Positions 1-64,000 of a stretch of DNA of 64,000 nt are shown one piece after another. The notes under the pieces were generated by a model. It searched no databases and was not told the DNA's origin. It worked only from the letters and a program-made list of their open reading frames with translations. Location of the stretch: assembly GCF_006345805.1 (NCBI RefSeq), contig NC_043007.1, positions 61,194,001 to 61,258,000 of the forward strand, written 5' to 3'. Each line of letters begins with the position of its first letter. Positions within the stretch are counted from its first letter, which is position 1. Source of the DNA: Octopus sinensis (taxonomy: Eukaryota). A program made the translations under genes and the position numbers.

Positions 1-660
1 TATACTATTGTGCCAGTCATTGGGCATGTCAACCTTCTCTATTACCTGATTGACATTTCTTGTGACTAGCACCTGTCCTACTTTGCTGGATATTTTTATC
101 CTTTCCTTGAAAGTCTAGCTGCTCTTCCTACCTTCATATCCCTAACCCTGTTACTGACTGTCAGCTTCAATAGATTGTTTCTCTGTTGAGTCTTTTTGCT
201 GTAGACTTTCTTTGTCTCCTCTATTCATTCTCCTCATATAGCAACTTCACCAAGTAACATTTCCATGTCTCTTCTTGATGTCATTGAAGGCAAGTGTATT
301 GCTGTTGCTCTATATACACCTTGCCTCAATGATGTCTTGATTGATATTGCTTTGTGATCCTGAACACCTCATAATTCTGATCCTTATGTCATAAAACATT
401 GACACTCCTTTTATTTTCAGTTTCTCACTTTGCTATATATACTTGGTGTCTAACTTCTCCTCTAGTTACTGGATATTGTTCTTTGCTTCCTCTTTCTTAC
501 AATTTCTTCAAGCCTGACTTTTAGCTCTGGATCATTTCACCAGCATAACACCTTCTGTGTAGTTGAAACCTTGCTTCCATCTAGATATATCTAGTTTGTA
601 GTTCTCAGCAGAAACTCTCAGTTGTCTTCAACATTTTGACTTTTTATCTCCATCTTCTTT
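1..660 (-). mobile_element. Decayed RTE-clade LINE fragment (endonuclease-RT linker region)
   Basis: Minus-strand translation with stops (RGEVRHQVYIAK*ETENKRSVNVL*HKDQNYEVFRITK...LAFNDIKK) parallels the younger RTE copy near 33800-34020 (RRQVYLARGEADKKKFANVLRREDQRLEVFRVAR). Confidence 0.6.
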
Positions 661-677
661 TCATATGCATGTATGTA

Positions 678-905
678 CAGGGTTGGCCAAAAGTCACCTG
701 ACAGTAAATAAAAACCATTTAATTCCAAGATTTATTTATGTTTAACAACTGAATGAATTTTATAAAAGCATCTAAACTCATCATGAAAATTGATCAAACT
801 GAAGTCCTTCTTGAGTGACACATTTTTCCATTCAAGTCAACACAGAATTACAGATAGTATTTATAGAATTTTGATTTACTGTCAGGTGACTTTTGGCCAA
901 CACTG
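678..905. mobile_element. 228-bp Tc1/mariner-type MITE
   Basis: 32-bp terminal inverted repeats CAGGGTTGGCCAAAAGTCACCTGACAGTAAAT (678-709) and 874-905 with 1 mismatch; TA on both flanks (676-677, 906-907); no ORF. Confidence 0.9.
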
Positions 906-2804
906 TATATGTATTCTCTTGACTTGACACTGCACATTAATCACTGTAATACCAATGGTGTTGTTCATTTGCATTCTTCTTTGAAAACATGCCTGACTAT
1001 TGGGCTGTTTGTGTTTGAAGAACTCATAAAAACATTAGCTTGCTTGGAAACAGGTGAGAGTTGGTTACAGGAAGAGCTTCTGGCCATAGAAAAATTTGCC
1101 TCAAGGAATTTTGTCTGACTTATGCGAGCATGGAAAAGTGGATGTTAAAATTGGGATGTTGATGACAGGTAGTAGTGCCTTTGTAATCTTCTTTCAGTCT
1201 AGTGCTTCTATAGATAAAGAAATAAAGAACATACAATATAAAATGAACTTAAGTTACTGTTCTCTATTAAACAGATTTTTGACTATAAGGATCTCCTCAT
1301 TAGTAACAAACTGGCTGTATACAAAGCAGCTGTGATACCTACTCTCATTTATTACTGTGAAACCCAAGTTATATACAGAATGCATAGAAACTTTCCAACA
1401 AAGAGCAAGTGTTAGGATTGAGTGACCATTGATGAGATCCTACTGTGAGCAAAGACCATCATTATTGAAGATAGTATCCAAAGTATAGCTAAGATGGGCA
1501 AGACACCATGGATACATGCTCAACACTCAAATTCCCACTGAATTCTTTTATTTTGTGCTGCAAATGACAAGAATGTCAGAAGAGATACAGAGATCAACTC
1601 AGGAAGATGCTGCTGAAATGGTGCAAGGTACTTTAGACACAATGTGAAGAACTGGCAAAAGATCACTTTGACTGGTGTTAACTATTGCTGTTAAGTTGCT
1701 TAAGATAGTCTAAACTTAATTATTCTGTCAGAAATCTAGCAGAGGTTCTCACTCCATTAAACTTTTTGTATACAGTTACTCATCTATTCACTTCTTCCTC
1801 CTTATATCTACAATCAGATCTATCTTTCATCATGCCAATGTTGATGGTGTCAGTCCTGATAGGAGAAGATGAGTTTCTAGTAGTGGTTAGGTTGTTTAAA
1901 GATTTTTGCATCTGTAAGAGAGTTGCTGTGATAACATTCAATAGATTCACACATGATCAAATGTTCTCAATTCTGTGCACAAACTAACATACTAAGAGTC
2001 AGTCCTGTGTGCCCAATTAGTGACCATCATGATTTTAGCAGAGTTTTATTGGCTGGATGCCCTTCCTATCTTTAGCCACTTTACAGCTTGGACAATGTAT
2101 TTTATCATGCCAGCATCATTTGAGAAATTTTTTGTCAGTACTAAAGTATTCCTTTTACATTGTTCAATTTTTATTCAGATTACTGCTGTCTTAGATGGGT
2201 TGTCTTTGTTGTGGCTTGCGGAATCCATGTCCCTTCCATTAAGAAGTCTGCATCTCCTTTGTGCAGATATTTTTTATTCAGAATTATTGTTCTTGATGGG
2301 TTGCTTCACTGCTGAATATTGAGTTCTGATCTGCTCCATACAGAATTTTATTTGTAGTTAGTTCTAGTCAGGTTGCTTTCACTATTGCAAATGTTAGAAA
2401 ATGGATGGAAGGGCTTATAGTAGGCTGATGGGTTTGTAGAGAGAGACAGCTGACAGTAGTCCTGGAAGTTGTAGTAATTCAAGTAATGGTCATATTTGTC
2501 ATAGTTATTGGAATTTTGTAATTATAAAGTTGAAAAAAAGCTGTTTACCCTTAGCTAATTCATATCACTGTTGGCTGTGTGTGTGTGTGCACGCGTTTTG
2601 ATGAATTATTATTTCAGAAGTTTTGTTTCTTTGAAGTATTGTTTTCTTTTTTATACCAGTTTATCTAATCAAGAATAAACCTGTCAAAATGTGTGGTTAA
2701 AAATACAAAATATGAAACTCATAATCTGTAAAATCTAACAGTCTACAAAATGTAAAATCTTAGAAATACAATGTGTTTAAAGTCTATAATATTCATTTTT
2801 AAAG

Positions 2805-2880
2805 GTATGCAGTCATTGTTGGCAGCCTTACTGAATATCTTGGGATCCGCCAACAAATTGAATTGGCTTATTCCATCAAG
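2805..2880 (+). CDS. RMDN: RMDN/FAM82-family (regulator of microtubule dynamics, TPR) internal exon, (W)YAVIVGSLTEYLGIRQQIELAYSIK
   Basis: tttttaaag acceptor, GTAAGT donor, phase 2 to 0; resembles RMDN2/3 WYAVLCG...IQSGFSFK. Upstream exons not found inside the window. Confidence 0.88.
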
Positions 2881-3789
2881 GTAAGTTAATTATCTTCATA
2901 TGAACTGTATCATCATCATCATCATTTAGCATCCATATTCTGGCATAGGTTGTCAACATCCCAAAACTAGATATTATGAGACTACGCATCTTATGGTTTA
3001 GCAGTTTAATTAAGGACCAAGTCTTGGACTTATTGTAAAAATGTATAGCTCTTCAGTCATGTCTCACACTAATACTCTGTCATTCTTTTGTAGGTAACAG
3101 CTTCTAGAAGCTTTAGCATTATTGGGTATTATGATATCTAATTAATAATATACAAATATTATGTATTTTATGAAGTGTTTTAAATCTAATTAATTAGATA
3201 ATGTTGCTGGTTTTTTTTTTCTTTTTTGAGCCTTTTTCATAATTTTTTCCAGTTATTGTATTTTATTTTGGCTCTTCCTCTTATCATATGCTCCACTAGA
3301 ATACCTTAGATCTTTGCCTGATGTTTACCTAAGTGTTTTTTATTAGCTAGACTGTGTTTTGTTTCTGTTCTTCATATTTGTTGTCTATGATGTTTGATTT
3401 AGCAGTCAAAGCAGAATATGAGGATGGTGGTCAACATTTGCAAGACTTGTATTACTTAGAAAAATTGACAGTATAGTGAAATTACTGTGGGGAGTGGAAT
3501 ATCCAACATTTTGAACAAACCCTTCTTTTAATTCTCTTCTATCAGGGTAAAGTTGATAAAAGGCAAATAAAAATAAAGCAGAATTTTAGTTTCTGTTTGA
3601 GGAACTAGGTGCTAGTAATGAGGAACCCGGAAGAAGGTATATGAGAAACCTTAGCTATTCCACTCCCCATATTAATTTCACAGTTATCCTTTCTGTTGCA
3701 TTTTCCATATGATACATTTCATGTGTTTTAAATGAGTGGTAGTCGACTGGTTTGAGAACAAGGCATCAGTCTGTTTGTGTGTGTATATA

Positions 3790-4200
3790 TCTCTTTTATT
3801 CTCTTTTACTTGTTTCAGTCATTTGACTGCGGCCATGCTGGAGCACTGCCTTTAGTCGAGCAAATCGACTCAGGACTTATTCTTTGGAAGCCTAGTACTT
3901 ATTCTATTAGTCTCTTTTGCCAAACTGCTGAATTACGGGGACATAAACACACCAGCATCAGTTGTCAAGCGATGTTGGGGGGACAAACACACACACAAAC
4001 ATATACACACACATACATACATATATATACATATATACGATAGGCTTCTTTCAGTTTCCATCTACCAAATCCACTCACAAGGCTTTGGTCTGCCTGAGGC
4101 TATAATAGAAGACACTTGCCCAAGGTGCTATGCAATAGGAATGAACCCGGAACCATGTGATTGGTAAGCAAGCTACTTACTACACACCCACTCCTGCGCC
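3790..4200 (-). mobile_element. tRNA-derived SINE, family B (with internal CA/TA microsatellite)
   Basis: Reverse complement of the 25381-25835 copy (head ...GTGTAGTAAGTAGCTTGCTTACCAATCACATGGTTCCGGGTTCA...; tail ...AATGACTGAAACAAGTAAAAGA). Related copies near 28960-29240, 43600-43770 and 56285-56935. Confidence 0.75.
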
Positions 4201-4620
4201 TACACACACACACAGACAGACAGACAGACAGACAGACAGATAGACGCAGACAAACACAGACAGACACACAAACGGACAGACAAACTGACAGACACACAGA
4301 CGGACAGACACACAAACGGACAGACACACAAACGGACAGACACAAACGGACAGACCACAAACGGACAGACACACAAACGGACAGACAAACTGACAGACAC
4401 ACAGACGGACAGACACACAAACGGACAGACACACAAACGGACAGACACACAAACGGACAGACACACAAACGGACAGACACACAAACGGACAGACACACAA
4501 ACGGACAGACACACAAACGGACAGACACACAAACGGACAGACACACAAACGGACAGACACACAAACGGACAGACACACAGACGGACAGACACACAGACGG
4601 ACAGAGACAGACAAACAGAT
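4201..4620. repeat. (CA)n/(GACA)n grading into a 16-bp minisatellite (ACACACAAACGGACAG)n, roughly 20 units
   Basis: Direct tandem units visible at 4260-4600; source of the spurious VCLSVC/TDRHT ORFs. Confidence 0.95.
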
Positions 4621-7600
4621 GTATGTTGTTTCAGCTGTTTGAAATTTGAATGATATAAAATCTCAGTGCAAAAGTGGCAAAAATACTAAAATAAGTATGA
4701 TGAAAGTCATTGAAAATATCATAGATTTGTTCTGGTCCTTATTACTGTTCATTATTGTTGCAGTTTGCTGTGCTGAAAGTAAGTCTATAAGTGGTTATTT
4801 TTTCCTTGCTGACTGCAGAATCAGTCAAGTTTAATCCTGCTTGACAGAATATAGTGTATTTTTGTCAAATTAAATTTTAATAAAACAAGTAAAACATCTC
4901 AAAAGGCTTACAACTAAATTTGATAAAAAATAAAAAAAAAGCTTTGCATTTAATTCATCTTCTACTGTGCCTGACTGGTTTTGGTTCTATCATGAAATTC
5001 AAATTCAACTCGCAGATTTTAAGTACTTGATACCCCTTTTTATTTTTGGTAGGAGTTTTTGACACTTAGTTTCTCTTCTCTTTTGGTTGCTTCACACCCA
5101 ATTTAGCCTGTCTTTTGGGTGTTTCATGTTCAATTTACCTTCTCTTTTGGGTGTTCGATATCTTGTTTATCCTCACTCGTTGTTGCTTGAAACCCATTTT
5201 TCCCTCTTTCTTGGGTGTTTAATACCTAGTTTCTGCTTTGTAGTTGATTGTCACAATTGTTTTTAGGGTTCATTTTCCCCTTCTGATATCTAATTCACAG
5301 TTGGTGTTATGTTTGTTAGTGCTATTTGGAGTTGGGGGTTGATGATGTTGAGTTGTTTCAGTTGGCTATACTTGACTGAACCTATAGCACCATTCACTGA
5401 CTCCATTACAAAGATGTTTCATCATTTACACATCTTGATGACATACCTTCGCACTGTTTTCATCCAATCAATGTTTGTCATTATTTAATGACTAGTCAAT
5501 AGTTTTAGATCAAAAATATCTAGTGTTCTCTCAAAAAGTCAGCTCAGCTAAGACATTGAATTTTATTGGTCACATGACCCTGTTACATAAATATAATAGA
5601 AAGCTTGTAAGAAAAGTCACTTGACTGTATGTTGGTGGCTGTTTCAACCAATCAGAATTGTTACTTTAAGCATGTTTGTTTACTTTAGAATGCTTGGAAT
5701 AAACCTTATTGTTTTTTCTTCAAGATGAATGGTTTTTGACGTTTTGAAGAGAGTTAGACATCTATGAATCAATCCCATGCTGCATGAACTTATAAACTCT
5801 CACAAGTATATAAATGATATGCATGTGTACTCACACACGCACTATTATCAGGAGCAAATTCTCTCACAAACAGAATTTGTTTTATTATGTTTGAAATATC
5901 TTCTGCTGCATGTTAATTTCCCCACAAACATTATACTGAATTCTATCATATTTTCATAAATATGATTTCTTCTATATCTTTGGAATATGAAACTTGTTCA
6001 TATGAACTGATATATTTTTATACATTATCATGATTTGGTTTCATTGTTCATTTCAAATGTGTCTTAATTTTTCATTATGTGTCTTGCTGCATTTTGTTTT
6101 GATCAGTAATGTTATAAGTGCTTCCATATTTCTTATGCACTATGCTTTTTACTGTTATTCTTATCTTGTCCGGTATTTGGTTTTGATCTGTTGAGATCAA
6201 TGTAGTTGTTCTTAATAAATTAGATAAATTTTGAAATAACATTTGTAATGTTTTCCTAATTACTTCATTTATTCATTAAAGCAACATCCAGTACGTACAC
6301 ACACACACACACACATTTGAGATGTTTGATGTATCTGTTTGGGTCAAATTTCATTATGAAATCCTCTCATTAGAGGGTGGAAATTTTTTTCATCATGTAT
6401 TGGCACTAATATTAAGATAAAGTGGACAGTGAGTTTGCAGTAATGTATTATGTTATTTAGTCACCTTATGTTCTGAGTTGAAATATTTTCTGAATTGAGT
6501 TTGCTTTTCATCTACCTGAAATTGATAAAAATGTAACCAGTGTATCAGTAAATATACTGAGGTGTGTTACTGATACTTATTGAATTGTTTACATTCTCTC
6601 TTCTACAAAACTTGGGTTTGTGGCTACTAAAACAAAATATTCATAACATTTACAAAAGAAACTATAATCTTGATCCTTTCCTAATCTTGGATTAGAAAAT
6701 GTATCTCTGGGGGTCTTTGTTCAATCAATTTATTAATTTGATAATTCATTGAGCGAGCAGGCTGCTTTTGTAGATCCAATCAATCTGTTTAGACATGAAA
6801 AGACTCCTCTTTGCCCTGAATATTTAATCAAAAATTTCACATGCATTAAATTTGAAGTTACCCATTGACAAAGTCTTTAAAATCCCATTAAATAACAGTT
6901 TGAGCTGTAAAACCAAAACAGTAATTTAATCGAAGTTATAATCCTATGATTTGTAAAATTAAAGTTTCATTAATTTTCTCAGCACAGACTCAATCTTGCA
7001 GATTCTTATGATACCCTTGACGCTAAAAATGTTTCTAACCTCTGCTAAAGACTTACTCAATCTGCTAAATATTTCTTGATTTACACTCTACTGTCTAAAA
7101 AAAATTGGAAGGGCACATTGAATAATGTCCTAGGTATACTATGTTTGAAATAAAAGCTGGAGTGATCATAACTTTGATCATAAGGCTGCTTAGTCATGGG
7201 TGATTTTGAGTTGATTGTCAATAATAATTTCTTTCTTTTTTCATACCCCTTAAAATCCGTTTTAGAGAGTAAAAGTTAAAGAAATTTCATCCTATTCCAG
7301 CACACAATTAACTCTATTCTGTTCACTCTTTAGAAAGATAGAAAAAAAAAACTGTTTATTTTCATCATTATTGATTAACTCAGATCAGTAATCAAGAGAC
7401 TGATTTTAAAATTCAGAAGGGTTTATAGGAGCTGTAGATCTAAATATAAAGGGTCTTGTCTTACTTTCAAAGGATAAGATCCCCTATATGATCCTTCACC
7501 CCTAATATACCCAGTAATGTGTACCTGTAATATACAATAGTTAAATAGGCCAGTAATATATCTAGTAATATACATCAATATACCAGTAATATACCCAGGT

Positions 7601-8904
7601 TTTGTCTCCATTGTTATTTCTACTTAGTACTTTCCACAAAGATTTTTTTTCTAAAAAAGACACATGGAGCTAGTTCTGTGTCTGCAATAATTTTGGGATA
7701 TACAATTAATTTTTCACAGGTGATCTGCTGAAATAAAAGCTTTGTTTGGGTAAGATAGTCTTATTCTTTTCTAACATTTTGGGGAGCAGTTTTTTTATTG
7801 TTGGTTTGTTTGTTGGTTGTTTATTTTTTTGTTTCATTTGTATTTTGCTAATTTTTTTTTTTGACCTGACAACTAAATATTAATAGAGCAATCAGATGGA
7901 AATATACCTGTCTAACTTATATATACCTCCTCTATTTTTTAACTGTATTTTCATTTTCTTGCAGACATTGTCTTAATCATCATCAATTTATGTCTATTTT
8001 CCATAGTGGTTAGATTTCATAATTTTAGTGAATGCCATTATTCACACCAGCTCTGATGTTTAGAACACACATTCAATGTTTTCCTGTACATTTATCTCTA
8101 ATATTAATCTTCTCTACTTACAACACTGAAAAAGAAAAAAAAATTTTGACTATATAACTTATTTTTGATTGGATTTAGAGAAGCTAGAATTTTAAATAAC
8201 TTGATATTCATTTTTACTAAAGTTGTTGTTGCTGCTGTTGTTGTTATTATTATTAATATTTACAAAATAGATAAATCTATACTTATGTACTACATTTTTT
8301 TCCCTTATGTTTCTCCAGTGTTTAACGTGTTAAACTGCTTTCACTGGAACACATATTATTGTGTTCATATTCACATATATTTTTCTTTTTATCTATGTAT
8401 GCATATACGGCGTGTGTGTGTGTATTTCTATATATAATTTACTTAAGTTTTTCATCAATAACAAAAATAAAGCAAAACTCAAACTAATGTGACCTTGTAA
8501 TATTCAATAGCTAAAATTTATTAGACCTCCCCATCCCCCACCAAAATAAACAGTGTCTGAAATAAACATGAGACTGATATCCCCCTCTTCTGATAATAGG
8601 AAGAATTTACAGCACTAGATATTCAATAACTGTATGAAGTAAGACTAAAGAAAATACAAATAATATTTGTGAGATGTAGGTGAGAATTGACTCTACATTT
8701 CGTTATCATCCAAGTAGATTAGGCTCGTGCTACTGACTAAGTTCTTTCCAATAACATCATTGATCCTGTTGACTAAATTAAAAATGCAGTAAATGCTGCA
8801 CTAATGAAAACATTGATTTATTGATTGGTTTTTAACCTCAAAAAGTTTCTAAAAGTGTTTCATTAAAATTGATGTTGGGAGATTATGATTATGATTATTA
8901 TTAT

Positions 8905-9590
8905 TTTTGTTATTATCATTGTAAGCTGGCAGAATGGTTAGCATGCTGTACAAAATGCTTTGCAGTATTTCTTCTGGTTTTATGTCTGAGTTCATATTCC
9001 ACTGAAATTGACTTTTATCTTTCATCCCTTTGGGGTTGATAAAATAAGTACCAGTTGAGCACTGAGATTGATGTAATTGACTTACCCTGCCCACAAAATT
9101 GCATACCTTATGCTTATAGTAGAAAGGATTATTATTACTACTACAATTATTATTATTATTATTAAGGAGGCGGGGTGGCAGAACTATTAGTGTGCTGGAT
9201 GAAATGCACTGCTGGGTTTGAGTTCTGAGTTCAAATTCTACTGAGGTCAACTCTGCCTTTTATCCTTTCAGTGTTGATAAAATAGGTACCAGTTGAGCAT
9301 TAGGGTTGATGTAGTCAACTTGCCCCCTTCCTTGAATTGCTGGCTTTGTGCCAAAATTTGAAACCTTTATTATTATTATTAAGGCAGAATCATTGGCATG
9401 TTGGATGAAATGCTTAGCAATATTTTGCCCGTCGCTATGTTCTGAGTTCAAATTCCAATAAGGTTGACTTTGCCTTTCATCCTTTTGGGGTCAATAAATT
9501 AAGTACATGTGAAGCACTGGGGTTGATGTAATCGACTTAACCTCTCCCACCAAATTTCAGGTCTTGTGCCTTTAATAGAAAGTATTATTA
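8905..9590 (+). mobile_element. Head-to-tail cluster of 3-4 tRNA-derived SINEs (family A) separated by (TAT)n
   Basis: Repeated heads with box A-like TGGCAGAA..GTTAGC and box B-like GAGTTCAAATTC, shared CCTTTCATCCTTT.GGGGT body, (ATT)n tails. Confidence 0.8.
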
Positions 9591-10260
9591 TTTTCCTTAT
9601 GGACTTTCTGAGGCAAACTAGCATGGTACTCATCCATGGTTTTTGCGACAGTAAATGTATACAATATAAATTTGTCCCTAGATTTGAACAGAAGTCTGTC
9701 AGAACTAACTTTATTCCTACAACTAACTTTATTCTCATCATATGAAATTGAACTTAAAACTGTCAGCCACTGAGTCTACTAATCATTGTTATGCTTCTGC
9801 TGTTTGCCTTCTAGCAGGACAGGGCCATTGAAAACTAAGTATTATTGCCTTTGATATATCACCGAATTTCTGGCATGATAGGAACATCAACTCCTAGATT
9901 GAGTTTCAGATATTTTAAATTCAGCCATTTATTCTTTGATGTAGTCAGAAATGAAGTTCTAAATATTTACATGCCATGTTGCTCACCATTTGCTGGCATC
10001 ATACCTATATGAAATAATTCAGAAGATGAAACTTTTTAACAGAATAGTGTTTAACTTTGAAATAATTTCTTGGAGTTAGGTACATTGCTCTTTCTGCTGG
10101 CCACAAAGAGCTTGGTATCCTCATGCTTAATAAAACCAGTTACAGTTCTAGCTGTCTTGGGCATCAGTTCAACTAAATTAGGATATCACTAATTTTGAAA
10201 AGATTCATTAATCACTCAGTATATGTTTTCATATATGTTCATTCTGTTTTATCTTTTCAG

Positions 10261-10338
10261 TACCATATTGAACAAGGTTTGAAGCTCAATCCAAAAGATG
10301 CTTTCCTTCACTACATGCTGGGTAGATGGCACTATAGG
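10261..10338 (+). CDS. RMDN: RMDN exon YHIEQGLKLNPKDAFLHYMLGRWHYR
   Basis: atcttttcag acceptor, GTAAGA donor, phase 0-0; matches the RMDN consensus EH..KAI.LNP.D....Y.LGRWCY. Confidence 0.93.
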
Positions 10339-10949
10339 GTAAGAAATTTTTAAAAACTACTACACTGCAATGAGACAAAAAAGAAGAAATAGAAAAACTA
10401 TCAACTTGATTAGCAGTTTGTTATTTCTAGGTATTACTTATTTTTATTTCTGTTATGATAAATAGAGCATTTTTAGTCAGAATTTCAGACAAAAAAATTA
10501 TGAGTTCAAGATCCATCATTTTTATGTGTTACAAGGCAAGGAACTGTTCTCACTTATTTGTTTAGTTGTTAAAAGGCCATGAGGTCATGTGCTATTTCTG
10601 TGCCTATTTTCAAGTTTGTGTGCAACTCTGTTGAGGACTGCTTAATTCTTACCAAATATTTTGTGAATTATACATATAATTTCAAAAACTGATCATTCTC
10701 ATTGCTAAAAGTTACTCATTAATCTATAAAAAACAAGAGCACTCAGAGAGTGCAAACCTCTGCCAAGGCAACACCAATGTCCTCTCAACAATTATCTAGA
10801 GATGATTTTTAAAATGAGAATATCTGAAATAAACTTGACTGCTCTCACAAACGAGAATACTAAAAATGAACTCAACCACTCTCAAAAATTGAGTAAAAAA
10901 ATCGGAAAAAAATTCAGAATCCTTGTCCAGTACCTGATTGATCCCAATG

Positions 10950-11165
10950 GTAGTCATGGAATGCAAATGTGGGTGTGCTGGCCGTGTTTGTAATGCTGTG
11001 TGTGTGCCATCTGCAGTGGGAACTGGGACAGTTTTCTTCATGATGGCCTTTTTTTAGTCTATCCACTGATATAGTGTCTTTATGACTATTAAGGTCTATA
11101 ATGAAAAATTTATCCATGCATGAAAGAAAACGGAAAGGACCTGCGTACAGTGCTGCTAACAGAGG
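10950..11165 (-). mobile_element. Gypsy/Ty3 pol remnant (integrase C-terminal GPF/Y region)
   Basis: Minus translation PLLAALYAGPFRFLSCMDKFFIIDLNSHKDTISVDRLKK fits the GP(F/Y)...D.VS.DRLKP motif; no LTR seen. Confidence 0.7.
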
Positions 11166-12953
11166 TTTAATAACATTGTTGCATGCAAAAATGTGAGTCC
11201 AACAAGTAAAGCTTCCTTCAAAACAGCTAGAAATTCAATTGTCATGTAGGTAAGAGGTTTTAAACAGGAGTAATATATTCAAAATTGGTAAAACTAAAAA
11301 TTGTCAATGATAAATTACATTTTTGTTACTGAATATGTTAGTGTTATTTAATTTCTGAATGGTTTTGCTGCCGTTTGTTTATGTAGTTTGATTTCTTTAT
11401 CCATCAGTTTTTAAGTTAGAGATGTGAGTAAAATTAATGATAGAGAAATGAAAGTAAAACTTTGGAAACAGCAACACTGCCGTAACTTACATGGAAACCA
11501 TGCGAGTGCTTTCAAGGGAGATAATCAGAGAAAGACTTAAAAGTGAATGTAAGATCATAATACTTCATGTAAAGTAAAGTAAATACAACAAATAATCCAG
11601 AATCCTTGCCCTGTACCAGATCGATCCCAAAATCTAATCAGTTTGTGTCAGTCACGAGGCCAAACATCCCTGAAAGTTTCATCTGAATCCATCCAATGGA
11701 TCTTGAAATATCTTGTCTGTGGGCAAACAAACAAACATGACTGAAAAGAATATCTCCACCTTTGCTAAGATGAAAGTAATAAAGATTTTCTATTACTTCT
11801 TGCTTTCCACATTTTCGCAAAAGTTATATGTTAAGGCAATCACAGAAGTACTCATATGATGATGTCAGTAAAGCAACTGACCAATTATGATTGTTGTACC
11901 TTATGGTTGAGATCAAGATGTTGCTATGAGTAGAAAACATGCTTTGAGGATAACTTAGTGTCCTGTTGCACTGCTCCCTACTGCAACAACGAGTTGTTTC
12001 TTCTTCCTTTACTGTCACCTATTTCAAGCACTTACGAAATATAGTTATGGAGATTACCTTTCCTCCTTTTACTAAGCCATAACAAAATATGACTGTACTA
12101 GTGCATTTTACACATCCAGAGATTACAACAGCTTTGTAATATCTCAACAATAATGATAACAACAAGAACAGGTTTGATGAACTACTTCGATGCCATTGCT
12201 TTACTTAAGTTGAGCTGACTGAAGTGACTCAATCTTAACACTTATGTGCTATCTGTGAACCAGTCTTTCAGTGTCAAATGATCCGTCACACATTGTCATT
12301 AACAGATAAAGCAAATTATCATTATAAGAGTGCAATAAGCCTTTTACCAAATAAATACACTAATTGATAAAATTATTCAATCTATTTTGGTCTATTGCAT
12401 TATTTTTATTTTTTATGTTTGTAATCTCAGGCAACATGCTTAGAGTATAGTAAAATAACAGGGTAACACCATTAGTAGGATATATTAGAAAGGTAAAGGA
12501 GGAGAGTGAATTAAAATAAAATGAAATGAAATAAAATAAAACTAGAAAAAATACAGTAAAAAGTCTTAGAGTACAAGGAAGTAGGAGGAGGTTTAATTCT
12601 CCATAATAGATTTATGGATATAAAAATTTTCAAAGATTCATGGATGATACCCTGTTATCTTATACTTTGTTTTATATCTAAGCTCTATGTATATTTAAAG
12701 TTGATGTGGAAGTTACGAAATAAGTTTATTCTAGGGTGTTGTTTTGTATTTGATTTTTGTAGTTTTAGACAGAATGTTTGAGACTGCAAAGATGACTACT
12801 GTGCAATTTTATATTTGTTGTTTGTGTATGAAGATGGAAACTGTTGCAGTCAGACCTTCATAGACTTACCTGTCATATTTACTTTCCTTGATCTTGAATG
12901 GCTGAAATGTATTTCATTGAAGTTTTTCTTTCTTTTTTTTTCTTTTTTACCAG

Positions 12954-13055
12954 GTGTATATGATGACTTGGATGGAGCGGAAAATTGCACATCTCATATT
13001 TGACAACAATCCCCCGCAGACGTCTCCACAAGAGACCTTAGCTCATTTCATGACG
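12954..13055 (+). CDS. RMDN: RMDN exon VYMMTWMERKIAHLIFDNNPPQTSPQETLAHFMT
   Basis: Long pyrimidine tract + cag, GTAAAA donor, phase 0-0; matches V..LSW.E.K.A..LF..PP.AT..EAL..F. Confidence 0.92.
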
Positions 13056-13581
13056 GTAAAATACCTTTACTTTAACTATCTATATTTTGTTTTCTTTATT
13101 GTTAGTCTCTGCTATCTTATTTAATTCATTGTACAGATTACCAGTTATTATTGATTAAAAGTGATTTGCTTTAGAATATTTTTATTGCTGTTCATAGTAC
13201 TGCAAATGACTTGCATTGTACCATGCAATGAAGCACTTGCATAGTTTCATTTAACTGTTTAGCATTTGGATTATTCTGTCAAATGTATTTATTCACATTC
13301 TTTGGAATTATTCATGCACTATTTTGTAGCTTTGAGATTTTCATGATGTGATTGTTCATTTTTAGAAAAAAACATTGTAGGATAGGTGTAAGAGGCTAGA
13401 TCTGGCTGGTTTGAACATAACACAGAATATTTGGGCTATAAGTGGCTGGTTGAAATGCTAAAGAGTTAATTGATGCTGAAAACATTGATATTTGTGACAT
13501 AATTAAAATTAAGTAATGTAACCCCGACTGATTTTTGGAAAATTAGCCCACATATCTGAATATTTGGTGATAGAAGCCAGC

Positions 13582-13855
13582 TTAGTTAGTTAGTTAGTTA
13601 GTTAGTTAATTTTTTGAGTTCAGGCCATTTGTAGTCAAGGGAGACTTTGAACCGAGCGGTCGTCGGCATCTTCACTATCTCGTCCGGCAGCTTATTCCAC
13701 GGATCCGCAACCCAGACGGAGAAAGCCCCTCTCCTTTGATTGAGATGAAATCGTCGCAGATAGAGCTTTTCAGAGTGACCCCGCAGCCGACGCTCTGGAG
13801 CAGGAGTGAAGAACTGCTCTTTCGAGAGGTTACACTTTCCGCTTGTCAAACACTA
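13582..13855 (-). mobile_element. 5'-truncated CR1-type LINE 3' end, antisense in an RMDN intron
   Basis: ORF 13598-13849 RLRGHSEKL...RRGAFSVWVADPWNKLPDEIV...FKVSLD matches the CR1 ORF2 C-terminus; (TAAC)n tail at 13582-13608; CpG-rich relative to flanks, so probably young. Confidence 0.85.
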
Positions 13856-14386
13856 GTATTAGGTATTCACTGTTAGAAAAGAGAAGTGAACAAATCAGTT
13901 GAATAAATTTTAGTTATTGCTAAATAATTGATTGTGTCAATGGGACATGGCTGACTGCTTTATGTTTATACATTTTATAAAGAAAGTTAGCCTGGAGTAG
14001 TTTTCTATAAGCTTCTCCAGATGATTTGAACTGTCCACTAATTTGATAAAACTCATCAAGTGGGTTTTGTCAAACTCACCATTCAAAACAGTTTCTTGTT
14101 ATGTTTGGTTATCAGTCTGAGAAAAAAAAAAAAAGAAGAAAAAAGATGGGACGGTGGTAAACCTTTGATCACATCTGCTTCATCAGAGCTGATCAAGTTT
14201 TACATAATAACTACATGGTATTGAAAAAAAAATGATCCCTGATTTTTTCCAGAATTCAATTTGACCCTAAAAGTTTGACATTGGAGAAATAAAGAGAATG
14301 ATTTTTTTTTTTTTTTGTCATATTTACTTTCTGACCAGTTAAATTGTGCATTTATCTATGTAAAGTACTTTTTAATTTACTTTTAG

Positions 14387-14440
14387 GCAGAAAAACTGCG
14401 TCCCATGATATGGAAAGAAAATCTATTACACATTGCTCGA
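14387..14440 (+). CDS. RMDN: RMDN exon AEKLRPMIWKENLLHIAR
   Basis: ttacttttag acceptor, GTACGT donor, 54 nt, phase 0-0; matches AE.L.P..W..N.L..AK. Confidence 0.9.
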
Positions 14441-17041
14441 GTACGTAAACTAAAATTTGTTTTTTCTGTTTTACATCCATTTTTCAATATGAGCAATGGT
14501 ATTTGTTGGCAGGGAAACTCTTTTTGCGACAAGTTGCTCTTATTATAAACAACTTGCATGTGAAGTTGAAAGAAAGCTTGTTTTGTCAGTTGGGTCGATT
14601 GGAGCAAGCGATTTACCTGAGTAAATTTTGAACTTATGACTGTACCGTTTGCCTTAAGCCATTGTACTGTTTTATAGGGTACCAAACTTCAAGCCAAAAG
14701 ATATCCTGTCAATTGCGTTTGTGCTTAAGAAATAAAACTTTCAAATGGCCCAGTCCATCTAGCTGTAAATAGATGCTACATTATTGGAACAGTTCACCAC
14801 TAAATGACAGCAACAGTTAATTTGGATGAGTAATTTTGTCAACATGTTGCACTAAACTTAACTCCTCATGTGTGTATAAGCATGGAAAAGGATGGTCTCT
14901 ACTTGGTTAATTTAATGAAGATATACTATTTTATTGATAAAATATTTTGCTGGTCTCTCTATGGTACATTAAGTTTTGAGACTCATGTTGCATGTATTTA
15001 AGGAGCTTGATTAAATGTATCAAAGCTGAGCTGGTTGAGAAAAGAAAAACCTGAGTAGCTCAAGAAGGCTGAATGTTAATGGTGATTCAATGCTTGTGAC
15101 ATAAATATCAAGACATCTTAGAAGTACAATTTTCTTGAAATTGTATTTCTTTTGCCAAATATTTTTTACCTAAGAATTTTTTTTTTGCATTCAAGTATTT
15201 TTCTCTTTTTTTTTCTCTTGAGTTGAACTTATGAGGTTAAGATAGATTGACTGCTAATCACAAGAAAATGAGTTCAAACCTGGGTACAGCCATTCTTTTT
15301 TGTGCCCTCTGGGCAAAATACATTACTCTGCTTTCTTCAGTCTATCGAACTGCAATATAAGTTGTGGTAAAACTTAATTTCCCAGTGTTAGATTAACAAT
15401 CAGTTATGTAATCTTGCTGTAAAAATTTCTGCTTCAGCAATTTATATGTAAAATTGAAAGTTTGGATAAAATCAACCATCAAATGTGCTGAGATGGAAAA
15501 TTAACTGTTACTGGGTTCTGGAATAGGGATAGTTTCATGAAGTCTATACAGTTAATATTCAGTTACTTTTTCTTTCTGTGCATTTCCAACTGCCTATATG
15601 TTTGTTATATCTATCTTAATGTATATCTAATTTTATGAATTAACTTTCCAAGCTGTGACTCATTTAACCTTCCTCTATATTTGCTATATATCCCTGTTAT
15701 CTTCATACCTCCACCATTTCCCTAATCTATGCCAATATCAAGCCATTTGTTTACTTATCAACATAGTACTGATAAAATCAAATTTCAATAAAACAGAACT
15801 CTCATTTCTCCTATTGTTTATTTTCAAAAGCTAACTTTGACCTTTTCTATTTTTAATTTAATTGTTTTTCATTATTCTTGATTTCTTGTTGAGCTACTAC
15901 TAACCCATTTGTTGGTGTCTAGACAGCACTTCATTCATTCATTCCAATCCCCTCCCACACATTATCCTCATTGTCATTACCATTATCAGGTACTGCAATC
16001 ATAATCCATTTCACCTGGTTGTCATCCATGTCATTTCTGCTTGTTTCCTTTTTCTTTTTCATAGTGGGCCATTTTGTGTTTGGAGGGGTATTGGATTAGT
16101 CTGGAGAAAGGGACTGCCCCTATGGCGATCTCAGGTCCTTTGGGACCAATGTTCTTTATGGGCAGGGAAGGAATTTCTGAGAGACAACATCATGAAAAGG
16201 GGAAAATTGGACATAGTGGTTAATGTAGGGACTGGAGCAGGGATAGGAAACAGTTTGTATTGAATGTACCTGTAATATAGAATGACTATGTTTTGGATCT
16301 ACGTAACCACTTTTAACAAGGTTAACTTGAGGCTATAGTAACAGTCACTTGCCCAATGTATGATGCAAATATGATCAAGTTTATATGGTGAACTTAATCA
16401 CTCAGCACTGATTGTACTTTGGACAATTTGATGTCATTGAGCAATTGTTTTTGCAGCTGGTTGCTCTTTTTGCATACAATTTATCATTCATCTAGAATGA
16501 ACAAACTAATGATGAACCTTTGTGTTTACTCAGCTTGTTTAGAATAGCAGCTAGATCTTCCTCATATTACACCCTATCATCTTAAGGAAAAAACAAAACA
16601 AAAAGGGAGCATTTTATTATGCAAACTTATGTATAATGTACCTGGTAAAAAAAAATAAAAACCTGATTGTTATAGCTGAAATGCCTTTGGCCACAGGTCT
16701 GCTAGTTCAAAAATGACCTGACAAATAATTATAATAGAAAACTAAGTAAAGCATTATGTTTATTATAGAATTTTAGTGTATAATTAGGACAAATATATAT
16801 TAAATAGAACAAACAAACATACCTTAGATATCACCACATTCATTCAATCTTAATTCTAGGAAGAATTAAACACTAACATTATTAAACTACAACAAAGAAA
16901 CCACATTTACCCTAAGCATATACCTATTGTAACAAACAAACACACACACACACACATGCATGAAACCATTTTGTGAATGAATTGGAGTGAAGGGGAAAAT
17001 GGTATAAAATTGTAAACATTTCCTTTTTTTTTTTCTTTCAG

Positions 17042-17122
17042 TGTTATGCGGAGATGGAAAAATATTCTGAAGCTGTCAAATGGCTGTTGAAAGCCAAGAA
17101 AATAAGACGTAGTGAAATTGAT
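17042..17122 (+). CDS. RMDN: RMDN exon CYAEMEKYSEAVKWLLKAKKIRRSEID
   Basis: T-rich tract + cag, GTAAGA donor, phase 0-0; matches CY..L.....A..WL..A..LP....D. Confidence 0.92.
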
Positions 17123-18637
17123 GTAAGAAACTACCTTTCTATATTCAACTAGTTGCTGTGTGGTTGTTGTTTAACATGTATACATAAACATGTATTTTTA
17201 TGTGTGTGTGAAGTATCATGTTCCATGTTATATGCTGTCAAATTTTGTGCTATTAGATCCTTTATGTATGTAACTTTTTATGGCTAATTAGTCTAATTCT
17301 TGTGATATATATGGAATATAGCCAATATAGATCTGGGAAGACCACAGTTCAAAGGAATATTCAATGCACAATGATGGAGAGTATATACTTCATTGTGATA
17401 TTGACTGGTCCTAAGGAGAGCTCTATATAACACGGTCACCAGACTTGGATCATTGGGGGAAGAGTGTGAGATCGTATGTGCCTTCCCCAATGAGCTGAGT
17501 CTGCTTCATGTATCATTCAGGCTTGTGAAACAGATGAGCTTTCTGTAGAGCCTCTGAATATTGAAATAGAAAATTATATGTATTTATTTATGTATATATA
17601 TGATCTATAACTGTGATTTTGACTAAATATATTTTGTCAATTCTCATGGTTATGGATTAAGAATTGGCAATGTTCCTTTGAACCTCTCATTTCTATGAAT
17701 GCACTCACACACACAGACGTATGAACTAAGAAAAATAACTCAGAGTGGCCAATGGGAAGTATATGAACATAAACAAATATAGGTATACCACATACCATCC
17801 AATATAGTTTTAGTAAATCAAGAATTTATCTCCACCTCTAGAGTGTGTCACAATTACCAAATGGTAATTGAGACCAGCTCCATATGGGAAAAGGAGATAA
17901 TGTCCAGAATGAAAAATTTTCCAAAGTTGTACTGTTGTTAAAGCAAAGGACAAGCTTGTCATGTGCACACACACACACATGCACATTCATTTTCCCCCCC
18001 ACTTCAACTGAGGGGATAGTAATGTCATGTGAGTTATATTGTGGGTCATAAGTTCAGTTTTAGGAATAACTTGATTTCAGATTTGAAGAACTGAATGACT
18101 CTTCAGTAAGCAAATCTCCTGGTATTTAGGTCAGGTAGTAAAGCCTTTTGATAGAAGTTTGCTTGACACTACCATAATACCCTTAGGGGTTCATATACAA
18201 TTTTGTTGTTAAAATTTATGTGCAATAAATTGGTCATATTTCTACAATACACACAATGTTTTAATGATTTTTTTATACAATTCCTAATGATATTTAATTT
18301 TAAAGATATAATAAGACTTTTTAAACTTTGAATGGCTCTGAAGGTCCATCTGAGTAATAGTAATCAAAGGAGTTCATAGGAAAAAATGGTTGAGAACCAC
18401 TGATTTAAACCTTCCATCAAAATCTCGTATTAAGATATGTTCTTTAGTTTCAAAATTAACTAAACAGGGGTAGTGTAGGGTAACAAAAGGTCTCTTAGTT
18501 GCCTAGTTTTCATATTTGCGTATTTTCTTTCTTGTATTTTTGTTTAATTTTGATTGCCTCGGTATCTGTGTGTACACACAAAATTTCAGCTATCATTTTC
18601 TGATTTTAAAAATATTGTTTCTATTTCCCTTTCTCAG

Positions 18638-18697
18638 GATGAAAAAACAGACAAAGACATTGAAGATCTTCTGTCAAAATACATTTCCTATGGATAA
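18638..18697 (+). CDS. RMDN: RMDN last coding exon DEKTDKDIEDLLSKYISYG*
   Basis: ccctttctcag acceptor, in-phase TAA at 18695-18697; candidate AATAAA at 18860-18865. Confidence 0.85.
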   Translation, partial: DEKTDKDIEDLLSKYISYG

Positions 18698-20617
18698 CAT
18701 TTCGTGCTGATGTCTTTCATGTATGTACCTGATGTAGAAGGCAGTAATGAAAAGGAGCAATGCGCAATCAAAATGAAATTTTAAAGAAAGATAAAAGTTT
18801 ATAAGATAACTTAAGAAAAACATGGTTGTGGGGTACGTTCTGTGAACTTGTATCTCAGAAATAAAATAACAAAAAAAAAAAATGTAATATATTAAAATGG
18901 CATTAGAGAGCAAGAAAAAGTACTTGGAATTCATTATTATTATTATTAGTAGTAATAGTAGCTGTTGTAGTAATATTTATTATTTTGTTCTTATTTCTTG
19001 TATTTCTAAAACATTTTGAGAAAAATGTGACTTTTTTGTCACTGGACATGTGTTGGTGTATGTGTGTAAGTATGTATGTCATATTGTGTGTGTGTGTGTG
19101 TGCGTGTGCTTATATGCATTCACATTTTTTTCTGTTGGTACTCTGAATAAGGTTAGTATATTATTTTTCATGTTAAACTTTTTATATTTGTTACAGATTT
19201 TTATTTAGCTGTTAGAAACTGAAATAAATGGAACATCATGAAATGTGCGTTATGCAGCTTTGCTGCTCATCTTAGCAGATAAATTTATGATGAGCTATGT
19301 AATTCAAACATCCTACATTGATATATCAATTTATTTACCCACCATTTTTTGTAAATGTCCAAAATCTGGAAAAAAAAATGCATGATAGTAGCATGGAAAG
19401 ATGTATGTTAAAATGTCATTTGGAAACAAAATACTAAAGATTGTTTCCAGTGGGTATGTGTTTGGATTTTACTATTGTATTATCTGTGGCTATACTGAGG
19501 TGTTATTACTAGTAATATTACTGCAACCTCATGTGGTATACTGGTATGAGTAACTTGAAAGTTAATGGTTTTATTCATGCTTATTATATTGCTTCAGAAG
19601 GAGATTTGGACAGTACAGAAAATGATGTGCAAAGCTGTAGAAAACAATGAAGCATTTTCTATCTGAAAATGACCATATCACTTACTTGTGATTCATGAGA
19701 AGAGCTGTTGATTTACTATGTAAAAAGACTGCAAAATCCACACAGTAATGAAATGAAATAACAGCAATCTAAAGCTGTAAATGCTACACTTACAAATACC
19801 TTTGTCTTTAAGCAATAATTTGAAGAAAATGCAGCAACATGTTGCTGATGACAAATTTATATGAAACACTTTTGAATTCTTAACATGAATGTTGCTGATT
19901 TAAAACCTTATTTCAGTTGCAACCTGAGTCATAGCTTGACTGTTGTTTCAATTCAACTATATTGCTAATTGACAATCAAATTTGCAACATAACAAGTATT
20001 TAGATAGTGAAATATGAAAGCTGTACCACAATGGACACATGCTCTCCCCAAATCAAAACTATTTATTGTAAATAATTAAAAGCATTCCAAAGACAACAAA
20101 TCTCTCTAATGTTATAAATTATCTTCACTACAACAGCCATTCCTCCAGTAATAATACTCTTGATTGAATGTCTTTACAGAAGTATGAGACATCATTTTCA
20201 AATAACATACAGTTCTTACACAAACTCTTTTTATCACTCTTAGAAATGTTATTTGTTTAGCTCTTCTGGCAGTTTAAAGCAATGATGGGTATGGTGTTTT
20301 TGTTTTTCTTACTGTACAGAAATCTATAAGGAAAGGTGAAAAAGAAAATAATGTCATGAAATTTAGAAAATAGTAACAGATCTGTTTTCATTGAAACCTT
20401 ACAAATGGGCATGTCTATATAGCCATCTGTGTATGTTAGTATAATGTGTTTACAAACTTACCTATTCATGTGAGTGTGTGTATGATCTCTCTCTTTCTAT
20501 CAACACACACATGTATACTAAAGTCAAGCTGCTCTTGTATGTTTTTTTATGAGTTTTGCCTCAAGTGCTTCAAAAATCTGAAGAGAAACATTTTTCTTCT
20601 ACAAGGACTTTTATGTG

Positions 20618-20649
<32 letters not shown>

Positions 20650-22034
20650 AACTAATTTTGTCGATATTACTTATTTTGAAGAGGAAATGAGAATGGACAA
20701 TGTTTTTGAATATTTAACAGCTGAGAAATCCAGATTGAATTGTTTGAGTCATCAAGATGTTGTGATTTGTCAGCTTCTTGGGTCTTTGAATTTGCTTGTG
20801 TCACATTCTTGAAAATAACACACCTTATTTTCCTCTTGATATTTCTTTAATTGCAATGAGGCCTTGCAATTCTTTTTGTTTGTTTTCTCTTTCATGGCTA
20901 AGTCCATGCTTATGTACCACCTTTTGAGTAGTGTATTTTTTATTGCTCTATCTATCCAATATATATAAGTTCCTAATAGAGAGCAATGAACATGTTCCAG
21001 CTTAAATATAGCACCAACATATATGATGTAAACTCAATTGTAACATGTTTTAAAAAGTATTACTTAAGAATATTACTTTTGTAATTTTTGTGTGTTAATA
21101 TATCTATATTTGTGACATGGGTCATAAATCATAATGTAAGCCACAACTCAATTTCAGTTTACTTCACTCACACTACTATCACCCTTGAAAAATGCAGGAA
21201 TATTGCACCTCATTCCGACTCTTTTCTGAAACTGTAGGGCCCTTGCTAGTATTTTTGTCATATTTGAAACTTTGTAAAGACTCAATATAAGATAACTCAT
21301 CTTTTGTGAGAGACAGTTTGTAGGTGTAAAATTAAACCAATCAGGTAGAGATATACTCATATATATAATCACATCATTACTTTTTTGTATCCTAGAGCAA
21401 ACTTAAATGGATCTGAGCTTGTTAAATAATATATATATATATATTGCTGGATTTTTTCCCCCTCTTTATTTATGTATAGTCAGAGAATGTATAAATTTTT
21501 GCAGCCATCAGATTATTTAACAGGTTTACTTTTCTGTTTCTAATTTCATATTTTTTGATTTTTTTTATCTGTATTGTTCTTCTTTATAAGTAAAATTTTC
21601 TTGTTACTCTTTTTGTTTTCACTTGTCTTTGTTTATATAAATATTGTTTATTTTGTCACATATATTTGGAGGAGGATTTGATGCATTCTTCATTAGGTTT
21701 ATATGAATGCTCACATGTATTGACATGTGTGTCTGTGTAATCATATGCAGCTCTGTATCATTTCGCCAATAGGCATTTCTCTGTAGCATGAATATACTCA
21801 TAAACTGTCTCATCCTCCTTCTTTTTTTAGCCTCTGTCATATACATATAACTGAGGATAGTGGCAGACAATAATTAGGTTTAGGATTTCTGTTTTGTTGC
21901 GAACTGTTTATTATTTCAGTTTTGTACTGTTTTGTGTACATATTTCCAGATTAAAAAATTTTTAAACTGCCACTCTACACATTTTCTACCAAATTGTTTA
22001 TCAGTCACTGCTTGGATTCAAATAAAAATTCCTA

Positions 22035-22078
<44 letters not shown>

Positions 22079-24364
22079 TGAAGAAATGAAAGAAAGTAGC
22101 ACTAAACATATTTGGTTGGAGCTACATGTTCTTAATGACGGTTTGACTCAGCTCCACATTAAAGTCTCATGAGTGTAGGATCTGTCCACCTCATCAGGTA
22201 TTTGGAGACAGTATCTGATGTGCCCTATACCCACAAAATTTTATAGAATGTGAAGCTGAGTCAAACTGTATCGTGTGTGTGTTATACTGATATCTTAGTA
22301 TGTATTTTCAAAGAGTAAAATAGAAGACAGTCATTCAATCAGTGGTATATATCTATATTTATATCTACACCTAGATTTCCTGCACTTATGCACCTAGTAA
22401 TTATATTTTATGGAATCACATTAAATATATCTTAATGTGTAGATAGTTGAGAATTCATATCAAGTGCTACATAAGGAATATGCCAAGATTTTACTAAACC
22501 CATATTTTCATTTTATATATATGTATATATATAAACACACATGCACAAGTAAGGTGAAACATGTAGCAACTAATAATTTACACTTATGTTTATCATAATT
22601 TTACAGTACATATGCTCTGTATATCATAACTATTAAACATTGCTAAGTACAATGGTAGATTAATATATACTCATATATATACAGGAAGCTGACTGGATAA
22701 TGATAATCTACATGTGGCTCTAACTCATACAATAGTAGTTGTACATTTAAATGTACAGATAATGTGTGTGTGTGTGTGTGTGTGTTTATATATATATTTG
22801 ATTTTTTTTCTATTGCAAATTATTAACCATAGTTTAACTTATACATCATGCCAGAAACTGAGTTGATGTACAAGTTAATACTACTATGTATAATTCTAAA
22901 CATAGAAGTTATATTAAATTTTGGGTTAGAACAATCTCGCTTGCCCTAATAAAATTAGTACTTGTAACTTATTGATATCAGGTGTAAGAATTATGACTCT
23001 GTCTTGTGGCAAATGTAAGTTAAGATTAATAAATTAATGTTTTGTGTTTGTTTGCATTTGTAAATATGTGTGTGTACATGAAAATATTTATGTAAATATA
23101 CATAATTCTGTATTTCCATGCATATGTGCAATTATGTACAGATAAACTCTATTTGTAAAATGTGTTTTTTTTTATATGTGCATATAACATGGCCTAGTGG
23201 ATAATAACCCTGGAACTAGTCATAGTTGAAATGAAGTTCAATCCCTGTCTGAGAACATGTATATAAACCTGGCCAGTGTGTCTCTTCATGATGAATGTAA
23301 ATCAAATCTTGAAATCTGCTTTTTTTTATAAATTATGTATGTGTGTGTATTTAAAATACTTAGTAAAAGTTACCAAACTGAAAGTTATTTGGGTAGTATA
23401 CTCTTATGTCTGCTTCCTTTATGATCATCATTTCGTAGTATATGTATTGGATATGTAAATATATATATACACATGGAGAAAGATAGATGTGCTATACAGA
23501 GGGATCTTGGCTTCAAATAATTTTAGAAATATCATTGCTCTGTTTCTCTACCTACACACACACACACACACACTCATTTTCAAAGGCAGACTCTTAATGT
23601 CCAAGCACCTGCTTTCTAATGCTCAAATAAATGTGAATAATAAAAACAATTATCTGAATGAATTGCTTCTTTTTTGCTACTGGAATAATTATATCAGGTT
23701 AAAAATCTCTTTTTTGAGCCTTTGAAAGATGTTAAAAAATTTTTTTTATCTCATAATTGTTAAGTTAACATGTCGTCTTAACAAAGTCCCCTAACCAAAG
23801 AATTTAACATGGAGAAAATGCATTGAACCATATTTAACTTAGACTTATTTCTTAATCATATCTTAATGTTTTAACAATTCTAAAGGTATTCAAAGTATTT
23901 GGATTAGCAAGGTTACGGATTAATAGTGACAGTTAAGTGAAAGTGTATAGCCTTCCATTTATATCTGATTCCTTTACATATATTCTTATCATCATGATTT
24001 TGTATCTATCTGTCTATTTATCTGTCTGTGTATGAATATGTGTATGTTTATATATATATATATATATGATATATAAAACTGCACTTGCATGGTGAATTTG
24101 AAAAATGATAATGTATAACAATGAGACACGTGTTATTCGTCTCTTAATTATATGTTAGGGTTATGATGCGGTCACTGATTAGAAATTCTCCTAGCAAATT
24201 ATTTCATTGAGACCTAGGTCTGACAGGATTTAAATTGCTAGGTAACAGTTATTATTTTCTATTTCTTTTGAAGATTGCTCTTAAATGTCGTTTTGACTAC
24301 TTCTTCTAGCATATACAAACTGCTTGTTGAAGGCAGTTTTCTCTTGTGTTTAAATGTACACTAT

Positions 24365-24449
24365 TTTATAAATATATATAGATATGATATATATATATAT
24401 ACGTATATGATATATATATATGTATATATATAGATATGATATATAGATA

Positions 24450-24484
<35 letters not shown>

Positions 24485-24495
24485 ATATATATATG

Positions 24496-24530
<35 letters not shown>

Positions 24531-24869
24531 TATGATATATATATATATATATATGATATATAGATATGATATATAGATATGATATATATATATATTGATA
24601 TATATATATATATGATATATATATATATATGATATATAATATATATATATGATATATATATATATGATATATATTATATATATAGATATGTATATATATA
24701 GATATATAGATATATATAGATATATATATATATACATGATACATACATATATGATGCATATATATATATTATATATATATATATATTGATATGTATATGA
24801 TTAGATATATATGATATATATGATATATATATTATATATATATATGATATATATATATATAGATATATA

Positions 24870-24930
<61 letters not shown>

Positions 24931-25130
24931 ATTGATATGTATATGATATATAGATATATATGATATATAGATATATATGATATATAGATATATATATATA
25001 CATGATACATACATATATGATGCATATATATATATATATATGTAATATATATATATATTATGTAATATATATATATATATCATATATATTATGTAATATA
25101 TACATATATATGTACATATATATATATATA
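24365..25130. repeat. ~760-bp compound (TA)n/(TAGATATGA)-type microsatellite
   Basis: Direct inspection. Other (TA)n tracts at 22038, 25560, 26050, 41498, 44443, 44708, 47484, 61210; (AAT)n at 62945, 63436, 63830. Confidence 0.97.
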
Positions 25131-25362
25131 TATTTCTTTACTACCCACAAGGGGCTAAACACAGACGGGACAAACAAGGACAGACGAACAGATTAAGTCG
25201 ATTATATCGACCCCAGTGTGTAACTGGTACTTAATTTATCGACCCCGAAAGGATGAAAGGCAAAGTCGACCTTGGCGGAATTTGAACTCGGAACGTGACG
25301 ACAGACGAAATACAGCTACGCATTTCGCCCGGCGTGCTAACGTTTCTGCCAGCTCGCCGCCT
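25131..25362 (-). mobile_element. Young family-A tRNA-SINE inserted in (TA)n
   Basis: Complete head AGGCGGCGAGCTGGCAGAAACGTTAGCACG...GAGTTCAAATTCC, CpGs retained, (TA)n both sides. Similar copies at 35594-35825 (-) and 37095-37310 (+). Confidence 0.85.
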
Positions 25363-25380
25363 ATATATATATATATATAT

Positions 25381-25544
25381 ACAGGCACAGTAGTGGCTGT
25401 GTGGTGAGTAGCTTGCTTACCAACCACATGGTTCCGGGTTCATTTTCATTGCATGGCACCTTGGGCAAGTGTCTTCTACTATAGCCTCAGACCAACCATG
25501 AGTGGATTTGGTACAAGGAAACTGAAAGAAGCCTGTTGTATATT

Positions 25545-25623
<79 letters not shown>

Positions 25624-25835
25624 GTGTGTATATGTTTCTGTGTCTGTGTTTGTCCCCCCAAAATAGCTTGACAACCGATGCTGGTGTGTTTACGTCCCCG
25701 TAACTTAGCAGTTCGGCAAAAGAGACCAATAGAACAAGTACTAGGCTTCCAAAGAATAAGTCCTGTAGTTGATTTGCTCGACTAAATTCAGTGCTCCAGC
25801 ATGACAGTCAAATGACTGAAACAAGTAAAAGAGTA
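25381..25835 (+). mobile_element. Family-B tRNA-SINE with internal (GT)n(TA)n
   Basis: Head GGCTGTGTGGTGAGTAGCTTGC...GGTTCCGGGTTCA; body CCTTGGGCAAGTGTCTTCTACTATAGCC; tail AATGACTGAAACAAGTAAAAGAG. Confidence 0.8.
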
Positions 25836-26066
25836 TACTGTTTATTTATTATTACGTACTTTTTGTGATCTAGATAAATGTTTTATCACGTATTTTATTT
25901 TTTCTATATGATATGTCTTATGTCTATCATTGTTTGAATTACATAATAGTCGTTTTCTCTAATCTCTATATATTATGTATTTATATTGTGAAATTTCATT
26001 TAATACTAAATTGAATTTTTCCCTGTAAGTTTGGAGTTAGACTCCTTAATATATATTATATATATG

Positions 26067-26099
<33 letters not shown>

Positions 26100-26147
26100 T
26101 TATATATAGATATTATATATGTTGTATATATATATATATATATATTA

Positions 26148-27620
26148 TCAGGAATCACTGCAGAGATGCTCAAAATATCTGGCAGTGTCGGCTATAGCCT
26201 AGTCACCCATATAGTTAACCAGGTTATACATGAAGGAGTCATACCCAATGACTGGTGTAGCAGTACTATAGTCAACTACTACAAAGGTAAAGGTGACGCT
26301 TTAGATACAAATAATTACAGAGGTATCAAGTTGTTGGATCAGGTAATGAAGGTTACGGAGAGGGTTATAGCCTAACTAATTAGGGAGAGAGTTAGTTTAG
26401 ATGAAATGCAGTTTGGGTTCGTGCCAAGGAAAAGCACCACTGATGCTATATTTCGGGTATGACAGCTGCACAAGAAATACCTAGCCAAAGATAAACCTCT
26501 GTACCTGGCTTTTGTTGACATGGAGAAAGCCTTTGACAGGGTCCCTCCAATCCCTTATCTGGTGGTCAATGCGAAAACTAGGGATAGATGAATGTTTAGT
26601 GAGAGCTGTGCAAGCCATGTACAGGGATGCTGTCAGTAAGGTGAGGGTTGGCAACGAGTACAATGAAGAATTCTGGGTAGAGATAGGGGTCCTCCAAGGT
26701 TCAGTATTCAGCCCCCTCTTATTCATCATGGTCTTCCAGGCAATAACAGAGGAATTCAAGACAGGATGCCACTGGGAGCTCCTCTATGCTGATGACCTTG
26801 CTCTAATTGCTGAGTCACTATCAGAACTGGAGAAGTTTCAGGTGTGGAAACAAGGATTAGAATCAAAGGGCCTTAGAGTCAACCTAGCTAAAACCAAAGT
26901 CCTAATAAGTAGGAAGGCAGGCAAACCACAAATCCCTTCTGGTAGATGGCTCTGCTCAATCTGTAGAAAAGGCATAGTTAGAAACTCTATAAGATGCACC
27001 CAGTGTATGCTATAGACACATAAGAGGTGCAGCAATATCAAAGGAAGGCTAATTGGGAAGATAGTTTTTGTATGTGGCAGATGCTTGGGAGCAATAAACA
27101 CTGAAAATGCGCAGTGAACAACTTCTGCCACATTCCAGGGAGAAAAACTAGAAGTAGTTGTTAGCTTCCGTTACCTCGTTGACCAAGTCAGTAGCGGGGG
27201 AGGGTGCGCTGAAAGTGTAGCTGCTAGAATAAGAACATCTTGGGCAAAGTTCAGAGAGCTCTTACCTCTGCTGATGACAAAGGGCCTCTCGCTCAGAGTA
27301 AAATGCAGCCTGTATGATGCATGTGTACGAACAGCCATGCTACATGCAGTGAAACATGGGCCATGACTGCTGAGGGCATGCGTAAGCTCACAAAGAATGA
27401 AGCCAGTATGCTCTGATGGATGTGTAATGTCAGTGTACATACTCGACAGAGTGTAAGTACCTTGAAAGAAAAGTTGGACCTAAGAACCATCAGATGTGGT
27501 GTGCAAGAGAGACAACTGCGCTGGTATGGTTATGTGGTGAAAATGGATGAGGATACCTGTGTGAAAAAGTGCCACACCCTAGCGGTTGAGGGAATCTATG
27601 GAAGAGGTATACCCAGGAAG
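26148..27620 (+). mobile_element. RTE LINE internal fragment (RT + PHD-like finger), multiple stops/frameshifts
   Basis: SGITAEMLKISG...LYADDLALIAES...WLCSICRKG...; clearly related to the 32152-33891 ORF; truncated at both ends, begins directly after (TA)n. Confidence 0.93.
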
Positions 27621-30599
27621 TACCAAGCTGAAATTCAGTTATAGACAAAACTAATAACCAAATATATCTATCCATAAAAAAACGTCTTTCAGGAAACTGA
27701 AGTGGTAAAGTAAGTTTCATCAGTTCCATCCTGATCATTTCCACTGTCTTCCACTATAATGCCAGGTGACCAAAGCTCTGTGAACGGATTTGGTAAACAG
27801 AAAGTGAAAGAAGCCAATCATCTGTGTGTATGTGTGTGTGAATGGATGTGTGACTGTGTTTCTGTCTTCACATTATGTGATAATTATGTCATCATCGTAT
27901 AAGTGGTACTATTCATTTGCAATCTTCCATTAAAATATATCCAGCCATCAGAAAATATTACTTAGCTCAAAAGCAAGTGAGGTTTGGTGACAGGAAGAGT
28001 ATCTGAGTATAGAAAATCTGCCACACCAAACTACATCTGACCCAGGCAAGCATAGAAAATTGGATGTTGAAACAATGATGATGATTATACTATCACTTGA
28101 TATATTAACACCTGCCACAAACTTCGCATATCCTAACGGAAAATAAAGAATTGACGGAATAATCATTAGAGGTTCAAAGAATTTGACTGAGACTCAGAAC
28201 TCTTTAACCAATGTCAGAGAATATTGCTGATTTAGTTCATAGCTGTTATTCTTTGGTTCTTAGTGAGACAATCTGTTTTATTTTTTTAGGTACAGTCTAT
28301 CCAAGACTACATTTCTCAATGTATCTTTCCACTTTTAAGATGTAGGATGTAATTGGAGGTAGATTTAGCAACTATTTATAGCAAGTTGAGTGAGACTACA
28401 TAGATACCCTCCTTGAGTTGTTGAATTGGTCATTCCTTTGATATGTCATCATTGCCGCATCTGTCTCTAGCCACAATATTTATTGCTCAAACAGCTGATC
28501 AATGTTTTACCCACAAGTGTTTTAATCTAAGGTTGTCCCAAAAGCAGATATTAATTTAATTCTAGCTTGGCTAACTTTTTGCACAAATTAATAAATATTT
28601 TGTTTATCAACTTCTATATTAGAGCAAACATTTTTAGTTAGGCTCAGAACAGCTGCGGTATTTATCAGGTTGAAACAACAACACTCTGAGCAAAGCCCTG
28701 TATTTTTAATACAAATCTCTTTAGGAAATTTTCTCTGAGACAAAATATTACAGACAGTGCTGTTTTACTTTTATATACACATTATCTTATACAATGGAGG
28801 TGCATGGCTTTGTGGTGAGGGTGTTTGACTCATGATCATAAAATTGCAGTTCTGATTCCTGAACAGGAGTATGCATTGTGTTCTTGAGCAAAACACTTTG
28901 TTTCATGTTGCTCTTGTCTACTCAGCTTAGCCAGACATCTGTATCTTTTATCCTTTACTTGTTTCAGTCATTAGACTGTGACCAGCTGGGGCACTGTCTT
29001 GGAAAAATTTTATTTGAATTAATCAACCCCAGTACTTACTTTTTTCTAAGTTTGGCACTTATTCTATCGGTCTCTTTTTGCTGAACTGTTAAGTTACAGG
29101 GACATAAACACAGCAGAACCAGTTGTCAAGTGGTGGTGGGGGACGAATACACACACACACACGACAGGTTTCTTTCAGTTTCCATCTACCAAATCTACTC
29201 ACATGTGGTTGGGAAGCAAGCTTCTTACGACACAGTCACACCTGTACCTGTCACCACAGCCACACCTGTGCTTATATGCACATTAAAACAAAATCAATAC
29301 AAGTGTGTATAAGATAGAATGTAGCCATATAAACTCATTGAGCCAGTTTCCTGTTTTCCTTGGCACATATATTTCCCCAGTGGATGGGATGCTGGTCCAT
29401 TGCAAGATTACTCATTTCCTCCGGCTGAGTAGACTGAAGCAACATGAAACAAACACACACTTTGCCAGGCATTCTGTACCATTTGCTAATTAACCCAAAT
29501 ATACAAAAGTGGAATAAAGTATGAATGAGGACAGAGTCAACTACAATGAGATAGGAGGTCAATCATTCTAATCAAATGTTGAGATTTTTGTTCATGATAA
29601 TAATGTTGTGTACTTTGATTTCTCTTTATAATTGTGATTGTTTCACTGATTTTAGCCAACCCAGTTCAAAGTAGAATTGACACAAAATATCAGCAAAATG
29701 TAACTGGGATATCTTTAGAACTCTATTACCAAAATCACTGATATACTTTTATTCCCTTTATATGTATATGTGTTTATTCCTTTTATATGTGTATGTGTGT
29801 GTTTTAGACAAATATAGAAAATAAAATGACAGCCACTGCTGTCACCATCTCTCCACTCACCAACCACGAAAATTATTATAGTCTCCTCCTCCCCTCCTCC
29901 TCCTCATCATCATCATCTCACCACTACTACTGCTGTTATCATTATCATGGTCCTCATTCTCCTCCACACTGCCACCACCACTATCACTACCATTATCATC
30001 ATCTACCTCCTCATCATACTACCACCCCCCATCGCCACTATATTTACCCCCCCCCCATTGCTTAGATTGATTGCATTTATCATTGTGCTCTCTAATGGAT
30101 TAATGTCTGAATATATGTACTTTTATTTTTTATTCTTTAACTGGTTTCAGTCATTGGACAACAGCTATGCTGGGGTATCATCTTTAAGAATTTTACTTGT
30201 TCATATCAATCTCAGTGCTTATTTCAGTCTAGTACTTATTACATTGATCTCTCTTCATTGACTGGTAAAGTTTTACCATTTTAGTGTAAAGAGACATAAG
30301 TAGATACAGCGATTTACAATGACATGCATGCACATATCTAAATATAAGCTGACATGTCATTGCAGTTTCTGTAGAGCAAATTTTCAGTCACAAACTTTTG
30401 GTCAACCAGTGGTAACATTGGATTCATTTAAAATGCCTTGCAGTGCGATCAAACCAGGAACTGTGTGGTTATGAAGCAAATTTATATTCATATGACTATT
30501 TCTACATCAATGAGTATTTGTATGCAGGTGTGACTATAAGTGCCTATTTGTATGTTTGTGTTGTGTAAATTCAGATGAGAATGTAAAAAATGAAAAAAA

Positions 30600-31240
30600 T
30601 TAAATAATAATAATAATTCTTTCTAATTTTGGCACAAGGCCAATTTTTTGATGGAAGGGAGCTAGTCAAATTGACCTCAGTGCTTAACTGGTACTTATTT
30701 TATTGACCCAAAAGGATAAAAGGCGAAGTTCCTACTCTTTACATTCTGATTTCAAATGTTGCAAAGGTCAACTTCGCCTTTCATCCTTTTGGGGTCAATA
30801 ATATAAGTACCAGTTGAGCACTGAGGTCAATATAATTAACCAGCTCCCTTCCACCAAAAAATTGACCTTGTGCCAAAATTAGAAGAATTCAATGATGATC
30901 AATTTGCCAGCTCACCGGCTTTAATAATGATATCCTTTTTACTATAGGCACAAAGCCTGAAATTTAGGGGGAAGGAGCTAGTCCTTTACATTGACCCCAG
31001 TACTCAACTGGTTGTTATTTCATCAACCCTGAAAGGATGAAAAGCAAAGTTGACCTTGGCAGAATAATTTGAACTCAGAACATAAAGCTGGAAGTATCCG
31101 ACATGCAAATGATTCTATCCATAATACTGATTTCAAATTTTTACACAAAGCCAGCAAGTTCAGGGAAAGGGTTAAGTTGATTACATCAACCCCAGTGCTC
31201 AACTTATTTTTATCCAATATGCTAATGATTCTGCCAATAA
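30600..31240 (-). mobile_element. Cluster of decayed family-A SINEs
   Basis: Repeated GGCACAAGGCC...TTGACCCCAGT.CTCAACTGGTAC...GAAAGGATGAAA blocks separated by (AAT)n. Confidence 0.7.
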
Positions 31241-31247
31241 TAATCAT

Positions 31248-34200
31248 TATCATCATCATCATCATTATTTAGCGTCTGCTTTCCATGCTAGCATGGGTTG
31301 GACAGTTCAACTGGGGTCTGTGAAGCCAGAAGGCTGCATCAGACCCAGTCTGATCTGGCAGTGTTTCTACGGCTGGATGCCCTTCCTAACGCCAACCACT
31401 CTGTGAGTGTAGTGGGTGCTTTTTACGTGCCACCCGCACAGGTGCCAGACGGAGTGGAAAACGGCCACGGACGGATGGTGCTTTTTACGTGCCACCGGCA
31501 CGGGGCCAGGCGAGGCTGGCAACGGCCACGAATGGATGGTGCTTTTTACGTGCCACCGGCATGAGGCCAGTCGGGGCGCCGCTGGCAATGGCCACGAACG
31601 GACAGTGGTGACAGTCGAGTCTGGCAAACGGCCACGAACGGATGGTGCTTTTTACGTGCCACCGGCACGGGCCAAGCGAGGCTGGCAATGGCCACAAACG
31701 GATGGTGCTTTTTACGTGCCATCGGCACAAGGCCAGTCTGGGCAACGGCCACGAACGGATGGTGCTTTTTACGTGCCATCGGCACAAGGCCAGTCTGGGC
31801 GGCGCTGGCAATGGCCACGAACGGATGGTGCTTTTTATGTGCCACCGGCATGAGGCCAGTCGGGGCAGCGCTGGCAACGGCCACATTCAGATGGTTCTCT
31901 TACGTGCCACCGGCACTGGTAACTCAGCTGCAGTTTCCATTGATCGATTTTGATTCTGATTCTCACTTGCCTCAACAGGTCTTCACAAGTAGTTTTGTGT
32001 CCCAAGAAGGGAAGGTATGCATAAGTGGGCTGGCTACATCCCATGTAGAAGGCCACGGGTTATGGTCTCACTTGTCCTGCCGGGTCTTCTTGCGCACTGC
32101 ATACTTCCAGAGGTCTCGGTCTCTAGTCATTTCCTCAGTGAGACCTAAAGTTCAAAGGTCGTGCTTCACCACCTTGTCCCAGGTTTTCCTGGGTCTGCCT
32201 CTTCCACAGGTTTCCTCAACCGCTAGGGTGTGGCACTTTTTCACACAACTATCTTCATCCATTCTCGCCACATGCCCATACCAGCGCAAACGTCTCTCTT
32301 GCACACCACATCTGATGCTTCTTAGGTCCAGCTTTTCTCTCAAGGTACTTGCACTCTGTCGAGTATGAGTACTGACATTACACATCCATCGGAGCATACT
32401 GGCTTCATTTCTTGCGAGCTTAAGCATATCCTCAGCAGTCACGGCCCATGTTTCACTGCCATGTAGCATGGCTGTTCGTACACATGCGTCGTACAGTCTG
32501 CATTTTACTCTGAGCGAGAGGCCTTTTGTCACCAGCAGAGGTAAGAGTTCTCTGAACTTTGCCCAAGCTATTCTTACTCTAGTAGTTACACTTTCAGCAC
32601 ACCTGCCCCCACTGCTGACTTGGTCACCTGGGTAACGGAAGCTATCAACTATTTCTAGTTTTTCTCCCTGGAAAGTGACAGAAGTTGGTCTCAGAGCATT
32701 TTCAGTGTTTATTGTTCCTGAGCATCTGCCACATACAAAAACCATCTTCCTAGTTAGCCTTCCTTTGACATTGCTGCACCTCTTATGTGTCCATAGCTTA
32801 CACTTGGTGCATCTTATAGAGTTTCTACCTACACCTTTTCTACAGATTGAGCAGGGCCATCTACCTGAAGGCGTTTGTGATTTGTCTACCTTCCTACTTA
32901 TTAGGACTTTGGTTTTAGCTAGATTGACTCTAAGGCCCTTCGATTCTAATCCTTGCTTCCACACCTGAAACTTCTCCTCCAGTTCTGATAGTGACTCAGC
33001 AATTAGAGCAAGGTCATCAGCATAGAAGAGCTCCCAAGGGCATCCTGTCTTGAATTCCTCCGTTATTGCCTGGAGGACTATGATAAATAGGAGGGGGCTG
33101 AGGACTGAGCCTTGGAGGACCCCTACCTCTACCCGGAATTCTTCACTGTACTCGTTGCCAACCCTCACCTTACTAGCAGTGTCCCTGTACATGGCTCGCA
33201 CAGCTCTCACTAACCATTCATCTATCCCTAGTTTCCTCATTGACCACCAGATAAGGGATCGAGGGACCCTGTCGAAGGCTTTCTCCATGTCAACAAAAGC
33301 CAGGTACAGGGGTTTATCTTTGGCTAGGTATTTCTCCTGCAGCTGCCTTACCAGGAACATAGCATCAGTGGTACTTTTCCCTGGCACGAACCCAAACTGC
33401 ATCTCATCTAAACTAACTCTCTCTTTAATTAGTTGGGCTATGACCCTCTCCGTAACCTTCATCACCTGATCCAACAGCTTGATACCTCTGTAATTATTTG
33501 TATCTAGGGCGTCACCTTTACCTTTGTAGCAGTTGACTATTATGCTGCTACACCAGTCATTGGGTATGACTCCTTCGTGTATCACCTGATTAACTATACG
33601 GGTGACTAGGCTATAGCCGACACTACCAGATATTTTGAGCATCTCTGCAGTGATTCCTGATGGGCCTGGGGCTTTCCCTGTCTTCATGCTTCTAATTGCC
33701 TTAACTACCAAGGAACTATCAACTCGGATAGCTGGTCCCTCTGTTGGGTCAACATTCGGCAGACTCTCTTTATCCCATTCATTTTCTTTATTCAGCAACC
33801 TTTCATAGTGGCGTCTCCAAACCTCTCTCTTTGCATCCTCATTTAGCGCAAGTGAACCATCTTCCATGCGAACACACTTCTCTCCTACCACATCACAATT
33901 CTCTCTCTTTCACACTGTCTTGCAACGCGAAACACCTCCAGTCTTTGGTCCTCACGGCGCAGAACATTGGCAAATTTTTTATTATCTGCTTCCCCTCTGG
34001 CTAGATAGACCTGTCTCCTAGCTTCCCTTTTTGGCAGTCTGATACAATTCCCTGCTACCGCCATTCTTCCAGTGCTTCCAAGTCTGTCTCTTTTCTCTAA
34101 TAGCCCTGTCTACAACACTGTTCCACCACCACATTACCTTGGGACGAGAGGGGACTTTGCACCAGCCACAGATCTGGTCAGTGGCTCTCAGCAGGTTGTC

Positions 34201-34731
34201 CCTTAGAAACGTCCAGTTGCCTTCTACCCCATGTGATACTCTATCCCCTTCTACTTCATCAAAGGCTTCAAGTAGCATGTCCCTAAATCTCTGTCCATTC
34301 GCAGGATCTTTAAGCTTCCAGATCCTTCTTCTCCATGCTGGTCGTCTTCTGGTTGTCCCCCTAGTCCTGATCCTAAAGTCACTAACTACCAGTCTATGTT
34401 GTGGGGTACATTCTTTGCCTGGGAAGGTTTTGGCATTTATAAGCAGCCATCTCTCACTTTGCCTGGCAAGGATGTAGTCAATTTGGCTGGTATGTTGGCC
34501 CGATCGGTAGGTGACTAGGTGGCTGATAGGTTTCCTGAAGTTAGTGTTGCAAATCATAAGATTATTTGCATCGCAGAACTCCAGCAGCCTGGTTCCCTCT
34601 TCGTTGCGGGAACCATAGCCATAGCCTCCATGTACGCCATGGAAGCCCCCAGCATGTCGTCCAACATGACCATTGAAGTCACCAGCCACAAAGAGAAGGT
34701 CTCTGTCGTTCGTCAACGAGGTAGTCTGCAG
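31248..34731 (-). mobile_element. 5'-truncated RTE-clade LINE: APE endonuclease part (34018-34716), 579-aa RT ORF (32152-33891), 3' UTR with minisatellite and (TGA)n tail
   Basis: GDFNGH and HRLV APE motifs; FVDMEKAFD, QGSVLSP and YADD RT motifs intact; C-terminal RLRWYGHV...RGRPRKTW; +1 and +2 frameshifts between the two ORFs. Confidence 0.96.
31416..31916. repeat. Minisatellite of about 8 units (57-66 bp) in the RTE 3' UTR, each with a GTGCC-ACC-GGCAC hairpin
   Basis: Repeated GGATGGTGCTTTTTACGTGCCACCGGCAC...GGCAACGGCCACGAAC. Confidence 0.9.
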
Positions 34732-34734
34732 TAA

Positions 34735-36335
34735 TAATAATAATAATTATAATAATCCTTTCTGCAATAGGCACAAGGCCTGAAATCTCGGGGATGGGGT
34801 AGTTGTTTACATTGACCCCAGTACTCAACTAGTACTTAATTTATCAACCCCAAAAGGATAAAAGGCAAAGTTGAACTTAGTGGAATTTGGACCCAAAACA
34901 TAAAGACGGATGAATGATAATAATAATAATAATAATTGTTTTAAATTTTAGTGTAAAGTCAGTAATTTTAAGGAGATGGGGTTAACTGTATTTGATTGCT
35001 ACTTTATTTTGTTGATCCTAAACAGATGAAATGCAAAATTGATGTCAGCAGTATTTGAAAGTAGTTTGTAAAGAGTGGAAAGAAACCTGCAAAGCATTTT
35101 GTCCACTGTGCTAATGATTCTATCAGCTCATTGCTTCAATAATAGCAATAATAATAATAATAATAATAATAATCTTTTCTACTATAAGCACAAGGCCTGA
35201 AATTTGGTGGGAGGGGACTAGTTGATTACATGGACCCCCAACTGGTACTCATTCTATTGACCCTGAAAAGATGAAAGGCAAAGTCAACCTCAGTGGAATT
35301 TGAACTCAGAATGTAGCAACAGATGGACTAAACGCTGCAAAGCATTTTGTCTGGCATGCTAATGATTCTGCCAGCTCACTGCCTGAATAATAATAATCCT
35401 TTCTACTGGTAGCACAAGGCCTCAAATTTGGGGAAGGGATTAAGTTGATTACATTAACCCCTGTGCATAGCTGGTACTTATTTAATCAAACCTGAAAGGA
35501 CAAAAGGAAAAGTCGACTCCAATGGAATTTGAACTCAGAATGTAGCAACAGATGAAATACTGCTAAGCATTTCACCCGGCGTGCTAATGATTCTTATTTC
35601 TTTATTGCCCACAAGGGGCTAAACATAGAGGGACAAACAAGGACAGACAAAGGGATTAAGTCGATTACATTAACCCCAGTGCATAACGGGTACTTATTTA
35701 ATCGACCCTGAAAGGATGAAAGGCAAAGTTGACCTCGGCGGAATTTGAACTCAGAACGTAACGGCAGACGAAATACGGCTACGCATTTCGCCTGGCGTGC
35801 TAATGATTCTGCCAGCTCACCACCATTAATAATAATAATCCTTTCTACTATAGGCACAAGGCCTGAAATTTGGTAGGAGGGGGTCTGTTGATTAGATCGG
35901 CTCCAGTATGTAACTAGTACTTAATTTATCAACCCTGAAAGAATGAAAGGCAAAGTCGACCCCGGCGGAATTTGAACTCAGAACATAAAGACAGACGAAA
36001 TACCACTAAGCATTTTGCCTGGCATGCTAAGGACTCTGCCAGCTTGCAGCCTTTAATAATAATAATAATGATGATGTTTCAGATTTTGGTTCAAGGCCAC
36101 ACTGCTTCACTGGTACTTTATTTTCTCAACCCTGAAGGGATGAAAGATAAAATTAACCTAGGAAGGTTTTGAACTCAGAAAAATAGTCAGAACAAAATAC
36201 TACAAAGTACTTTTTTTTGACAGTCTAGCAATTCTACCAATCCAATGCAACACCAACTTAGCACGTTAAAATAGATGAAATGCTGCTAAGCATTTTGCCT
36301 GACATGCTAACGATTCTTCCAGCTCATCACCTACT
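34735..36335 (-). mobile_element. Array of about 7-8 same-orientation family-A SINEs separated by (AAT)n
   Basis: GAAAGGATGAAAGGCAAAGT.GAC...TTTGAACTCAGAA recurs about every 200 bp with varying CpG decay. Confidence 0.85.
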
Positions 36336-38888
36336 AATAACAACTACAACAAAACAAGGCTCTGAAAGGTCCATTACCACCTCTGCCGTCTATTAGATCA
36401 CTAAAATAACAAAAGAAATTATTCACTATTTCTAGGGAGTCTTTGGAGCAGAGCCTATTTCCTGGGTCCTCTTCAAGCTTAATTCAGTTATGTATCTGCC
36501 ACATGTGAAAGCTAATATAACTGTTAGCCATGCCACCTCTTGTGCATCCATAATTTACACTGAGCACACTATATGGAGTTTTTACTCACTACTTTTCTGC
36601 ATATTGAGTACAACCATTTCCCTGATGGTAGTAGAGTCCTGTCTTTTTTTTCTTCTTTCCCCTAAGTATTAACTTTAGTCTTGATTAAGTTTACTTCATG
36701 ACCCTTTGATTCCAGATTTTACTTTTTCTATGTCTGGTCCTTGAATGACTTTAGTGGACCCCAGTTTGTAACAATCTCTCAAGTTTCTCCCAACAATCTT
36801 GAAGGCTCTGGGAAAAAATATGGGCACAAATCTTCCTCCTCAGACCAAACAATTAAAAAGATAACATATATAACTTCAAAGAAGTATTAAGTGATACCTA
36901 TAATGAGAAGGTAGGGAAATAAAGTGATTATGATATAGAGAACAACTGGAGTTTCAATGAAATAACCTGTTGATGAAATTGTTGAGTAGATAGGTGTGTG
37001 CAAGCTAAGAGAATAAGCTTAAATGAGATGTAGTTTTTGGTTTGAGTCAGAAAAGGGACCTACAGAAATTCTTAGCTAAGAGCAAGCTAATATATCTAGT
37101 GAGCTGGCAGAAATGTTAGCATGTTGGGTGAAATGCTTAACGGTATTTCGTCTGCTGTTATGTTTTGAGTTCAAATTCCACCGAGGTTGACTTTACCTTT
37201 CATCCTTTCAGAGTCAATTAAATAAGTACCAGTTATGCACTGGGGCCGATGTAATCGACTTAATCCCTTTGACCTCTCTATGTTTAGCTCCCTGTGGGCA
37301 ATAAAAAACAAATATATCTATTATTTGCTGATATTTGAAAGCCTTCAAATAGTTGCTGAATTCATTGAGTGTAGATGAATAAATTGTGAGAGTTTTGCAA
37401 ACCCTGTGCAGCAGTGTTAGCAAAGTGAGAGATAATAATGAATTTAGTGAAGAATTTATAGTTGGAATAACACTATGTAATGCGATTTTTGTCCTTGGGT
37501 AGCTCCAGTATGTGATTAAATTTCACAGGAAAGAATCACAAGATGAATATTTCAAGTTAAGCAAACTGGCAGAAAACCTAGGGGCAGACCACAAATGATA
37601 CAGTTGGATAATATCCATAGTCTCAGTTAGTCATGCTTGGAAAGTTTAATGAGTTGCTTCTGGGAAGACCGCACTGGAGGAGGTGCCTGAGGACTTTACC
37701 TCCACAACATTTCCAGGAACAGTGGCTGGAGATGGAGGGATGGTATGAGTGAGATTATTTTCTTGTTGGAACTAGTAATGTTACATCTGGTTACCCTTCT
37801 TACTGCTAACAATCCAACTATGATTAAGAGAAAATTTTGTTTTTCTGCCGTCAGACCAACTATAGCTAGCAGGGTAGTATACCATGCTCTAAACACTACA
37901 ACGGTTCTAGTAAGATTTAAAACTGATAAACATGCTGTCAACAGTTGAATACTTTCCAAAGAGTCATTTATGTCTCTAATAATACTAAATATGATAGTAT
38001 GTCTTACTAATGTACGTTAGTGGTTTTGCTTATTTTGTTCGTTTTTGTCTGTTTTTTCCTGTTATGTGGGTTAAACAAATATGTTACTGAGGCATAGTTT
38101 TACAGCCAGTTACCTGTCCCAATGCTGATTCATATCTGTTTTTCAAGTAAGGGAACTCTTATTCTACATAGCTTCAAAGTAGGAATGATTTGACAGAAGT
38201 GTCAAGAAAAACACTGCTGGAAATTGTGTCTTTCATATAAGTGAACATAGATGTAAACAAACACAGACACACACGTGCATGCAAACACACACACGACAGG
38301 TGTCTTGAGGTCCTCCATCTACCGAATTTATCCAGGGCTATGACAAGTTTCTGTGCTGATGGACTGAACCTGAAACCACATGGTTAGGAAGTTCACTTCT
38401 TAACCAAATAGCTATGCTATTTATAAAGAGAGAGAGAGAGAGAGAAAGAAAAAGTTATTCAATCAATTGTTTTAAAGCTTGCTCTCTTTTAAGTTCAAAT
38501 TTTGAAAACAATTTCTTTAAAATTAAAGATTACATTTACAAACAGTATCTCATTCAAGTATACCAATAATCAACAGAGGTAAAATTTTTGGAGTTTTATT
38601 GTCTTTATTATTTCATTTTGATAAATAGTAGAGTCAGATATTCAACATGTTAAGATATTCAACATGTCAGGCATTAAAAAAGATCCCACCCAACAAAAAA
38701 AAACAAAAAACAAAGTGATATAGCTGTTTTAAGTGCTTTCAACCAAATTTCTGGTTTAAACTCTATTCTGCTTTACACACACACACACACACAAAAAGTG
38801 AACGAAGGGACATAACTAAGTGATTCAATTATCATTACGGTAATTGAGATTTAGTCCAATCAATGAGTCTAATAATACAGTTTAACAA

Positions 38889-39006
38889 CTATGCTTTTGG
38901 CAAGTTACTTTCTTTTTCTACATTTTGGATTACAGCTGTTTGAAAGGCTTGTCGTATTTCTCGCTGTTGAAATTTCATTTTAGAGTAGTTGTATCGGCAG
39001 AAAGAC
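38889..39006 (-). CDS. COX20: COX20 last coding exon (W)SFCRYNYSKMKFQQREIRQAFQTAVIQNVEKESNLPKA*
   Basis: ttcctcctttgtag acceptor, phase 2; matches COX20 W..CRYNY.K.R.Q; minus-strand AATAAA at 38595-38600 and 38604-38609. Confidence 0.92.
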
Positions 39007-40779
39007 CTACAAAGGAGGAAACAGACAGATGAATCACTGGAATAAATGTTTAATCTTTTCATTATTATATTTTTATTGAAATACACTGTCTTTGTTTCAA
39101 TTAATTTTGAAAGTAATGAAGAATTTAGTAAAATAACTGTGTTGCTATTCAGAATAATGAGAAATTTTGACTGGTTTTAATTTAAGCCATTTTAAACAAG
39201 AAGTTTGTATGATACAACCAGGGGCAGACTTAGGCAATTTGAAATCAAAAGGGTTAACTTTGATCATGATCATCACCAATATCATCAACCTGCACCAGCA
39301 GAACCACCACCATTTTAGCATCCACATTTGCTTGGGTTAGGCACAATTTGTTGTGGCAGATTTTCTCTGACATAATGCTCTTTGTCACTAATCTTTACTT
39401 GTTTCCAAGCAAAGTAGTATTTCCCTGTTGTTGGACATGTATACATAGGGAATTCGAAACAAACAGCACCACGTGTATGACAGTGACACTTTGTTTACAA
39501 TTTTCATATGGTGTCAAGACAAGGAGTCACAAACACACGCATACATGTGTACACATATATGTATATAAATATGTGTGTGTTTATACATACATATGTATGT
39601 ACATACACACGTGTACACACACACACACAAAATGAACTTCTTTCAGTGTCTATCTGGTTCAGGGCTATAGAAGAAGAAACCCACCCATCCACCTGCCTGC
39701 CTGCCCCAAAACCAACACAGTTGCTGGAAACTTAGTATGCATCACTTTGGGGACATGGGAAGAATCTGCACATAAACATCTGTCACTTTTGTTAGACTTA
39801 TGGTCTTGGTAGAAGCTTTCATCAGAAAAGAACCAAAGCATGCCATGTTTGCGAGGTTTTTTTTAACCTTGTTAAGTAACTGCTTGGCAGGGTCAAACAG
39901 TTTTCCTCTGTCTTTGCAGACATAAACTGGCCTCTCCTCAGTATATGCAACATATATTGAATGTCCTCATGCATCACTGTTCTGATAAACAACTTCAACA
40001 TCTGAAGTTCTCTGGCAAGGGGCCTTCACTAATTTTCTGGGGACATTACTGATAATGTTTTGAAACCATTGGATGAATTGTGGTGTCTTTAACAGTATCA
40101 GAACATGTAGAATGGTTTTTCACTTTGATATAGTTGAAACATTCCCACTAGGAGCTTCCAATTTCATCTGAACTTTGTGCACAAAAGATCTTTAGAAAGG
40201 TAGTAATTTCTAAATTGCAGTGTTCCAGAAATATGTCAACAATAGCAGCATGTCTTTATTTCTTGTGTTAACATTTTATCTGGCACTGAGGATCTGAAAG
40301 AAATAAAAACCTTTTAGTTGGTTTGAAGAGAGTGATATACTGATAATTAAACGTCCTCATATACCCCTTGTATCATGCATGTATATATATATGTGTGTGT
40401 GTGTATGTGTGCGCACACGTATGTATTTTCTTACACATATGTTTCAGATAAAACCCTTAACTCTGAAGAAAGACTCTGTCTGAAACATTGGATAATCTAC
40501 TCCTCTCAGAAATTTCACTGTACCCTACATTGCTGTTCTCAAATAATACAAGTCTTACAATGCAGACCACTACCACCAACATAATTCTCTTTGGACTCTG
40601 TTTTATCCAAAACATAACCAACATGCCATGACTGCTACAGTTTTGCACAATGGGTGTAAAGAAGTCTGAGTAATATAACCAAGGTTCAAGACTAACAGCT
40701 TGCTTTGAAGCCTTTTTATAGCAGACATTATATCATGAACTGAAATGATTTAGGAGACTCGATCAAATCAATAACTGCA

Positions 40780-41480
40780 TAGCAGAGGCTATTGTATTCC
40801 ATGTTGGTTGGACAGTTTGACAAGGATCCAATGAGTCGTGGACTGAATCATACTCCAATATTTGTTTTGGCATGGTTTTTACTGTTGGAAGTCCTTCCTA
40901 ATGCCAACCACTTTACAATGTGTATTGGGTGCTTTTTTCATGCCACCAGCACTATTGAGGGCACAATGTAGCTTGAAAGGCAATAAACCCAGGGAAGGAA
41001 GATGTTGCTTCTGTATGCTAGATGGGGGTTAAGGTATGAGGGAAGGATCTGCAGTTGATGGTATGATGTGGGGGGGATTGATTGATTAGGGTGCTCATAT
41101 ATATATGTATATACACACAGTCATATATACGTATACATGTACAATTTATCCCTAAGCAGAGCTTCTAGAAGTCAGTTTCATTATGATGGGTGGGCTTTCA
41201 TAAGAACCTTGCATCACTAGATATCCTGGTCCTTTTTCATTTCCTCTATGAGGCTCAGGGTTCTAAGGTTACCATTCATTTCATCTTATATCTTCCTAGC
41301 ACTTCTTTGTTCACAGGCTCCAGTCACATTCAGTGATCCACACTTCTTTATACAGCTGTCCTCATCCATAAGCATCACATGTCTGTACCAGTGCAGTCTT
41401 CTTTCTTGTACTCTATATCTAATTCTTCTTATGCCTAGTCTTTCTCTCAGTACATTTATAATATGACATTCATATATCTC
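40780..41480 (-). mobile_element. Decayed RTE C-terminus and 3' tail
   Basis: Degenerate LREK.GIRG...RRL.WY.HVM.MDEDSCIKKC-like sequence at 41300-41470 and the shared 3' tail (AAAAAGCACCCA...TTAGGAAGG) at 40780-40960. Further decayed RTE pieces at 36480-36800 (-) and 37330-37690 (+). Confidence 0.6.
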
Positions 41481-41501
41481 TATGTGAGTATGAGTATATA
41501 T

Positions 41502-41537
<36 letters not shown>

Positions 41538-41539
41538 CT

Positions 41540-43570
41540 TGCTATGAAGGTAAAGGTGATGTCTTAGATAGAAATAATTATAGAGGTATCAAATTGTTGG
41601 ATCAGGTGATGAAAGTTGTGGAGAGAGTCATAGCCCAACTAATCAGGGAGAGAGTTAGTCTAGATGAGATGCAGTTTTGCTTTGTGCCAAGTAGAAGCAC
41701 CACAGATGCTATATTTTTGGTAAGGCAACTTCAGGAGAAATATCTAGCCAAAGATAAACCTCTGTACTTGGCTTTTGTTGACTTGGAGAAAGCTTTTGAC
41801 AGAGTCCCCTGATCCATTATCTGGTGACCAATGTGGAAACTAGGGATAGACGAGTGGTTGGTGAGAGCTGTACAAGCCTTGTACAGGGACACTACTAGTA
41901 AGGTGAGGGTGGGCAACGAGTACAAGTAAGGGTTTACCAAAGATTGGCGCTCAGCCCCCTCTTGTTCATCATAGTCCTCCAGGCAATAACAGGAATTCAA
42001 GACAGACTGCCTCTATGCTGATGACCTTGCTCTTATAGCTGAATCATTACCTGAGCTAGAAAAGAAGTTCCAGGTAGGAAACAATGTCTAGAATCAAAGT
42101 TAGAGTTAACCTAGCAAAAACCAAAATCATAGTAAGTAGGAAGGCAGACAAAAATCCCCTCAGGTAGATGGCCCTGCTCAATCTGTAGAAAAGGTGTAGG
42201 TAGAAACTCCATAACATAAACCCGTGTAAGCTTTGGATACACAAAAGGTGCAGCAACATCAAAGGAAGGTTAACAGAGAAACTAACTTTTGTATGTGGAA
42301 GGTGCACAGGCATAATAAATGCTGAACATGTGCAGAAAATTTAGTCCATCAACTGCCAGGGGATGAGTTAGAGGTAGTAGATAGCTTCTGGTATCTAGAG
42401 GATCAGGTTAGTAGAGGATCAGGTGGTTGTTCCAAGTGGACAGCTACGAGAATAAGATTAGGCTGGGCAAAGTTCAGAGAGCTCCTACCCTGCTGGCAAC
42501 AAAGGCCTCTCTCTCAGAGTGAAAGGCAGATTGTTTGATGCCTCTGTGTGAACAGCTATGCTGCATGGTAGTGAAACATGGGCAATAACAGTTGAGGACA
42601 TGTGTAGGCTTGAAAGAAATGAAAGCCAATATGCTTCACCAGATGTGCAATGTCAGTATGCATATTCGACAGAGTGTAAGCATCTTGAGAGAAAAGTTAG
42701 GCATAAGAGGAATCAGATGTGGTGTGCAAAAGAGACAACTGCACTGGTATGGTCATGTGATGCATATGGACGAGGACAGGTGTGTAAAGAAGTGTTGATC
42801 ACTAACCGTGGAGGGAACCTGTGGTAGATGTAAACCCAGGAAGACATGGAACAAGGTGGTGAACTTTGAACCTCACAGAGGCAATGACCAGTGACCGAGT
42901 CCTTTGGCAATGTGCTCTGGTTAAGAGGACCCATCAAGTCAAGTGCACTCTTGCTAGTGGCACGTAAAAAAAATCAACATTTGGATGTTGGGCATCATAG
43001 AGGCAAAGTGACTAAGTACCTTTTGAGCATTGGGTCTGATGGAAGCAAAGTGGCTGAGTTCTTTTCAAGTTTGGGCCTCACAGAGGCGAGGTGGCTGAGT
43101 TCCTTTCGAGCATTGGACCTCATGGAGGCAAAGTGACTGAGTTCCTTTCAAATGTTGGCCTCACAAAGGAGAGGTGGATGAATTCCTTTTGAGTGGGCCT
43201 CACGGTGAGGTGGCTGAGTTCCTTTCAACTGTTGGGCCTCATGGAAGTAAAGTGGCCGAGTTCCTTTTGAGTGCTGGAGGCAATGACCAAGACTTTTGGC
43301 ATTATGTTGTGCTTGAGAAGAAGACCCATCAAGCCGAGGAAAATCGCAATTGTGGCAGATATTGATGTCTTGCAAATGGCACTCATGCCGGTGGTGCGTA
43401 AAAGCACCAATTACACTCTCAGAGTAGTTGGCATTAGGGAGGGCATCCAGCTGTAGAAAACCATGCCAAATCAGACTGGATCCTAGTGCAGCCTACCAGT
43501 GTGCCAGCCCAATCAAACTGTCCAACCCATGCCAGCATGGAAAATAGATGTTAAATGATGATGATGATGA
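41540..43570 (+). mobile_element. Decayed RTE LINE (RT to 3' end) in COX20 intron 3, with ~39-bp minisatellite (about 42986-43280) and (TGA)n tail
   Basis: LLDQVMKVVERVIAQL...AFVDLEKAFDRVP, YADD, MLHGSETWA, LHWYGHV; starts right after (TA)n. Confidence 0.9.
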
Positions 43571-43812
43571 TATATATATATATAACTTTGATAGGTTTCG
43601 GCCAGTATAGGCCCAGGCTGTGCCAGGTTTTTTTACATTTTCTCTCTGCCAAATCTACTCACAAGGTTTTGATCAACCAAGATTATAGCATAAAAAACTT
43701 GTCTAAGCTGCTGCACAGTGGGACTGAACCTGTTACCACATGGTTGGGAAGTGAACTTCTAAACCACACACCAATAGTGCTTATGACTAGAGATTCCAAA
43801 GTTCTACCCTGG

Positions 43813-43850
<38 letters not shown>

Positions 43851-44353
43851 AGATATTGCTATTGTTAGTCTTTGCTCACCCCTTATTGGGATGAATTCTA
43901 CTTGAAGATGTTCTAGATATGACAAACCCTTCTTATTTTCAGATGTAGTATATCTAGGACTACATTATTCAATGTGCCTTTCTGTTTCTAAGACAGTTAT
44001 GTTTGATATAAGGAACACTTGGCTGCTACTTCTGGGAAGTTGGACAATATTTTTGGCATACCCTCTTTTGATTTATAGTAATAACTATCAATACAGATGC
44101 TGAAGAAGTTAAAAAGATATTAATAAATCATTAGTCACCTTTTAAGAGAAGCTATAGAGGTAGTGAAGATGATCGAATTCAGTGTGGATTAAATGTTTTA
44201 TAGTATTTTCATCATGTCTGGTTCTGTGTTGTTTGTTATTTCTATGGCTTTGATACAATAAGTACTAACAATATATAAAGGTGATTGACAATGAAATACT
44301 ACATAAAGTTTGTAATTAGGGAATTTGGTGGCTGTTACTTAATTATCACTTAC

Positions 44354-44416
44354 CATGATGCTGTAGCTAGGATAGCGTATGTTCCAACTCCAACATGGGT
44401 TGCCACCCGTACATTG
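44354..44416 (-). CDS. COX20: COX20 exon 3 (S)NVR-[apparent 1-nt deletion]-xATHVGVGTYAILATAS(W)
   Basis: ttatttttcag acceptor and GTAAGT donor; homologous to human RIRRSCDVGVGGFILVTLGCW (recalled); 63 nt as sequenced, whereas phases 1 to 2 require 3n+1 (64). Confidence 0.85.
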
Positions 44417-44441
44417 CCTGAAAAATAACAAAAGTATACAC

Positions 44442-44482
<41 letters not shown>

Positions 44483-44486
44483 TATA

Positions 44487-44622
44487 GCAGCAAAAAATAT
44501 CACAAAAAAATTAGTTTCAGGTTCCCATTCGTCAGACAGTTTTGTTTAAAATTCTAAACAAAACTGCCCGATGAACAAGAACGTGAAACTCTGAGTAACA
44601 GTTTTTGTGATATTTTTGCTGC
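44487..44622. repeat. Imperfect palindrome of two head-to-head PLE-type hammerhead motifs
   Basis: Arms GCAGCAAAAAATATCACAAAAA...GTTTCAGGTTCCCATTCGTCAGACAGTTTTGTTT and AAACAAAACTGCCCGATGAACAAGAACGTGAAAC...TTTTTGTGATATTTTTGCTGC around an 8-nt loop. Confidence 0.85.
44560..44605 (+). ncRNA. Degenerate minimal type I hammerhead (CCGAUGA core variant)
   Basis: Stem I AAAACUG/CAGUUUU, core CCGAUGA 44568-74, stem II ACA-AGAA-CGU (one mismatch), GAAA 44585-88, near-palindromic CUCUGAG, GUA site after 44597. Confidence 0.6.
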
Positions 44623-44946
44623 TTTTCAATAAAGCACATTACTCTACCTCTGGTATTTGAGTACTATTTTTTCTGCCCTGTTTCGCATTTATGTGCTTAC
44701 TCCGATCGATATATATATATATATATATATATAATTTTGTGAAATAGAAAGATGAATAATCTTGTAGTAGATTAATCAACAGTTTAACCGATACCTTAGT
44801 AGCAAAAATCACAGCAGTAAACAGCACGGTTGGAGGTACAACCATCTGGCGTTGCAACCGTGCGTTGGTGTGGATAATTGAAATTAAAACATTATTGGTG
44901 AATTGAAGAAATGGAGCTGAACGCGGATTGAACAGAAATCGTTTTA

Positions 44947-45035
44947 TTTCATTCTACACGTGTTTCGAAAGGCACAAATTACCAAAATCCGATTGAATAA
45001 TGGGACCATATTGTGTCTTTCTCTTCAGGAAGAAA
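44947..45035 (-). ncRNA. Minimal type I hammerhead ribozyme, left-arm copy (COX20 sense strand)
   Basis: Exact reverse complement of 47335-47423. Confidence 0.8.
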
Positions 45036-45699
45036 AAAGGAAATCCGTTGGAAAAACAAAAACAGAACAGAGGCGGAGCAAAAAACAAATCGAACTGTGC
45101 TCCTAAGAGCCCATGGCGAAACTGTTTATCAGTGTATGTTGAGAACCGGTGGCTGAAGAATTCAACGGGTCAGGCATCGGTCAATCATGTGGGTGAGGGT
45201 GTATAGATGTTCTTTGTGACCGAGAATAAAGATCTGACTATTTAAAGAATATTGGATGTTTTATAAGTGGCGAGAAAAAATCTACTTAGAGACGTGTGTG
45301 TGTGTATACTGTTCTATATATGTGTGTGTTGGCGTAGGGGTAGAAAACATTTTTTGTGTACGTGTGTGCGTTTGATCGTTCGGCTGTCAGTGGCTACTGC
45401 CGTGATAACCGTTGGGTGGCAGAAAGAAAAAAATAAAAAAATTATATATATATATTATGTTTTATGTGTGTGTGTGTTCATCTAAGCCTACCTTGTCAAG
45501 GAAACCTCCCGCTGTGAAAAAACCAAGCCCCGTTTGTCTTACAGGAGTAATTCCCCTTGCAGTGGTCAATCGTAGATATCTTAAAGGCTATTTCAGAATT
45601 TGTTACCAAGGGCTATGGGTGCCGGTATTATTTATAAACGCTATTTAAAGGCCAGATAAGTGTAACGCCGCCAATGGGGGCATCGCAATGGGGGCATCG

Positions 45700-46730
45700 C
45701 AGGCCGGTTATAGGCAGAAGGTAATTTATATTGATCCGGCCCTTCCGATGCCATCATTCGGTCATCAGGATAGGGCCGTATATAATAACATTAACATTTT
45801 AAGTAAGGACGGGAGCGCGGCGGATGCCGGGGTAGTCGCTCCCGCATTTAATTTAGCGAATAAGGACAATTATCGGTTCGGGAGGTCTTACACTAACCCA
45901 AGACCCGTTATTCATCCGAGAATCACCCACCCGAATGCGAGAGCTGGCGTCCCGACCCATCACACTGATAGGAATAAGCATATATGGTTTGTAATCCCCT
46001 TTGGTAAGCAGATTAGAACTAACCTCCCCCTCATGTTTAGACAAGCCAGGGAGTACCCACTAGGGGTATAGTTATAAATAGGGGTGTTGTGGTTGACGGT
46101 AACAATGGGAGTAGGGTAGAGAGCCCCATTAGCATCCCCAGCATCATTTCCCGCAATAGCAGTACCACGGGCAGTAGCAATGACAGCACTCTGATAGATA
46201 GTGGAGAATCAGGGGTTATTCCTATAGTTAATAGTGACGTAGTGGAAAATAGAGTAGTAAGCGGCTGCAGGTCTCGGAACGAATATAGTGACAGGAACGC
46301 AGTTCTAATTTCAGAAACCAATCCTAGCAGATTAAGATTCACGTCGGCGAACTCCAAGATCAAAAACGCCGTCTACCAATGCAAGGTTTACACGGACTCA
46401 GATGCCTTCACTTATGTAGGGGCATCATCCTCAAGATTGTCTTTGCGTGTCTCCAACCATTACGCAACTTTTCGGGACGTGAACAAGCGCCAGACCACGG
46501 GACTCAGTAAGCTAATATGGCGACTGAAGGATGCGAACTTAAGCTATAGGCTGGAATGGTCAATTTTGTCGGTGGCCCTCCCATTTGATAGGGGCAGAAG
46601 ACAGTGCAACCTTTGTGTCTCCGAACTCTTCCATATTTTGTTTGCCAGAGGCCGGATGGTAAACGGGCTCTTACAGTCGGCTTTTCGATGCCCCCATTGG
46701 CGGCGTTACACTTATCTGGCCTTTAAATAG
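45700..46730 (+). pseudogene. PLE ORF C-terminal part: RT-thumb/linker remnant plus GIY-YIG endonuclease, one frameshift near 46045-46060, no RT core
   Basis: AGYRQKVIY and KHIWFVIPFGKQIRTNL match PLE SGY..K..Y and IIWFNPP.S..V.TN.G; then AVYQCKV..YVG, RVSNHY, LSKLIW.LKD, W.IL, CNLCVSE, N, RCPH. Confidence 0.88.
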
Positions 46731-47334
46731 CGTTTATAAATAATACCGGCACCCATAGCCCTTGGTAACAAATTCTGAAATAGCCTTTAAGATATCTACG
46801 ATTGACCACTGCAAGGGGAATTACTCCTGTAAGACAAACGGGGCTTGGTTTTTTCACAGCGGGGGGTTTCCTTGACAAGGTAGGCTTAGATGAACACACA
46901 CACACATAAAACATAATATATATATATAATTTTTTATTTTTTTCTTTCTGCCACCCAACGGTTATCACGGCAGTAGCCACTGACAGCCGAACGATCAAAC
47001 GCACACACGTACACAAAAAATGTTTTCTACCCCTACGCCAACACACACATATATAGAACAGTATACACAAACACACGTCTCTAAGTAGATTTTTTCTCGC
47101 CACTTATAAAACATCCAATATTCTTTAAATAGTCAGATCTTTATTCTCGGTCACAAAGAACATCTATACACCCTCACCCACATGATTGACCGATGCCTGA
47201 CCCGTTGAATTCTTCAGCCACCGGTTCTCAACATACACTGATAAACAGTTTCGCCATGGGCTCTTAGGAGCACAGTTCGATTTGTTTTTTGCTCCGCCTC
47301 TGTTCTGTTTTTGTTTTTCCAACGGATTTCCTTT

Positions 47335-47423
47335 TTTCTTCCTGAAGAGAAAGACACAATATGGTCCCATTATTCAATCGGATTTTGGTAATTTGTGCCT
47401 TTCGAAACACGTGTAGAATGAAA
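47335..47423 (+). ncRNA. Minimal type I hammerhead ribozyme, right-arm copy (PLE sense strand)
   Basis: Stem I UUUCUUC/GAAUGAAA (1 bulge), CUGAAGA 47342-48, stem II GAAAG-A-CACAA/UUGUG-C-CUUUC with long loop, GAAA 47404-07, palindromic CACGUG stem III, GUA site after 47415. Confidence 0.82.
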
Positions 47424-47500
47424 TAAAACGATTTCTGTTCAATCTGCGTTCAGCTCCATTTCTTCAATTCACCAATAATGTTTATATATATATATTATAT

Positions 47501-47535
<35 letters not shown>

Positions 47536-47562
47536 GCATATATATATATATATATATATATA

Positions 47563-47604
<42 letters not shown>

Positions 47605-47611
47605 TATATAT

Positions 47612-47930
47612 ATGGCTTAGTGGTTTAGTGTATTTGGCTCACAATTGTAAGGTCATAAGTTCAATACCTGGTAGTGCATTGTGTCCTAGAACAAGACACT
47701 TTATTTCACATTGCTCCAGTCCATTCAGCTGGCAAAAATGAGAAGTACCTGTAATTCATAGGACTAGCCTTGTCACATTCTGTGTTGCGCTGAATCTCCC
47801 TGGGAACTATGTTATGGGTATGTGTGTCTGTGGAGTGCTCAGCCACTTACACATTAATTTCACAAGTAAGCTGTTTCATTGATTAGATCAATTGGAACAC
47901 TCATTGTTGTAACTGATAGAGTACCAGTTA
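47612..47930 (+). mobile_element. tRNA-derived SINE, family C (GTCC.TGAGCAAGACACTT body)
   Basis: GGCTTAGTGGTTTAGTG...AGTTCAATACC head followed by TGTGTCCTAGAACAAGACACTTTATTTCAC; related piece at 28797-28925. Confidence 0.6.
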
Positions 47931-49065
47931 TACAGGGTGTCCTAGAATTAACTGTCTATTTCAGTGAAATCAAACAATTTTCTAAAAAACTCACTTTTAT
48001 TTATGCTTATCATGTGTAATATGTGTTAAAAGTGGATAGATTTTTTATTTTGTTTATAATTTTTATAATTCTATTTTCATTCCTGTTGGATCTTACTTCT
48101 CTGTCCACGACAGCTTTTTATCAATTTGGCTGCAATCATTTTCTCTACCTCCATCTCCAGGATGGAGCAACAATTTAGCTGAATTTAAAGAATGCATTCA
48201 GTTAGCAGTAGTCCTCTACAGTATCCCTAATGGCAATGATTGCAGTAGAAGTAAGCTCACACAGTGTGATATTTTGATTGAGATTTTGGCATGACTAGTA
48301 TCTCTTCCTATAATCAGCAGTGGTAACCATAGTATGGACTATTTTTCATAAAAACAGCATAAGAGGAACTCTCTTACAAAACTTAGAGCATTCTCTGATC
48401 CTTAGCAGTCTGAATATTTTTGATTAAGACAATAATAAATGGATCAAATATGTTTGTCATGAAAACAACCAGTGGAGAAGTTCATTGTCTAATCTTGAAG
48501 ATTTTGCTATCCAACTGCAACTTGAGTATAAAGTGATTGATCTAGCATAGTCGGTAGTAGACCAAGGTTGATGATTCATTTTATCTAATTCAGCTTCCTG
48601 AACTTGATAAAATAGCACAAGTAATATGCTTTGTTAAATCCAATTGGTTTTTACCCATTCCTGTCCCCACTACCAAAGCCTTTCATTCACACTTTTTCAA
48701 GGCAGTTAATTCTTTCACAAAGCAGAAGGATCTATGGGGCTGGTACTCAGCTCTTGTGTTCTGTAATGTTAAAAGATAAATCTTCATTTGCATACCACTA
48801 TTATATTGGAAGGTATTTCTTTGTGAATTTAGTAGTACACTTAACCCAGGATAGCTCAGGTTACCTGATAGCATGCTCTGTTCAGTACTATGAAATAAGA
48901 CCCAAATAAGAGTCCTTAAAAGAACTTAGATGACACCGGAAAGCATTCACATCTTTTTAGTTACAAAAACCATGAGCAATGTGTCAGTTAGTGTAACCAA
49001 TTCTACTCCACAATCAAAATAAATCAGTATATAAATAAATAAAACAATAAAACATTGAAACTTAC

Positions 49066-49156
49066 TAGTAAATAAAAAATATGCCAAACCACCAATTATA
49101 CCGCTACTCAAGCCAGTCAGAAGTGAATTCCGCATACAGGGTATGTTGGTTATACT
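49066..49156 (-). CDS. COX20: COX20 exon 2 SITNIPCMRNSLLTGLSSGIIGGLAYFLFT(S)
   Basis: ctttgtttctag acceptor, GTAAGT donor, phase 0 to 1; IPC.R.S.L.G...G.....FLFTS is the COX20/FAM36A signature. Confidence 0.93.
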
Positions 49157-49310
49157 CTAGAAACAAAGAAAGCAAAAAAATACTGAGTTAATACATAAGA
49201 TCCAGCATGTAAGAAATATTGTTTGAAAATTTGGCATAAGCCAGCAATTTCTGGGGAGTGGGCAAGTCGATTACATCGAAACCAGTGCTCAACTGTACTT
49301 ATTTTATCGA

Positions 49311-49538
49311 ATCAAGGTAAAAAAAAAGGTCACCATTTAAAAAAGTCCACGGGAAAAAAAGCCACTGGGGTTTCCGGCGGGTGTGTCCGTCCTAGGGGGG
49401 TTTTGTCCGGATCCCATAAATTGTGACTCTTTTTCCTGTGACTTATTTTCCTAGTCAACATTGTGAGTTTATTACTGTGACTCTTTTTTTTTCTAAGCCA
49501 AAACTGACTTTTTTTCTTGGACTTTATTACCGGTCACC
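49311..49538. mobile_element. 228-bp MITE-like insertion with a 10-bp TSD inside a family-A SINE (49220-49670, -)
   Basis: ATTTTATCGA at 49301-49310 and 49539-49548; the SINE sequence resumes after it; repeated (G)TGACT(T/C)TTTT subterminal motifs; left terminus degenerate. Confidence 0.75.
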
Positions 49539-49549
49539 ATTTTATCGAC

Positions 49550-51700
49550 TCTGAGAGAATGAAAAGTAAACACAACCTCGGTTAAATTTGAAATCAAACC
49601 ATGAAGACGGACGAAATACCGTTAAGCATTTTGTCAGGCGTGTTGACGATTCTGCATCTACCACCTTCAACATATAAGTAATATTAATCTATAAATACAG
49701 TATATATTTACGATACTAATGAGTCGTTTTTGGTTAGGTTAGACTCACGATAAACTTCAAATGTTTGACAGAGTAGTTTCCCTTATATCTTGGCTCTAAA
49801 ATCTTCAAAGAAATTCAAGCGACAGAACTGAAGGAATACTGAGAATATTTTTGAAGAATTCAGCTACATGAAGTGATAGAAATAGAGCATATGTAGCGAT
49901 AAATGGGAAGTGGATTTAAGAAGAGAAAGGAATACTTATGGAAAGTTCAGCTGAGTAGAGTTTGGTGTTCGATTAAAACTGTTTCAGGTCAAACTTGATT
50001 CAGTAGATTTATGATCAAAATCACTCCAGCTTTGACTAACGTGTCTTTTACTCAGTTATTGTATATTTGGGTTAAAGTTGGAGCATATTTGCCAATAAAG
50101 ATGATGGCATTCTCCTTTCGAAAGGATTTGGTATCCATCGAATTTCACTTGAAACATCGCAGTGTTACATAACGATCACACATCTTCCATGTATTGATAT
50201 ACGTTTCTTTCAATGATCCTAAATCAACCCTGCACATTCGGAAATTAAATATGCCATTCACTGCATATATTTATATTTATAATATAAATCATGATTAGGA
50301 GACAAGGAATGATTTTGATCTTGCATTTACAGGTGTAATGTGTGCATGAGTGCAGAGTGAAGGTTACCGTAAGTTTTGTTATTAATGCTCGTATTATGCA
50401 GCCTTAAAAATCTTCCTAAAATAATAAAAAATATTTGGCATAACTACAGATGCCAAATATTATTATTATTTATTATAACTGATATTACTGTATTCAAGTA
50501 AACTTTTCTTTATATTAAAAGGATAAGAGTAATTAAAGCAAATATTATAAATAATTTCAGAATGGTCCAAGAAATTAATAACCGAAAATATTTTAGTAAT
50601 TTAGAATTTCAATACAAGAACAATTTCCTTTCACTAAAGAATTTATTATTATTATTATCTTTTTCGGATGTATTAAATAGTAATCGTTCTAATGAAATAT
50701 GAATACTGTCGAGGGAAATTTTTACCTGACTTTTTTCATCAGTTTCTTCTATATTATTGTCAGACATTGGGAATCTTTTACTATAATCAGTAGACTTAGA
50801 ATCTGTATGCGAAATGAATCCTCACTGGTTAGAATATTACTTAAAGTATAATAGCATCGCTAGTCACAAAGTAAACATCGTTCTTCCAAACAAAACATGC
50901 GGTCGCGATTTAAATGAGGGAAGAAAGCAGAACGATAACTCTTGTTATTCCTCTCCCCGCCCCCAATTATGTCACCTTGAAACAAGATTTTACAATAGAT
51001 CTAAGCTCTTCGAATTAGGAATAGAAACTATTTTTATTTTAGCCTTTTGTCAAACATGACAATACAAATGATTTAAGTTATTGAACGATGTACGCAGAAA
51101 TTTTGTCAATAATTGAAATTTCCAAAGAGAAAACGAAAAAGAAAAGAAACCCTCTACAGTAATCGTTGGTGACTGCTAAAGAAGGGAGATAATTTCATTT
51201 CACGAAATTTGCATGCTAAAAGGAAAATCTAAAGGTTTGAATGAAGGGACAGCGACGAACATGCTTTGATCTTATTGAGCCTCCTTATCATAGCATAGTC
51301 TATTCAAATCAGCTTTGGTCAATCGACATAGGTTGACCAGTGGTAATTAAAAAACAAATAAACAAAAAAGACATAAAATGACCTAAGGGAAATAACTCAA
51401 GTAAATCAGTAGTAAGAATTTAGACAATATACATTTTCTGATAGTTTAAAATCAATGAAATAATTATTGTAAGACTGAAAATTACTTGAAAGCAGGATCA
51501 AAACACAAGAGAGACCCGCCATAAAAAAGACATTCGCTAACAATAAATTGAAACATTCGCTAGTTTAGTTGTGTTCAATCGTACAAAGATATACTGTGGA
51601 ATACCCCAAGTCCAAAAGTTTAAAACGAATTTACAAATTTATATATATATATGGATCTTATCAGTACAAAATCTTAAAGTACAACGCATTAAAATCTGTT
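49550..51700 (-). promoter_or_regulatory. Probable unmethylated promoter/first-exon region of COX20
   Basis: CpG dinucleotides visibly more frequent than in flanking non-TE DNA (qualitative, not counted); brackets the COX20 ATG; GC-box-like CCCCGCCCCC near 50955. Confidence 0.45.
50726..50767 (-). CDS. COX20: COX20 exon 1 coding part MSDNNIEETDEKSQ
   Basis: ATG at 50767-50765, CAG|GTAAAA donor, phase 0, acidic 14-aa N-terminus; lies in a CpG-retaining region. Confidence 0.78.
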
Positions 51701-51806
51701 GTAATTGTAACTCCCAAATAAGCATTAAACAAAATTAAATTAGAAAACTGGACAAAACAGAGAACACAATTGAAAAGAAAAAAGCAAACCAAAACAATTC
51801 ACCGCC

Positions 51807-52600
51807 TTATGTTGAAAAGTTGGGGGTGCTGAGAAACCTCTCTAATGGCTATTGAGGCATGCCAGCACGCTTGCAGCATTGCTGCAGGTGATGACAAGGC
51901 TGGTGTGCTGGAATAGCTAAGTGCCCAACCGAGCCTCACAAGTTACTACTGCTAGGCGAATAGCCAAGGAAGACAGGAATTTTGCATTTAGTGGTCCAAC
52001 CCCACCAAACATCTCGAACGCCACAGGATGGAAAATGTAGTTGGCCAACAGATCGCAGTATTTCAGGATTTTGTTCTGCTTGGCCACAGAAGCTGTGGAT
52101 CTCACTCTGACCGCAGCATCCAGGATGTGAGAAGCAAAGGAGTTCCTAACTGTGACATCCCAGATAAGGCATCTGCCTTATGACCAGGGGCACAGGTTGA
52201 GGCCGTCAGGTCTTTTCCCACCACATCTGGACAATCTAGATGGTTCCAAGATGGAAGGGATGTTTGCCCAGGCCAAGCTCCTCTTGAGTATCAGGTTGAA
52301 CTCTATATGATGCGTGAAGCGACCAGCATTCAAGCAACAAGAAAGACCATGGAGGCCTGTGGAGTTGAGGATCCTGCCATGACGATAGATCAAACCCATG
52401 CATATGTCAGCTCCCTCTCTTAGAGCAAAGAAGACATGAAGTTCATTCAAGCTGAGTAGGTCACCAACATGAGCCACAGGGATGGCATCAATCTAGTCAC
52501 CTGAATATTTGGTGCTAGCAGACAGTATGTGGCACCTTGAAAACTAGTCCGACTGGATGAAGAGGGAGTCAAAGGTGGCCTTACACAAGTGCCACAGCAT
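51807..52600 (-). mobile_element. CRE-like (restriction-like endonuclease) non-LTR retrotransposon 3' fragment
   Basis: GLHGLSC...GRFTHH..N.ILKRSL..ANIPSILEP..L.R.GGKRPDG..L.PW, then K..KY.DL...YIFHPVAFE.FG; stops present. Confidence 0.8.
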
Positions 52601-52949
52601 ACAACGTTCACAAACAATTATACAGAATGATATGCCACCAATATTTTTGTTTGTAAAGTATTTTCATTACTGTCACTATCTAGCATGGTGAACCATATCC
52701 CACTTTCCTTACCTACTGCTTCCTCTCTAATAGTATCTTGTTAACTAGAGTCTAATAAACTAAAGTGTGCATTTCTTGTTCAATGCAGCATCCCTAGTTA
52801 CATACAAGAAATCCAGAGCTTCTTGTGATAAGCACCAGATGCCACTGCCCTATTTTGTCTTCGAATATCTTTTTCATTGTTATGCAAAATATTTACTCAG
52901 GGAATAAACTTTAAATAAAATTTAGCAGCATATTTTCTCTGCAGATAAA

Positions 52950-53480
52950 AAGCATGATGTTATAATTACAATGATTTCCCAGAGACAGTTTAACACAGCT
53001 TCTACATCATTTTGATGACATTTTAAATGTTTTGTGATAGGTCCCAATACAGATGTCATACACTTTGATTTCAACAAAGCTTGCTTTGGGAGAATAAAAA
53101 TAAATAAAAACGCTATCCAGTATGGCATTTGGTGAAAAAGGATCAAATATTTCCTGGTCTAGTAGGCATGTCCCAACATGTGATTACTGGAATTCTCTCA
53201 AGCTCAGCTAGTCAGTGGTATAGTTCAAGGCACTGTGTTTGGCCTACTTCTCTCCATAATTTACATAAATAGTATCACAAATATCATCAAAGACAGCAAA
53301 ATGAAAATTTCCATAAATGACTCTTAAGTAGTTTTAGAAAGTTATTAATAGGGTAAGAGATAGGACAAAATTCCAATCTAGCTTACATTCAATTGGTAAA
53401 GCAAAACAATATGCTGCTTGATAAGGAAAAATTTGAGTTCATTCACATTGGAAGAAAGGATCTACTTAAACAGCCACATT
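52950..53480 (+). mobile_element. Decayed CR1-type RT fragment
   Basis: LLHHFDDILNVL..PNTDVIHFDFNKA and GIVQGTVFGLLLSIIYINSI resemble CR1 RT motifs (DVIYLDF.KAFD; GVPQGSVLGPLLF.IYIND). Confidence 0.6.
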
Positions 53481-53539
53481 CTCATCTCTCAAGAGAACCT
53501 CTCATAGTGACATGCCCATTGTTAACAGGGTGCACTTGA

Positions 53540-54780
53540 TGGCACTGGTCCCTCACTATTCAATGGTGCACCCTCAAGTTTACAGTGATACTCTTAATTC
53601 AAAACTGCATGTACTGCAGCTATTATTCTGATTGTTAGAGCAACTTACCACCTCATATACGATCCCCTAGGCCTTGCATTGGCCTCCCACTGGATTGTAC
53701 TCCCAGCATGAGCAACCGGCCTCTGTTTGTATGTTAGGGATGTTCACTAAAATTGTTTTAATGCTAGGTGTGTAACTATAGGAGACCCTTAGGTTGTAGC
53801 TATTGAACAAACGCCTGTGCCTGTGTGGCTGCATGAAGTGCTTGTCCACAAACCTAAGGAAGATCCTTCCCACACAATTTTTAACATTAATAGAGAAGGG
53901 TGGGAGTAAACCAAATAACATTCCAGTGGGTGTTTTCTTTTGTGGGTGCTGGGGCCTGGCATACCGATATGGTCCTTAAACCCACTGGACACCAGAGCCT
54001 TGTTATAATAGAGGGCTGTGGCATTTAAAATCTCTTGATTCAGGGACAGGTTTGAGACCCTCTTGCTGACACCCTTCACTAGGTTCCTGAACATGATAGC
54101 CAGGTGGCCAGAGGTAGCGTTGATGTAAGACAGTTTCTTGTTTGGCTTGCAGTAGGGCCTGTATAAACCAAAGCCTAAATCTAGCATGATGTCTAAGAAA
54201 TTTACAATGGTGAGATTGGTCACAATTGTTATTTTGAGTCCCATGGAGCCTAGGGTGCTAGTTAGGTTCTTCCTAAGTCCATCAAGGGTGTGCCTATCAG
54301 CTCCTGTAGAGCATCATCTCTGTAGACACCAAAGAGGACCTCTTCTTTAAGGTGTCCAGGATATATAGCCCAATGAGGTTACATATGTCGGCACTGTCAT
54401 AAGCTCCCATTGTCACATCAAAGGAGCCCACGAGGTTGGTTTGTTTGACCCAGGTCAAACATTTATCAAACAGTATTATTTTCCTGACATGCATAATAAT
54501 GTCAATGTTACTATTGCTAATGTCAATGAAGCCACTAGTAAAGGAAAGTATCTTGACCAGTAACCCTTTTGACATAAGTAAAAGTCGTCTATGTTGAATT
54601 CAGTGAGCCTTGCTCTACTCCTCCTCTGGTTGGCATTAAGCCATGAAATTAGTTTGATGGTGCTGTACCTTAGGGAAAGGTTGGAGGTACTTCTTATGTT
54701 ATCATTAATTTTCCTCAGTATTTTTTTCGCTCACCAGACTGATCTTGGATTTAGTCACTACTTACTGCAAGCGTGGGGAT
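53540..54780 (-). mobile_element. Decayed Penelope-like element (RT core, thumb, start of GIY-YIG)
   Basis: FDVTMGAYDSADICNLIGLYIL, VNFLDIMLDL..GLYRPY.KPN, PPFSINVKNCVGRIFLRFVDKHF, FNSYNLRVSYSY, GIVYEV; many frameshifts. Confidence 0.88.
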
Positions 54781-55406
54781 TCCCCATTCATTGATCAGGA
54801 CCATAAAACATTTGTTGACTGGACTCACTGTAAAAGCGAGGATTCCCTGTTTATTGATTAAAGCCATAAAAAATTTAATAGGAATCGATCTAAGGGTCAT
54901 AATCCATCCCACCTAAGGCTAAGACTATATTTTTGTTCACAAAATTAACTGACTAACGTTTTTCTATATCCATTTTGAAAAACAGGTTATATGCCTGTGG
55001 CCACTGGAGTCCGACATGCCATTATAAGGCTAAGCACTTTATGGATGCAAAACCATTGGTCATTCTATGACCAGCCATATAATTAACTTCCTATAAATAC
55101 AGACATACATGCACAACCATATAAGCTTGCACACATTGCCCCTGTTCACCACACAGCGATTTCCTGTTTACCATGCAGTATTTTCCAAGTAACTGTTGTT
55201 GGTGATATACCAACATCAAACTGCGACACTGCGTGACTTTCCCCGACCGATTGCAGCTCACCTTATGGTAATAACAATCGACTTTCTTCAACTCCTCTCA
55301 TTCAAATTCCCAATGGCTGAAGATTAACATCATGTTTGAAACTTGGAGTACCAATGAATTTGAATCAAACTGTTTTGATTCACATACACACACATATATA
55401 TATATA

Positions 55407-55520
55407 TAAAAGGCACCTGTGCTTGTAACATGTAAAAGGCACCTGTGCTTGTAACATGTAAAAGGCACCTGTGCTGGTGACACGTAAACGGCACCTATGT
55501 TGGTGACACATAAAAGACAC
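55407..55520. repeat. About 4 copies of a 26-bp tandem repeat TAAAAGGCACCTGTGCTTGTAACATG, derived from the RTE-tail motif
   Basis: Direct inspection; continues into TAAAAGACACCCAGTATACTCTGTGGAGTGG. Confidence 0.75.
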
Positions 55521-56118
55521 CCAGTATACTCTGTGGAGTGGCTGTATTTTATAGCATAATTTTCTAAAAAACAGAAAAGTTTTCAGCATTTAATTCTGTC
55601 CCTCTATGATTCCGAGTTCAAATCATACTAGGTTGGCTTTGCATCTTGTTCCTCCAGGTCAACTTTGACTTTTTTCCTTCCAGAGTTTACTGTTTTACAC
55701 CCCTCAATAGTTGATAAAACAAGTGCCAGATTTGATTGCATATACACCTCCCCAATATATCTGTGACTCAGTGATGAAGTAAAAAATAATTTTATAAATA
55801 TTCAATGTTATAGAAGATAACAGAGACAACAGAATGCTTACACTAAAACATTAGCTTTATTCTGTCCCTCTTAATTTTGAGTTCAAATCCTACTAGGATT
55901 GACTTAGTCCTTTGTTTCAATAGCAACAATGAAATTAAACGCCACTGATATAAAGATATAAAATTGAATTTGTGCTCATGTGTTAAATTATAATTGCAAA
56001 ATTTGCAGATGGCAACTTTTTTTTAACTTAGCAGAAAACTTCCATTGACATCTTTGTCTATTTTTCTTTTTTGCAATATAATTTTATAATTGAAGATCAG
56101 ATAATGTTAATGAAGTTG

Positions 56119-56187
56119 TCAACAGTTTTCTCGTTCAAAGTTGAATTTGATAAAAGCATCTTTTTGTGCATCAACAGGATATGATAC
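56119..56187 (-). CDS. Unidentified gene 3, last coding exon VSYPVDAQKDAFIKFNFERENC*
   Basis: tttctttcttctattttcag acceptor, phase 0 compatible with the preceding exon, TGA at 56121-56119; candidate AATAAA near 55856. Confidence 0.72.
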   Translation of the reverse strand, partial: VSYPVDAQKDAFIKFNFERENC

Positions 56188-56436
56188 CTGAAAATAGAAG
56201 AAAGAAATGTTAAGAGCCATCAAAATATAAATGTGTGTATATTATGTAGGTGTTCATACATGTTTGTTTGTTTGTTTTTTATCTTTTATTTTTTACTTGT
56301 TTCAGTCATTAGTCATTTGTAATCGAATAAATTGATCCCAGTACTTTTCCTTTTTAAGCCAAGTACTTATTTTGTTGGTCTCTTTGGCCAAACCAGTTGT
56401 CAAGTGGTGGGGGACAAACAAACACACACACATGCG

Positions 56437-56511
<75 letters not shown>

Positions 56512-57657
56512 CTCTCTCTCTCTCTTTTATTTGTTTCAGTCATTTGACTGTAGCCATGCTGGAGAACTGCCTTGAAGGATTTTAGTTGAAGAAATTGACT
56601 CCAGGACTTATTTTTTAAGTCTAGTAGTAATTCCAGCAGTTTCATTTGCTGAACCGCTAATGTTATGGGGATGTAAACATACCAACACTTGTTGTCAAGC
56701 AATGGTGGGATGACAAACACAGACACAAACACACACACACACGCATGCACACACACATACACACACACACAATGGGTTTCTTTCAGTTTCTCTCTACAAT
56801 ATCCACTCACAAGGCTTTGATCAACCTGGGGCTATAGTAAAAGACACTTGCCCAAGATGCCGTGCAGTGGGACTGAACCTGGAACCATGTGGCTGTGAAG
56901 CAAGCTTCTTACTACACAGCTATGCTTGCACCTATAAAATGAAATTTTTCAGCTGACTGATGAAAATGCTTATATTGGTTGTTTTACATCCAACAACTAT
57001 CATTGCTTAGTTTATGGGTATTTGATGGCAAATTAACAATGGTCAGCTTACTACTGACATTATCATTTAATTTTTGTGCATTGAACAACCTTCAGTGGTT
57101 AGCTTATTGCAGACAACATAAGTCTATTTGATATGTCTGGTTGTTTATCACAATCTTGCTGACTAGGAATAAACTAGGCAGAGTCTCACTACAAGAATCT
57201 GTCCTGATTTAATAGTGTTGGTATATTTTATAACTATTTGCGCTTGACTATGTGAGTATACTAAATTAGCCATAGCTGAGCAGCACTTAAGTTTTTTACC
57301 TTGGTGTTCCCTACATCATCTATTTTTACTGAGGTAATGTTTTGGTCCCAACCTTAATAATTTTATTTTGTATCAAGTGTTAAACCAGCAATAGGAAAGG
57401 ACTTCTTTTAATCTTATTTTATTAAACCCGATTTGCATGTATTTGTAGTTCAACTATTGACAAGGGTGAAATAAATCAGCAATGGTACTTTTATATATAA
57501 ACTTGGCCATTAAAGATTAATTTTTTAGAAATACAGAATAGGTTAGTTATGAGATATAGATTGTTCCTTTAATTGGCAGCCTATACTATTTCAGTTCTAT
57601 CTTTATAAAGATACAAATGTTAAAAAAAATTGAGGAAATAAAGTGTGCACCTCTTAC

Positions 57658-57739
57658 CTTACAACCAACTGAATGAATTTTCTCAGTTGCTTTATCAATA
57701 AAATCCTGCAGCTTCTCTTTCCTCAGGTCCAACATAAAT
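57658..57739 (-). CDS. Unidentified gene 3 exon (K)FMLDLRKEKLQDFIDKATEKIHSVGCK
   Basis: gtctttcacaacag acceptor, AAG|GTAAGA donor, phase 2 to 0, open frame. Confidence 0.75.
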
Positions 57740-58409
57740 CTGTTGTGAAAGACATGTTCAGTTTTATTTTAAATGTAATTTTTCAGAGAATTATAAATTC
57801 TATTTTATTCTAAGTAAAAATGAGATTTCTGAGAAAATGCCAGCATAGAAAAAAGTTATTCACCCACTACAACAGAACTGAAATCCTAAAACCAAGGTGT
57901 CGTGTAAAAAGTACTGGTGATGGTGCCATGAAAAAATGTACCCAGTACATACTATAGAGTTGTTGGTGTTAGGAAGGGCAGCCAGCTATAGAAACCAAGC
58001 CAAAAAAGACTATGGAACCTGGTGTGGCCATTGGCCTTATCAGTTCCTGTCAATCAATTTAACCCATACTAGCATGTAAAATGGACGTTAAATGTTGACA
58101 GTATTGTTGATGATGATTGTAATGATATGTAATTAAAGGCAACAAGTATGACAAGGATGATGATTTCACTTCATTTATATCTTTATACTTTGAATGTTGT
58201 ATCTATAAGGATAGTGAGTTGTATGAATAACATAGCCTTACACCAAACAACTTATATTCAAGTGCATCATTCCTTGATGTTAAAAATCTTGCTGGGTTAA
58301 ATGGTCTTTCATTTCTCTGATGTTTATAAAAAAATGCCAGCAACGGATTAGCTGTACCTTTGGCTGGTTCAAATTCATCTTGAGTTTAGTCATAACAAAT
58401 TAAATGTTA

Positions 58410-59041
58410 GCAATAATAAATCTCTGAACGAGATATAAACAGTAACCGCTTGACAACGTAAGGTGTACTAGCCATCTGAATGTGGCTAGCCACTGGGGGT
58501 GGGGTGTTACTGATGCTTTTAACCCCAGGCGATCAACATCACCAGATGGACTTTAGACACTATCTCAGTGCCCTTGTGTTATTTGCAAAGGGAGGTCATC
58601 CTCCCTTGAAGACCTAAGTACTACATATGGACTATAGTTTCAAGGTAATTGCCTCTCGTCAACGCATGGTAAGTACCGGTCTTCGATGAAGGAGTCCCCT
58701 TGCAAATAATATATAATGTTTTTCACAGCAACCACTGTCACTGATTTAGAAAAACTGTCTGAAAGCAATAATAAATCTCTGAACGAGATATAAACAGTAA
58801 CTGCTCGACAACGTAAGGTGTACTAGCCATCTGAATGTGGCTAGCCACTGGGGGTGGGGTGTTACTGATGCTTTTAGCCCCAGGCGATCAACGTCACCAG
58901 ATGGACTTTAGACACTATCTCAGTGCCCTGAGATAGTGTCTAAAGTCCATCTGGTGACGTTGATCGCCTGGGGCTAAAAGCATCAGTAACACCCCACCCC
59001 CAGTGGCTAGCCACATTCAGATGGCTAGTACACCTTACGTT
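58410..59041 (-). mobile_element. Non-autonomous PLE-related/retrozyme-like insertion (632 bp) with a 13-bp TSD
   Basis: AAATTAAATGTTA at 58397-58409 and 59042-59054; 166-bp direct repeat 58409-58574/58764-58929 (period 355, 4 mismatches); perfect 114-bp inverted arms 58810-58923/58928-59041; no ORF. Confidence 0.9.
58624..58668 (-). ncRNA. Minimal type I hammerhead ribozyme (UUGACGA core variant)
   Basis: Stem I CAUGCG/CAUAUG extended by GUAC/GUAC and GAAGACC/GGUCUUC; stem II GAGG-CAAUUA-CCUU; GAAA; palindromic CUAUAG; GUC site between 58630 and 58629. Confidence 0.75.
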
Positions 59042-59462
59042 AAATTAAATGTTAATTTTTCATCAAAGATTTTTCAGTTCATTTCCCAAATTTATATAAC
59101 TAATATAACTAATAAAGGACTGAAGATGATAAACTGTTGGAATGCTTCATTAAAAGTAATAAGTTCAATATATTTTTATTATGGTAATATAATTAATAGT
59201 GAGTCTAGAACTAATTATAAAATTGTGGTTAGGGTTTAAGGTGTGCAGACAAAATTTCATGAAGAACTATATTAGTAGTGCCCCAGTATGGCTAGAGAGC
59301 ATGAAGGTACCATCCTTGCTAGTGGCAAAATAATTACTTCAATACGTCATTGAAAAACTATTTAGTGTGCCTGCCAGCACCTCTTTCTACAAAGCATGAA
59401 TAATAAAGATAATTGAATAAGAAACATCTGGAATATGATCTATTGGATATAGTTTTACTTAC

Positions 59463-59537
59463 TTGGCAGTTTCAATAATGATTTTTGTTTGATTGGAAAA
59501 TATTGGTGTTATTTCTGGTATTAAATTATGGATTGAA
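59463..59537 (-). CDS. Unidentified gene 3 exon SIHNLIPEITPIFSNQTKIIIETA(K)
   Basis: Very long pyrimidine tract + ccccaag, GTAAGT donor, phase 2-2, open frame. Confidence 0.75.
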
Positions 59538-60529
59538 CTTGGGGAAAAAATACAAAAAAGAAGATAAATGAAGAAAAAATATAATAATCATATCGACAGT
59601 CAAATAAGGATTGGTAAACTCTTTATATTTCAGCAAATATTTTCCTGTTTCACTAGGTGTAAGTAGTGAATTGAATGTTGGGCTTCCTGTTGATGCCCCA
59701 TCATGTTTCTGAGAAAAATCCTTAATTCTACATTGTCTCACTTTATTGTCAGGAACAGATACCAAGTCATCTGTCAATGCTCAGAAACTACCAATTACCT
59801 TGGCCCAGCTAACCATTGGAACTGGAGTCTGGTTCTGATTATGAACTAGATGTAATGGCTGATGTATACAGCAGTCCATTTGATAGTAAACCCATTAGAT
59901 ATGGGTATCCATCACTCAATGGCTATATTTCTTGGATACAAAAGATTATAGGAGCATGTCTTGTTGCAATAGACAATTTTTTGTTGTCCATGACATGAGG
60001 CATGACCATGACACTCGGAGACTTTTCCATCCATTGCAAGCAAGGAAAAAGAACATGTAAAATAATAATGATGAAGATGATGACAATTTCAATGATACTT
60101 CTCTAATGTTGGTATAGCGTTTTATGGTATATACATCACATAATTCCCTCTACCTTTGCCAGTAAAATTACAGTTAGTTTTCTTGTTGCAAGAAACATGA
60201 TTAAATACATCCCATTGTGATTGTTTATGAAAGGGAAAATGCAAAGATAGTGACAGTAGAATTGCCATTGCACCTTCTTTTCATCACTTCCTTAACTTTC
60301 TAACTTAAGTTGATGAAGATTTTCTGTTCATGAGGGGATTTGATTTCAACAATAAAAACTAACAAAACACTTAGCAATACAGTTCTCTCATTTATCCCCA
60401 CTTAAACATGGATGTTCTGTAAGAACAAACTATACTGTGGTAGATACCACGAGAGAAACTTTCATATTGGCTTTTGATGCAAAATGCACTCTTGTTTATA
60501 ATGCTAGTGGGGAGATAAATCTCCCTTAC

Positions 60530-60594
60530 TTCCAGTGCCAAGACCACCAGATCATGTGATTTTGACCTTCCTTGGTCTTGTCAATGATGGATAC
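60530..60594 (-). CDS. Possible further exon of gene 3, VSIIDKTKEGQNHMIWWSWHW(N)
   Basis: GAA|GTAAGG donor, moderate acceptor, phase 0 to 2 fits the next exon; the other two frames contain stops. Confidence 0.45.
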
Positions 60595-61208
60595 CTAACT
60601 GCTAGAGGTAGCAGCGACTCATCTCCCTGCCAGCAATATATAGAATAATAGTGCCAGAACAGGCACAGCGGCAGAGGTAGTATTAATACTGAAATAAATG
60701 AGTTGTACTTTCTTACAATATCTATTTACAGCGGGACAGAGTGGCATATTGAGTTGGATGACTTTGCTGAAGACAAAGCTGACTATTGTTTAAGGGATAC
60801 AGAAATATGGGCTGCAGCCCACTTAAATGGTATATTGATAGCATAACAACTCAGTCACTTGTAACTCTGATGATACAAAGTAACATGAAATGAGATTATC
60901 TATAAAATAATTGTGAAAAATTATTGGAAAACCACTTAAAGAACAAACACAGGTTATCTTTCTTGATCAACATAAAGCTAAATATACTTACGAATTAGAG
61001 AAATATATGATGTCAAACAAATGCTTATATTGTTCTTTTAGAGGCATACTCTTGATTGCATCAAATGGGAGAAATGTGACTTTAAAAGAATCCACTGGGA
61101 TAGACTCTAAAGTAGAAATTGAGAAAAAACATTTTTTTACATTAATTATGAAAATCTTTTTTCCTGAACTATTTTAATTTTTACATTACAAGTAAAATTT
61201 GTTTTAGC

Positions 61209-61278
<70 letters not shown>

Positions 61279-61280
61279 AT

Positions 61281-61480
61281 CATGTGTCAAGTGGAGAATC
61301 ATATCATAGAAAAATCCATGCCACATGTTAATGGATCTAAAAAATCCAAGTTATGTGTAGCTGAAAGAATGCATATTCTTTTTTAGAGCTAAGAAGAAAT
61401 CCACTACATTGCGGAATTTCAAATCAGAAATTTTCAGCAAATGAAAACATATAGACAAATTTCATTTGGTGAATTGGAGA
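61281..61480 (+). mobile_element. Decayed PLE GIY-YIG C-terminal remnant directly after (TA)n
   Basis: VKWRII..EKSMPHVNGSKKSKLCVAERMHILFRAKKKSTTLRNFKSEIFSK*KHIDKFHL parallels W.I....P...G...C.LC..E...IL......N..SE....C.H..KF.L. Confidence 0.7.
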
Positions 61481-62944
61481 ACACTACCCTCTCTGGATTG
61501 TGCAGCTGTATCATAGACTTTAGACCTCTTCCATTGATTCTACACCATCTAGCCTTATGACTTTACAATCAAAGGGGACATAAGTCTAATTCTTTTTCTT
61601 TTTTCCTTTCTTTTTCTATTTTTTTCACCATTCCACTTTTTGAACCCACCTTCATCTTGCTTTTTTTCTTTTGATTTCTCTTGTTCTCTTTTTTCTGATT
61701 TGTAACTAGTATAGGCCATGTGGCCAGAGCCTGAAGATAACTTGGAGACACCAGGCATGTTTTAAAATCTGCCAAGATAAAATCTTCGATGTATGAAACT
61801 ATTAGCAGCTCATAACTATATACTGATTACATTAATCGATATTTATCTCTCACCAGATGGAGTGCCTTTTTTGTTGATCTTATCTTAACAGAAAAGTACA
61901 CCACCACCACCGCCGCCGCCGCCGCCGTCACCGCCACCACCACCACCATCATCATCATCATTGTTTAATGTCTGCTTTCCATGCAGACATGGGTCGGACA
62001 ACTTGACATGAGCCGGCCAGGCAGAAGACTACCTCAGGCTACTGTGTCTGTTTTGGCAGTGCTTTATGGTTGGATGCTCTTCCTAAAACCAGCCACTCTG
62101 TGGAGTAGACTGAGTGCTTTTTATGTGGCACCAGTACAGGTGAGGTCAGTTTTGGCATGGTTTTTACAGCTGGATGCCCTTCCAAATGTCAACCACTTTA
62201 CAGTGTGGACTGGATGTTCTTTACGTGGCACCAACACTGGCAGGGTCACCAAGGAATTTTGAGAGGAGAGGAGGCATTGGAGGAGGTAATCTTGTGTCTG
62301 ATAATGTGAGGTTAGAGTGAGACAGAGAGGCAGAAACAGGTGTCTTGCTCTAGAGGAGGTATATGGTTATGGGAGAGAGAGAAAGAGGGAGAAGGAGAAA
62401 GAGAGTGAGAGAAAGAAAGAGGGGGAAGGAGAAAGAGAGAGAGAAAGAAAGAGGGGGAAGGAGAAAGAGAGAGAGAAAGAGGGGGAAGTAGAGAGAGAGA
62501 GGTGTGCTGATGTAAAAGAGATACTTGGTTACCTAGCCAGAGGAAAAAGCAAGAGAAGGAGAGAGAGAGAGTGAGAGAAATAGCAAAGGTACAAGAGAGA
62601 GCAGGAGGTAGATGGTAGTGAAGTGCTATAGTATACTCACAAGTAACAGGGATCAGAACATTGATGGGATGGTAGAGTAAGGAAGGGAGAGATAAATGGT
62701 GGCAATTGCCAAGGCATGTCTTCAAGGTACAGAGGTCATAATATATATAAATGTCATCATCATCATTGTCGAATTTCAGTATATATATATATATGATGAG
62801 GATTTTATGGTGGGTAAAAAGACAGAAAAATATTGCGGCTTACCATATTCATTATCATCACCAACATTTTCGTTTGTTTGGGTAACATTTGAAACTTCAG
62901 CAACATTTGGATCTAACTCTTCTGTAACTTCTTTTAAAGCATGA

Positions 62945-63015
<71 letters not shown>

Positions 63016-63021
63016 TGATAA

Positions 63022-63432
63022 TAGTCCTATGGGGTTGACTGACTATGAGATTGAAGAAAGACAACCAGATACTATCATTCTGGACAAAGTGTCAAAAGAG
63101 TGCATCATCAAAGATGTGGCTGTGTCTACTGATATGTTAAAGAACAGGTAAAAAATTAGAAATTTCTGAAACTTAGTAAGGGAAATGCAAAGGTTGTGGA
63201 GGGTTTCTGCAAAAGTAATCCTAGTCGTTATAAGCATCCTGGATACTGTTAGCATCAGACTTCATAGTTTCCTTAATGAGAGTGGACTAACTATGAGAAT
63301 TTCATCAATACAGAAATATGTTCTTTTAGGAAGAGCAAAGATTGCTAGAAAAGTCCTTGATATCTAAGGAAACTAGTTGTGACCCAGTAACAAAGACACT
63401 GATTCCAAATGTAACACATTTGTGCATACCAT
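63022..63432 (+). mobile_element. 5'-truncated Dong/R4-type LINE (restriction-like endonuclease end) inside (AAT)n
   Basis: QPDTIILDKVSKECIIKDVAV...MQRLWRV...IQKYVLLGRAKIARKVLDI* matches the RPDI...D...D.A.P...LQK..LLG.A.ILRKVL consensus; (AAT)n on both sides. Confidence 0.75.
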
Positions 63433-63447
63433 TAAATAATAATAATG

Positions 63448-63494
<47 letters not shown>

Positions 63495-63498
<4 letters not shown>

Positions 63499-63790
63499 GT
63501 TTCAAATTTTGGCACAGGGCCAGCAGTTTTTGAAGGGAAGAGGAAGTTGTTACTTGGCTGGAACTTATTCTAACAACCCTGATATGATAAAAGGCAAAGT
63601 CGACCATGGCAGAATCTGAACTCAGAACGTCAAGATGGATGAAATGGTGCTAAGCATTTTGTCTCATGTGCTAATGATTCTGCCAACTCTCTTACTTATA
63701 ATGGTTTCAAATTTTGGCACAAGGCCAGCAGTTTAGTGAAAGGGGTAAGGATTACATCAACCATATGCTCAACTGTGGTGTGCTAATTAT
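63495..63790 (-). mobile_element. Family-A SINE copies after (AAT)n
   Basis: GGTTTCAAATTTTGGCACA...AAAGGCAAAGTCGACC...TGAACTCAGAACG blocks. Confidence 0.7.
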
Positions 63791-63834
63791 TCTGCCAGCT
63801 TACTGCCTTCAGGTTGACGATGATGATGATGATG

Positions 63835-63871
<37 letters not shown>

Positions 63872-63888
63872 TAATTGTGGTGATGATG

Positions 63889-63923
<35 letters not shown>

Positions 63924-64000
63924 ATACTAGTTGTAATAATGCTGGTGGTAGTGAAAATATTGGTATTTGTAGTAATAACAGTAATAATATGTCAGGTCAC

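What the first reader, a model, noticed from the sequence alone, without database searches (positions are those of the whole stretch)
44733..47483. Penelope-like element with ~800-bp near-identical inverted arms inside intron 2 of COX20
Seen: arms 44887-45685 and 46686-47483 differ at only about 4 positions and enclose exactly 1000 bp of GIY-YIG-coding core. The element has (TA)n on both sides and ends about 320 bp from the COX20 exon 3 acceptor. Established: 5'-truncated PLEs often carry an inverted pLTR. Inference: every COX20 pre-mRNA from this allele can form an ~800-bp duplex with a 1-kb loop, a potential ADAR hyper-editing substrate (cephalopods edit heavily) or endo-siRNA source, possibly affecting exon 3 splicing.
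Basis: partly seen in the sequence, partly recalled or inferred. Interest (0 to 1): 0.72.

Follow-up and report, generated by a model that had tools for sequence, protein, structure and literature searches.

The report
Inverted Penelope-like retroelement in octopus COX20 intron
A dead, recently inserted Penelope-like retrotransposon, made of two truncated copies joined head to head, sits in a TA-repeat inside intron 2 of the Octopus sinensis COX20 gene and is absent from two sister species; this is textbook behaviour for such elements, and its proposed effect on COX20 RNA is untested.

Summary
Arms 44887-45688 and 46683-47483 are 802 nt and 99.4% complementary (4 mismatches, 1 indel) around a 994-nt core. 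(TA)n lies on both sides. COX20 is on the minus strand, and the element ends 316 nt from the exon 3 acceptor.

The window is Octopus sinensis (GCA_006345805.1). The orthologous loci of O. vulgaris and O. bimaculoides are empty sites with an uninterrupted (TA)n.

It is a defective Hydra-clade Penelope-like element (PLE):
- a C-terminal GIY-YIG endonuclease ORF with CxxC and CxH motifs;
- a hammerhead ribozyme motif in each arm;
- (TA)n targeting;
- two 5'-truncated copies joined head to head;
- a 154-nt 3' tail on the left copy only, which argues against a fold-back assembly artefact.

There is no reverse transcriptase, and the ORF has a frameshift and an internal deletion.

In the COX20 pre-mRNA the arms are predicted to pair almost completely (794 of 802 bp). 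Editing, small RNAs and splicing effects could not be tested here.

Verdict: a real but ordinary, lineage-specific transposon insertion, and a new member of a known kind.

The parts
44709..44733 (.). Left remainder of the target (TA)n microsatellite
   Evidence: O. vulgaris and O. bimaculoides have one uninterrupted (TA)n here.
44734..44886 (-). 154-nt 3' terminal 'tail' of the left (inverted) copy. It is absent from the right copy.
   Evidence: Part of the inserted DNA by the empty-site comparison. Window 44709-45042 aligns in one piece with the 3' end of an O. sinensis relative, L005 6730-6400, at 74.5% over 337 nt; that copy also ends in (TA)n.
44887..45688 (-). Left arm: an inverted 5'-truncated copy, consisting of the last 16 codons of the endonuclease ORF plus the 3' UTR
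   Evidence: 802 nt, 99.4% complementary to 46683-47483.
44947..45036 (-). Hammerhead ribozyme motif of the left copy, in the same sense as the COX20 transcript. Predicted cleavage is between 44955 and 44954.
   Evidence: Mirror image of the right-arm motif.
45672..45699 (+). Head-to-head junction: CAATGGGGGCATCG occurs twice in tandem. The first copy is the inner end of the left arm. The second is the first 14 nt of the core. The reverse complement is at 46679-46692.
   Evidence: Read directly from the sequence. Consistent with joining by microhomology or a template switch (inference).
45689..46682 (+). Unique core: the 5'-truncated body of the right (+) copy. It holds a remnant of the linker between reverse transcriptase and endonuclease, then most of the endonuclease domain.
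   Evidence: Frame of 45688-46071 reads GYRQKVIYID...KHIWFVIPFGKQIRTNLPLMFRQA, colinear with relatives. It then shifts frame, and about 270 nt are missing relative to L005 (window 46047-46115 against L005 4856-5198).
46089..46730 (+). 213-aa ORF ending in the GIY-YIG endonuclease domain (about 46353-46727). Its natural stop codon lies 48 nt inside the right arm.
   Evidence: 17 of 19 near-invariant family residues are kept, including Y, YxG, R, H, E, N, CxxC and CxH.
46683..47483 (+). Right arm: the end of the ORF plus the 3' UTR of the right copy. It ends at the 'short' 3' end, directly against (TA)n.
   Evidence: The relative L001 ends at the same short site against (TA)n.
47334..47423 (+). 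Hammerhead ribozyme motif (type I). It has the CUGAAGA and GAAA cores, an 11-bp helix II, and a loopless palindromic helix III (ACACGUGU). Predicted cleavage is after A47415.
   Evidence: Rfam Hammerhead_1, full model, 14.8 bits, E=0.77 in 204 nt, below the gathering score. My descriptor matches only PLE 3' regions in about 150 kb searched on both strands. The motif is conserved in L001 and L005, with 90.9% of cells paired and 7 pairs changed on both sides, against 37-54% paired in the slid controls.
47484..47613 (.). Right remainder of the target (TA)n, followed by the head of an octopus tRNA-derived SINE (47614 onward)
44354..44417 (-). COX20 exon 3 (acceptor AG at 44419-44418, donor GT at 44353-44352)
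49066..49156 (-). COX20 exon 2. Intron 2 (49065-44418) is 4,648 nt here and 1,836 nt in O. vulgaris.

Best explanation
This is one insertion of a non-autonomous copy of a Hydra-clade Penelope-like retroelement into a (TA)n microsatellite in intron 2 of Octopus sinensis COX20. It occurred after the split from O. vulgaris or is still polymorphic.

The 2,750-bp insert is two 5'-truncated cDNA copies of the same element joined head to head.
- The right copy (45689-47483, + sense) starts in the linker between reverse transcriptase and endonuclease. It runs through the GIY-YIG domain and the 3' UTR.
- The left copy (45688 down to 44734, - sense) starts 16 codons before the stop. It runs through the same 3' UTR and continues 154 nt further.
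- The 802 nt that the two copies share are the 'arms'.

Most likely mechanism (inferred). The element's GIY-YIG nuclease cut both strands of the TA repeat, and reverse transcription was primed from both ends. One priming used the proximal internal start site on the RNA and the other used the distal one. That explains the one-sided tail. The two cDNAs were joined at a short microhomology, seen as the 14-nt duplication at 45672-45699.

The copy is dead on arrival. It has no reverse transcriptase, a frameshift, and an internal deletion of about 270 nt.

For the host, the insert lengthens intron 2 from about 1.8 kb to 4.6 kb. It also puts a near-perfect 800-bp hairpin with a 1-kb loop, and one sense-oriented hammerhead motif, into every COX20 pre-mRNA from this allele. 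The expected default outcome is removal with the intron, with some A-to-I editing of the stem and no effect on the protein.
For: Shown:
- Arms and core.
- The window is an exact match to O. sinensis GCA_006345805.1 CM016869.1.
- O. vulgaris (98-99.4% identical flanks) and O. bimaculoides have empty sites with an uninterrupted (TA)n exactly where 44734-47483 sits.
- The ORF belongs to a large family: 2,497 phmmer hits and 2,922 relatives of the 658-aa member P0028, mostly about 700 aa on contigs of 2.3-3 kb.
- Pfam GIY-YIG is hit above the gathering score at the C-terminus of P0211. Precomputed RVT_1 hits exist in some members.
- The AF2 model has pLDDT 89.6 with beta-beta-alpha-alpha-beta-alpha order. 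Its top PDB matches are T4 EndoII, Hpy188I and I-TevI.
- The family motifs match the published description of the Hydra clade (PMC8557442): no CCHH, CxxC and CxH around the conserved E and N, (TA)n insertion, elements under 3 kb, and hammerhead motifs.
- The hammerhead motif shows covariation across three diverged copies.
- The 154-nt tail is genuine element 3' end, by homology to L005.
- Colinear relatives L001 and L005 have no long inverted repeat. The arms are therefore specific to this insertion, not a family-level terminal repeat.

From the literature:
- Inverted 5'-truncated partners and one-sided tails are characteristic of PLEs (PMC8557442).
- A purified PLE protein cleaves and extends both DNA strands and starts reverse transcription at two internal sites, which define the tail (PMC11167929).
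- 336 recently active PLE insertions are annotated in O. vulgaris (PMC13282606).

Hairpin: 794 of 802 arm pairs in the predicted fold.
Against: - No read-level confirmation. The only assembly that holds the insertion is the one the window comes from.
- No full-length master copy of this subfamily was found, so the truncation points and the internal deletion are judged against relatives only 60-75% identical.
- The ORF itself gets no Pfam, NCBIfam or PDB sequence hit. Foldseek E-values are weak, 0.18-1.9.
- The hammerhead scores below Rfam's gathering threshold and was not detected at larger search sizes.
- This octopus subfamily lacks the CxCX5C linker listed for the Hydra clade.
- Priming from both strands is extrapolated from an Anolis Poseidon element studied in vitro.
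- The tail is 154 nt, much longer than the 30-40 bp described for other PLEs.
Confidence: 0.85

Rival explanations
1. The inverted left arm is an assembly artefact. A fold-back or chimeric long read would have been built into the O. sinensis PacBio assembly, and the real allele would carry only a simple 5'-truncated PLE, or nothing.
For: The only assembly with the structure is the source assembly itself. Near-identical inverted duplications are a known failure mode of long-read assemblies (general knowledge). Complex PLE structures are noted to trouble assemblies (PMC8557442).
Against: The left copy carries 154 nt of genuine element 3' end that the right copy lacks, so it cannot have been copied from the right arm. 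Both flanks are colinear with O. vulgaris and O. bimaculoides, with the COX20 exons in order. The junction is a clean head-to-head join inside element sequence, not a palindrome of local flanking DNA. The arrangement is the expected one for PLEs.
Confidence: 0.05
2. Two independent insertions of the same PLE family went into the same (TA)n tract in opposite orientations, rather than one event.
For: (TA)n is the preferred target of this family (PMC8557442), so repeated hits on one tract are conceivable. The two copies have different 5' truncation points and different 3' ends.
Against: There is no (TA)n or other target DNA between the copies; they abut exactly, with a 14-nt duplication. Their shared 802 nt differ by only 0.5%. 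That needs the same source element at nearly the same time. No other copy of this subfamily lies in the 64-kb window.
Confidence: 0.07
3. It is a DNA transposon or foldback element with 800-bp terminal inverted repeats that happens to carry a GIY-YIG gene.
For: The overall shape is long inverted termini around a short coding core, flanked by TA.
Against: The arm includes the last 16 codons and the natural stop of the ORF. The core plus right arm is colinear with non-inverted relatives L001 and L005, which have no long inverted repeats. The termini are asymmetric because of the 154-nt tail. Relatives encode a reverse transcriptase upstream of the nuclease. Hammerhead motifs are present, as in PLEs.
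Confidence: 0.02
4. This adds to the main explanation rather than excluding it. The intronic hairpin matters for the host. It would be hyper-edited by ADAR, or diced into small RNAs against this PLE family. It might also measurably change COX20 exon 3 splicing or transcript output.
For: The predicted stem is near-perfect, about 800 bp, with perfect runs of up to 374 bp. Pairing of nearby inverted repeats is the conventional source of hyper-edited dsRNA across metazoans (PMC9989829). The stem starts 470 nt upstream of the exon 3 acceptor.
Against: No RNA data could be examined. The insert leaves the acceptor, the polypyrimidine tract and the branch-point region untouched, at 316 nt distance. 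The annotated O. sinensis protein uses normal junctions. Most intronic inverted repeats are edited without phenotypic effect (general knowledge).
Confidence: 0.3

Closest known systems
Hydra clade of Penelope-like elements (Craig, Yushenova, Rodriguez & Arkhipova 2021, PMC8557442)
   Same: C-terminal GIY-YIG nuclease without the CCHH motif. [quoted passage not shown] Short elements (relatives are about 700 aa on contigs of 2.3-3 kb). Hammerhead motif. Insertion into (TA)n. Tandem or inverted arrangements with a one-sided tail. Mollusca are among the listed hosts.
   Different: The octopus subfamily (window copy, L001, L005, P0003, P0004) has lost the CxCX5C linker motif, which is replaced by an N/S-rich low-complexity stretch. 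The tail is about 154 nt rather than 30-40 bp. This particular copy has no reverse transcriptase.
Poseidon PLE of Anolis carolinensis, PAc (Frangieh et al. 2024, PMC11167929)
   Same: It provides the mechanism invoked here: cleavage and extension of both target strands, preference for AT-rich DNA, and two internal reverse-transcription start sites that define the optional tail.
   Different: A different PLE clade and host. The result is in vitro. Its tail is 30-40 bp. No inverted product was characterised in what I read.
L1 'twin priming' inversions in mammals (Ostertag & Kazazian 2001; from my own knowledge, not checked here)
   Same: Two primings on opposite strands of one target give a 5'-truncated, partly inverted insertion joined at microhomology.
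   Different: In L1 the two segments come from adjacent, non-overlapping parts of the RNA, so no long inverted repeat results. Here both copies start from the 3' region, so 802 nt are present twice.
Intronic inverted Alu pairs as ADAR substrates in primates (general knowledge; principle cited in PMC9989829)
   Same: An intramolecular dsRNA formed by nearby inverted repeat copies within a pre-mRNA.
   Different: Alu stems are about 300 bp and 10-20% diverged, and they arise from two independent insertions. This stem is 800 bp, 99.4% matched, and arose in one event. Editing was not demonstrated here.

Membership tests
Penelope-like elements, Hydra clade | GIY-YIG endonuclease domain at the C-terminus of the single ORF | tested here: met
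   The window ORF is homologous to the C-terminal 120 aa of family proteins. P0211 reaches the Pfam GIY-YIG gathering score at residues 599-639 of 718. The AF2 model has pLDDT 89.6 and its top PDB matches are GIY-YIG nucleases, with weak E-values. The Y, YxG, R, H, E and N residues are retained. Pfam does not hit the window ORF directly.
Penelope-like elements, Hydra clade | [quoted passage not shown] | tested here: met
   C93-x2-C96, E99, N112 and C121-x-H123 in the 133-aa segment 46329-46727. Description in PMC8557442 section 11.
Penelope-like elements, Hydra clade | CxCX5C zinc-finger-like linker upstream of the GIY-YIG domain | tested here: not met
   Present in most relatives as CNCRxxxxC, but absent from the window copy and its closest relatives P0001-P0004. 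Those have no cysteines there and carry an N/S-rich stretch instead. I read this as loss within a subfamily inside the clade, not as exclusion from it, but no phylogeny was done.
Penelope-like elements, Hydra clade | PLE-type reverse transcriptase upstream of the nuclease | tested here: inconclusive
   This copy is 5'-truncated and keeps only about 130 codons upstream of the nuclease, colinear with relatives. Relatives such as P0028 carry YRDD and DKT motifs, and a few have precomputed RVT_1 hits. My own Pfam and PDB scans of P0028 found no reverse transcriptase, and no RT phylogeny was made.
Penelope-like elements, Hydra clade | Hammerhead ribozyme motif in the untranslated or pLTR region | tested here: met
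   A type I motif with a complete catalytic core at 47334-47423(+) and 45036-44947(-). Rfam Hammerhead_1 gives 14.8 bits, below the gathering score of 34. The structure is conserved with compensatory changes in L001 and L005. The descriptor is specific to PLE 3' ends. Self-cleavage was not tested.
Penelope-like elements, Hydra clade | Insertion into (TA)n microsatellites | tested here: met
   Empty sites in two species show an uninterrupted (TA)n at the insertion point. Relatives L001 and L005 also end in (TA)n.
Penelope-like elements (general) | Complex insertion structure: a 5'-truncated copy with an adjacent inverted 5'-truncated copy, and a tail at one end only | tested here: met
   Feature as described in PMC8557442 and PMC11167929.
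Terminal-inverted-repeat DNA transposon or foldback element | Inverted termini shared by all family copies, a transposase, and a fixed target-site duplication | tested here: not met
   Colinear relatives lack long inverted repeats. There is no transposase. The termini are asymmetric. A target-site duplication cannot be read within (TA)n.
ADAR hyper-editing substrate (long intramolecular dsRNA) | A long, near-perfect duplex within one transcript | tested here: met
   794 of 802 arm positions pair in the predicted fold of the COX20-sense RNA. The arms alone give -1506 kcal/mol. This is a prediction only.
ADAR hyper-editing substrate (long intramolecular dsRNA) | Clusters of A-to-G mismatches between RNA and DNA on both arms | not testable with these tools
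   No RNA-seq reads could be examined.

The most novel reading that the evidence does not exclude
The insertion is a natural hairpin transgene in a housekeeping gene. Every COX20 pre-mRNA from the insertion allele would carry an 800-bp perfect stem. That stem would be hyper-edited and/or diced into small RNAs that silence this PLE family in trans. It might also lower or alter COX20 output, by exon 3 skipping, by intron retention, or by cleavage at the sense-oriented hammerhead. O. vulgaris would then serve as a ready-made empty-site control for dsRNA biology in a heavily editing animal.
Probability: 0.12. Interest if true: 0.55.

Novelty: new member of a known kind. Interest (0 to 1): 0.3.

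Why it matters
Mostly this is a clean worked example rather than a discovery. It gives a PLE insertion with base-level boundaries, set by two empty-site orthologues. It shows both 3' ends facing outwards, a one-sided tail and a microhomology junction. These are the in vivo footprint expected if a PLE nuclease cuts both strands and reverse transcription starts at two alternative internal sites, as proposed from in vitro work.

Two smaller points may interest PLE specialists:
- This octopus subfamily has lost the zinc-finger-like linker proposed to direct (TA)n targeting, yet three of three copies examined end in (TA)n.
- Its 'tail' is about 154 nt rather than 30-40 bp.

For cephalopod biology, the site offers a testable, species-specific long dsRNA inside a nuclear-encoded mitochondrial assembly gene. 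There is no evidence yet that it does anything.

Tried and rejected
- Pfam on the core ORFs and on six relatives gave no GIY-YIG or reverse transcriptase hit. NCBIfam gave nothing.
- A profile of the family and P0028 alone against PDB sequences gave nothing meaningful.
- The word-indexed protein search with the 213-aa ORF found nothing. The exhaustive search was needed.
- Exact-sequence look-ups of three window ORFs, made to find other assemblies or copies, were all 'not on record'.
- Rfam found no hammerhead at 4.5-kb scale in the window or at 5.5-kb scale in L001. The motif appeared only in a 204-nt search, below threshold, and in my own descriptor.
Its probability was only 3.7%, so I count it as no more than motif-level agreement.
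- MFE folding of the hammerhead region alone did not recover the ribozyme fold (z = -0.24). This is expected for a motif with a loopless helix III, thought to act as a dimer.
- The supplementary files of Craig et al. 2021 are not held, so I could not check whether octopus families are already listed in the Hydra clade.
- The Naiad clade (N-terminal nuclease, also (TA)n-targeting, reported as old remnants in cephalopods) was considered and rejected. Here the nuclease is C-terminal, with the natural stop just after it, and hammerhead motifs are present.
Full report

Yes. The repeat finder reports two abutting inverted pairs that together make one repeat. A gapped alignment gives arms 44887-45688 and 46683-47483. 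They are 802 nt long, with four mismatches (44925/47445, 45300/47070, 45507/46864, 45686/46685) and a 1-nt indel at 45435. BLAST gives 99.4% identity and finds no further copy in the 64-kb window. The unique core is 994 nt (45689-46682). (TA)n lies at 44709-44733 and 47484-47613.

**2. Host gene**

COX20 is on the minus strand.
- The sequence shows canonical splice sites and consistent reading phase for exon 2 (49156-49066), exon 3 (44417-44354) and exon 4 (39006-38889).
- The joined translation hits Pfam Cox20 at E=6.3e-14, with 52 bits against a cut-off of 25.
- It is identical to the corresponding part (residues 15-104) of O. sinensis XP_029642997.1.
- Exon 1 is at 50767-50726.

The element therefore lies in intron 2, and its left end is 316 nt from the exon 3 acceptor.

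**3. Source and empty sites**

The O. sinensis COX20 locus (L011, GCA_006345805.1, CM016869.1) matches window 35889-53767 exactly. The window is this assembly.

The O. vulgaris orthologue (L004) aligns at 98-99.4% identity, but it jumps from window 47522 to 44733. The O. bimaculoides orthologue (L003) jumps from 47597 to 44722. At the site both species have only an uninterrupted (TA)n, between the conserved 'GCTTACTC...' and the head of a SINE, 'GGCTTAGTGG'.

The inserted DNA is therefore 44734-47483, 2,750 bp, inside a pre-existing TA microsatellite. Intron 2 is 4,648 nt here and 1,836 nt in O. vulgaris.

The arms differ by 0.5%. The flanks differ from O. vulgaris by 0.6-2%. Both figures fit an insertion after the species split, or one that is still polymorphic (inference).

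**4. What the core encodes**

Pfam finds nothing in the core ORFs, and the word-indexed search failed. The exhaustive phmmer search of the 213-aa ORF (46089-46730) found 2,497 proteins at E<=1e-3.

Longer hits (P0028, P0014, P0147, P0053, P0041) show one architecture:
- a tail of a reverse transcriptase-like region ('FLDVT...YxPYxKPN...SNHP');
- 'KRKxIIWYNPPF';
- a CxCX5C motif;
- then 'VYxAxV...YIGxT...R..NH...LSKxIWxLK...CxLCxxEK..I...N...CRH' and a stop.

The window ORF ends at the family's natural C-terminus ('RCPHWRRYTYLAFK*'). That end lies 48 nt inside the right arm.

Upstream, the frame of 45688-46071 reads 'GYRQKVIYID...KHIWFVIPFGKQIRTNLPLMFRQA'. This is colinear with relatives and starts exactly at the junction. 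A frameshift follows. About 270 nt that are present in relative L005 are missing (window 46047-46115 against L005 4856-5198).

**5. Is the domain a GIY-YIG nuclease?**

- The family member P0211 reaches the Pfam GIY-YIG gathering score at residues 599-639 of 718. P0204 falls just below it.
- An AlphaFold model of window 46329-46727, built with 108 relatives, has pLDDT 89.6 and a beta-beta-alpha-alpha-beta-alpha order.
- Its best PDB matches are T4 EndoII, Hpy188I, I-TevI and PD-T4-3, all of which I know as GIY-YIG nucleases. The E-values are only 0.18-1.9, and the TM-score is up to 0.59 on I-TevI.
- The window copy keeps 17 of 19 near-invariant residues, including the catalytic Y, YxG, R, H, E and N.

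**6. Family assignment**

Craig et al. 2021 (PMC8557442, section 11) describe the Hydra clade of PLEs as follows:
- short elements (under 3 kb);
- a C-terminal GIY-YIG domain lacking the CCHH motif;
- a CxCX5C linker;
- a DKT motif;
- canonical hammerheads;
- insertion into (TA)n in almost all families;
- hosts that include Mollusca.

The protein family found here fits these points. There is one exception. The window copy and its closest relatives (P0001-P0004, at least two of them from O. sinensis) have no cysteines at the linker position and carry an N/S-rich stretch instead.

**7. Hammerhead motif**

A hand scan found CUGAAGA...GAAA on the element's sense strand at 47342-47407, and its mirror in the left arm.

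Rfam Hammerhead_1 matches 47336-47421 over the whole model at 14.8 bits. That is below the gathering score, with E=0.77 in a 204-nt search.

The motif has G10.1-C11.1, an 11-bp helix II with a large loop, and a loopless palindromic helix III (ACACGUGU). This is the form that, from memory of the PLE hammerhead literature, acts as a dimer.

A stricter descriptor matched only PLE 3' regions in the window plus all fetched loci. The same motif sits at the same distance from the 3' end in two diverged O. sinensis relatives. On the three-sequence alignment, 90.9% of cells pair and 7 pairs change on both sides. In the slid controls 37-54% of cells pair.

**8. Architecture of the insertion**

Relative L005 aligns in one piece with window 44709-45042 at 74.5% over 337 nt. 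This stretch covers the outer left arm, the 154 nt at 44734-44886, and the (TA)n. The 154 nt are therefore the element's true 3' terminus. They are present only in the left copy.

The right copy stops at a 'short' end against (TA)n, as does relative L001.

At the inner junction, CAATGGGGGCATCG occurs twice in tandem (45672-45699). Its reverse complement forms the inner end of the right arm.

L001 and L005 have no long inverted repeats. The arms are thus a product of this insertion event, not a family feature.

The published PLE literature describes this pattern: an inverted 5'-truncated copy next to the main copy, and a tail at one end. A purified PLE protein also cuts and extends both strands and starts reverse transcription at two internal sites that define the tail (PMC11167929). 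I infer a single event primed from both strands.

The one-sided tail also argues strongly against a fold-back assembly artefact.

**9. Consequences for the host**

The COX20-sense RNA of the insertion is predicted to fold at -1825 kcal/mol, with 794 of 802 arm positions paired to each other. Perfect runs reach 374 bp.

Pairing of nearby inverted repeats is the conventional source of hyper-edited dsRNA in metazoans (PMC9989829). Some editing is therefore likely. Nothing here measures it, nor small RNAs, nor splicing.

The left copy places a sense-oriented hammerhead in the pre-mRNA, but in the hairpin it would be sequestered.

Recent PLE activity in the O. vulgaris genome is already documented: 31 families and 336 young insertions (PMC13282606). 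A young PLE insertion in an intron is therefore not surprising.

**10. Verdict**

The observation and the structural interpretation are confirmed and sharpened. The functional inference is plausible but untested and generic. The finding is an ordinary, well-resolved transposon insertion. It is a new member of a known kind and of modest interest.

Noticed in passing
window 44513-44590: A 78-nt near-perfect hairpin in COX20 intron 2, about 100-170 nt upstream of the exon 3 acceptor. RNA MFE is -43.2 kcal/mol with z = -10.5. It is single-copy in the sequences held and conserved at the orthologous place in O. vulgaris (98.9%) and O. bimaculoides (91%). Rfam gives only sub-threshold miRNA-family matches. 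It could be a MITE remnant or an intronic miRNA-like hairpin.
   Followed up: partly
window 53634-54730 (minus strand): A second, older fragment of a Hydra-type PLE, covering the reverse transcriptase region (residues 98-485 of P0028), 3-4 kb upstream of the COX20 start codon. At least its first ~270 nt (up to window 53848-53900, where the fetched orthologous loci end) are also present in O. vulgaris and O. bimaculoides, so it predates their split.
   Followed up: partly
window 46329-46400; L001 10540-10620; L005 5390-5470: The octopus subfamily of this PLE has lost all cysteines of the CxCX5C linker that precedes the GIY-YIG domain in other family members. Even so, the window copy, L001 and L005 all end in (TA)n. 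This bears on the published suggestion that the linker directs (TA)n targeting, unless these copies were mobilised in trans.
   Followed up: partly
window 44734 and 47483; L001 about 11662; L005 about 6699: This family has two alternative 3' ends about 154 nt apart. The short end is in the window's right copy and L001. The long end is in the window's left copy and L005. It looks like the PLE 'tail', but is several times longer than the 30-40 bp described.
   Followed up: partly
window 45672-45699 and 46679-46692: A 14-nt tandem duplication (CAATGGGGGCATCG) sits exactly at the head-to-head junction of the two copies. It is the reverse complement of the codons for RCPHW near the ORF end. Without a full-length master copy I cannot say how much of the second copy is native sequence.
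   Followed up: partly
L004 (O. vulgaris GCA_951406725.2, OX597824.1): The O. vulgaris COX20 gene model (P0152, 94 aa) skips the first 10 codons of exon 3, reading 'FLFT|IGTYAIL'. The O. sinensis and O. bimaculoides models read 'FLFTSNVR.ATHVGVGTYAIL'. This is probably a mis-predicted acceptor in that annotation.
   Followed up: no
window 32152-33891 (minus strand), 26031-27015 (plus strand), 47614-47900: A 579-aa LINE-type reverse transcriptase ORF and a second, degraded copy of it, plus an octopus tRNA-derived SINE directly abutting the target (TA)n.
   Followed up: no
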